A stretch of 63,967 nt of DNA, filler included, from Intoshia linei (lineage: Eukaryota > Animalia > Orthonectida): NCBI GenBank assembly GCA_001642005.1. It is 8 parts of 8 records of this genome, joined end to end, with 100 filler letters (N's around TTAATTAATTAA, not from the genome) between each part and the next. Parts side by side here need not be neighbours in the genome. Positions count along the whole stretch, not along the records: positions 56,434 to 60,952 come from LWCA01001918.1; 7 more parts are not named here. One strand, written 5' to 3'. The notes below the pieces were generated by a model, which was given only the letters and a program-made list of their open reading frames with translations, was not told the DNA's origin and did no database searches. Below, piece after piece: positions 1-63,967 of the stretch. Numbering within the stretch: position 1 is the stretch's first letter; every line of letters starts with the position of its first letter. A program made the position numbers and the translations under genes.

Positions 1-636
1 AATCTATATAACACACGTTGCACCGTCTTTAAACTAGGCTTTTTTGTAATGCTGAAGTGTATTTTAACCTTTAATATAGTCAACCAAGGGTTTTTCTTTG
101 ATTTCCTTATTATAATAGTCTCTTCTCTGACTGTTAGCATGCGTTTTCGATATCATCTTGGCAAGTAAGCTATGCATAAACCCTTTTTGTATTTTTTAAT
201 AATATTTTGAAACGCACATCAAGAGATACTAAAGGTTTTAATTATAAAACCCTGACTTTTTTCTTCTTCACATTAAGACACGGCATTATATCTATTTTAA
301 CTGAGTCGCGTCATTTACTAAACAAATAGTTATTTTTAATTAATGGATCATTAGTAATTCATTACCTTTTTCGTTTTTATGGATATTTAATTAATTTTAA
401 TTGAAATTATCAAGGTGCCTAAGACTTATATCGTCAATATTTTTAATATCGCATACAAAACCGTATTAAAATGTATCTTTTTATAGGTAGTTTATGATAT
501 CAGCATGGTTATATAATAGTAAGATCATTCTTTAACTAGTGTGATATTTAATTTCAAGTTCAAGATTCGCCTTATTTACTTTATAGTGATTTTTAATAAG
601 AATGTATAGGATGCCTAAGACTTATGTCGCGCACTA
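1..636 (-). mobile_element. Left end of a decayed Tc1-family DNA transposon (IR/DR-type TIR, transposase HTH fragment)
   Basis: Minus-strand terminus (T)AGTGCGCGACATAAGTCTTAGGCA ends at 636 next to TA. An inner direct repeat CGATATAAGTCTTAGGCA lies at ~416-433. The broken reading frame gives KKNPWLTILKVKIHFSITKKPSLKTVQRVL, a Tc1 HTH-like pattern. Confidence 0.7.
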
Positions 637-639
637 TAT

Positions 640-1355
640 ATTAAAATTTAGTTTTTACCAGAAATGCGTAGATTTCTGAAGTAAAATTTGTTATTTATAT
701 CAACTGGAATAAGCGGTATCAGAATAATTTTTTTTTTAATTGCAGGACCGTTAATTATTTTAAATATTATGTTTTACAATTTTTGTTAAAAAAAGTTTCA
801 TAATAAAAAAAAATTAATACTAAAGTGATTTTTGACCGTAAAGGCGTCAGTTTCTTATATTGAACTTTTTTTGTGTGTGTTAAATAAATATAACTGTATC
901 ATTTGTAATTTTTTAAAAATTCTAGGGCTTTTTAATTTTAAAAAAAGTCTAATCTTGCATTTTGATTCTGAAAATGCACTTTTTTGAAATTTCCATTTAT
1001 GATGATGTTGATGAATTGTATATAATTCTAAAACTTTTTTCATTTTTAAAAAAAGTTAATTTGGGGTTTTGGTGAATTTAGAATATATGCTTGATTATTT
1101 TAAAATCCTTATTAGATTGTGTATTTTTTATAATTCTAGCTCGCTCAATTTTTAAACAAAGGATAATTAAGGTTTTTGACATTAAAGGATTCAATTTCTG
1201 AAAATATTATTTGCGATAAAACATGACCCTAGAAAAACTGTAATAGAAATATGGAATTTTTAAAACTTGACTCCTTTTACTTTCTTGCAATAAATTGGAA
1301 CAGACAAATAAATAAACAGGCGTATATTGCAAACAAAGTAAATTACTTTATATAA
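640..1355 (-). mobile_element. Old diverged Helitron-family copy
   Basis: Blocks such as AATGCGTAGATTTC, TATCAACTGGAATAAG and AAAAACTGTAAT.GAAAT are collinear with the element at 12590-13972. Confidence 0.6.
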
Positions 1356-2434
1356 GTAATAAATCCTTAAGGATTTAGTTAAATTAATTAAAAAAGGGGA
1401 AATTGGGTTTTTTAAATTCTAGAACTGTTAATTTTTTAAATAAACGGTTATACACTCACAGACATTTAATTTTACATAAATATAGTATTTACAACACTGT
1501 ATTTACGGATAATGATTAATAAAAAATTTTTATATACAATTTGTAGATTTCGGTTTACACAAAAAGTTGAAAAACCCTATTTTAGGCTGAATACTGACGT
1601 GAGAAGCTAAGAACCATTAAAATTCACGATACAAACAGATAAGGATAACATGTAATGCCTAAACCTTTATACAAACTAATTTACCAAAACGATAAAAATT
1701 GTAATACATAGTCAATCAAAACATTTTACAAAATAAACATTAAAAATAAGACACGTTATACATTGTAACCTTAGATATAAAAATATAAAATTTGCTCGTT
1801 TCTAAATTGAATAGAAAATGATTCATACCCATTCTAAGCAAGGTAAATTTTAACGAATTAATTGCCAAATATAATACTACCATTTTTATATTTTTTATGT
1901 TACTTTTATTCTCAAATTAAAAATAGTTTATTCGATTACATATTGTATTAAAAATGTAAAATTAAAAAGGTAGAGTTTACAAAAGTGTAAAGTTTTAGTT
2001 TGATAAAACTGAAAACAAAAAAGTAATGTATTCATGTATGTATAATATACATTGTATACCAGGCATAGAAAACCACTCCATCATACTATATTGATGAAAA
2101 TAAAATGTGTATTCATGAATAAAGCCTGTATAATATTTTGCATTTCGAAATAAATTTTGCCTTTTTTTTATTTCCCTTCGACGGATTTACATTTTCTACT
2201 TGTGGAATCTATTTCTTTTATGATGTTTTCCTTACTAAATTTAATTTTTTAGGTGTATATTTTTGAAAGTGTGTATTTTTAAACGAAAACACCTTTTGTC
2301 ATCAATGCTTATGACTACGACAATTTTTTTATGTAGTCTATTTTTATAAAAATAATTTGATAAATAGAATAATAGATATGTATCTAATTTTATTATCCAA
2401 TGAGTTTATATAAACTCTTATTCATATTTTATAC

Positions 2435-5400
2435 ATGAATATTTTCATATTTGAGGATAGTTACCAAAAAATATAAACCTTACATTTAGATGCTCTAAAT
2501 GATAGTTTAATAAAATCAACAGTTTTACAAGAGGTATGCATTATGTACTATATATTTAAAAATTATTTTCTCTGTATAATAGAGTACCATGGTTTTACTA
2601 AAGCAAGGTTTCTTATTTTTTTTCTTTGTGGACTTGCGATAATATTTTAAATAATGGTCAATATTTTTTTATATGATTATCATTGTGTGATACAACTTTA
2701 AATATTCTGAATTTGAACTATTCAAAATACGATAAGGTTTATATTTTTCATGGATTAATTTCTATAGGTCAATTTTTTTCGCATTAATCTTTTTCGTGTT
2801 GGGCGCATAATATAGTATAATAGGGGCTTTTTGATGTCTTAAAACTATACTGTAAAAGTTTTTCAGTTTTTCAACTCCTGTTTGTAACAAATATAAAAAG
2901 GGAAATTTATTATATTTTACTTTATTTTTTAGTTGAAGGCGTTCAGTGCTTCTAATCCAAATATTAGAGAGAATCGAAGAATTTTGTCTCGCTTTATGAC
3001 ACTTATTGGTCTGGTAATTTATAATTAAATAAATTACAGTCGAGATGGACATTCTCACATTCTGGGTCGAACTTTTCCTTTTATCAGTTTTGTCGAATTT
3101 TTTTTAAAATTCAGATACCTGCACCATAATCACTGATTATTATTAATCCAGTTGTGAAATCGTAACGTTAACATAAATAGTATTTTACCAATTTTAATGA
3201 AAAATAGATTTTGTAAAAAATCACTATTACTAATAACGCAGGTTGCTGATTTTTACAATAATTGAAAAATATGTTAAACTTGACCCAGTGTTTTGCAACG
3301 AGCATCACTGGGCGTCTTAAATTTTGATGAAAAAATTTTTGTGACTTATTACAATGAAAAAATGTATATTTTGTATAATTTGTTACGAAATTGTTTTTTT
3401 CGAATAAAAATAATGACATTAAATGGAAATTATCAATGTTAGTAATAATTTATTACTAATTCTAACTTATATAATATGCTACGCGATTTTTGTTTGTGTC
3501 TGTCTATGTTACGCTTTATTTACATAACTCCCGTTTTAGAATTTTATAAAGACCACATTTCAATTACAGTTTTTTCCGGGATGTATAATAAGATAAATTT
3601 CAACCTCCCAATTTCACATCTTACGGGCCAAAAACCCCAGTTGTCCCTATTTTTAAAAATCAAACGAGTTTGACAATTTAAAAAAAAATATATACGCTGA
3701 TACGGATTTTAAAATTATAAACATTATCATTTAAATTTAAAAAAATTAAATCTTCAGGGCCAAAACCACAAATTACTTTTCTTTTTTTAATTAAAACAGC
3801 CCTAGAATTTAAAAAATTTTACAGGTGGTACAGTTGTATCCTGTTAACACACACAAAAAAATTTAATCCGAATAAGTGATGACTTCACGGTCAAAAAAGC
3901 ATTTTAGTATTCATATATTTTTTTTCCGGAATATTTTATTAAAAAAAAATGTGAAATAATTAATGATTCGAAAATTAAATAAAAAGATTATTTTGATAGA
4001 GCTTATTCCAGTTGATATAAATACAAAGGTTTAACCCGAGAGATCTACTCATTCCCGATAAAAAATAATTTTTAATAGATTATTAACTAATATTTTTCAT
4101 ATATTTCGATTAACATAAAAATTGAAAATGTAAATATTGATCCTACAATTTTAAAAAAAATGTGCATTTGTAGTCTACACATTTTCATTAAATAAATATG
4201 GGTGAAAATTTATATAATTCATTCCTTCGGAATTTTTTTCATTGCTACGCAATTTTTAAATTTCAAATTTTTATTTTCAAAATATTTTGAATAAAATTTA
4301 AATAAAACTACCACAACGAAACTAAAATAATACAACTTTTTTAATATCATTTTTATATTTAATATAATTTATTGCAAAATTAAAGTATTTGCAAATGTAA
4401 AATTCGCCTAAAATATGTATATAAAGTGAAGATTCGGTTAATTATTGATACATAATTGTTATTTTTAAGTCAACCTAGTGTTGTATAAAATTTTAGGACT
4501 TTTTTAATTTTTCAAAAAAAGGTAATTTGTGGTTTTGGCCGTGAAGATATAAGATCGTGAAATTGAAAATTATTACAATATCGATGAATTTAAAACTTTT
4601 TATTAACCTTGAAGGACTCAATTTCTGAAATTGAAATTTTCGATAAAACATCACTCTCGAATAATTGTAATAGTAATATGGAATTTTTAAAAATGGACTC
4701 CTCTTACTTTCTTAAATAAACTGGAACAACAGACATACTACATACATGTTTACCTAAATTACTTTATATAAATAAGGATAAATTTATGTTGTCAAGTTAA
4801 GACACTTTGAGAGGTCACTAGGGATATATAACTACACATCGTTTTCGAATTTTTTAGGGTCTATTTTCAATTTATGTGACCTTGACCTTGAGCTTGGTAG
4901 GTTCGCTGTAGACATAATCCGTTGTTAAATGATAATTATGCAAGATAATATATTAATCTTCAAAAATTGTTTATATAATTGGTAATTGCGTTTCTCAAGT
5001 AAATTGGTAAAATTGCAAATCTTTACATTTACGATTTTCCACTGACATGTTTAGTTTACAGAGTTTTTAATTTTGAATTATTATATATAGGGAACGCCTT
5101 TGACTACTCGAGAAGCTACCGATGCTTTTTTTGCTATAACGAAACTTTTTCAATGTGATGACGTAATTTAATTGATATTTAGAAAAATTATTTGGTAATT
5201 AGTTTATTCTACGAAAATTGGTTTATGTTGCAATTAAAGAACTCAGCAAAATTGCTAATGATGTTATAATTGTCACTAGCAGGTAATATATTTTATATTT
5301 GTGTAAATTTTTTTACAGTATTACACGAGACATGAATGGTACTGATGATGAAATAAAAGCGAGTGCAATTCGAACTTTGTCTAGAATAATTGATGTAATA

Positions 5401-7601
5401 TTAATTGTAAAACTTAAATTATTATTTTATAGATATCAATGATTCAAAGCGTAGATAGGTATTTGAAACAATCCATAGTGAGTAATGTTCCTCATGTAGC
5501 TAGCGCTGCTTTAGTATCGTCTTTGAATATTGGTGGTAGCGAAATTGCTCGTCGTTGGATAAATGAAGCCCAAGAGGCTATTACAAATAGCGGTAATATG
5601 GTGCCATTCCACGCAATAGGTTTTATGTACGCTGCAAGAAAAAACGATAAGTTGGCTATTCAAAAAATTTTACAAAAATACAAGGGAACTTTACGGTCCC
5701 CCATAGCCTTGTGTTATTTAATCCGAGTGGCGTATAGTACTATACTTCCTAATGAACCTGAAAAGAATCATATAGCAACAAATTTCATAGAATCTTGTCT
5801 GAAAAGTTTTCATGATATGGTATCTTATGAGGCAGCTATGACAATGATCAAGATACCTGGTATAGAAAGAAAACAAATGGCTAGGTCGATTTTGGTGTTT
5901 CAACAATTTTTGAGTTCTAGTCATGTCATTCAAAGATATGCTGTTGTGAGTGCTTTAAACAAAATCGCCGAAACGTCACCAGTTATAGTTGCCGTTTGCA
6001 ACGTAGATTTAGAAAACTTGATTTCTGATAAGAATCGTAGTATAGCCACATTGGCCATCACTACTTTATTGAAAACTGGAACCGAAGCTAGTGTAGATCG
6101 ATTAATGAAGCAAATTATATCATTTCTGAGCGAATTGAGTGATGAGTTTAAGGTTGTTTTGGTCAAATCCATTAGAACGTTATTCACGAAATTCCCCCGT
6201 AAACATAAAATTTTGATGCACCACTTATCATATTTGCTTAGGGAACAAGGAGGCGTATTCTTTAAAAATGCGCTCGTTGAGACTTTAATGTCTCTAGTTT
6301 CATTTGATGGGTCTACCAAAGATATTGCTCTTTCTCATTTATCTGAATTTATTGAAGACTGTGAACATACAAATTTGTTAATTCGAATACTGAGCTTGAT
6401 CGGATGCGAAGGACCAAAATCGAGCGAACCGTATAAGTATATACGATACGTTTATAACCGTATTTTATTAGAAAATTCACCCATTCGCAGAGTTGTCACA
6501 CACGTTTTGGCAAAATTTGGAGCATCATGCGACTATTTGAGAGCATCCGTTATTACCTTACTGGAAAGATGTCTTTTAGACAGAGATGATCAAGTGCGTG
6601 ATAGAGCCACATTGTACGTAAAAATTTTAAAAACCAATGACAAAAATCTTTACGATAAATTCATTTTTATTACAATTCAAAAGAACTTGCCTATTATAGA
6701 ATTGGAATTGTGTAATTATTTGAAATCAGAAACGGAAGAGCCGTACATTATGTCCAATGTATATGAAGAAATTGAACCAGCTCATTCATTGGCTAAGAAA
6801 CCCGCTATTGAAATTTTGCCGTCTAAAGAAAAGAATAACAATTTTTACATGGAGAAATTACTAAAACAGCATTTTATTCTCAAATGTGGTCAATTTTTCA
6901 AAACTTGTAGTCAACTTGAATTGACTGAACCGGAAACTGAATATATTGTTTCTTGTTACAAACACATTTTCGAAAAATGTATCATCTTGGAATTTAGAAT
7001 TTTTAATACTATTGATGTAGATTTGTGCAGTGTTTCAGTCGTAATTTCAAACAATTCAGATGAGTCGATTTGTTCCAACAAGTGTTTAGCTATAGAATCC
7101 AATAAAGACGAGTCTCTGTACATTGTTGTTCCTTTAGTTGACTTTAACTCGACTACAACTGTGACGTTTGATGTCAATTTACAATTTACGCTCGATCCAG
7201 ACTGTGACGGTGAATATGAAGAATATCCTTTGGAAAGTGTATCATTTTCCGTGGAAGATTACATGAAGGGCGGTAATGTTGATGGTGACTTTGAAACTGT
7301 TTGGGAATCTTTGAAATTCGAAGCCTCAGAAACTTTTGATCTCAGTTCGTTAAATAACGTATCAAAAACTATTGAAACGACATTGATATTTTTTCCTATG
7401 AAAGTTGTTGATAATAGTAATGTTATTCAAGATGAAAATTCTAAAAGTCACAATTTAAAATTGCTTGGATTTTTTCATCCTAAAGCCACCGCCGCCATTT
7501 CTGCTCAGTACAATTTTGATGATGATAACATTTCTCTAGAATTGACCGTTAGGTCAGAAAGTGAACACATTTGCCAACTCTTGTGTAATGTCATTTGCTG
7601 A
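2435..7601 (+). CDS. COPG: Coatomer subunit gamma, ~848 aa. Exons 2435-2459 (tentative), 2490-2533, 2933-3013, 5091-5162, 5203-5282, 5319-5394, 5433-7601
   Basis: The spliced translation gives KSTVLQE / LKAFSASNPNIRENRRILSRFMTLIGL / GTPLTTREATDAFFAITKLFQCDD / LRKLVYVAIKELSKIANDVIIVTSS, then the 720-aa ORF with NRSIATLAITTLLKTG, HLSEFIEDCEH and LTEPETEYIV. All introns are GT-AG and frame-consistent. The first exon is uncertain. Confidence 0.96.
3460..4478 (+). mobile_element. Non-autonomous Helitron copy in COPG intron 3, lacking the 3' hairpin
   Basis: 5' end TTCTAACTTATATAATATGCTACG followed by a (GT/TGTC) microsatellite; 3' end GTCAACCTAG|T; collinear with the copies at 12590 and 19357. 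Confidence 0.85.
4480..4778 (-). mobile_element. Diverged Helitron 5' fragment
   Basis: GGTAATTTGTGGTTTTGGCCGTGAAGATAT and TTTATATAAATAAGGAT match the family and the copy at 640-1355. Confidence 0.55.
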
Positions 7602-7836
7602 TATGTTCATAAAATGTTTTTATTATTGATGTAAATATAAATTTAATTTAGTTTTTTTTGTTTTAACAATATATAAAAATCTATAATTCTCAAATAATTA
7701 ATTTATTACACTCCTCTTTATTTTCTGAAGAAAATTAGTTAAATCGTTGTCAATAAGTTGAAAAATGTTCTGTGTCATCTATATACTCACCAAAAAATTA
7801 TGAAGTCGGCCGTTCTATAGATAATTAATTAGATAT

Positions 7837-8000
7837 TAGTTTGACTGTTATGTACTACGTACAAACAGCAGCTAGCTCTGCCGAGGAATGAATTTTAATT
7901 TGATTATAAATAATGGGTATATAATCTTAAAAACAATCCAATTATAATTACCACCAAAAAAATCGTCATAAATAACATGATTTCCAGAAAAAGTAAAATT
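7837..8000 (-). mobile_element. Helitron 3'-end fragment with terminal hairpin
   Basis: TTAGTTTGACTGTTATGTACTACGTACAAACAGCAGCTAGCTCTGCCGA matches the start of 12590-12640. Confidence 0.75.
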
Positions 8001-8643
8001 TTGAATACTTGTATGTACTTCTTTCTTTTATGATGCTTTTGTAGTGATTACTGTTAAAAATTAGTTTACAACCGTTAGGCTATGTATAATGTTTACCAAA
8101 AGGTTGGGAAACGCTAATTACACGAAAAGTATACCGCATTGTTTCTCAACTTTTTTCGCTGAGGACCATATTTTATTCTAAAAATTTCTGTGGACTACGA
8201 TTAATAACGCTTCTCAAATGCCGGATCTCGATAGTATATTTGACCTTACATATATATTTTTACTTTCTGTTAAACTTTAAAAAAACTATTTTTACCACTT
8301 ACATTTCACTATTAGCCTTGGAAAGCGACCTTTCATCGTTATGAAGTAGTAAAGTTTAGAATTTTTATCCTCACAAAGTATAATCAGGATAATTATACAG
8401 TTAATAGCTATAATAAAAAATTTTAATAATAAATTTTGAATAGTATATTGAAGGACGGGTGCACCTTTTCGTTATTTTATTAATTATAACTCGAATTTAT
8501 AATATTAATTTAATATAGTAACGATATATTACATATTATCAGTATTATTATGTAGTTCCAAGAATGTGGTAAAAAGTATAAAATTTTAATGTCCAAAATA
8601 TGTATAAATATATTTTACATTTGAAAAAATTAATTGGAAATGT

Positions 8644-9834
8644 CTAACGAACTATTTTCTTTGGTTGTTCCCATGTAAATTCGTCTCTACCAAAATGACC
8701 ATATACAGATGTTCTTTCATATATAGGGTTTTCCAGCATTAATTCTCTAAATAATTAATAAATATGCATATTTGACATTTCATATATGTTAAATAACAGG
8801 AAAAATTTGACAGTGTATAATGTACATGTCAACAATTCTCAAATGCAGGACAGCCGACCGATAACTGCCCTTTTCAAAATTAAATATTGAACTAAAAAAG
8901 TTATTAGTCATAATTTTTCTTAGAAATTAGATTTTAGTGTTTCTAACGAATTTTTAAAATAAATTATCGATCAAAATTAAAATGTTTGGCATCCTAATTT
9001 TTTTTATATGTTACAAAATTTATTTTATTACGGACCAACACATAAAAACATTTTTTTTATTTATTTTGAAAAATTGTTGGCAAATAACAAACTTTTCATA
9101 ATAATCGTAATGACTAAAGTTTATTTAAGAGATTAATTGAAGTTCCATTGTAATTAAAAATTTTCCTTAAAATTTTGTGATAAAAAATTATTTTTAGCAG
9201 GTGCGATCCTTATTTATTTGAGTGTGATATGTCTGATGTATACATAGAGCAGGGTGCACAACCTTTCCACCAATAAAGCCGCAAAGTTACTTTACTCATT
9301 GATACAACCGCTGCACAAAATTTAGTTTAATATTAAGAGAGTTGAAATCTATTTTGAGAAAGTCAGCAAAGTCAAAAATATAAATTTTTGATAGAAATAT
9401 TTCCCTTGAATTTGAAGTAAAATGATATATTCCATTATGATCACATGGATTGCCCACGGCTGCATGCTACCGTAAGTCCGCAGGTTATGCACCCCTAACA
9501 CAAAGTCTATATAACAGCGTTCTCAATCTTTTTTCAGAAGGGTCACATTTCATCAATATAAAATAAATTAAACCGAAAATTTTTAAAAAAAAACTATTCT
9601 AAATTATTAAAAATATCCGACGGACCACTTAGAATTTCAAAAATGTAAAAAGTTGAAATTCACTGCAATATACTAAGTGTAACTATATTTGTAGCAATAC
9701 TTTGCAATCATTCCGGGTCTCAAATCAAAATTTTTATTGATTATCTCAACGAGTTCATTGTCTGGCACGGATCCAGTTCCATAAGAATCCACAAATATTG
9801 CAAGTGGGTGAACTATTCCGATTGAATATGAAAT
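8644..9834 (-). CDS. MAT2A: S-adenosylmethionine synthase (methionine adenosyltransferase), last two exons 9834-9701 and 8746-8644; 5' part not found before the gap
   Basis: Missed by the ORF track. Translation [45 protein letters not shown] / [33 protein letters not shown] contains the FDLRP and YGHFGR signatures of the MAT C-terminus. Confidence 0.93.
9250..9497. mobile_element. hAT-type MITE in the MAT intron
   Basis: TIRs CAGGGTGCACAACCT and AGGTTATGCACCCCT; flanks ACATAGAG / ACACAAAG resemble a decayed 8-bp TSD. Confidence 0.65.
9515..9665. mobile_element. Short hAT-type MITE
   Basis: CAGCGTTCTCAATCTTTTT at one end and GTTGAAATTCACTG at the other, with an internal GGACCAC motif. Confidence 0.5.
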
Positions 9835-10385
9835 CTAAACACAAATATACATTATGTACTTTAATGTAAATTAAAATTAAATTTATTACAGAACAAAAAT
9901 AACTAAAAATGGAATTTTTGATTCATTAAGACCGGTGAAAGTAAAAAACTGGAAATTTTTATAAAATGGTGGTCTCAGTATTCCAAATTGAGCATTTAAA
10001 AAAAATTTCAAAATCGTAATTAATTGTGAAATTTAAACTGGCAAGTCCATATCCGTCGAGAAATGACTAGGGGTAGATGGCATTATACAATGTATTTGCA
10101 CTATACCATGTATACATTAGGGTGTTACACCCATCTAAGAATCAAGGGAAATTAGCACTAAAAGTGTGTATTTTTAAAATAGAAAAACTAATTCGCAATC
10201 AAAAATATTTAAAGCTATATATTCGAGTTGCGTTTGTCATTTTAAATATCACTATAAATATTATGAAGAAATTAAAACTGAACTTTATTTTAACGGAAAT
10301 CGGCGGTTGAGCTTTTAAACGTGGTACCGTTTTTATAATACTGTTCTCTATGTTTAGTTATACAGTTTATTTTTTTAAATTTGTT

Positions 10386-10485
10386 NNNNNNNNNNNNNNN
10401 NNNNNNNNNNNNNNNNNNNNNNNNNNNNNTTAATTAATTAANNNNNNNNNNNNNNNNNNNNNNNNNNNNNNNNNNNNNNNNNNNN
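10386..10485. other. Assembly linker N-TTAATTAATTAA-N. Also at 37545-37644, 45950-46029, 53899-53998, 56334-56433, 60953-61032 and 62765-62864; plain N gap at 63420-63469
   Basis: An identical 12-mer with stops in all six frames is centred in each N-run. Confidence 0.97.
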
Positions 10486-10577
10486 TTTAACATTATATAA
10501 AAAACATGATTAGTTTTTGTACTATCAAACAAAATGTATCATTCTGTTGGGGGTCCAAGACTTTTGACCGACACTGT
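10486..10577. mobile_element. Terminus of a Tc1-type element
   Basis: GGGGTCCAAGACTTTTGACCGACACTG followed by TA reads as a CAGTG-type TIR with a TA target site. Confidence 0.6.
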
Positions 10578-11107
10578 ATATATATATTTTTGTTTTGTGA
10601 TAATTATCACATTATAATGTTTACTACATTAATACTGTAATGAAATTCTAATTTATATTTGTATTAATATTTTAACCCAGTAATTATTCTACTTGATTGA
10701 TATATCTAATTCATTTTATTGATAATTTGCATTAAACTGTGAAGATAATTAAATTATGCTAAAATTTGGTATCTTATTACAATACATAAAAGTAATAATT
10801 TATTAATAAATAATTGTTTCAATACATGGATGCATTATATCTGCTCTTAAAAAATAACAGAGTTAGATAAATATGCTAGAAAGCATTTGTTCAAAATAGT
10901 TTAAATTACATTTATTTTCAAAATTTAATTAATTATAATTATGATATAAAATTATAATAATAATCATTATTTTTAGTTTCAAATAAATAATAACAGTTTT
11001 TTGTGTAAATTATTGCGCTTAAATCCATTTAAGTGTTTCTCAATCATTTCCATTTGCAACAGTGATTCCTGGTCATTTTAGTAACATTTTAGAAATTTTA
11101 ATAATAC

Positions 11108-11670
11108 CAGGGGTGTCAGATTCTATTTGCTTGGCGGACCAAAGACGAAAAAAAAATATTACGCGGGCCGACAAAAAAATCGTTACTCCAACCATTTATT
11201 ATTATTACATCAGACCAAATTAATACGTAATGTTGGCAACTTTCTTAAATATATCGAAATTTCGATAACCAATGCGATTTCCAAGGGTTATTTTTAATTT
11301 TTAGATAATATATCTATTACGGGACCAAACTCATATAATTTATTTAAATATGAATTTTTATATTATGTTTATTAATACATTTCTTTATCATAATAATTTA
11401 TATTTTTATTCTAGTTTTCATTATACTATATTTTTCAACAACTGCATCAAAATCTACATTTTCGGCAAGTTCTCTTTCGATTAAGTTCGATAATTTAACT
11501 TAAACCGTTGTTTAACTCCGATAACAAATTAATATACATAAAACGTAAACAATGATAGCAAGCATAATTCAATAAAACCAATTTAATTTAATGTTTTTTA
11601 GAATTTTTTTTTTATAATTTTACACAATGTTATACAAATTAAAATAATTTAGGGCAGATTTGACACGCCA
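11108..11670 (+). mobile_element. hAT-type MITE family; other copies at ~20660-20865 (-) and from 51091 (+)
   Basis: Shared left end CAGGGGTGTCAGA.TC.ATTTGCTTGGCGG.CCAAA...ATATTACGCGGGCCG; right end ATTTGACACGCCAG. Confidence 0.7.
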
Positions 11671-12189
11671 GGGGCGGCTACCCGCTTGCATGCCACCTAG
11701 ATCCGCTACTGGTATGGTCATTGCGTTATACTTTTTAATTCTCAAGATTCAATGAATTAGTATTTTCTACAAGTGACTCAATGCTTAAAATATTTTCTAT
11801 TGAAACAGTGACAGGTTTTTGACATCCTCTACTGACTCTACTCAATATTTCAACTAATAAACATTTTGTTGGATACAGCACTATATAATTCATGACAAAA
11901 TCCCCTTCAGAAACTCCATTTATTGATATAATCAATCATGGTTGTACCATGAAACTATTTTCGTATCTAAAAAAATAAAATCAAAAGTTAGTCAAAAAAA
12001 ATTTACTAACATGTAAACTGGAAATATTTATAGATACATACAGTACTACATAAAGAGCCAAATGAGGAACATACACTTTTGATAATAAGTTCCACCTTGG
12101 TAGACATCGAATAAAATAATGTCCCGTCTTATATTTAAATAAAGAATTTAGTACACTACAATAAGTATGTACAATGTACATTGACATGT

Positions 12190-12430
12190 AAAAAGTACTG
12201 AGTTTTCCTGAATTCTGAGTTTAAAAACTCAGTACTTTTCAGAATAAGCTTATTTTTAAAAATTATTAATTTTGCCAACCAGATTGGTTTTTGAATCAAT
12301 ACATAGAAAAAATTGCATTAATTAAATAATTAAATTATCAATACATGCAACTAGTGTATCAATTAAAAGATTATTTTCTGCGGTGGGGTTATTTAAGTCT
12401 ATTCTTAGAACTAGGATTAGGCCAGAATTA
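12190..12430 (+). pseudogene. hAT transposase C-terminal (dimerisation) remnant with palindromic subterminal repeat
   Basis: HATSVSIKRLFSAVGLFKSILRTRIRPEL fits the ATS..ER.FS motif; inverted repeat AAAAGTACTGAGTTTT...AAAACTCAGTACTTTT at 12191-12239. Confidence 0.6.
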
Positions 12431-12589
12431 ATTGAAACTGAATTTTAAAATACCATATAAACTTCATGTCTACAAAAAGTAATGTATAACCAATTTTTTG
12501 TTAATAAAAAATTTAATTATCTACTACTCTAATGATACTACTTTCTTATAATTTCGGATATTATCTTCCTTTTATTATTATATTATTAA

Positions 12590-13972
12590 CTAGGTTGACT
12601 GTTATGTACTACGTACAAACAGTACCTAGCTCTACCGATGGCACATTTTTATTATAATTAAAAAATAAATTCACGTTTAAAATCTAACTTAAAACTCCTA
12701 TTCACTATTATCAATCCTTTATAGGAGTGGTTCCCAAATTTGTTTTAGGTGGAACCATCATATGACATTTTACTTTAAAGTGAATTATTTCATCTTAATG
12801 TTTTGTTTGTTAACATTTGCGTAAAGAATTTTAAAAACAATTGTTATCCTATTTTTTTAATTTATTAGACAAAATGTGTGTATATTATTAAAAATAAAGT
12901 AAAAATAGTTCAATCCTAAAAATTGTCATAAATAGCATAAATTCGAGAAAAAATAAAATTATAAAAACCTATTTTGTCATTTTCAATGATCATCACTGAT
13001 GATATATATTCAGTACCAATTTACAATTAACATTATGTTAATAAATACTTAAAAATACCAATTATGTATCAATAATTAACCGAATCTTCACTTTATAAAT
13101 ATATTTTAAACGAATTTACCAAATATTACAAAGGATTGTAATAAATATAAAAATGATACTAACAAAGTGGTTTTATTTCTATTTAAGTTTTATTCAAAAT
13201 GTTTTGAAAATGAGAATTTAAAAATTGCGAAGGATTGAATTATATAGATTTTCACCCATATTTTTTTAAATTGAGGATTAATCTTTACATTTTAAATTTT
13301 TATTTTAATCGTAATATTTGAAAAATATTGGTTGATAATTATTTAATAAATTATAATTTATCAAAAATTATTTTTCATCGGGAATGCGTAGATTTCTCGG
13401 GTTCAACTTTTGTATTTATATCAATTGGAATAAACTCTATCAAAATAATCTTTTGTTTGATTTTGCGACAGTTAATTATTTCACATTTTTTGTTTTAATA
13501 AAATATTTCGAAAAAAAAATATGAAAATTAAATGCTTTTTTTCACAGTGAAGTCGTCACTTATACGGATTGAAATTTTCTGTGTTTGTTAACAGGATACA
13601 ACTGTACAACCTGTAAATTTTTTGAAATTAGCTGTTTTCATTAAAAAAAGAAGGGTAATTTGTGGTTTTGGTCCTGAAGATATAATTTTTTTAAATTTAA
13701 ATTTATGATGTTTATGATTTTAAAATTCGTATCAGCGTATATTTTTTTTTTTTAATTCTCCAACTCGTTTGATTTTCAAAAAGAGGGACAATTGGGATTT
13801 TTGACCCGTAAGATGTGAGTTTGGGATGTTGAAATTATCTTATTATACGTCCTGGAAAAAACTGTAATTGAAATGTGGTCTTTATAAAATTCTAAGACTG
13901 GTAGTTATTTCAATAAAGTAGAACACATACACACACCAACAAAAATCGCGTAGCATCTTATATAAGTTAGGA
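12590..13972 (-). mobile_element. Longest copy (1383 bp) of the non-autonomous Helitron family
   Basis: On the minus strand: A|TCCTAACTTATATAAGATGCTACG...CTGTTTGTAC-GTA-GTACATAACAG-TCAAC-CTAG|T. It has a 5' TC, a subterminal hairpin, a 3' CTAG, insertion between A and T, and no TSD or TIR. Confidence 0.9.
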
Positions 13973-15939
13973 TTTGAAAAAGGTATTTACTAAGTTTTAA
14001 AAAAAACTAAGTTCAACACACAAGTATGTACTGTATTATAATAGTTTAGTTTTATGCTAAATTGAGTAATTCATTTACAAATTTAATTTCAATAAAAATA
14101 AAAATAATTATTTTTTTAAAATTTTTAATATCGTAATTATGTCATTTTTTATTGTAATCACCATAAATTAAATTATGGTCGTATGTTTGCCACTAATTTC
14201 TTAATTTATATAATTTTACGTTGTGTAAAAAAGTAAAAAACGCTAATTTATAACATATTTTTGAATGAGTATTCTATAATTTTTTTATAATAAACTCTTT
14301 ACGTTTAAATTATAGATAAATGCCTACTTATCAAAATATTCAAAACAGCTCAATTTTTAAAAACCAATTTAGACTAAACGTTAGTTGAATTTTACCGGTA
14401 AATGACAAATTTTTCTTTGAATTGCATTGACACCCCGGAAGCGACATATGAAAATTTTTTTTAAAGTTATTCCGTCTACCATAAAATGTTGAAAAATAGA
14501 AAACTTAAATTAAATTTAAATGTCATACATGTTTTTATCCTAATTGACAATGGTATATTAAAAAAATGGTCCCAAAAGAATTGTAATTATTTTAAATGAG
14601 TACTTAAACTCAACTACTCGAATCTACTTGAGAGTTATATTAATTTCAGTCACAAATTATAAAAATATCGCAACGACATTGACAATAACTTTTATAAATT
14701 TAGTAATTGTATTGGTGAACTGGAAACAAAACAATAAAAAGCGATTCAATAGATTGAAATTTATCAATTGATAATACTAGATAAGGAATTATTGTCAAAT
14801 TAATCTTAAAAATGGCAGATAATGATTCTTTATGTGAATTGTATCTTATCAATACAATGTTAATTAATCATTGTAATTAAATGTTTTATTTAGATTAATA
14901 TCATTAACAATCATCACAGTTAATTATATATAACTACGGGCTACTCATAAGAGACTTTAATGTTATTTTTATGATGGAATAAAAAATGATTATCCCAGTC
15001 TTTCAATTTGTAAATTCTTTACTTATAAAATTGAACAAATTAATTACCAAAATTCATAAAAAATTTTTCATTGAAATTATCATTTATTAGTAATAATCTA
15101 ATTAATTGATTAATAGTCAAATATTTTGGCTCGCTGTCTAATGTTGCATAAAATGTAACTATATGTGTATCTATTAAGTGTGTTAAAAGACCATTAAAAA
15201 TTCGAATTTTGATTTTATGTTAATTAGCTCTTCATAAAACAAAAGCATGTAATTAATAATAACAATGGACAGCTGGTAACGGAGATTTAATTTTGTTTAT
15301 ATATAAAATATTAATGTGCAATTAATGAGTGTGAGACCATTACTATAATGTTAAATATTCTCAATTAATATTTAAATTAGCACCATTATACAACAATATA
15401 CCATATAATTTTTAATGATTTGTTGATATTTAAACAATACTTGATTGATCAAAAGATTGCAAGATAACGTATTAGAAAGATATAATGACAAAAGTTAGAT
15501 TTGGTTTTTAAACGTTTATTTTGAATTGCAACCCATTGATATAAATTCCGTCAAGTAAAGCAATTTAGTTAAACGCTCAATATGATAAAACAGCTTTGTA
15601 TAGCAACTTTGATGATAGATAATTGATTTGATTGATGGATCAATTATAATTTTATTGTAGGCGCAACTGTTATATTACTAATTTGGATCATAGCTTCACC
15701 ACAATCAGCAGGCTACAAATTTTGTTGTCTCTTTATATAACTCAACCAATAAAATACACTACCGCGTCAAAAACCAATTAAAATACTCATTTCGCCTCAA
15801 CACACAATAAAACAATTTAAACAAAGCTATAATACAATGCCTACAAGTTTGACTACATTAAAATTTATTACACTTAAACTTGTTTGCACAAATTGAAAAC
15901 AAATTTGATATAAGCATTACTTATTACACTTTATAAAAA

Positions 15940-17574
15940 ATGGCGAAAACAAAATTTAGCATTGAGTATCTTCTTGACCTAAAAACTGAATACAACCAAC
16001 AGTTGAAGGGCTCTCGAATTAATTCTGATAGTAACGATTCCAATCCTAGTACGGGTCTAAGTGAAATTAATACGAAATATAAATATCAGCAAATCATGAA
16101 AAAACAGCAATCCCAAGAAATGGTAAATGATCCTTTTTCTCAAGTTTACCAGTGTTATCTTGATATGTATAGACAAGATTACAGTAAAAATTTCAAACCA
16201 TCATTGCCAATTTTTCAAAACCTCAATTTTTACAACCAAAAACAAGTTGTTTCAAAAAGTAATTTTTATTTGGTATTTTAAATACATTTCATTTAGATTA
16301 TTTTGCAAATACAACTACAAATAAATGCCATCTCCGTCGCCATAAAACAAATAGAAAGCCCAGAACACCGTTTACACCAGATCAGCTTTCGACATTAGAA
16401 AACAAGTTCTTGCAAAAGCAATATTTATCAATATCAGAACGATCAGATTTTAGTAAAAAGTTGGAATTATCAGAAACTCAAGTAAAAATATGGTTTCAGG
16501 TAATTTTTATGTACAATAATTCAGTAACAAAAAATCATGAAATGATAGACTAAAAGGTAATATGTCAGTTCTGTGAAGGTCTAACAGTATACCAGATAAA
16601 TGGAAATTGTGAACATTCATATACATAATAATTATAACCGATAAAATGACAAATTTACTAAAATAAGGTTTGATATAAAGAAACTTAACACAGTATCTCA
16701 AAATCATAAAGGGCGATTTAAAATATTTAAGACTTTAAACTTAAATTTAAAATGCAATTGAACCATCTTCAAATAAGCTTAATTCATCATTAAATTTATT
16801 TAAAATCGTTTAAAATTGGCCCAGTTTTATTGTGGGTTCTTTACACGACATTTCATGTGGATATTGCAAAAGTTGACGCTGTTATCGGAAGACCAAACGC
16901 AATGATAATACAAGAATAATGAAAATTATAATCGTTTGCAATGAGTAGCCTCTGGTAATCAAAAATCCTTTAAGTAAAAGTTTCAAGGATCATGGTCATA
17001 AACTCGAACCGTCATCTTTAATAATTTTATTTTTTGACAAGTGTAGTTTGTTTCAGTTTAGTATATTCATTACATTATAAAAGTCAAACTGTTTTAAAAG
17101 CTGACATATTTTTTTATCAATTTACGATTTATCAATTTATGTTCCCGTTTCAATTAAAAAAATATTACCCTTACACGGCACTGCATACATGTATTAGTGT
17201 TTTTTTACTATAACGTAAATTTTTACATTTATTTTAAAATAAATAAACGTTTTCAACGGGAAAATACCACCCTGCGATTAAATCCGGAGGGATTTGTAGA
17301 ATTAACTGTTTATAGAAAAAAATATTCGTTATAAAATTTAAATTTGAAAAAATAAAAAGTTGTATCGAGTTTCAGTTAATTTTATTTAATGTCAGATACT
17401 TTAATAATTTTGACATCAAGCATTAGTGTTTATCTTTAATGAGATTAATGTCATTTTAAATTATATTAGCAGGTTTTACATTTTTGTAATAAAAAATTTT
17501 TAATTTAGAATCGGAGAGCAAAAAACAAACGGATACAAGAATCGAATTTAACAAATTTAAATGCACCGTTTTGA
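15940..17574 (+). CDS. Msx: Msx/msh homeobox transcription factor. Exons 15940-16258, 16297-16499, 17509-17574
   Basis: N-terminal eh1 motif FSIEYLL. Spliced homeodomain region [58 protein letters not shown]|[11 protein letters not shown] is diagnostic of Msx. Confidence 0.96.
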
Positions 17575-18716
17575 ATTACAAACAAATGCAAATTTTAATG
17601 TATTCTGTAAAATATTGTTATATTTGAAAATATTAAATTTATATAAAAAGTTGAAAGAATATTTATACACAGCGTGAATTGGAATAAATTATCCAAATAA
17701 TTAACTCGATTACTTTTCAAACAAATAAGTTTCATTATATTAATTTTTAAATTAATTTTAAATACCACTATAAAAATGACAGAATTTCCATAATTCATAT
17801 AATCATGTTTATAAATAGACAAAAGTTAATTGAATATCAAATTTAATATGAAATGTGCCATTTTGTAGTTGAGTGACATTTTCTTTTATTACAAATCAAC
17901 AAATTTTAATCAATTGCATCAAGTTAATGACTGAAAAATTTGGAATAATTATTTAAAAATTAAATTTAGTAAATATACAACGTGATATATATTTTCAAAT
18001 GGAAAGTATGAAAATTGATATGATAATTTCCTAATTGACTTTTGATTGCGTTTGGCATATGCTTGTCAATATTAAGTCGTTCATTACTTTATAATCAATT
18101 TTCATTATGACATTTTCTTTGGGGTTTAAGTTTTTAATAAGCATGATTGTCATAAATAAATATTATTCTAATATTACATGTATTCAACTTTACATTATAA
18201 TTTTAATTTGATTTATTTCATATAAAATTACCATTCCGGCTCGCTGCTCAAATTGTTTGTTATTGGTAACAAATCTGGCTTGAATAAAATGTAATCCTCA
18301 ATTACCTTTTTCAATAAAATTGGGTTTCTTTTTGTATTTGTTTCTTTATTGTTTATTTCTTCTACACATTCATTCTTTATCGTTTCCAATTTTTTTTCAA
18401 TTTTTGATTCACTAATTAAATTTTTCATTTTTATATTATTCGCTTACAAACCTATACATTGCAATTTTTAGTTATTTCCCGGAATCAAAGCAACAATAAT
18501 ATTATCAGTAAAGTGTAGTTATCCAGAATATTTTTATCAATAGCATTATATTCAGAGTGTTGTGATAATAACAGCACTGGATGTGGACATTTTTTCAAGT
18601 ATAAGTACAGCATTCTCTCTGTAATTGGCCATTCTTAAAGATTTAGAAAAAGTTGGCGATATAGAGAATTTAAAACTATAGAAGAATCAGATAAAACCTT
18701 TAGATTAAAAGCTAAA

Positions 18717-18902
18717 CCAGGGGTTGCCATATTTTTTTCACGGCGGACCAGTAATAAATTATAAAATTTATCGTGGACCAAAAAAGATAAATTACTAGGC
18801 AATTTTATAAATATTAAATAAAAAACGTAATAAATTGACTTAATTAGTAAAAATTTTTCATGGACCATTACTGATCCGCGGACTTGTACTTGGGAAACGC
18901 TA
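18717..18902. mobile_element. hAT-type MITE
   Basis: CAGGGGTTGCCATATTTTTTT...CGCGGAC...TTGGGAAACGCT with repeated (GT/GC)GGACCA motifs. Confidence 0.55.
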
Positions 18903-19356
18903 AGCTAAATTATAATAAAGTGTAAATTACAAAGTTCAATACAAAATATTTAAAATATATTTTATCAAAAGTTCCAAATTTATAACTGAAATTAATTATT
19001 TTTTTAATTAATATATATTTTCTAAAAATTATATTTGAATTAAAAAATGAGTTTACTAAATATGGTAAATCAGTGAATAGAATAGAATATAAGTACTTTT
19101 TAAAGCGTAATATACAGATTCCCCTTTTTTAAATAAATTTATTATCCATCTGCTTTATTAAACCTTTAAGTTTTATTTCGCGATTTAGAAGATTTATTTT
19201 AAATTCCAACGTGATTTAAAACTACGTACATAAAATAACTAATTTTGAAAAATGGTTTTAAAACTTTTAGTTTTATATTTAAAATTAATGGCGAGTAAGA
19301 GAAGAGGGAGTTATAGGATAAAATAATATTATTTCCATATTGTAATATTCTCCAAA

Positions 19357-20215
19357 TCCTTACTTATATAATATGCTACGTTATTTTTGTTTGTGTGTGT
19401 GTGTTTCACTTTACTTAAATAACTACCTGTCTTAGAATTTTATAAAGTCCACATTTCAATTACAGTTTTTTCCGGGTGTGTTCGCAAAACACATTTCAAT
19501 CTCCCAAACTCACATCTTACGGGTCAAAAACCCCAATTGTCCTTTTTTTTGAAAATCAAACGAGTTAGAAAATTTAAAAAGATATATACACTGATACGGA
19601 TTTTAAAATCATAAACATATCATATTATAATATCATTATCATAAATTTAAATTTAAAAAAATAATATCTTCAGGGCCAAAACCACAAATTTGGTAAAAGC
19701 AATTTTGGTAAAATTCGACTGAAATGTGTATCACTTAAGTGAAGATTCGGTTAATTATTGATACATAATTGGTATTTTTAAATATTTATTAAATTGGTAC
19801 TGAATATATATCATCACACTGAAAATGACAAAATAAGTTTTTATAATTTTATTTTTTCTGGAATTTGTGCTATTTATGACAGTTTTTAGAATTGGACTGT
19901 TTTTACTTTAATTTTAATATTTTACACACATATTGTAAAATAAATTAAAAAAATGGGATAACAATTGTTTTTAAAATTCTTTACGCAAATGTTAACAAAC
20001 AAAACATTAAGATGGAATAATTCAGTTTAAAGTAAAATGTGATATGATATTTCCACCTAAAACAAATTTGGGAACCACTCCTTTAAAGGATTGATAATAG
20101 TGAATAGGAGTTTTAAGTTAGATTTTAAACGTGAGTTTATTTTTTAAGTATAATAAAAATGTGCCCTCGCCAAAGCTAGGTCTTGTTTGTAAGTAGTACA
20201 TAACAGTCAACCTAG
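19357..20215 (+). mobile_element. Helitron copy (859 bp, internally deleted, both ends intact)
   Basis: A|TCCTTACTTATATAATATGCTACG...GTAGTACATAACAGTCAACCTAG|T. Confidence 0.9.
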
Positions 20216-21516
20216 TGATTGTATAATAATCATTTGGCGAAATACAGAATTGGCGATTTATAGAGAGAATACTGTACGTTTAAAAGTTTAATAAAATAAT
20301 AAAATTATACATAGACATTAATTTGGAAACATTAGTTTCTTAAAACTATAATCTTGTATTATACTTCATAATTGAGTTTAGATTCTTCCATTATTTTATC
20401 GAAACAAGCTTTTACATATTTGATCTATATAAAATAGATACACTACTCTGTAAAATTTAATTACAGTAAACTCTCGAAAAGTAAAAACGACAATGTTACC
20501 ATAGTTATTATATTAATTAAACTAATATATTAAAAATAATATGTTATTAACATTTATGTGTTTATAACAGAAGTGTCAATTATACTTATGCGGTCCCTGT
20601 TATAATATAAATTTTTATTATTATAAGAAAATACTTTACCCATATTTTATTAGTTTTTTTATATAATTTTCATTGTTTATTTATTCATGATTACAATTTT
20701 AGCATTAGTTATGCACTTATTCTATTATTATTGTTTCTTAATTCTATTAATTAATTAAAACTGTTAGTTTAATAACGGTTTGATTAAATATATTTTTTGT
20801 GCGGCCCACGTAATAATTTTTTTTTCATATTTGGCCCGCCAAGCAAATTGGTTCTGACATCTCTGGTTTATAAAAATGTGAATTTATTAAATATGTAACC
20901 ATTGAAATCAGATCCAAACCTACTATTCCTCGAAATTTCATGTTAATTAAAAATAGGCCCTAACCACCGTGGCGGATCTAGGATTTTCCGCCAGGGGGGC
21001 CAAATAATTATTAGTGGGCAAAATGTATATAATGTATATATATTGAAATTTTTATATTATGTTTATTAAATATTTCTATCTATAATAATAATTTATATAA
21101 TGTATTTTTAATATTTTTACACATTTCAATAAATGCGATGTAACTTGTTTAAATCGATATCTAATAAATAAATTAGTCCACTATTTCTTAAACTAGGTCT
21201 TGCCAATAATTTTCAAATATACAGCGAAATTGCTTCGAATTTTAATTTTATGTTTTCTATCACACTAAAAATATTTAGTTTTTTATTGGATTCCGCAAGG
21301 CGATTTTGAAAGGTTCCGATCAGAAAACTTTTTCTAGTCAATGTATTAGTCGATCGCATCAAAAAAATGTTGCCCACCATTGCGCTACACCCTCATAAAC
21401 AACATTTCTAAAAACTAAGAAATATATTTATAATTATTTTTAACGTTAAAGATTGACATTTATTATTTATTTAATATTTAACAATACTCGTTAGAATCAA
21501 CATAATAATATATGGC

Positions 21517-24071
21517 CTATATTATCAATAATTTATCATATATTCTATGACACAGAAGGTTTAAATTTGGAAGAATTTTTTTGGAAAAAGTAAGCTTTTC
21601 ATAATATATTTATGTATATAATAATACCTTCTTACAATCTATTGTTAATGTTACATCGTTGTCTTCTTTTTTGTAATTAACAATAATTGATCCATCATGT
21701 TTTATTTTAACTGAAATAATATCAATCCAATATATATTTTCAATGTGAACATTTTCGTCATTCTAAAATATATAAACATTAATTGGATTATAATCAATAA
21801 TTATGTAAAAATGACTATCATCAGGTAATGATAAGTGGCGGATCAGAATTATATATAAGTTGTGATATAAGTAAAAATATTAGGATGTGATGATCGTAGG
21901 CCTAGTCACATAACCTTTTCCACAGCCAAATATAAATTTAAACTTTTATTAATGTTTCATGAAAATATTTTCTAAACAAAATTTGAATAAGTACCAAATA
22001 TGGAAATAATTTTCATAATACAAAAATAAAATGACCTTAATATCAATTTCAATTTCAATGATATTGTAGGATAATTTTAAGTTAGCTGTATAATTGTCTA
22101 AATCCATATAGGTGATATCAACGCCTTTGAAAATAATTGTGTTGTAGTGGTTATACTTTTGCAATTTATTGACAACCTGGAAAAACATTATTAACCCTTA
22201 TGAAATTATAAAAATATATATTGTAAATACTTCTTTGTATTTATTTTTATTTTTTAGGTGAATGATATATTTTAGGGACTCTTCGTCAAGATTAAAATTT
22301 GCTAAATCGGATATAACCTAAATATAAATATTATTAATTAAATATATTCATGTAACTGTGTAATAAAGATATTTAAGAGTGAGAGAATTTTCAATCATAA
22401 AAGCTTCCAAGTTCAACGAAAAAACCCATTTTTTAAGATAAAATTTAGAATAGTTAAAATTATAAATCAAATAGCATACGTTGTCACTTTTATGGGTTAT
22501 TGAATCTAAAATGAAATGTTATTATTGAAGTATACTGTATACAATCATAATCATAAACAAAAATTGAAAAAACATCAAAGTATTCGGCAATGTCCAAGAT
22601 TTCGAGTAATTTCTATTAACAAAATAATAAAAACATACATCAGGGTGAGCACAATAAGACCCGCCAGCATTTTCATTTGCTCCGTGAGGTGATGTTTTGA
22701 ATTTGTGTTTAGTTTTAGTATTAATTAATTTATATTACCATTCCATGTGTTGTTTTTTCAAAAATGGTAACAGTCCAGCTTAACTTATGAATGTTAGGAA
22801 AACATACCATTAAATTCACGCTTAAGTTAAACTGTTGTATCATATATTATAGTAATAATTAATTTTACATCTGTAATTTATCTGAATAGAGTTGAAAAAT
22901 ATTTTGGATGCCATTTTATTTTTTGTGTGGTTTCTCCAGCGGGACAAAAATAGTGCCCACCTGATATAAATCATTCAATTTAAAGTTATAAGTATAAATT
23001 AAAGAAAAACACAAAATCACACCGTTAGTACATCAGAAATAGTAGTGGATTCATCAACTTGGACAGTCAAAATGTTATCATCGGGCAAGTACACATTAAG
23101 ATAAATAAGTTTGAACTATAAATAAATGCAAATCAATGAATGTTTACTGATTTGGGTTCGAAATTGGAAAAAAATTCTTGTGTAATGGAATTATCAAATA
23201 TCTCTTGAATAGAACAAACTATAAAAAAATGAATTAATATATAAACAAATAACTATTATCAATCCAGGCTTCAAGAAGTCTACGCCGTCTGTCTATTTGG
23301 TGCTTATCCAATTTAAAAGGCCATTTTTTGGGAAAATTGGTCAAAATATCTGGAGTAAACTTATTTTTAAGTTCATTATAATATTTAAAAAAATGACTAT
23401 ATCGTCGAGAACAAAGATAACTCCCTTGATAGTAAACATCATAGTTCTAAAAACAAAATTTATAAATCTATAAAAAAATGAATTAATACAATGTAATTGA
23501 CATTATTTTTTTCGTAAATATGAGTAACATTTGGTATTGTAATAATAATGTACTTTCTATCGTACAGATGTGAACCAACAAATTTTTTAACATTTCGCAG
23601 AACCTTGTCTGTGTTACCGTCAAGATAATTCGCATCTTCTTTGGTTAACGTCAAAACTATACATGGTTGAAAAACATATCATCTTTACCTTCTAATTTTA
23701 AAAAAACTCCTGTTTGCTTTATAAGATCAATCACTGTATGTTGCGCCATCGATTCAACTCTAATACCATTTCTAATATAAATTTAAAATACACAAGTAAA
23801 CAAAAACACGCTGCGTATTCTGTCGCCAATTCGTAAACCTGCCTTGTAAGCTAGGCTATCTTTCGTCACAGACGAAACTGTTTGCATGGGACCATACAAA
23901 ATCCCTCCTACACTCCTAAGTTGGCCTCCTTCAAATGTTTGTCCGTTGATTTGGAACCCATATTCATTATCTTCGGCATTCGTCGTTATTTCAACTTTAT
24001 GTAACAAGGAAGCTAAATTTTGTTAACAAATTTTTATGAATTATACTTTCCACTATAATTTCTGTATTCAT
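21517..24071 (-). CDS. SNX27: Sorting nexin 27 (PDZ-PX-FERM-like), multi-exon; 3' exon boundaries approximate
   Basis: PDZ sequence YGFQINGQTFEGGQLRSVGGILYGPMQTVSSV carries the SNX27-specific EGGQLRS hairpin. PX motifs YLCSRRY and FPKKWPFKLDKHQIDRRRRLLEAW; FERM-like LNVYLPDDNILTVQV; short GT-AG introns. Confidence 0.92.
22641..22963. mobile_element. hAT-type MITE in an SNX27 intron
   Basis: TIRs CAGGGTGAGCAC and GTGCCCACCTG; flanks ACATACAT / ATATAAAT (6/8 match). Confidence 0.6.
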
Positions 24072-24395
24072 TGATAAAATCACTGTTGCATTAACATTTA
24101 TTTCCCCAAATTATTTCAAGTTTCTATAACATTTTCTATAATATTGACACACTAACGAATTGATATACTTTTTAATATATAACAGTTAACGTCGGAATAT
24201 AAACTAATACACTAAAATGTATAACATTTTAATAAATATATAAAATTTTTGATCACTTTTTAAATGTTGTAAACAGGAAATATTAGTTTATTAGCTCCAA
24301 AATAACGCGATTTATATATTTAAATTAAAACGAAAAATGGATCAATAAATATAAAAATTATTATGTATTATTATGTTGGAACAGTGGTATTATGG

Positions 24396-27300
24396 TTAAT
24401 GTAGTTTGAGAGTTTTAGCCAATTTTAGGGCATTTGAACCGGTTATGAATGAAGTATGATCTCCAGAAGCTACATGTATTTTTATTTTTTCTTCGCACAC
24501 CTAGAACGGAATAAATTAATGAATTAAAAGAATAATACAGATTGAAGTCCAAAATCTTCTCCGTCAGATTCGATCAATTTAGTATTGCTATTATCTGTTG
24601 ATCTGACAAATATGATATTTTTCGTCTTGAGTTTAAATTCCACTCGGTGATCCAAACATAAGAAGAGTAATTTTTGAAATATATAGTGAGCATCAATTAT
24701 ATCTCGCTCGTTTTGTATGGGCGAATGATCTTGTATCATTGAAACCGTTTTTTGAAGTTGTTCTTTTTGGGAAGGTAATGCAAGAAGTTCATCGTTAAAC
24801 TAAAATGAGATTGTTTATAATTAGTAAAAGATTAATATAAATATTACGCTGGGTATATCGATAGATAAGAATTGATTGGTAAAATAGCATAATGATCTAG
24901 TAAATATGACTCGTTCTTGATTGGAAATGTTACTTATTTCTTCCCTCATTCTGATATACACGTATTTATGTGAACCATCCAAAAAGTAAATATTTTCAAT
25001 ATGTTCACATTGTTGTTCCAAAATATGAGCAATAACCACGACTAAATTACACCCATAAGAATACCCTGCAAGTCTGTAGGGACCAATTGGTTGAATTTTT
25101 TTAATTTCCTAAAATAAACTATATTTATTAAAAAAACGACAACCTGTATATAAAACATTGCCAAATCGTTAATATTCGTTAAAGGAGCTGATCTACAACA
25201 CTGGACTCCATATACTCTTCCCTTTATGTATTTTGCCAATTCATACAAGCTTTGTACAGTTCCCTCCAGTGGGTGGACAATAAACAGTGATGTGTAATTA
25301 TTAAATTTCAATGATTTTGTGATAGCGTTAGAGTCTGGTTCTGATATAATAGCAGAATCAATACTACTGATTGATCCTATATCCGTAGCACTGCAGCCAC
25401 TACTAGAAGCGTTAGATACAATTCTACAATGTAAATTTTTTTGTTTAATTCTGTTTTCCTCGCATACTATATCATTTTCTTCCAAATTTAATTTAGGGAG
25501 CAGGGATCCATTTCGAGCCGATCCATTTTTATTCATTAAAACAATACAATCATCAGCGACTAATTTTGCAATGTTATACCTATTGGCAATATTCTTTTTG
25601 AAAACAATACTACTTCGTTTTCTTTCTAATTTTTCTTTGTGTAATGGATCTGAAATAATTGATTTTGGTTCATTCTCAGTTAAGCTTCCTGCTTCAGAAA
25701 TAAGATTAATGTCGGATAATGTCAAGTTTCTAATCTCTTTAGAGTTCAAAGATAAATCATACTTGTTTTCCAAAAACTGTTTGATTTCTACAGTCATTAA
25801 AGAGTCCAGTCCCAGCGTTGACAGTTTCGAAGTTAACGGTAAAACAGATAAATCTGCCACGCCTAAAATTTTGGCTAGAGCCATCATCATGTCAAATTCT
25901 TTAGCACTATCAGATATGGTCTTGTCAGCCAATGAAAACACGGAATAAGTTTCCGAATTAGAACTCAAAATTTTATCCATACACGTCAAAACAGATGGAA
26001 TGCGTTGTGGCATAGTACCACCTATCGATACAGAATTACTCCCGATTAATGATATTGCCATTCCCACATCACCTACAGCACCCCATTGAATGGCCACACC
26101 ATTCAGACCATCATCTCTTCTACTTTTACAAATACTTTCCATAGCTGAATTAGCGAAACCGTAATTACATTGACCAGCATTTCCTCTACCGCAACTGATT
26201 GAAGAAAAGCAAACAAACCAACGTGGATTAAATTGTAACTGTCTCAAACAGTTATCCAAGTTTAAAGTTCCACTATATTTTGCTTCACAAACTTTTGAAA
26301 AAGATTCGGCGGTTTGATTTTCCATCATGGCGTCAATAGTAATTGCAGCCAAGTTGAATACACCATCAATTTCACGGTTTTTAGTTATCTTATTTAACAT
26401 TATCAACATTTCATTGGAATTTGAAATGTTAATTTTTTCAATCTTGAGGTTAACTCCGCACTCTATGAAATAAGCCAATTTAACTTTTTGGTACGAATTC
26501 TTGATTCCTGATCTAGAAGTAAGTGTAATGTTTTTAGCACCACGGGAAATAAGCCACTCGCAAAATTCTAATCCAATGCCACCGAGACCACCAAAAAGAA
26601 TATATTCTTTGTCTGGGCAACAATACGTTTTTCTAAGTGCATTTACAGAGGAAGAGTTGACGTTAATCAAAACCTTTCCAATGTGTTTTCCAGTAGCCAT
26701 ATATCGGAAAGCTTCCTCCAATTGATCCGTGTTAAATTTTGTGAAACACAATGGTAATACAACCCCACTTTCTATACCTTCTTTCAATAATTGACTCACA
26801 ATTGGCCATTCGCAATTTTTTGAACTCATAAGAGAATCCAGTAATATACCGTGAAATGAAATGTTTCTCAAAAAAACGGACATACCCAATTTACTATTGT
26901 TTGATAAATCAGCCTTTCCAATTTCCAAAAATCGTCCATGGTCAGCAATTAAATCAAGTGAAACTTGCAAGAATTGACCAGACAGAGAATTCAATACAAC
27001 GTCTACACCGTAACCTTTCGTCAAGTTTAAAACGTGCGATTGAAAATTTTTAAAATTTCGAGAATCTGTAATGTGTTCAGGTTTCAACCATGGAAAAAGA
27101 GAGAGTAAAATTTGTTTTTTTTTGTCAGAACCAACAGTAGTGATAATATTACATCCAATGCTATGAGCAATACGAATAGATGCTTGGCCAACACCGCCAG
27201 AACCAGAATGAATCAAAACCCATTCACCTTTTTTAATATTTCCACGAACAATTAGAGAATAGTAAGCTGTAGTGTAAACAACCGGAACGGTTGCGGCTTG

Positions 27301-30300
27301 AGCCATTGTCCATAGTTCAGGGATTTTCCAGATAAATGATTTGTTAACCAAAACATTTGTAGCCAATCCTTTAGCTGGTACAATACCCATAATTTTTTCA
27401 TCTTGACTATAACCAGAAAACTCCAAACCTAAAATTGGATCTCCCAATTGGAAATTACCTGGGATAGACTCTGGAGAAAGACGACCAGTTGCCAACATGA
27501 TATCTCTGAAATTCAACGAAGAGTATATAATGTCACATAATGTATATTTTTTTGAATCATTTTCCGTATATAAGGGAGATTGGATCCATCTCAAACTTGA
27601 TAAATCACCACGCATCAAAGTATTTACATAAGCATTTTCAGTAATTACATTTGTATCCATAATACTAGGACAATGAGCCATAAATCCTAATCTTCCATCT
27701 TGTAAAATGTTATAAGTCAAATCTCCATTCACACATTTAATAAATTTTTCGTTTTCAACTGAAAAGTCTCCACCAACATTCCAAAAACATCGAAATTTAT
27801 ACCCTAGAGATTCTCGTCGCAAACATTTCATTAATCCAATTATACCAGAATTTTTAAAATTACTAATTATCCAAATTCTGTTTTGGTTCAAGATTAAAGC
27901 ATTCTTGATTTTTTCGACCCAAGAAAATTCATCGTTGTTGATACGAATAATTTGTGATTCAGTTGGAATAGTTTTTTCTTTTGAGGCTCGTTTAAGATAT
28001 AGAGTTGCACTTCCGTTCCGTCCCACTCTGTGATAAGCCACGTCAAATTTATTTAAATGCAACATTTCCACATTGTCAATAACCAACAAAAACAGGTCTT
28101 GTTTTAATGGTCTTTTCGCAATTTTTTCCAAATTATCAGAATTTGAATTAATAATGATTAAACCAACATCATTTTCAACAAAATCAGAAATTTTTAAATT
28201 ATATTTTTGTACAAGTGATTCATCGAACACAAGACTAACGGTGTAATTTGAAGAAATGAGTGGTTGGGTATTTATCCAAAATTTAATAGGTTTAAACATT
28301 TTCATGTCAGTAAAATCGTGGACATTCAGAATATTTGGGTTTTTCATATTATCAAATATTAAATTTAACATTTCAAATACTATAATAGAATTTTCACAAT
28401 TTAATAAATTTTCGATATTATCATTCAGTACATTTGAAGAGTTGAATTCAACAAATTTATAAGTTTCAGTAATGGATTTTTCAGAATCAATCTTCCTGGG
28501 AGCTTTATTTACAGTTAACCCTTCAATGACTATACCACCACATTCACACACATTTTCATATTTTACCTTTTTATACTCAACAATTTGACCACATTCAAAG
28601 CTCTTGTGTAGTTTCGGATTAATAGTGAGTGATTTGATTGAAACAGGAATAAATAACGCGTTTGATTTTTGAGAAAATATTGACATTTGAAGCATATTAT
28701 CCATAAATGGTATCCACAAACCATCCCATTTGATATTTGCACTTAAACTATTTGTGGTACAATTTTGAATGAGACGAAATTCTTCATTGTAATCATAACC
28801 TCTCACACGTAAATACGTATATGCTTCATCATGAGTAAACGTGATAACGTCTTCCGAGAGTTCGTTGTTTATGGCTGATATCCACTCAGGATTTTTTTTT
28901 TCAATATAAGTATCACCCAGTTCACAAATCTCACCAGTTACAATAACACTACTTTTGTTTAATAAAATAAATTTATTGCTATCGGGTAAAAACGTAATTT
29001 CGAATGTGACAAGCCCATTGTCAGGTAATATGACAGCTCGTTTTATGTTTACATTAAAAATTTCTACACTAAGGTCTTCAATCGATTTTCCCTTGTCTTG
29101 AGCAAATGCTTTCCAAACTGTGTAAACATAACCTGTAGCCGGAAACAAACTTCTACCGTCAATAATATGATTCTTAATGTAAGCGTCACATTCTCCATCA
29201 CTAACATTATAGCTAATTTCTATTTTATTTCGAGATTTTCCATTCAAATAGTCAACTTCTAACGACGAGGCTACCACCCATTTCGTAGAGTGGTCCCATT
29301 TAATTAAAGGAGACATAATGTCTATATTATCCGTCATGGGGTATTCAATAGAATCAGAAAATAAAAGAGATGGATTAAATTGCAAGCCTGCTAAAAAGCA
29401 TTGCCCTAAAGAATTTAGTAAATAATCAATATTGGTGTTTTTTCGATTCATTAATCCAATTATTGTACAGGAATTGAGACTTCGTTTTAGAATAGATTGA
29501 AGTAAATTGTGAGCAGCCACTTCTATAACTAAAGAATTTTTAGGAATTTTCATTGTAGCTTCATGAAATCTAACTGGAGAAATGAGATTATTCACGTGAT
29601 AATCTGCAGAGCAAAAACGTTGTTCTTTAGTGTCATGATTAGATGTCGATATCCATTTTTCCGATATTGCTTTTGCATCTGGTATTAATTTTTTAAGATA
29701 TTTACGTAAAGCTGGAGCAGCCAGTTTCATATGGGGCGAATGAAATGCTATTGAAGAACTATTAACATTTCTAGCAAAAATATTTTTTTCGTCCAAATTT
29801 TTAACAAACATTTTCACATCTTCATCGTTCCCTGAAATGGTTACACTATCATCACAGTTATTACAAGCTGGATAAACATTTTCTGGACACATTTCATTAG
29901 TTTCTTTCCAAGATATTCCTATACAAGAATAAAATAAATTATTAAAATGTTATTCTACCTATTGCCGCCATTGCTCCTTTTGGTAAATTTGATCTTTCTA
30001 CCGCCATACCTCTGTAATAAGCTGCTAGAACAGTCTGTTGTGCTGTAAGCCCACCATCCGCATAACTGCACCCCAACTCTCCAACAGAATGACCAATCAT
30101 CATATTTGGCTTTACTCCTATGTGATCGAGTAAATCCACTAATGCAATCTAAACATATTATATATTTAATTGTACAACACGGAAACAAAAAAATTATTTA
30201 GCCAATAATAAAATTCATGAATAATCAAATTCATAAAATAGGGCTTAAAATTAAAGTTAAATGGCTTTCAACGTAGCATAACCGGGATTTGTCAAATTTC

Positions 30301-33300
30301 ATGATTTTCAGAAATTACTTAAAAAGGCCTCTTTTTTTGATGTATAATTTATTATGTTTATAAAATAAAAAATACCTAAATAAGGTTAGTTAATTATGTA
30401 TATACAGTAGAAGCCGCTTATAGCGATTCCATTGGGACAGATAATTTTTGATCACTACAAGCGGATTTTTGAACTTTATTTACTAGAAATACTCGATGGA
30501 AGTTATCCATATGAAACAAATACTTCATTACTTACAAATATACACATAAAAGTTGCTAAACATAAGTGTAACCATTTATTGAAATTAAAAATTCTAAGTC
30601 ACTTTATTGCGACACAAAAAGTAAAATAAATTTCATTGTAACATTAATTAATTGTATATAAAAAAATCTTATTAACATTATTATTATTAATTTCTAGCTT
30701 CTAAAATCGACCAGTATAAATCAGGTTTCTGCAACCTTTTGCATCTCGTACCCACTTTTTTATATCAAAAAATTATACGGGCCCGTTTTTTTAAATTTAC
30801 ACATGCTACATTTGAATTTTAACTGAAGAGAAACGATTCTAGTATATTCAACAAAATAATAACCAGGCGATCTGAAAATCTAGAATTGGCCACTGGTTGC
30901 CGAATCCTGGTTAATTTCATAAATTTTGATCAATATAAGCGGCTTCTACAGTATTAGCTAGGTGGTGCATTTACATTTAGTGTCCTATAACTTTATTCTT
31001 AATTAGGTATACTACAATGTGTCAAAGAGTGTGCGCCCTGCATTTTTAAGATATGTCACCGAAATATGAAAAATATGTGACTTATTTAGCACTGGAAACC
31101 AGTGAAAATATTTCTATAATCAACTTGTCGTGTACAACAAGCCAAAACAGTATTAGTAATACTATTATACTATTTGAAGGGTTGTTTTACTTTGCAATTA
31201 ATCGAAGTAGCTCATTTGTATCATAAATATGCAATGGCACTTATAAAACCAAAAAGATCCATAAAAACAGATATATCTATGACTCCAATACCGCGATAAA
31301 TAAATGTAAATAATACACTCATCAAATAAAAGAATCAAAACTTGCCTCACACACTTCGAGAAAGGTTAACAGTCAATACCAAAAACTATAAAAAAACGAA
31401 ATTGTTGAATAAAATCGTATATCAGTTGAAATAACTTATATTAAATTAGACTAAGTTTGTTGAAACCGTATTCGACAATCATAAGATGATAAGGTATGTA
31501 AAGTTGATAAAATTAATTTTTTTGAAAATGTGGTAATAGTTACCTAGAATTAAAGGGTGATATATTGATGTTTAATGCATTTACTGTAATTAGAGTAGAT
31601 TCTACTAAAGGACTCATAAGGATTGGTCAATATATTGATTTACAAAAATTTAAATCGTAAGCAAATTATCACTTTGATAAAGATGGACATTATCAAAATA
31701 AAGTTTTAATTATTTTACAAAATATTCTAATACAAAATGTTTTATTCTATTTTAACACTATGCGTGTGGTAACAGTTGAAATTTGTTAGAATTTCTATAT
31801 CTTTCAACTACTACATATGAAGTATACAATGTGTTAGTGTTAACAGAAATCGTTTCGTTAAATCAAATATTATTTACTCAAGTTATATGTACACTGAATA
31901 CTCAGAAATTTCACATTTACATAAATTTTACATGAATATGAAATGCTTTGTATTTACCAAACTGAATTAAATAAACAGAATTTATCATTAATATCAGATA
32001 TTTTAATTTACACATAATTAAAATTGTAAATTAATTTTGTAAATCATTAAAACAGTGAAGAATAATAAACAAATCACATACAATATTTTTCTAATCTATT
32101 AACTAATTTTTAATTTGAAATTGTAGTTGAAAAATCTAATAAATCATCGATTTACATGTATGTATGATAGTTTTTTTATCATTCGTCAAAATTAACAAAT
32201 ATATTAGTACAGTAGTAATTTACCTGAATAGAAGCAATCATAACAAAAACTTTCACAATACTTTCATAAATGGCAGCATTTGTTTCATTAAGTAAATCAA
32301 AAATATCGATATTAAAAGGTGTCAAATAAGTGTTAATTCTGATTAGACTATTACGAAACACTTTAATATGCATCATGCTTAATCCCATTCCAATCCATTG
32401 ACATCCCATACCAGAAAAAATATAAACTACATAAGGTTTGTCAAATAAACGAGGTGCAATGATAGGCTCTTCACATTTCAAATCAGACAATCCACCTTCG
32501 GCTAGTACATACCCGCGAAAATCATGTTCACTGTAAATGGTATTTTCCAGAAATTGTAAATTTTTGATGTTGCACGAAATCTTTGAAATGTCATTTAATG
32601 TTTCTTTCAAAGTATTTTCATTTCGACCCGAATAAATAATAAGTTTTTTATCGAGAACGCTACCAATATTTTCACTTTTTGGGTATTTTAATAAAGCATG
32701 AACATTTGCTCCTCCAAAGCCAAAAGAATTGATTCCTACATAGTTATCTTTCCCGGTGACTGGCCAATTAATGCATTTACCTGTAACCACGTGTAACCCG
32801 TTTCCTAAAGCTGGAATATCTGGATTGGGTGAATTATAATGTAAATTAGGGCTAATTTTTTTATATCGCATACATATCAAAACACGAATCAATGCAACTA
32901 ATCCAGAAGCAGGTTCAGAATGACCACAATTTGATTTCACTGACGTAAGGTATAATGGACCAGAGCGGTTGCTTTGGTGGTCCTTGGATAAAAATACACT
33001 AGCTATTGAATTTACTTCTTCAGGGTCCCCTACTTTAGTTCCAGTTCCGTGAGCTTCTATCCATCCGACTTTCGAAGGATCCAAATCAATATGGTTATAT
33101 ATTTCTTTGAATAGTTTCGCCTGCATGTTCCCAGAAGGGTAAGTTACTCCTTGCTCTTTAAAGCCGTCAGTATTGTGTTTAGAATACACCAAATCAGCAT
33201 ATATTCGTCTCGCGTTTGTAGATTTTTGCAAAATTATAACACCGAGTGCATCGCTCCTGACATAGCCATCACCTAAATTAACAAATATAATAATAAATAA

Positions 33301-34116
33301 AGGTTATTACATTCAGAATCGAATGAGTGACATTTTCCAGTTTTACTCAACATTCCAAGTTTGTTAAATTGAGCAAAACTACTCGGTCTAATCAAAATCC
33401 CTGAAGCACCGACTATTGCAGCATCACATAACCCAATTTCTACGAATAATGAAATGTCAACTAGGGAAAATACCTATAGCTGTTCGAGCATTATCCAGAG
33501 CTACCATACCAGACGAACACGCTGTATCGACAGTATAACTAGGTCCTAATCAAAATAAAAAAACTTTAAATAAAAATTACCATTCAAATCATAAAAATAC
33601 GAAATTCTATTGGCAAACATAGACCTTGTACAACCAGTCATTTCATAACCACAAATATCTTTCATTTTATCACAAAAATAATCGTGGGTTTCAGATGTGC
33701 TAGCACCAATAAAAACACCTTAAAATAAATATAAAATAATTGTAAATTAAAACCTGTGCGTGTGCCTTTAAAATTTTCAATACTAAAACCTACAAATCAA
33801 TTAAACAATTACATAAAAACAAACCAGAATCAACTATCGCTTCATATGTAAGCTCCATAAGTATTCTTAACTGGGGGTCCATAACATTGACTTGTTTCGC
33901 ATGAATTCCAAAAAAAATTGAATCGAATTTGGATAAATCTTTAATAGCACCATACCTGGTTGGTATGTTGTACGCACCACTCGGCCACCGATCGTTGTGC
34001 TCTCTAACCATATCAACCGAATTAAACAAATTACTAGCAAACTCAGAAATGTTTTCAGATTCTGGAAACTTTCCAGACATGCCGGTAATCACAATTTCAT
34101 ATTTTTCTTCTTTCAT
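24396..34116 (-). CDS. FASN: Type I fatty acid synthase, ~2435 aa, 11 exons: 34116-33825, 33789-33754, 33718-33581, 33545-33474, 33439-33311, 33272-32224, 30148-29959, 29918-25144, 25108-24848, 24799-24539, 24500-24396
   Basis: KS: DTACSS, HGTGT, KSNCGH, NSFGFGG. MAT: GHSVG, AFHS. DH: [12 protein letters not shown]: [12 protein letters not shown]: GGLGGIG, GQCNY. ACP: LGLDSLM. TE: GYSYG, DGSH, GDH. Exon lengths sum to 7308 nt, in frame. Confidence 0.97.
30405..30951. mobile_element. pogo/Tigger-type MITE in FASN intron 6, with a nested hAT-type MITE at 30722-30909
   Basis: Outer element TA|CAGTAGAAGCCGCTTATA...TATAAGCGGCTTCTACAG|TA; inner element CAGGTTTCTGCAACC...GGTTGCCGAATCCTG. Confidence 0.8.
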
Positions 34117-35168
34117 ATCAACCTTGTTTTTGATTTGTTAATCTAAAATTTTATTTAAATATCCAAGGGTGTAAATTGAAAAGTGATTATTGAAAAATTG
34201 CGTGACAATAAATATTCTCAGACTAAAGTAAAGTTCGATACTATAATTTGAACTTTAGATATTGTAGTTTTTGTAATTTAGTATTATGTTACCATCATTG
34301 TGTGTACTTAATTTCTTCACATGATAATACGTTGAGGTATTTAAATTTCTATCTCGTAAACCACACAAAGTTCCTCGGGAATATTATCGTGGGCAATGCC
34401 CCTGGACATATTACATGTTGATAATTATTTACATTATGGAACAGCACTGTCTTTGTTAATTTATTGACAAAATTTATGTTTACTCAGCATTTCATTTTTT
34501 GTATTACCTTACGAGACAATAACACGTATATATACAAAAAATACACAAATATAATATGTAACAATCGTAAATTTACAATTGTTTGTATATGTCGTATAGA
34601 ATGTTTAAAACTGAAATGTACACATTCTATGAGTTAGTCGTAGAATGTGTAAAATTTTCATTTATTTTAGTTTAATTTTGGGTTTTAGTAATTTTTCTGA
34701 ACCAAACTTTAAGGGGGGTTTTTAGAAAATTTAAAAAAATTTTAAGGCTTTAAAAATATTGCTTAAATTGCATATTTTTAAAAATCATTTTTCTTGCTAC
34801 ATACAGACTATAATGAGGCTTACTGTTTTAGAACAATTTTATAGCTCATAGAAAACGAAGAGTATTGTATTTTAATGGTGACATTTTCAATTATTCACTT
34901 GGAATAATGTTTCGAAATTATTTTATAAAATAGTTTGGCTTTACAGGGGTGCTGGAAATAGTTGATTTGACTAACGAGGTGCTAAATTTAAAAAATGTCT
35001 AAAAATTAAAAAACGCTAGTTTAAACAGTGAAACGTGCATTGGAACAGAACATTTTAAAGAATTACAATTTGATGCTTCTATTAATTAATCAAAAAACAA
35101 TATTTAATTAAAGAAAATCTCCAGTAAAGCAACTAACCAATGTAAATTAAAGTATTTATTTTCATTAT

Positions 35169-36509
35169 TTACATACCAAATTTTTTTTTAACGTTAGCAA
35201 ATTGATCGGAAAATTCTCCAAATTGATCATTGAAATTACTGCTGTGGTCGCGTTTTTTTCCTTTCACGTTTTTTATGTTAAATCTAGCAAATATAGTAGT
35301 ATTTGGTATCCATTCTTTAACTTTACGAGTGAGAGCCCCATAATTTTTATTTGCCGCTTCGTATTTAAAGGTGTCAGTGATAGAAGAGGTACCAATAGCT
35401 TCGCTAGGTTTGACAAAAATGCGTTTATTTGATATTTTGTAATCTCCTTTATACAAGGGAGTTTGATCATCGTCATTAAAAGTATTTGTTTGATTAGGAG
35501 TTACTTTTTTTAGAATAGATTGTGGTAAAGATTGTATATCTTGTCGATTACTTAGGGAACTGTATGATTGGATCAAATCATCTGTTTCTGGATTATAGCA
35601 TAAATTAATTCCTTTGGGTATTTCAGGTAAAGGGTATAAACTTTGAAAATATAAGTTACGTTCAGCTTCAAAGGAAGCGGTTTCAATTAATACAAATGAT
35701 CCATCTTTGTCAATATTTTTTTCAGAAGAGCCTTGATTGCTAAAAGTGTAAGAGTCGAGTGGTTGAGTTTTATAAATATCTTCGTCATCTTCTTCGTCTT
35801 CAAGTGCTCCAATTCCAAATGCTTCTCCTGTAATACCTCTGCGATTGTTGCCAAACACTGAAGATTTTTCGGATTTACCAATAGAAACATCATTAAAATC
35901 GTTGATTTTTGACATACCAGAAAGTCCCGTATAGTCAATACCCATGAAATTGCTCTTGTGAGTCAGATTTTGAATAAAGAATAAATCATCAGAAACTACG
36001 TCTTTTTTAATTTGTGGTGGTAGAGAACAACTATATATTTTTTCGTTTTTGCCAGAGGGGTCATTCACAGAGTCTTCCTCGGAAGTTTGAATAAAACGTA
36101 AAAATCTTTCTCCAATTGTAACTTCTCTAACAGTTAACAAACTTGACAATACGGGGTCAAAAACATTTGATCCTAATTTGGTGGAAGGGTGTTTCAAATT
36201 CGTATACTTTCCTTGAGTAGATAAGGCAATGGCTCCAGATTCTCTATAATCGTCATCATCCATATAATGTTGTGGAGCAACACTTACAAAATCTTTAAAA
36301 CGATCAGATCGACTAGATTTAAACGATCCTGGCGCCCAACCTTCTTTTGTTCCAACAGTATTAAAATGTCCTGCTGAAAATCCACCCGTAAAGGCTCCAT
36401 GAAATCGTTGTCTTCCTTTATTATCTGTAACAATAGTTTTTTTTCTTTCAATTTTCCTGCGATCTTGCTCAGTCTCGTTTGGAGGCAATGGAGTTCCATA
36501 AAATGTCAT
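35169..36509 (-). CDS. GPATCH1: G-patch domain-containing protein 1 (spliceosomal; TGH/DUF1604 family), compacted; a short extra 3' exon is possible
   Basis: MTFYGTPLP...VTDNKGRQRFHGAFTGGFSAGHFNTVGTKEGWAP, YMDDDD, GITGEAFGIGALEDE and YGALTRKVKEWIP...RFNI. Confidence 0.93.
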   Translation of the reverse strand: MTFYGTPLPPNETEQDRRKIERKKTIVTDNKGRQRFHGAFTGGFSAGHFNTVGTKEGWAPGSFKSSRSDRFKDFVSVAPQHYMDDDDYRESGAIALSTQGKYTNLKHPSTKLGSNVFDPVLSSLLTVREVTIGERFLRFIQTSEEDSVNDPSGKNEKIYSCSLPPQIKKDVVSDDLFFIQNLTHKSNFMGIDYTGLSGMSKINDFNDVSIGKSEKSSVFGNNRRGITGEAFGIGALEDEEDDEDIYKTQPLDSYTFSNQGSSEKNIDKDGSFVLIETASFEAERNLYFQSLYPLPEIPKGINLCYNPETDDLIQSYSSLSNRQDIQSLPQSILKKVTPNQTNTFNDDDQTPLYKGDYKISNKRIFVKPSEAIGTSSITDTFKYEAANKNYGALTRKVKEWIPNTTIFARFNIKNVKGKKRDHSSNFNDQFGEFSDQFANVKKKFGM

Positions 36510-36569
36510 TTTCACTATTATTTCAATTTAGTTTTATTACCATAGACATATATAAAAGTTTAGTTTATT

Positions 36570-36938
36570 TTGGCATATTTATTATATTTGCGAAAATTGC
36601 TATTTTACGGTACTATGTTTAACAATAAATGCGAATGTGAAAATAATTGTTTTCTTGATTTCTACAATTTAATTGGACAATTTTTTGAACATTTAAAGTG
36701 CCTAATCTCTGAAGACCTTAATAATGTACAATTAATACCCGTATCTCAGAATAATACTAAAAAATTTAATGTTTTACAAGAAAAACGTATACTTGGAGCC
36801 ACTTTTCGACTTCACCAATTGTCTCTAAATTATGATATTTTTAATGAGCATATATTGGATAAAGTTGTCAACAAAACGTCATTGGCTATGTTTGCTGAGA
36901 GTAATTTTATAATGTTTATCAACCCTGCAATGTTGTAA
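36570..36938 (+). CDS. Small ORF of unknown function between GPATCH1 and HYDIN
   Basis: Open for ~120 codons in very AT-rich DNA, with protein-like composition; no recognisable motif. Confidence 0.3.
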   Translation: MAYLLYLRKLLFYGTMFNNKCECENNCFLDFYNLIGQFFEHLKCLISEDLNNVQLIPVSQNNTKKFNVLQEKRILGATFRLHQLSLNYDIFNEHILDKVVNKTSLAMFAESNFIMFINPAML

Positions 36939-37294
36939 TTTTTACGTAAAAACCTAAAATAACGCTAATAATATTTTTTAAAGTAAAATCGTATATCAAA
37001 AGTATATGTATTTACATTATTTTTATTAATTTTAATTAAACGCTAAAATACTGCTATTGTGCCATTTTAATCTTACGATTTATCCGTGTCCGTTCACAAT
37101 ATCGTAAATCACATGATCGAAAATCAAAAGATCGTATTTATTTTGTTCAAGTTTAAATTAAATAATTCATTTACTATTTCATTTAATTTAGACTACAGAC
37201 CCAAGTTAAAACTGAAATATTAAGATACTACCTACATTATGTATATATACCTATATATGCAATTTACTCAATACATAATCAATTTATCTTAAAA

Positions 37295-37544
37295 ATGGAA
37301 AATTCTGTTGGGGAGATGGGAAATTATACCATAAAGAAACTGTTGGACATGCGAAATACTTCATTTCAACCACAATGCGTTCTAGACATTGACAAACCAA
37401 TATTTGAACCAATACCTAAGAAAGTTTTGTTCATAAATTTTAATGAGGGCGAACCACAACGTCAAATGATTAAATTTAGAAATTTAGATAAGATACCTCG
37501 GTTGATTAATGTTAGAATGAGTGATTCTCAATATTTTAAAATAA
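37295..37544 (+). CDS. HYDIN: Hydin (axonemal central pair protein), N-terminus, cut off by the gap
   Basis: IKKLLDMRNTSFQ..LDIDKPIFEPIPKKVLFINF...FRNLDKIPRLINV..SDSQYFKI matches the remembered HYDIN N-terminus (ELLDM..T...LDQALFQPFPSEIIFQNY...LRNNDKIPRLVKV...SPYFKV). Confidence 0.85.
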
Positions 37545-38359
37545 NNNNNNNNNNNNNNNNNNNNNNNNNNNNNNNNNNNNNNNNNNNNTTAATTAATTAA
37601 NNNNNNNNNNNNNNNNNNNNNNNNNNNNNNNNNNNNNNNNNNNNAATTGTTGGTCGAAGGTTAACATTCTGGACCTTTTATCTTTTACAAATTTTATTAA
37701 TTTTTCAATTTTTTTAGTTTCGTCCATCTTTAAAATCAAAGATATAATTATCGCAGTAAATCTCAACCTACACACATATTTTCATTTGCGATGCCCATAT
37801 AAGCTAAAATGTCAAAGTATTACATATATGGCTTTCTAAATTTTAAATATAAAGTGCATTAATTTTTCATATTACTCAACTGTGTCGCGGACTGTAAATA
37901 ATAAACTAATGTTCACGTTTCAATAATAATAAAAAAAATGCATTTTAAAATTTTGCCTTAGAAAATTTCAATTAAAATGAATTTTTTTGCATATTCGTAA
38001 TCAGCATATAAAAATACACCTGTATGCAAATATACTTTTTGATTTTTAAAATAGTGCACACCCTATTGTACAACGTAAATTTAAACATGTTTACTGTCAT
38101 GAAAATATTGAAAATACCATGCATTATTTATAATCCTATAACAAACAATGACAATTTAAAATGATGTGATCACGTGAAGACGTCATGTGTACTCAAATTT
38201 AATTAATTCAGTACATTTTATAAGTGCAAATTGTGTAATAATTGTCTTAATAATTGTTATATTGGGGGTGAATAGAACAAAAATAAATGTTGCAGGGGGT
38301 GAATGCTCAAAAAAGTTTGTGAAGCATTGATATAGGCTAATGATTTCGTCAAAAAGAAT

Positions 38360-38903
38360 TCTAACTGTTAATCAGTCAATTGGACCTGAAGTGCTTTGGT
38401 TATGCTGTTACATTATTATTCCAAATGGACATTTAATTTTGGTAATTCATCATTTTCTCTAGCATTTAACATATTATCTATTAATGGAGTGTCATCAAAA
38501 TATACTAATTATTTTTTTACTTGAAAATACCGACGAACCATTTCCGCTGTACTACTCCACCGAGTCTTGCAGCTTTGGACTGGGCGTAAATCTGTGAATT
38601 GGCGCAGTTTAGCAGCTAATAATATCGTTTTTAACTTTCTTATTAAATTATTGACTTTATTCAAAACAATCTCATTCTTTAAGAAATATTTATTTACACT
38701 CAAGTTAAATTTATGAGAAGCGAACTTACAAGAGGTTTATGACATTTATCACTAAGTGATTTGTTTGCGGCACAATTATCATCAATTAAACAAACAACAT
38801 TATCAAAACTTTTATTATAAAGTTTTAAAACCCATAAAATAAAATTGAAATGAGTTTCTACACCATAATTCATTTTTTTTTTTCCATTGGTGAAAAAACC
38901 CAA
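38360..38903 (-). pseudogene. hAT transposase fragment (frameshifted)
   Basis: VVCLIDDNCAANK, a degenerate C..H.FNL motif, and LRPVQSCKTRWSSTAEMVRRY. Confidence 0.85.
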
Positions 38904-39129
38904 TAAATTTTAAGCCGAAAATTTTTATTATTCATCATAGATAAGTAGTTTTGGCTTTACATTTAACACCAAATAATCTAAAATTGATACTACGTATTTT
39001 TTCTGGCCACTTTCATTTAAGTTTTAATACATTTGACAATTAATTGTCATATTCAAATAAGTTAATTGGGTTATATATATTTTAACAATTAATTAATTGA
39101 AGAAAAAATTTACAATTAATTTTTTCTGA

Positions 39130-39870
39130 TCCCTGGTTTGGTGAAACCGTTCTCATTTCTTGTCTGAGAAAGCACCGCAATTTCGTGGGACAATTAGCGT
39201 GGACTTTAATACTGTAAAGGCAATTCATTTCATCAAAAATAATGATAACTTATTCCAATATAATTTTCCAATATTCGCTCCGATAATTTCTTAAAAAAAT
39301 AAGAATTACATTCAAAAATTGGAATAAATTTATATTTACATAAAAACTCTTCTACGACATTTTCAAAACATTCAAATACATAAAGTTGATCAATGATCAG
39401 CTGTGAGGGCCATTTAATATTCCTTTTATTAATTTTGAGTCTGAAATTTAGGGGAATATTTTTTTCACAATAGAGATTGGTTTTTCTGTCATTGTTAATT
39501 TAGATAAAACAGATTTTGTGCAATCGAGTTAAACAAAAACTGTTTAACCAAGCCTAATTTTATATAAAGTGGTGTAAAATTAATTTAGATTCGGATAGTA
39601 AAGGTGGTTTTTTAAAATTAAACTGATCAATAATACTAATGTCTGATTTCTCAGGCCATTTTATTTTTATCTAATGATAACTCCTATCACTAGCAACAAA
39701 GAGACAGAATGGGCATGGATATTTTACAGCACCTATTTGTGTCCCGCTGACAATAGATATCAGTTTGAAATCACAGTAAATTTTCCATAAATTTTCGTAG
39801 GTTTCCTTTAATTCTGTAGAATAAAACATGACAATTGTTTGAAACTTGGTCTGAGAATCAATATCAATTC
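39130..39870 (-). pseudogene. Chapaev/CMC-like transposase remnant
   Basis: CDFKLISIVSGTQIGAVKYPCPFCLF at ~39700-39775 and PRNCGAFSDKK*ERFHQ at ~39138-39190. These fit the D.K...L.G.Q.G..K..C..C and SDE.GERFHQ motifs. Confidence 0.65.
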
Positions 39871-40088
39871 TGTATTCATAACATTTATGTGAGATATTAG
39901 CCCAGTGATGTCATGACTCATGACAGAAAACTACATTTTCTTCTTTTCCATAAAATGTAAAGAATTCAGAATGTCTTATTCTCTGATTTGTGGAATTAAC
40001 TCCATCAATCGTCATCTGCCTTATTTTTAACTGTTTAGTTGAATATTCCTTTAAATAGAACTTTCCTTACTTAGTCGCATAACACAAA

Positions 40089-40966
40089 TTATATAATCCA
40101 AATCATCTTTACTCTCAAATCACAAATCAAATCTCTTCCTTTTGGTGGGATCAATACTCTTAATAATTTATATGTTCCATGGTATCTTTTATCGGCCAGT
40201 ATTGCCCATTCGAACATACTTCCAGCATCATTTACATTAATATCATCTATTTCTTTAGATAAGAAATTTTTGTATATTGGGACTATCTGCTTGAATACAG
40301 ACATATACAGTACTGAACCAGGTACACTGTCTGATTTAAATGCACACATACCGTTGGGCAAAACTCCTATTTCTCTTTTAAGACAATAGTTATGGTGTTT
40401 ACCAGACCAAAATATTTTAGCTTCACTAAAAGTACCGATCGGCCGCTGTAATTTAAATATAGTGCAATCAATTATTAACGCCACTTCTGGATTTTGCTGT
40501 AATAAAATTCCCTAGTGTATTTGTTTCTTTTTTTTGTGGGTGTAATATACTTATGTTCCAAAATATCCTTAATACTTAATGCTGTTTTATTAATTAAATC
40601 CAGACATCCTGTAGCTGTTAAATTAAAATCTTTGCACACTATAGATAATTATAAATAATGTCTCAAAAAAGTGGGAAGTAATAATAATTTATCTATCCTA
40701 ATTAACTATTCTAAATCATACTAAAACGGACCTAATTTTGATTTTTTTGATTTTTTTCATCTTTTTATACCACCAATTAAGCACACTTCACAAGTTTTAA
40801 AAATATCTTCAAATTCAACATTTGTGAATCCAGTCATGTTGTATACACCATTTCCATGATTAAATTTGTCATAATATGGATTGATAGGTTCATCGATATT
40901 ATTTAACAAAATATTATATGATTGCATGGATTCAAGTAAAATGTCTGTGTTCAATACATTAGTCAA
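40089..40966 (-). pseudogene. PIF/Harbinger-like (IS5-related, DDE_Tnp_4) transposase pseudogene
   Basis: NMTGFTNVEFEDIF, IIDCT...QRP, FWSGKHHNYCLK and WAILADKRYHG; interrupted by stops and frameshifts. Confidence 0.85.
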
Positions 40967-41046
40967 ATCTTGAAATATTCACTTCCTCACACTCTAAAAG
41001 GCTTATACAGTTAGCCATGTACCGTTCACGTATACGTGTTGATATA

Positions 41047-42444
41047 ACGTATGGGGAATTAATTCTGCAACTTTTTAAAACGCGTATATATTAATGACCA
41101 ATCAAATTTTTATAAATTAAGTTATAACTAGGACAATTTTTTATTGACCTATAGAATAACAAAAAAACTGACCTAAAAATGAAATTACTGACTTTATCTG
41201 ACCTTAAATTTTTTTTTGTTTCTATGGTTAATACCAACTGAATCATACCCCAAACCTTCCTTTCGTAGGCCTTAAATTAAATCAATACAATATTTAAAAC
41301 ACCTTAATTTTAATATTCTCATAGGCCCCGAATGAAACAAACGATTTAAATCTCATTGTGTGATTAGAGATGTTGAAAATTATTAATGTTTATTGTAGTA
41401 TAACAATATACTTAACATTATTTGGTAAAAATTGCCTCTGTTTAGTTAGCAATTTTTTTAACAAATTGAAACTTTGTTCAACACTATTTGTGGTAGATAC
41501 GCTTTTCTTAATAAATTGTATAGATAAGGTGGCATTTGTTCAATTTTATTGTTCATTATATCATAAATGTGTTTAAATATGTTTTTTATTTATTTAATCA
41601 TTCTCCTTCGAAGGCATTATTCCTTGTACAATTTCTGGTTGATTACAAGCCATTGACGCCACGTGTAATATGGTGAAACTCCAAAATCTAAGATGGCATA
41701 CCACAACTCTACGTTAAATGGGAATTTATCCACCATTTTATACTTGAATTAATTGCTTGTTAAGTGAGGATCTGCAGAATAGTATCATTGAGGAGAAAAT
41801 TTTGCATAATCGTTACCATTGATGTACGTTTCATCGTCCATTACAATATACGTAGGACCATTCTAGCCAATGAAATGCAAGCGATAAAGACGTTCAAGAG
41901 TTATTTTGATTTCGTTTATTTTTTTATTTTTGTATTTTGGAACCTTCTTTTTTTGTGGAATGCCATTCCATAATGACTTTTTAACATTTTTGTAATCATT
42001 TTGTGATGGACATTGTGTACCTTGGCAACTTCCCTGGCTGAAATGTCTGGAGAATTTCATTTTTATCAAACCACGCTTATTTGGTCCAATTTTTTCTGGT
42101 CTAGAATTATTCATTAGCTTGTCAACAACATTTCCATTATCTATATAGACATGTAAGACTCTAGATATGGAACTTTTGTCGAATTTTTTAATGTTTAGTT
42201 CATTCCTGAGGTAAAATGCAGAAATCTGGGGGTTATTTTTTATAATTTGTTGAGCAAAATCGCGACAAGGCATTTTAAATTGTAATTATCATATAAAATA
42301 AAATTTTTAAAACACTGTTTTAATATTGTATTTACTAACCGATTTTGGCTAGTTACTAAATAAATTATTTTAAAATTTTAAAATTGTTTAATTATAACCA
42401 TTAATTAATTTTTAAAATGGTTGCAGAATTAAGTATCCATACGT
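41047..42444 (-). mobile_element. Tc1/mariner-superfamily element with TIRs, TA target duplication and decayed transposase
   Basis: TA|ACGTATGGGGAATTAATTCTGCAAC...GTTGCAGAATTAAGTATCCATACGT|TA; HTH-like ORF at 41863-42273, then IVMDDETY (first catalytic Asp). Confidence 0.85.
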
Positions 42445-42697
42445 TAATAGACCTGACTTTTTGGACAGTATTCGTAGTTTTGCTTTTTTGGCATTGTCAA
42501 TTGGCATTGGCATTTATCAATGTAGTTTTATATGTCTTCCCTTTTTATATTTTAATAAAATTTAATTGACTTTTGCTTGGTCTAAACAAAAATATATAAA
42601 TAAAAAATATCAATACTTTCATAACTCTACAGTGCTGATAATATGCATATCTTTAATGTATTCCTCCTTTACATCTACTTCATCGTCGCATACCACT

Positions 42698-43150
42698 TTA
42701 AGTATTTGATTTTCTACATAATTTAATTATACTTTTACATTGAATCAATTCATTTTTCAATTTTTCTTTGAAGAATTTCAATAATAAATCATCAATTTGC
42801 TTAGCGGAAGCAATCTCACAAATGATTTTAATCATTGGAAGTGCTAAAGCTAATGTTGCATGTGACGTTCCACTCAAAATAACAGTAATTTTTTTTAAAG
42901 GTTTCATTATTACAAGTGGCAATCAAAGAAGTGGTCTCTTCTGAATTCATAATTAGTTTATAGAATTTATCAAACTCTTTACGGTTTTCTGCGAAAGTAG
43001 CATCTTCCAGAAACACAGTGATCTGTTGTCTGATCAGCATATATTTATGTATCATGTTATATGTTGAATTCTAACGAGTTTTTGAATATTAACATGGAAT
43101 TGCTTTGCTATTACTTTGTTTTCAACTTTTCTCGTAATGCCATATTCAAG
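42698..43150 (-). pseudogene. hAT transposase fragment
   Basis: TR*NSTYNMI (TRWNST motif) and KPLKKITVILSGTSHATL. Confidence 0.75.
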
Positions 43151-43859
43151 CTATACCGCAAATATAACAAAATTTATTAGCAATTTTATAAGATTCCATT
43201 TCAAATAAATGCAAGAAACAAGTGATATTGACAACAATTAATTTATTTAATAAATTTTACACGTTGTTTGATACCAAAAATTCTGTAACAATAAGCTTCT
43301 TAATTTGACTTGGAACTAAACTGAAATATTAGAGAATTGGAAATAGTTATACGTTAAATATTATCATTTGTAAAACTTCGAAAAGGCATTTTTAGTGTTG
43401 GACAATGTTATTATCTGGTTGACGTCACATAAATACACATGGTGTATTACACAATTATCCTAGTTTTTATTAGAATTGTTTCCAAAAGTAATGCTACAAA
43501 AAAATTTATGATGAGCCCCCCTTAAAAATTTTTCATAATAATGCGGGTCGCCACGTATTTGAGTTTGACAAGGCGGTTACATAATACATTATTTTTTAAT
43601 TATTTTAATATAGCAACATGCAGTATCTTTAATATTGAATCTTCAACTTCATATCCAGGTTTTTTTATAATTATTTATTTGAAATTATTTTAGAAATTAA
43701 ATAAAATCATACAAATTGTTGCTACAGATTTAAATGATAAATTACCAAAGTAATAATTAGATTTTTATTTCTTTGGTCAAAGTTGGCAACTTTATACCAT
43801 TTCATATACTAAATAAATATTAATACTAATGGTAGTAATAGTAACTGAATACTAAATTC

Positions 43860-44400
43860 TTATTTGTCATCTAGTTTCGAGTTTCCAATTTTAGTTTAAA
43901 TCTAGATGTATGAGATTAATCACAATCACAGATTCAAGTTTGCTGTAAACAGGAGTATTTACTATGACAAACGTGGGTGAGATTACACCCATTTCGGTAC
44001 ACTGATCAATTAAACTTTTTAACCAGTCATTGCAATCATCTGCTTTAAATGATCCGCGGTGAGTCTTGAAATTGAATATTCTACTTGCCGACATCGCAGC
44101 AATGCAGTGGATTTTTAAACCTTGCGAACTTGCCGTAATAACCGTCGACCTGCATCCAACTTTAGATCTACTCTCCTTTCGTCTACAAAACTATTGAAGC
44201 TAGATTATTCAATTCAGATTATAATTCTACCATTAGATCTCGCCAATAGAAAAACTATTAATATCATAAACTCGCTTTAATTTGTTTTCTAGGATAGTAA
44301 CTTTGAAGTGGCATTGGTCTAATAGCCTTCAACGTGAACATCTCACAATTCAACCTATTTTTAATTGTGGTGGTGCAAACTGTAACTTGAAATACTTGCC
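43860..44400 (-). pseudogene. IS630/Tc1-like (DDE_3) transposase fragment
   Basis: CRRKESRSKVG..., SQGLKIHCIAAMS, RGSFK and FVIVNTPVYS (a degenerate DNAP.HS motif). Confidence 0.75.
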
Positions 44401-44644
44401 ACAATTTATCTAAACGATTTTTCGCATAGTTAATACGTTTAATTTGTTGTTTGATTGGATCCTTGTTAGAGAATACAACATTTCTAACTGCTTATATTGT
44501 TCTGTAGTTATGAGGGTTTCTTGATAAAAAATACAGCTGCCGTATAGATTTTTTAGGTCTTTAAAGTATTAGGAAATCGAAATCTTGTATATATTATTTT
44601 TTTATTATGTTTATGTGTATTATAATTTTATCTAATTATTTTAG

Positions 44645-44729
44645 CTTTAAAAAAGAAATTAATACTATTGAATCGCAATCACAATTGGTTAGATGTGAAT
44701 TGAACAACATGAAGGATAGTATCGATGAG
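44645..44729 (+). CDS. Isolated coiled-coil-like exon, gene unknown
   Basis: TTTTAG|...FKKEINTIESQSQLVRCELNNMKDSIDE|GTATTT, with clean splice sites. Confidence 0.3.
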
Positions 44730-44963
44730 GTATTTTATATTATTTTTGCGACTTATGTTTGTTTTGTAAGCTGCTCCATCGTGTCGCTGGAACGTTTTTT
44801 TATATCGAATAGAATGACTAATGGTATAGTTTATACCATACAATATAGAAAGTTATGTTTTAAATATATTAACATCGCACTAACTTAAAGATAAAAATAT
44901 GACATACACTGCATTTTAATAATATATTTACAAATTTCAACAATGTGATTTCTAATTCCAATA

Positions 44964-45600
44964 AACCTTACTTATATAATATGCTACGCAATATTTGTTT
45001 GTGTGTGTTCCATTTTATGTCAATCAGTCTTAGAATTTTATAAAGTCCACATTTCATATACAGTTTTTACCGAGGGATATAACATAAGTTTCAACTTCCC
45101 AAACTCACATCTTACGGGTCAAAAACTCCAATTGTCCTTTTTTTAATAAAAATAGCCCTAGAATTTCAAAAAAATTACAGGTTGTACAGTTGTATCCTGT
45201 TAACACATATGACGACTTCACGATCAAAAAAGCATTTTAGTATACATATTTTTTTTCCAAAATATTTTATTAAAACAAAAAATGTGAAAAAATTAACGGT
45301 CCGAAAATGAAAAAAAAATTATTCTGATAGAGCTTATTCCAGTTGATATAAATACAAAATGTTAAACCTGAAATCTACCCATTCCCGGTGCAATATAATT
45401 TTTAATATATTATTAACCAATATGTTTCAAATATTTGATTAAAATAAAAATTGAAAATGTTCCTACAATTTCAAAAAAAATGTGCATCAAAAAACGTTTA
45501 CACATTTCCATAAGAAGTTCGTAAAGAAATGTTGGTAAAAATTTATGTAATTTATTCCTTCGGAACTTTTTTCATTGCTACGCAATTTTCAATTTGAAAA
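44964..45600 (+). mobile_element. Helitron copy, 5' part
   Basis: CCTTACTTATATAATATGCTACG start; internal blocks collinear with 3460-4478. Confidence 0.85.
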
Positions 45601-46029
45601 CATTTCATAAGTGACGACAATTGTATGTTTATTTAACTTTACATTAGTTAGTGTGGCCATATTTAACATGTAGAAAATACGTATTTTATTTTACTTAAAA
45701 ACAAAATTACTCATAATTTTAAAATTGTTCAATTATAAAACAGTTGTCATTTCTACGCTTTTCTAAGCCAAATACATAAATTATGAAAAATACGTATTTG
45801 TGGCCACACCACTTTAGTGACTAGATTAAGTGTAGTTATGTACGATGTACATTACACACTCTAATATAAAATATTCAGAAAAATACGTCTTATCGCTTTT
45901 AGTTTATTTGGAATAAATTTTAAGCCGAAAATTTTTATTCGTCATCATANNNNNNNNNNNNNNNNNNNNNNNNNNNNNNNNNNNNNNNNNNNNTTAATTA
46001 ATTAANNNNNNNNNNNNNNNNNNNNNNNN

Positions 46030-46210
46030 NNNNNNNNNNNNNNNNNNNNCTGAAACAAGTTTGGGAACCACTCCTTTAAAGGATTGATAATAGTGAATAA
46101 TAGATTTTTAAGTTAGATTTTCAGCGTGAATCTATTTTTTGGGTAGAATAAAAATGTTCCATCGGCAGATCTAGGTGCTGTTTGTACGTAGTACAAAACA
46201 GCCAAGCTAG
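46030..46210 (+). mobile_element. Helitron 3' end
   Basis: GCTGTTTGTAC-GTA-GTACAAAACAGC hairpin followed by CAAGCTAG|T. Confidence 0.85.
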
Positions 46211-46472
46211 TATGTAATAATACACTTTCGTTTCTTAAACTCACTTCTAGGTTAAATTTGTTTACAAATTAAAGTTAAAAATAAATTAAATTTTTGAATA
46301 TAAAGTAATTAGACTTTCCAGTAAAAATAGTTCATCTGCATGTATTGACGTTGGCTTTTTTATATAAATTTTTGTTTTTCTTGGTGGGTAACGCTATGAA
46401 ATATGGTGACCGCATGATCAATATGACACTACTGCTCGTGTCAAACAAGATTTTCCTATATAATTAATTTAC

Positions 46473-48279
46473 CTAAGTTTATATCGACATATAAAGTTGC
46501 ATGATGAAGATGTATTAAAATATAGTCTCCCAAAGAACTGTCTGTCATAAATAGTATTCCATTAATGAATGTGGTCTTGAATCGTATTTGAATATTATTT
46601 GTAAGGCTACTGTAATAATTTTCTGGTTTCATGAGGTTATAAGTAATATATCCATTTCCATTAAAGTAAGCTTTATTCCCCTCTAAAATGTTTAAATATA
46701 TATTAGTATTTTTTATCAAATTTTTAAAATCTGGTATATAAGTATTCATCAATTCTAATGGTTTACTATATCTGCATCCGTACAATTCGATCCTTATAGA
46801 AATCATATTATTCCATCTTTGAGGGTTGATTCGAACGTATTGAGCTATTAAAGGATTACCCAATTCATTTTCCACTACCGAACTGTCGTCAAAATTACCA
46901 ATAAATAACTAAATTAATATATTTGACTAAATAAAAATACAGTATTCTCGATTTAATTCGCCAACGTTAACACGTGACTTAATTTTAGCATAGTAGAGAA
47001 TATGACGAACCAGAGAAAATATGTCGATAGGAAGAACATATAATACTAGTTATTTCTACTATAAAATTTTTTATACCATGGTCCCTTGTTAATAAAATAA
47101 CATTTACAATGTATATTATCATGAAATTACGTATTTAGTCAATTGCAGAGAGAATGAAACATAATTTAAATCATTTAAAGTGTTGTAAAGGAAAATATTT
47201 TTTACCATAAATTTAATTTTTTATATATTTTATATTTCATATTAAATTTCAAGTGAATTGTAGTTTGCCTACTCAACCATTAAAAATTAAAAATTTTAAG
47301 TATTGTTGAAAGATGTATGATGAAAATTTTTTTTTTGATCCCAAACAAAATTTACACAAAACTTTACAAAATTACCCAATTTTTTCAAAATGTTTCCAAA
47401 TTTTTCGAAATAATCAAAAAATTTCCATCTAATTCAAATTTAAATTGATATTAAAAAAACATGCACACGCATTTCAAGTTTAACCAACAGTTTGTATACA
47501 AATGTACTTAAATTCTAACGGTGCGAAACTAATTTCCATACTATTAAATTTTTTTAATATCTTGACCTCTTTTAAAAAAAAATTTGCAAAAAATGATAAG
47601 ATAAAGAAAATACGGAACTTTGTAATTGACAATTGTTAATATTTTATATTGTACATATATTATTCAAATACAATTTTTTAATTTGTATTGTTCAAAATTA
47701 CTTGATTACTCCCATATTGATTCTTATACGAATACCAAATATTTTTATCAATCGAATATTCGACAAAATATTCCGTTACAAATTCATTACTTCCCTGACG
47801 TCCTTGTGTAGATATTTTATTGATGGCATATTGATATCCCAGATCAATTGTTAAATGCTGATTAATATTTGATACTCCAGCAGTCCAGGAACCGCCAGCT
47901 AATGTAGAATTTTAAAATAAAAAAAACAGCTACTCTCATTTTCATATCAATTTTTTATAATTTTTCGTCAAATCACATACGATATTTAATTATTATCAAA
48001 AACTCAATTACCTCTAAAACTGTTTAAACGACCGTATTGTGCTTTTCTAGCTTTATTAAAAAAAGAAGTAGCTTCCAAGTTTTGATCGGGAATATAATAA
48101 TTTGAAATTCCAACAGGAATAGAATATGAACAAAGACTATTAAAGTCTATTTTAACATTTTTTTCATTTACTAAATTTTATAAAAATATCAACAATAATA
48201 AACCTTGAGTAAGTTCAAATGCGTAAAAATATTGCAATAAAATTAAGTAAAATGATAAAACTATTACAACACACATCAT
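46473..48279 (-). CDS. Nrx-IV: Neurexin IV / contactin-associated protein, 5' part. Exons 48279-48204, 48170-48012, 47898-47702, 46908-46767, 46682-46473; remainder beyond the gap
   Basis: Signal peptide MMCVVIVLSFYLILLQYFYA, then a discoidin F5/8C domain (GGSWTAG..NQHLTIDLG...ISTQGR...VRINPQRWNNMISIRIELYGC), followed directly by a laminin-G domain (IRFKTTFINGILF...GDYILIHL). Confidence 0.88.
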
Positions 48280-48369
48280 ATGTGTATATTTATGGATGCT
48301 AAAATTAATTTTTGTAAGATTAATGAACCGTAACGTGAAACTATGAAAAATAATAAATGAAAAATGTAT

Positions 48370-50628
48370 TTATTTATGTAAGTTTTTGATGAAATGAACA
48401 TATTTTTGTAATGAAATATTGACTGATGCAGCATTTTGAAGTTTTTGGCGTAAATTTTCATTTAAAGTGTTTGAACTTTTTTCAAAATTTTCTTGATCTT
48501 TACGAAATTCATCCAATTTATTTTGTGTCAATATCAACTCTTTTTTTAATTTTTTATTTTCACTATATTTACCTTTATAATCATTTGATTCTTGTAAATA
48601 ATTTTCTAAACTAATACTTTTAATCGATATTTGAGATGTTGACTCGTCTGATACATTAATTTCATAATCCTTAATTACATATTGAGTGTTAAGATTTTCA
48701 TCATCATTTAAATCTTGAATATTTAATGTTTTGGGTTGAATATCGGAATTATTTAATTTTACATTTTCATTTTTTAATTTTAATAAAACACAATTTGTAA
48801 TTTCAAATTTCTTACTAATTGAATCTACTTGATTGTTTAATTTTTTAATTTCTTCGTCTTTTATTTTTAATAAATTTTTTTGACGAGTTAAATGTTTTTC
48901 CATTATTTCAATTTTAACATTTGTTTGTTCATTATATTCTTCAACTTGTTTAAGTTTTTTTGGTAATTTTTCCATCGTTTCATATTTTTTTACATTGTCA
49001 TTTTTTAAATTTATTACATCTTTTTTGTATGATATATTTTTTCCATCTTTTTTAATTAAATTTACAATTTTTTCATTTAAACTTTTTTCATTTTCTTTCG
49101 AATGTACCATTTCTTTTTGTAACTTCAATATTTCATATTGTTTTTGTCTGTCTGAAATTTCAAATTCATTTAGTTTGGTTTTGTATTTGTTTATCTTTTT
49201 TTTTAAGTCATCATTACTTTTAGAATACATGCTAAATTTAAATGTTTATACATAATATTATTACATACATATATATATTATTGTATGTACATTGTGCAAA
49301 CATATTAATTCATTTTTTTCAGATATTATAGATCATAGTCATCATATAGATCCAGTTTCTGAAATTTTTAAATTTTATGACAGGGGGGACCAAATCATTA
49401 CTTTTGCATTTTTTGATTTTTATCTATTTATTTTTGAAGAATGATTTTTTGTTCAATTGTATATCAGTGTATTTAAGGTTTTATATGTTTATAAAATAAA
49501 TGAAAGTCTAAAGTAAAATAAATAAATTTCGATAAAAAAAAAAAAAAATCTATAAAATACTGAATCATTGATAAAAATAAAATAAATATTACTAATTATT
49601 ATTAATTCCTGGTGAACACAATACTATTTTTCTGTCATTTTTCTGATAAATTAAAAAAATTAAAAAATTTTTTATGATATTCCAAATTAAAAAAAAAATG
49701 ATTACTTGACATTGGAAAAAACTTGTTCAAAATTAGTGATTTGTTCCTTCATAATATTGAGTCGATTTTTAATTTCATTTAAATTTTGATTATCACTATT
49801 AATATTTGGAGATTCATGCAATTTAATTTGATTTTTATCTGTCAAATATTCGTATTCTTGTTCCAATTTATTTAAATGGTCTTTTTCGTGTTGTAATAAA
49901 TCTGTAAGTGAATTTAATTTATTTTTGAACAATTCAATAGTTTTTTCTTGCATAAAAATTTTATCGGTCAACTCAATTTTGTCATTCTTTAGTTTAATAA
50001 TTAAATTTTTTAAACGTTCATTACAACATTTGACTCGTTCATATTGACGTTCTACTCTAATATAATTATGTTTGTATTTGGTGTCTTGTTTATGCTCTTC
50101 AGTTATATTGTAAGAATCCTTAAAATTTTTAGAATCACGTAACATGTCAATTTCATTCATTAAACTATATCTTTCCTTAATTGAAGATTGGATTTTCTCA
50201 TCTGATAAATCCAATTCTTGTCGCATTACATTTAAATCCATATTTAATTGTTCTATTATTACATTTTTTTGAGACATTTCAGACGCAAATCCATAAACAT
50301 TTGTTTGTAAAGAATGTATACCAGAAATTACTCGAATTTGATCATCTATATTTGTTGCAATTAATGATGCATTTTTCATTATATTTTTTATTTTTTGATA
50401 AAAACTATGAAAATTATTCGTTAAATGTTCCACGTTAATTTTTTTCTTATTTTGAACATTTTTATTAAAACGACACAATACTTTACCATTTTTTATAAAT
50501 TCTTCTAGAGCCAATTTTGTTTCTAATGCTTCTTTTATTATTATACGAGTATCCTTATTTTCGTTAAATATTTTATTTTTTATTGGTCCAATTTCATCTA
50601 TATTTGTTTCCGATTTACATTTATTCAT
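48370..50628 (-). CDS. Long coiled-coil protein of unknown identity (main exons ~50628-49706 and ~49230-48370)
   Basis: Two co-oriented 308- and 286-codon K/E/N/L-rich ORFs with heptad character, separated by intron-like DNA. Confidence 0.6.
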
Positions 50629-50913
50629 TTTAAACTGATTAAATTTAAATGTTTACTTCGTAACCTAATACATTGTAACTAAAATGTTTTGTTTATTCCC
50701 GGTTTCAATGATAAAATACAAAATTTTATAAATACTTTAAGTATTTTAAATATAGAATTAAAATATTTAAATAAAAAAAATTAAATAATGTCTGTGGTAT
50801 TACAAAATTAGCTGGTTTCGCACTTTTCCAATTTTATACATTTTTGTAAATTTTATTGTATTACGGGGGACCAAGGTATATAAATTTATTTAAATAATAA
50901 TTTCTAATATTAT

Positions 50914-51015
50914 CAGGGGTGGTACCAGCAATGCTGTATTTTGCTGTCTGTTCAGCAAGTGCTGTACATTTTTACAGCAAAGCATTGCTGTATTTCCAGC
51001 AAAAAGTACAGCAAT
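50914..51015. repeat. hAT-like terminus with clustered CAGCA/TGCTG subterminal repeats
   Basis: CAGGGGTGG start followed by about nine CAGCA/TGCTG motifs in both orientations. Confidence 0.5.
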
Positions 51016-51623
51016 ATTTTACAATCAAAATCGTTTATTTTAGAATTTGATTTTGTTTTAACTTGAACAAATTTGACTGTATATCTATAACAGGGGTGTC
51101 AGACTCAATTTGCTTGGCGGGCCAAATTTGAAAAAAAATATTACGCGGGCCGCACAAAAAAAATCTTTACTCAAAAAATCTTTTTAAATTAACAAATTTA
51201 ATTAATTTATAATATTTTTAATTGATAAAATGAAATATGAAACAATAAAAATGGAGTAAGTGTGCAAATAATGTGAAAATTGTAATAATGAATAAATATA
51301 TCATGAAAAATATATGAAATATGTGTAAAAAATTGTTATAAAAAATAAAAATTTATGTTTTAACGCAAATATTAATATATATAATACAGTTGTGACTAAA
51401 AAAAACGCATATAGCTATATGTATATAATTGAATCAATTAATTAAAAAAAAATTAACTCACTTATTAATTCGCATTAGACATTTATATATACACAATTTA
51501 CTATTTTTGAATTTAACTTGAAATAGTATATATATCTTATAATAAAATTGAGGCGGACAAAAAAAACACATAATTTATATATACATTTATTTATTAAATA
51601 ATATACATACATTACAATTAAAA

Positions 51624-52060
51624 TTAAAAACTTGTATGACCTCCTTTAGCTTGATAGCACTGTTCCACCCGTTTTGGCATAAATTGAACATATTTTCTAC
51701 ACGTTTGATTTGTAATTTGAAGCCATTCCTCTTTTACTATTATTTTTAATTCATTTAGATTCTTCACCCTTCTGTCATGAATCTTTTGTTTCAGATGAAC
51801 CCATAAATTTTCAATACGGTTAAAGTCAGGACTCTGTGCTGGCCATTCCATCACGTCCATTCCCTTTTGCTAGAAAAATTCGGTTGTTATTTTAGCTTTC
51901 TGCTTAGGGTCAATATCTTGTTGGAAGATAAAATTGTCCCTTAAGCCTAGTTTTTGTGCCGATAAAATTAAATTTTTGTTTAGAATTTGTGTATTTTAAT
52001 GCGTCCATTTTCCTTTCAATTATTTGGATTTCACCAACCCCATAATAACCCCAAAGAGAA
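51624..52060 (-). pseudogene. Tc1 transposase C-terminal fragment
   Basis: FIFQQDIDPK...WPAQSPDFNRIENLW...MPKRV..C..AKGGHT. Confidence 0.92.
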
Positions 52061-53385
52061 CAAGAGTATTCCGACCAAAAACTTCCATATCTCTACAAGG
52101 TCGATGTTTTCATTAAATTTATTCTTTATCAATTCATCAATGATCAGCGCACAAAAACACACCTATATGAAAATATACTTTTTCTTTAAAAAAGTTCACA
52201 CCCTAATATATATAAATAAATTGTTAATACTGGAATAAAATAATTTATTAAAATAACATTAAATGTGTCGCAATAATAAATATTTTTCGTCTTTATAGTA
52301 GCGAAACCTATAATTTTTTCCCCAGTGATTTAAAACATTGACAATGTGAAATATTTCAATAAATTGATACCAAAAAAATACTTGGATAGAATTGCAGTCT
52401 AAGCATATTATATATGTTGTAATTTTGGTTATCACTGTAAATCTCAAATAACATAAATAATTGTAATAATATTTTTCCTTGTTTGAATCATTTATACGCC
52501 AAAGTATAAGTAAATATTGAATGATGTTGGTAATACAATTAAAAACAGAAATTCAAACATTGCACTAATAAAAATTTCGTTGTTAGTGTAATTTTTATTC
52601 GTCGATTCTATCTCTATTCGTCAGATTTTATTGCCATGATTATTGTGATATCTAATAATATAATGCACAAAATAATAACATAGTGAAAAGACTAAATTAA
52701 TACATGGGTAAAGATATAATATAAAATCATGCCTCCATATCATGTATTTTACATACATGAAAGATATTTTCTGGATCATTTTCATGTACAGTAGTTGCAA
52801 AAAGTTTACGTTTTAATGTGTTTCATAGTATTTGTTTATAATCTATATATAGTAATTAAGTAAGTATAATTTTATAGTTTATTTAATATCTCAAGATAAG
52901 TTTATTACATATATTATATAATGTTTACATTAAATTAAAATTAAATTATAGTGGTTCCCGATTGGTGGTCCCTCTACCCCTTTCCATCTAAAACTATGTG
53001 CCGGGGGTTTGTGAGATTCAAATAAAATATAACAATTGTGAGACTCAGATAAAGGTCACAGTCGTGACTCGTCAATGCATAAATAAAAATAACGTAATTT
53101 GGATGATTTTTATAAAAATCAAACTATATTTATAATGTGCGACTAATGCACATGTCAAGAACCTTATATCCGCGGATAACATTAATGTTTATTAATGTGT
53201 ATTATGCCTACCGTAACATTTTATTAGTGTATGTTTAAAATATTTTTTATATATTGTAGAGCAGGGGTCGGCACACAAGTGGGCCCCCATAATAATTTTA
53301 ATAGCACTTTATGATTTTAAAATCATAAGCATTATCATCAATTTAAATTAAAAAAAATTTACAGGTGGTACAGTTGTATCCTGTT

Positions 53386-53898
53386 ATGTGAATGTACCGG
53401 GAAAAAAACCGGAACAAAATTCCCGGGATTTCCCGAAAAAAATTGAGACATACCTGTATTTGATTTATGTTTGTTATTACTATAAGAATATGATTAATAA
53501 TCATTGATTATAATATAATATTTAAAATTTACTATTTCAAAAATCCCACCACTAATAAAATTTAATCAAAAATACCATTTCAAGCCCTGATGGAAAAATT
53601 GACTTACACCGATATTCTTTTCAAAAATCCGATTTTACGAAATCTTATGAAACAAATCCACTTCATCAAACCACAAATAAAAAATCTAATTTTCTAGCCC
53701 TTAATGGAAAAATATTATGAGTTGTTACAAACTGAAACGCTATCATTAAGATTGTTAAAATTAAAGGAAGCCCTTATGCCCGTTCAACCTACATCAACAC
53801 AAAATGAAAAAAATTTCTCTACTGCTTCTAATTTCGTTACAAAACAGAACGCGTTTAAAAGACGAATCTATCAATATTATGTGTGTTTTAAAACACTT
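53386..53898 (+). mobile_element. Deleted hAT element with dimerisation-domain remnant
   Basis: CCGGGA/TCCCGG subterminal motifs at 53396-53440 and ALMPVQPTSTQNEKNFSTASNFVTK. Confidence 0.7.
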
Positions 53899-54225
53899 NN
53901 NNNNNNNNNNNNNNNNNNNNNNNNNNNNNNNNNNNNNNNNNNTTAATTAATTAANNNNNNNNNNNNNNNNNNNNNNNNNNNNNNNNNNNNNNNNNNNNAT
54001 TGGAGTAGTATCATTTAAAGTTAATGATTTGTGTTTAACAGACGACCTATGATTTTGGACATCATATAATTTTACAAATGAGACATCATAATTACATTTG
54101 ATACAAATTAAACTGCCTGCCTTCATTTTAAATGCATTTGGAAATATTCTTAAAATATTAATTTTTTCTTGTCTCGACTGTAACGATTAGCAGATAAGAA
54201 CTCTGATAAGTTCATCTTAAAAAGA

Positions 54226-54297
54226 TGTCCAAATCTCGATTCGAACCTAGCCACGCAGAATACAATTATATGACTATAACCACTCTGCCAGTTAAAC
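54226..54297 (-). pseudogene. Degenerate tRNA or tRNA-derived SINE head
   Basis: A box TGGCAGAGTGG and B box GGTTCGAATC at tRNA spacing, with an imperfect acceptor stem; the anticodon arm does not pair. Confidence 0.55.
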
Positions 54298-55009
54298 ATC
54301 ACAAGTGAGTTATATCAAAAGTATATATTCGAATCTCGATTAGTATGGTAGCGATATATCACTACATCAAATTTGAAAATTTAGGCATTAACTAATTATT
54401 AGATTAAAATTTGGTTAAGATTCAGATTTGTAAAATTTAAAACAATACAATGCACAATGCAGTGCAATTTTCACATGTAAATAATTGAATATTTCAAAAT
54501 CTAACTTTATTAACTTTTAAAAAATTCTAACATTTGAAAAAAATTTTAATTAGCCAATTAATATTGACAATATTGGTGCCATCATGCTGGTGTCTCAGAT
54601 GCTCATGCTGCAGTGAAATTTCACTGATTCCACTAGATTTAATGAATACGTCATCATTCATAAGAGTAGTACCTAGAATGCATAGTATAAGATCATTTAG
54701 CGGACATTCGATCAATTCAGTCGGAATCGGAAAAATAAAATTAGATATGATGGACAAACATGCCAACATGGATTCCATATAATGGACCTGAAATGCAATG
54801 CAATAATTGGAATTGATTTGTTAAAAAAATTAAAACTAAATTTAAATAAAATATTCATGATAATTAATTGATATTAATTAATTTTTAATTATAAGTATTA
54901 AACACCAATATACCTGAAAATATTCAATATTAGTACATATATCTAATATAATTTAAATATTATTATATATCATCATAATATAAGTATTATTATTTATATG
55001 TGATTTACC

Positions 55010-55461
55010 TTAGTCCAGTTATATCCGTTCCAATTTTTATGCTGTTTGGCCTATTATAATCCAGTCAATTGCATCTTTTTCGTTAATAAGGGTTTTCTGC
55101 ATCTAGCATAAGATCTTGAAGATACCTCAATCAATATATTGTTAACTGTTTTTCTAGATAATTTTTTGCATTCACTGCGCAAATTGCAGGCTATCTCACT
55201 ACTAGTCATAGATCGATTTTTTAACGACATTCGAACTCTATTTCGATCTATTCTTTCATTTGATACCCTTTTACATCCGCATAAATTTGTTCTGTTTTAT
55301 TCAAAACTTGAATTTGTAGAATTTTTTATTTTAATTTTTGATACTGCTGATTTTGAAATATTACAAATTTTTGCAATTTCCATTTAAGATTTCGATTAGT
55401 GCTCAAGCATAGCAATTACTTTAGATTTTGTTTCCGGTAATATATCTAATTTTTGACCCAT
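55010..55461 (-). pseudogene. Tc1 transposase N-terminal (paired-like HTH) fragment
   Basis: MGQKLDILPETKSKVIAML...EIAKICNISKSAVSKI...CGCKR....DR....MSLKNR..TSSEI, with internal stops. Confidence 0.8.
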
Positions 55462-56059
55462 TGTACATATTATTTTTTTGATAATAAAATATTCGTATGC
55501 CGTGGTGAGTCATATTTAATTAAGAATTCACTTGTTAATTGTTAATATAGGTCATTTAAGTACTTATAAAATATAACGACGAAAAAATTGCGCATTAAGA
55601 AATATATCTATAATACGATGGAGACACGTTAATGCGCAGGTATTCATTTGTGCCACTAGAGAATGTGTTTAATTATTAATTTTATACTTTTAACAGATAT
55701 TCACTGATAATATCTTTACATTATATATTTATTTATATACTATATACTATGCTGAAAGATTTAATAAAATTTATAAATTCTTTCTAATAATTTTTCCAAT
55801 GCTGTAATATCACTATTAAGATTGAAGATGATATTTATTGTTATTTATCTATATTATCAACCTAAGTTGAATTTGCTTGTTCGATTAAAAGCTCTTATTT
55901 AAATCTTACTAATTATACTACAAATTCAATATATCAAATTTATTTAAATGCAGCTATATGATATTATTTTGAAACCTAAAGCTTTGTTAAATGACGTAAG
56001 AGAATTCAATGTTGATGTGAAAACTTGGATTTCTGAAGTTATGTGAAGTATATGAATCA

Positions 56060-56333
56060 TCAATATAGATAATTATTGATGCCAAAAATGAACTATCGGC
56101 CAAGCAAAAGGCCTTGTTGATAAAATTTTTCATGGAAAGAGTAGCATGACAGCGTCTTAACTCAAACGTAAAAACTGAAATGTCTGTTGCTTCTATAAAA
56201 TTGGAAATTTCCAGGTGGCAGACATCCAATCAAATGTTTGAAGCTATAAAGTTTCAATCAATGAAACGAGAGACGACTAAGCCCTATGAAAGCTTCTTTA
56301 ACAGATCAACAGATCAGGCGTACAAATGTCAAT
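56060..56333 (+). pseudogene. Ty3/Gypsy-like gag fragment
   Basis: FEAIKFQSMKRETTKPYESFFNRSTDQAYKCQ fits the F...Q...E....F..RL...A..C gag pattern; in-frame stop upstream. Confidence 0.55.
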
Positions 56334-56689
56334 NNNNNNNNNNNNNNNNNNNNNNNNNNNNNNNNNNNNNNNNNNNNTTAATTAATTAANNNNNNNNNNN
56401 NNNNNNNNNNNNNNNNNNNNNNNNNNNNNNNNNGGTTAATTTCACATATATTGCTATGCCATCGATATAAATACTATAAAATTAACATAATTCTGAAAAA
56501 GTGCCCCAAAAACCGAGTATGCCCCAAAGCTGAGTCGGACTGTATTTGCATTTCAGTTTTATGCAAAAAAATTCGGCTCGTAGCGTCTAAGGGTTAATTA
56601 CAATCATTAATAATGGACTGTAAAAATATTATATTTATATTGATAATGTTGTTAATTTAAAAATATTTATAAATCAAGTTGTGATATTA

Positions 56690-57830
56690 AGGTAAGGCTC
56701 AATACGAATACCTATAGACAATGTTGACCAAAAAAATTTCAGCTATTTAATGATATCCATTTCATACAGATCTTGGAAAAAAGTTATTTGGTTGACTAGT
56801 GTACATTGTATATTGTTTGTCGTTTATTTAACCTAATTTTTTTTTATATAGATAAAATTACACATGGTGTAATTAACAATATTGAATGTGTAGATTCTGC
56901 AAATGTGATTATGGACACCCGACAAAATCAATGTTTTGTAGAAAATGAACATAAAATGTGTCATATGCTTTTAGCAACATCTTCAGTACCAAGTTTATTA
57001 TTATTGTAAATTATGTCAATTTTTAATATTTTGGGGGTAATTTTATAAATTTTTTGTTAATAAAACACTTCACAATTTTTGTCTAGGTCAGTGTGTCTCT
57101 GAAATTTATTTTTACAAAATTTAAATTAAGTTTAGATTACGCATCATGGAGACTTAGCACGGAAGGGACCTGGTTTATACAATCTTTAGTTAATTGTCTC
57201 ACTAAATATGCATATAATCATCACTTTTTGGATATTCTTACTTTAGTAATTTTATTTTAAATTATGTAAACTAGCGTGTCTGTTTGTAATTTGTATAATG
57301 GTTAACTTTTACTAATTTTTTCAACCAAAAAAAAGTATATTTCAGTATCTGGGGTATTTTTCTATGCTTAACAAAATGATAAATGTTATTTAATTTCGTT
57401 GAGAATAATCCTTGCGCATTTGCCATTTATCAATAACCTTCAAAAAAATAAAAATGAAATTCATTTCAGATAAGATTAGTAAGTTATTATCACAGGACTT
57501 CGATTAGTTCCACGTGATTACAATATTTACATAATTTCTTCGATTAATAATTATTATAATATATGATTTCACATACCATTCTTCGATTCGTGCTGTTAAA
57601 AGTCTTATTGCTTCAAGTATATTAAAAAAAATTTAAACGATATTGATGTTTAATATACCAATCATGGTTGGAATTTATAAATTCTGACCGGAATGGAACT
57701 GTTGGAAAAGATCACCAAATATCATCAAATTTGTATACAAATGAAAAATTTTTTTTAATTTTCAAGGCCTCATTATTATTTCGGGATGTGTGGCTCGTGC
57801 ACAGCTGGTTTGACTCTAGACTTGGATAAA
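56690..57830 (+). CDS. Possible multi-exon gene of unknown identity
   Basis: Several AG/GT-bounded segments with coding-like composition (e.g. 56852-56991, KITHGVINNIECVDSANVIMDTRQNQCFVENEHKMCHMLL); I could not assemble a model. Confidence 0.3.
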
Positions 57831-57888
57831 GGTCAAATACATTATAAAAACATTATAGGTAACTTTCCATATTAGTGATATGTTAGAT

Positions 57889-58287
57889 CGGGGATGCTCA
57901 ACCTTTTCAAACTTGTGGATTATATAGCTCTATAAGTAATTTTCTGTGGATCTCTGCATAATTTTCAGTTACAAACAATGCATTTGAAAATAAAAAATTA
58001 TTGCAATTAGCGTTTAGTGAAAATTACTTATAATGCATTCGCATATGAAACATGTTGAAGCTATGCCAGAGGGTATACGATTTATACTCGTTATCTTGTG
58101 GTTCGCAGCTCGAATCTAACAGTGTCACAAATTGTGAACACTTTTAAAAGTTTTGTAACAATTGTGTACTAAACATTACACAATAAATGAAAATAAGTAA
58201 AAATATTAAAGTGAGAATTTTATTTTTATATTCAAATTTGGCTGTGTACCACCAAAATTCTTCTGTGGACAACATTGGGCATCACTG
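57889..58287. mobile_element. hAT-type MITE with a perfect 8-bp TSD
   Basis: TGTTAGAT|CGGGGATGCTCAA...TTGGGCATCACTG|TGTTAGAT. Confidence 0.85.
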
Positions 58288-58439
58288 TGTTAGATAACCA
58301 TTAAACAATTTTTTCAGCTTTCTTTAATCGTCTCCATTTATTTCTTACATTTAATGATTATATAATTTAAATTTCATTATGATGTCTTGATTTTAAGTTC
58401 ATAAAATTTTGTTCTTGTAACGTAATAAAATAATAATCC

Positions 58440-58690
58440 ATATTTGGGTAACTGGAATTATAATTTAAGATTTGGGTCAATTGTTTCAAAATTAAATCGA
58501 AAATGTGAAATCTACAACCGATAAACTGTATTTTAAATTATTCAAATTTTTTTTGTAAAAGATTTACAGCACCCTAAGATTTTCCTGTATTTGCAGCAGT
58601 TGTATCAATATTAACTTTGTCTAACACGGTTAAAACAAACCAAGTGAAATTATGTAGAATAGATATCATCAATATTTAATTCCTCTTCTA
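58440..58690 (-). pseudogene. DNA transposase remnant (DTTA.NTG / C..H family, hAT-related)
   Basis: DTTAANTGKS*GAVNLLQ...FIGCRFHIFDLILK. Confidence 0.6.
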
Positions 58691-59825
58691 TAGTTATAAA
58701 TAATTATTTTTTTTCTGAAGATTTGCTAGTTATAACATTGAAAGATATTGAAGCTGGAACATCACCAGAAAATGATCTGTATATACAAAAGTATAAAACA
58801 TCATCATGTATTGAATCAAGTTGTAAATTATAATATAGCATTTCGTTGTTTTTTCTATATTTTAAACGTATGGTTTTAAGTAATGAGACGTAAGTAGCTA
58901 AATAATGATCGTAACCTGCTTGTACGTCATTATCGAACCAAAATCTAAATTTAGACGTTTTCGTATCAAAATATTTTTAAAATTACATTTTAACGATTTG
59001 ATATTATCCTCTATCATACATAAACACATCTTGGTGGAATATCACACAACCATAAGCTACATTAGCATCAGAATTGACCATTGTTAAAGTTATATTATCA
59101 AGTGTCATGTTATAAGTTGAATGGTTAAATATAACATATGGAGCAGTTATAGTACAGTTTTGTGAGACATTGCAACATAAAGCGTTGCGATCATTCTCCA
59201 CGTGCACCATATACGCTTTTCTTATGTTCGGTTTAGTATCAGGATACAGTTGAAATACCCTCAGTTCATGAAGGTATTTACTCCTTTTGAAGTCATCTGT
59301 GTTATTAAGTATTGGGCAACAACAATGATGATCATAGACCCTTTTTGAATTTAACCACAGGAAAAGCACCTACATCTTTTATCAGTACATCATAGTTTTT
59401 ATTCATAAGTGCAGTTCTATCCGTGATATGCATTTTTCGGTACATATACGCTTCACCCAATTTTCTTGTAGCTCTAGCATAACCGTGCGCGTCATTGTCG
59501 TTTGCGTGTGAAAAGTCCAAATGAAACATACTAAACGATTTAGATATTTTATTTTGTTTAGATGTATCATAATGTGTTTGATTTTTATGTTTTATTATTC
59601 GCAGAAGCAATTTCTTGGTCACGCGCTGTTGAAATCAAAAAATTTCGATACAGTGCCTTAATATCGTCAGATTGCATCGCATCAATATGCATAGACGTTT
59701 TTAAACCATCAAAAGTCGAATCATTTCTTTCAATGTCTGATAACGAATTCAAAAGCGCTAAATTCAATTTTGTTAAATCACGACCAGATCTATCAGAAGA
59801 TCTAATATCTAATGTGTCATTGTAA
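58690..59825 (-). pseudogene. Endogenous viral element: alpha-like superfamily (Martellivirales; nege/kita/virga-like) replicase methyltransferase-guanylyltransferase region
   Basis: Joined across frameshifts: FHLDFSHANDNDAHGYARATRKL...YDVLIKDVG...HHCCCPILNNTDDFKR...CCNVSQNCTITAPYVIFNHSTYNMTL...AYGCVIFHQDV...FRFWFDNDVQAGYDH. The H, DxxR and HS.Y motifs occur in the order seen in viral methyltransferases. No introns. Confidence 0.88.
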
Positions 59826-60689
59826 CTGCAAAAACAGTAAAATTGATAGTAAAACTAAAGATTATTATCAATATAAATATTAAATTCAAATAAGCAAATA
59901 TTTTAATCAAATCACAAAAGTAATCATATTCTACAATAGTATTATCTCTATAATAGATTTATATTTGTACACATTGTTAACATGTAATTTTAATATACGG
60001 TTATTATATTCTGATATTGTGGATTGTCTTATGTAGATAAAATATATAATATGTTTAACATGTGATATAATTAGTTTAAATTAAAGTGAAGTTATATTTT
60101 TAAGTGCACTGCAACTTAACTATTACAATATCTGTCCCAAGATTTGTCTCATTGATAATATGTTCATCGTTGAGGATACTGATGTTGCTGTCCGAATTGA
60201 GAGGAAAACATTAGACTTCTTAGAATTTTTTTTATTTTATTTGCTAGGTTTTAATATTGGACAATTTTAGGAAATGTGTCAATCTAACTTACAATTGTAA
60301 CAGCTATTTTCTCGTCACTCCCTGGTAGGTGGTTTGGAATATTAGGATTTACCATTGATAGAGGGGCATTGATGAATGAAAACATACGCCAAATTTTTTT
60401 ACATGTAAAGAATATAATATAAGTGTTTCGCAACTGCTCAGCTATTGCAGTTAGTCTCCACATTTAATTCCTCCCTGATTGTCTGAGGAAATTTATAAAT
60501 CAGTTCTTGTTCACACAAGTTACCTACATGTGTATCGTCCATTTCATGAAAACTAGATTTCATCTCGTTTTTCATAACTGCTAAAACTTCTGCTACAGAA
60601 TATTTCTTATATTAGGTCGTTTCATAAGTAATGTCGTTTTTTTAATAAAATTAAAAAGTTTATTTGATTACATTAAAAATAAAGTTATA

Positions 60690-60952
60690 TTATAAAATAT
60701 TCAACATTGCTTTCCAGTTTTTTCCAACGTTCCGGTAGTTTATTTATACCATTAGCGTAAAAATTCGCTTCTTTATTGGACAAAAAAATTTCTATGTCCA
60801 ATTTTAACCCTTCATTTGAAGTGTATTTTTTACCATAGTAATGGTTACTCATAGCTTTAAATAGGTAATAATCAGATGGTGCTAAGTCTGGTGAATAGGG
60901 TGGATGTGGTAATACTTCAAATTTTAACTCCTTTAGAAGCTGAGAGTTTTTT
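60690..60952 (-). pseudogene. mariner transposase C-terminal fragment
   Basis: FEVLPHPPYSPDLAPSDYYLF...FYANGINKLPERW. Confidence 0.93.
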
Positions 60953-61123
60953 NNNNNNNNNNNNNNNNNNNNNNNNNNNNNNNNNNNNNNNNNNNNTTAA
61001 TTAATTAANNNNNNNNNNNNNNNNNNNNNNNNNNNNNNNNNNNNNNNNNNNNACACTACACTACACACTAATGCTACTTATATACTAATACAACATTACT
61101 AATACTCATTTTAATATGATTAG

Positions 61124-62764
61124 ATTTCAATTGGATTAAATCATATTATTGTATTAACTAATGAACAGCGTGTATATGCTTGGGGTTCAAATATTTATGG
61201 ACAACTAGGGATTGATAATAATGTTACTGCATTTGCCAAAAATCCGGTTTACATCAAATATTTGACCAACAAATATATAATAAGGTTTTATTAAAGTAGA
61301 AAACTATATTTATACTTATTAAATGCAGTGTTACTTGTGGAGATGAATGCTCATTTTTTTTAAGTAAGACAGGATTAGTATTATCTTGTGGAAATGGAAT
61401 AAACGGATGTTTGGGAAACGGATCCATCGATAATCAATGTCAAACTCAAATTATCCAATCTCTCATTAGGCAAGTGATAATAGTTTATTATTCAAATATA
61501 TTTAATAGTGTTGATGTTACAACTATTACCGCCTGCAAATTATTTGTACTTGCTTTAACAAAAAACTTCCGCATTTACGTATGGGGAAATTTTTCTTCCT
61601 TTGATAATGAAACTGATAAACCCAGTACGAACACACCGAAAGCGTACACGTATTCTAAACGGAACATTATGTAAAATTTAATATTTATTTATACACACAG
61701 TCGTAATCCACTATAATGAACTTTCCTCATAATGAACAATCGAAAAAAAGTATCAAAAATTAAGCTTTATTAATAAATTGATTTTACTTTTTTATTTATA
61801 AATTTATTTTTTCCCTAATAATGATTGAATGATGACTGATAAAGACATCTTAACAGTGCTTATTTTTAAATTCCTTTTCAAAAAAGATGCATATGAACTA
61901 TCTCACATCACACTAAAATTTCAGAGTTTTATTGATAATATATGAATATTTATTTAAAAATAACTATAATTTCAATTTACGACTTTACAGAATTTTTTTG
62001 AGAATTTCAGAGAAAATTGATTTATTTTTATTCTTATTCTATATTCAATTAGATAGATTGAAAATTGTTATATAATTAAATAATTTATAAATAATATAAT
62101 TTCCTATTCTAATATAACTATGTCGATTTATATTTAAGCTTAATACTCTGAAAAAACAAACTTTTATTTTACATTCTTCTAGAAGTCTATAACTAGTGTT
62201 TAAATATATATTTTTTGCAGATTGTTTTTGAATTATCGTAAAATATAGAATTCAAGTTTAACATTAAACTAAAAAAAGTAAATCTAATTTATCATTTTAA
62301 TTTTTACTATTTTGATATTTAGTGTAGAGAATGGGCCTATTGGAAAAAGGGATTTTTCATTTTGGGGCTAGAATAATAGGTTTTTTTCATAAGATTAGGT
62401 AAAATCTGATTTTTCCTTTAAGGGTTAGTAAAATTGGATTTTTTATTTTTTGGTTGGATTAACTGAATTTTCTCATTAGGTTTGGTAAAATTGGTTTTTT
62501 AAAAAAACATTGTAAAAAGCGGATTTTTGCCTAGAATCGTATTTTTTATTAAATATTATTAAATTTTATTAATGCCGGTATCGTTAAATATAATTAGTTT
62601 TTTTGAAAAACCATGATTTATATTTTAGATACATTCCATTAGATATAACATATAACTGTGAAGATTTAATACGTGAATATGTAAATGGTACACTACAAAA
62701 AAAAAAAGATCCCCTACAATTCTGTGGTGGTTTCGATCGAATATTTTGCATTAACGATGGCCAT
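61124..62764 (+). CDS. RCC1-repeat exons, most similar to the NEK8/NEK9 C-terminal domain (internal fragment). Exons ~61124-61284, 61329-61469, 61509-~61648, 62630-62764
   Basis: ISIGLNHIIVLTNEQRVYAWGSNIYGQLG and VTCGDECSFFLSKTGLVLSCGNGINGCLGNG...IIQSLISVDV...VLALT...IYVWG. Confidence 0.75.
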
Positions 62765-62877
62765 NNNNNNNNNNNNNNNNNNNNNNNNNNNNNNNNNNNN
62801 NNNNNNNNTTAATTAATTAANNNNNNNNNNNNNNNNNNNNNNNNNNNNNNNNNNNNNNNNNNNNTAATTTGAATAAT

Positions 62878-63125
62878 GTGTAACACAAATTTAATATAAA
62901 ATTTAATTATAATACACAGTATTATATAATACATAAATCATTTAAGATTTAAATTTCATCAAATTATAAGTAATATTACATTTTAATAGGACGTAAAAAA
63001 TATAAAATATTATTTAAATAATATGTAACACAAATTTAATATAAAATTTAACTATAATTATACATTATAATATAACACATAAATCATTTACGATTTAAAT
63101 TTTATAATTCAATAAGTAATATTAC
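62878..63125. repeat. Two-copy degenerate direct repeat (period ~146 bp)
   Basis: TGTAACACAAATTTAATATAAAATTTAA...CATAAATCATTTA.GATTTAAATTT occurs at ~62879 and ~63024. Confidence 0.7.
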
Positions 63126-63967
63126 TGTTATATGTTATATGTGTGTGTATACTGTGGGTTATATGTTATATGTTACTGTTACGGTAGTTGTGTATATTAT
63201 TTATTTGTGTTTACATCACTAAGATAACATCGATGCCCGAAACCCTATAATGTATAATGACTTGTATACATATATTATATTTTTATTTAGTTTTTATCAA
63301 GAAAAATTTTCTAGTCAATTTTGTATATGCCGTCAAATTACGCATGTTTAACAATATTGTTTCAAGATAAAATGAAAACTTTGTTGAGTCAACATTTTAA
63401 TACATCAATGAAAATGATTNNNNNNNNNNNNNNNNNNNNNNNNNNNNNNNNNNNNNNNNNNNNNNNNNNTAAATTTGGGGACGAATCGATTGGTTTTATT
63501 AGTTATTAATACTACCATTTATTTACCTTATTAGATACTATACCTCTTGGAAATTACCAAAAATACAATTTATACATTTATTTAAAACCTTGGGAATATG
63601 TCTTATTAAAAAATCATTACAATCCAACATTTCGTTTGTTTTTGAACAATTCTATTCAGGTACATGGGAATCCAGTTTGGGAACATTTAAAATTAATATA
63701 TTTTACAGGATAAAACAAACAATTATAAAAGCGATGTAATTAACGATTTTTCTTGTATGCGTCAATTGGAAAGATTTTGTAGTAAAAATTCTAAATGTAA
63801 AATGCAAAAATTGTAAAATAAATTTATCCATTTGTATATTTTTTTCTCGGATTTTGGAATTCACTGATTTAGATTTTGAAGCAATTATTGGATTAATAAA
63901 ATATAAACAGTGGGGCACCAACTGTATTAAATGGAGCTGAACTTACCCTACCCATGTTTTTCCTGAA

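Follow-up and report, generated by a model that had tools for sequence, protein, structure and literature searches.

A probable endogenous nege-like viral element in the genome of the orthonectid Intoshia linei

How does a stretch that resembles the methyltransferase of an RNA virus come to lie downstream of caspase exons in an animal genome? Four short minus-strand frames in the orthonectid Intoshia linei were originally predicted to be the fossil of an alpha-like viral capping enzyme, captured with the help of a retroelement. Three questions are raised by this locus: whether its homology is viral, whether it sits in orthonectid DNA, and by which route it arrived there. Our analysis very strongly favors an endogenous nege-like viral element of I. 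linei. We also consider it likely that part of a positive-strand RNA virus genome of nege-like type, namely, its front end, was copied into the chromosome downstream of caspase exons, probably by a host reverse transcriptase, and has since decayed.

The record and its host genes

The window, which is the entire 63,967-nt stretch analyzed here, is a chain of separate I. linei records whose joints are seven identical N44-TTAATTAATTAA-N44 spacers (10386-10485, 37545-37644, 45950-46049, 53899-53998, 56334-56433, 60953-61052, and 62765-62864). Gene order across records is therefore meaningless, and the real context of the element is only positions 56434-60952. This 4519-bp record (LWCA01001918.1) has a GC content of 28%, compared to 19-28% in the other window segments. 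Other genes of the window include coatomer gamma (5433-7598, plus strand), a homeodomain (16263-16550, plus), an animal-type fatty acid synthase (24527-34137, minus) that contains a 4.9-kb open frame, a DUF1604 protein (35172-36527, minus), a discoidin/laminin-G protein (46459-46908, minus), and an RCC1-repeat protein (61300-61671, plus). There are also three remnants of DNA transposases, namely, DDE_Tnp_4 (40092-40511, minus), DDE_3 (43894-44190, minus), and a mariner (60688-60951, minus). The absence of introns had been counted in favor of a viral origin. This argument is a weak one, as the host genes of the window include exons as long as 2.2 and 4.9 kb.

On the element's own record, two caspase exons (56850-56992 and 57136-57247, plus strand; Pfam Peptidase_C14, E 3e-6) are separated by a 143-bp GT-AG intron. 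We compared five of six listed sequencing runs (X1 to X5), all in the form of contigs. None of the listed runs is designated as RNA. X1 is DNA and may be the source of the assembly, in which case it is not independent, and X2, X3, and X4 belong to a second study. The caspase intron is removed by splicing in contigs of X2, X3, and X4, from which we infer that these three runs hold RNA. The caspase exons occur in several sequence variants at high depth in X2 to X4, and the caspase family of I. linei is possibly expanded. Loose contig ends at the caspase exons carry a downstream exon and an upstream exon with a QACQG-type motif, which we take to be the caspase active-site motif. An exact short-motif search did not find the downstream exon in the 4519-bp record. 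At the other end of the record lies the C-terminal part of a mariner transposase (60688-60951, minus strand), which matches the SETMAR and Mos1 structures (E 2e-19 to 2e-17) and has high depth in four of four runs. We rejected an involvement of this mariner in the insertion: mariners are DNA transposons, this one lies some 730 bp from the element, and it adjoins the flanks of both versions of the site, described below, only as a repeat.

A decayed fragment of a viral replicase

The insert spans 58665-59951 (1287 bp, minus strand), as delimited by a joint between 58660 and 59955, by repeats at its ends, and by homology, and it comprises the front end of a nege-like replicase with about 130 nt upstream. 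We scored a profile of 48 living viruses against the 1884 stop-to-stop frames of at least 20 amino acids in the window. Only three of these frames match (the next best has an E of 0.34), and the viral homology is thus not due to chance. Piece B (59335-59634, 100 aa) carries the catalytic histidine motif HGYARATR and IKDVG and covers profile columns 85-159 (E 5e-21). Piece C (59007-59369, 121 aa) carries HCCCPIL, DxxR (as DDFKR), C..SQ.C (as CNVSQNC), and HSTY over columns 160-269 (E 1e-36). Piece D (58707-58976, 90 aa) carries FWFDND..AGYDH and the residues that follow over columns 281-367 (E 2e-24) and is in the viral frame from about column 291. Upstream of these, piece A (59588-59854, 89 aa) likely holds N-terminal replicase residues, judging from its spacing and a weak profile match. 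Piece A is weak as viral sequence, with 10 of 1000 shuffles scoring equally high. All four frames lie on the minus strand, and the motifs occur in the order that had been predicted.

The four-frame structure needs an extension. The gap between pieces C and D is best explained by two frameshifts with a short fifth frame in between (58940-59002, minus strand), which is 61% identical over 23 aa to a second I. linei copy, OAF63624.1. The last homologous residues may lie in a sixth frame at the left junction (58687-58716, minus strand). This is a weak candidate, in which a 10-mer (58716-58687) resembles the next viral motif and is equaled or exceeded in score by 2 of 104 background windows. The breaks are located near 59590-59630, 59340-59355, 59005, 58940, and 58710, and there is probably another just after the start. 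An ATG at 59820, in a frame differing from that of piece A, lies 111 codons ahead of the catalytic histidine; the corresponding distance in the 48 viruses has a median of 113 codons and a range of 52 to 147. The AT-rich stretch upstream of this likely start codon (59821-59951, minus strand) is, by its position, a candidate viral 5' untranslated region, and it falls within the interval skipped by the element-free contigs described below.

Pieces B, C, and D together span columns 85-367 of the 474 in the profile, and 13 conserved columns past 367 are missing, indicating that the methyltransferase domain is cut off. With several frameshifts in addition to this truncation, the domain is neither complete nor unbroken. 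The element is a truncated methyltransferase fragment and not the whole capping enzyme of the original prediction, and it would make no working enzyme. Of the 39 columns that are strongly conserved, the element retains 35 where it is in frame (the 48 living viruses keep 32 to 39). The conserved His, the Asp of KDxG, DxxR, and the downstream Tyr/His columns are in order, with the DxxR arginine one position out of register. The 252 in-frame codons without a stop suggest that point change since insertion would be under about 8%, a figure biased by the choice of frames that are open. We found no helicase, polymerase, or reverse transcriptase fragment near the element, either by tblastn of 27 proteins against the record or by Pfam on 66 frames. 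Local alignments at the element ends revealed no tandem or terminal repeats beyond what shuffles produce, and no long direct repeats were found.

The locus corresponds to the I. linei gene model A3Q56_07960 (OAF64333.1; UniRef100 A0A177ASH7), in agreement with the predicted orthonectid host. A search with piece C returned this single protein out of eight candidates. The model maps onto 59529-58707 of the record and treats the breaks as predicted introns, with the loss of the HCCCP motif. We rejected OAF64333.1 as a second copy, since it lies on a contig of 4519 bp and is the same locus. The true second copy is OAF63624.1 (A3Q56_08671; UniRef100 A0A177AQT6), a 96-aa protein on an 849-bp I. linei contig, identical to the element at 56 of 71 compared columns (79%) and different at 15 (21%). 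Since it lies on a different record, either the element was duplicated or a second capture took place. No further copies were found among 2115 candidates (proteins of 52-412 aa) beyond the two known. No contig of the second copy aligned to the element at 80% identity in the run contigs, a gap that carries no evidence either way. Both A0A177ASH7 and A0A177AQT6 bear the automatic label "Alphavirus-like MT domain-containing protein."

Viral relatives and phylogenetic placement

A search of OAF64333.1 against 1.84 billion proteins yielded 70 matches at an E of 0.001 or below, with names known for part of them. Nearly all are the N-termini of proteins of 2000-2900 aa, the best ones being replicases of 2300-2600 aa. 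Among the top 10 nonself matches, eight are named nege or nege-like viruses and two are unnamed, which bears out the predicted nege-like affinity. The best match is Wuhan house centipede virus 1 (E 9e-33), and the other named top matches are Loreto, Negev, Bemisia, Aphis, Indomegoura, and thrips nege-like viruses. The element is 31-37% identical to six named viruses over about 270 columns, and helicase and RdRp domains are present in all six of the full-length relatives tested. Those of the 70 matches whose names are known include no named kitavirid or plant virgavirid and give no backing to a special link with Kitaviridae or Virgaviridae. A weaker match (P0053, E 2e-6) is named Fasciohepa virus 2 and is, judging by that name, probably a flatworm virus. 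One match, P0029, a low-complexity repeat protein, was set aside.

The Pfam check that accompanied the original prediction did not succeed: none of five queries (the four pieces and gene model OAF64333.1) matched PF01660 at the curated cutoff, and the only hit, to Chropara_Vmeth, was nonsignificant (E 0.95). This test is insensitive here, since PF01660 is listed for only three of the six full-length relatives and is missing from the other three, Loreto virus among them. In Wuhan house centipede virus 1, the element aligns with residues 59-347, within the PF01660 domain (73-400); the E values of this alignment refer to a database of 4.5 kb. When 12 sequences, the two I. linei gene models among them, were combined into a profile, it matched alphavirus nsP1 structures (E 9e-5), and single pieces searched against solved structures returned no match. 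The predicted origin from a viral methyltransferase is thus upheld by the best-matching nege-like replicases, the 48-virus profile, and the nsP1 structures. The ESM Atlas was uninformative, with every match below 0.9 and a model pLDDT of 0.29. Scans of viral and metagenome contigs, which reach close relatives only, produced 10, 11, and 91 pattern matches, none of which was confirmed, and no close living relative of the element was found among them.

We constructed two phylogenies under LG+G4, neither of which contains a named sandewavirus, kitavirid, or plant virgavirid. The first comprises 88 rows; we excluded P0029, the second copy OAF63624.1, 4 rows that were short, and 17 members of near-duplicate clusters. 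It places the element within a clade of Nelorpivirus, a Centivirus-like group, and the Bemisia nege-like viruses (SH-aLRT 87), with its position inside that clade left unresolved. The second tree, of 35 hand-picked rows, recovers the two I. linei copies as sisters (100/100) on a stem of 0.65 that adjoins the Centivirus-like group (94/87, unstarred). The element lies outside the Nelorpivirus clade in both trees. Three alternative placements were put to AU tests and none was rejected: p was 0.38 for a position with Nelorpivirus, 0.18 for one with the outer virga-like rows, and 0.20 for one with Fasciohepa virus 2. The term "nege-like" describes an affinity that comes from search scores and from both free trees, and any finer subgroup placement would be a candidate only.

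Junctions, the element-free version, and the route of insertion

A single 1699-bp contig of X1 covers 58523-60221 with three differences and no gaps, and both junctions and all breaks are thereby reproduced. Host DNA is continuous on both sides of the element, in this contig as well as on the record, where the caspase exons and the mariner end flank it. The predicted chromosomal position and the predicted decay, with several frameshifts, both hold in the X1 contig. These data also bear on whether the locus could be contamination by a living virus or a chimera of the assembly, as a short record ending in repeats might suggest. We regard this as extremely improbable: a separate set of contigs reproduces the multiple frameshifts with no gaps, host DNA flanks both sides, no helicase or polymerase was found nearby, and nege-like viruses have RNA genomes (PMC7412485).

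The record could also belong to another sampled animal, be it an arthropod collected along with the parasite or its nemertean host, and the element would then be real without being orthonectid. The record is just 4519 bp long and unlinked to the remaining window, the closest named viruses come from arthropods, and run X3 is labeled as a different organism. However, NCBI files both copies under I. linei, the GC content of the record matches that of the other records, and the flanks and caspase exons are found in X1, X2, and X4, which carry the same organism label and come from two studies. We therefore consider a foreign origin of the record very unlikely.

The other runs cover little of the element. 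X2, X3, X4, and X5 each contain one piece of 210-240 bp within 59675-59935, with zero or one difference and, in X2 to X4, a depth of 3-7. The pieces from the second study cover solely piece A and the sequence upstream of it, where the viral origin is weakest. No other long part of the element occurs in the X2 to X5 contigs, and the uncovered parts count as no evidence. The pieces may represent a short transcript, although the contigs show neither strand nor level. An AATAAA lies at 59596 on the minus strand, downstream of 59675-59935.

The site also exists in an element-free version. Contigs of X3 and X4, two of the five runs compared, join 58660 to 59955 and skip 1294 bp. This version is 7-10% divergent and has 167 other letters in the gap, other indels nearby, and a second replaced stretch at 60009-60080. 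An X1 contig of the element-free version departs from the window sequence at 58660, and the letters that follow resemble the right flank and not the element. Its depth in X1 is 11.4, compared to 14.9 for the element-bearing contig. More widely, 56727-60610 is present in two versions 7-10% apart, with many indels and similar X1 depths (14.9/11.4 and 11.7/15.7), which represent either very high heterozygosity or a segmental duplication. The element-free version may be a paralogue or a deletion rather than a clean preinsertion site. A 4644-nt contig of X3 (57134-60610) has the spliced caspase junction at its start and continues through the element-free site, which suggests read-through or intron retention in that version.

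The two break points coincide with a direct repeat, AATAGAT, whose left copy lies at 58658-58664 and whose right copy, a candidate target-site duplication, lies at 59952-59958 (both on the plus strand). These are the only two copies in the 4519-bp record. Such a repeat occurs at 307 of 194575 random position pairs (0.16%) and at 649 of 190405 in AT-rich DNA (0.34%), and with 5 bases of slop, at 1304 of 29169 (4.5%). There is no 3' poly-A tail, the longest minus-strand A runs being of 6 and 8 and both within the coding stretch. No reverse transcriptase or LTR domain was found in the 66 frames scanned with Pfam. Nothing on an active non-LTR element in I. linei turned up in the parts of the literature that are openly accessible. 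The predicted help of a retroelement is thus consistent with the 7-bp flanking repeat, but neither a poly-A tail nor a nearby reverse transcriptase backs it.

We moderately favor insertion by reverse transcriptase through a target-primed route. A nege-like virus would have infected the orthonectid itself and entered the germline during infection. A host reverse transcriptase, primed within the viral RNA near codon 380, would then have copied it into an AT-rich target that had been nicked downstream of the caspase exons, with no poly-A tail. Copying presumably ran to or near the 5' end of the RNA, as in the target-primed reverse transcription of non-LTR elements, and would have left the short duplication. 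Neutral decay would have followed.

A genuine endogenous viral element could instead have been inserted by end-joining repair of a break, with the 7-bp repeat reflecting microhomology or chance, or it could predate the two versions of the site and have been deleted from one of them between short repeats. The missing poly-A tail and the 167 other letters in the element-free version speak for such histories. The 21% residue difference between the two copies would roughly fit the 7-10% divergence of the site if decay were neutral, and the differences show no clear preference for variable columns (p 0.62, 0.41, 0.13, and 0.033 at four thresholds, a result that depends on the threshold). On the other hand, the two break points share an exact AATAGAT in the same register, the X1 contig without the element continues past 58660 with letters like those of the right flank and unlike those of the element, and few conserved residues have been lost. 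We judge these end-joining and deletion histories unlikely and retain target-primed insertion as the preferred route. A more elaborate scenario is unlikely as a whole: an undescribed nege-like lineage of the sea would infect orthonectids, would have been captured at least twice, and would perhaps still circulate; the element would be a retro-capture of its exact 5' end, internally primed and still segregating, with a transcribed 5' part that could feed antiviral small RNAs in this highly reduced parasitic animal.

Comparison with known elements and implications

Endogenous nege-like elements have been described from aphids and other arthropods (PMC11978097, PMC12282059, and PMC7412485, cited at second hand). 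They likewise are decayed nege-like fragments fixed in host DNA in more than one copy. The I. linei element differs in that its host is a marine spiralian parasite, in that it comes without an orthologous dated series, and in that its site is also seen without the element and shows a candidate target-site repeat. LINE-1 has generated endogenous bornavirus-like elements that have duplications and 3' poly-A tails derived from mRNA ends (PMC3205384). The I. linei element shares with them a non-retroviral RNA virus sequence and a short flanking direct repeat, whereas it is tailless, stops within coding sequence, and seems to have its 5' end preserved.

Among viruses, the nearest named groups in both trees are Nelorpivirus (Negev, Loreto, and Piura) and Centivirus, the latter proposed for Wuhan house centipede virus 1 as well as barley aphid RNA virus 1 in PMC7154061. 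The element has the same motif order and the same N-terminal position in the replicase. A negevirus genome, as outlined in PMC7412485, consists of an ORF1 with vMet, FtsJ, helicase, and RdRp, followed by ORF2, ORF3, and a poly-A. Unlike Nelorpivirus and Centivirus, the element is without FtsJ, helicase, polymerase, ORF2, and ORF3 and forms its own branch. The same source reports nege-like viruses from two nematodes and an anemone, and its accessible sections do not mention Mollusca or Annelida. The predicted extension of the host range therefore amounts to one more phylum but not to the first host outside the arthropods. Alpha-like viruses of other spiralian parasites exist, as exemplified by Fasciohepa virus 2 and by the 14 Martellivirales that flatworms carry (PMC9241645).

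We found no report of the element in the literature on Intoshia and orthonectids as far as it is openly accessible, and subscription papers or supplements may list it. The accessible portions of PMC11097642, PMC6543705, PMC12147562, and PMC7943196 do not report it, and the entries A0A177ASH7 and A0A177AQT6 are filed as host proteins rather than as viral fossils. As a non-retroviral endogenous viral element, it is of a known kind, and its novelty lies in a host phylum for which the literature searched holds no virus report that we could find.

If our reading is true, the replication of a nege-like virus in the orthonectid germline would be documented directly and in heritable form. A chromosomal fossil separates the host from its food and its parasites, which records of whole-animal viromes cannot do. 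Two database "host proteins," OAF64333.1 and OAF63624.1, would be mis-spliced viral fossils. The existence of filled and element-free versions of the site, together with a candidate target-site repeat, makes the mechanism of insertion testable. A marine spiralian would thereby be added to a group of viruses known mostly from arthropods, with a few records from nematodes and an anemone.
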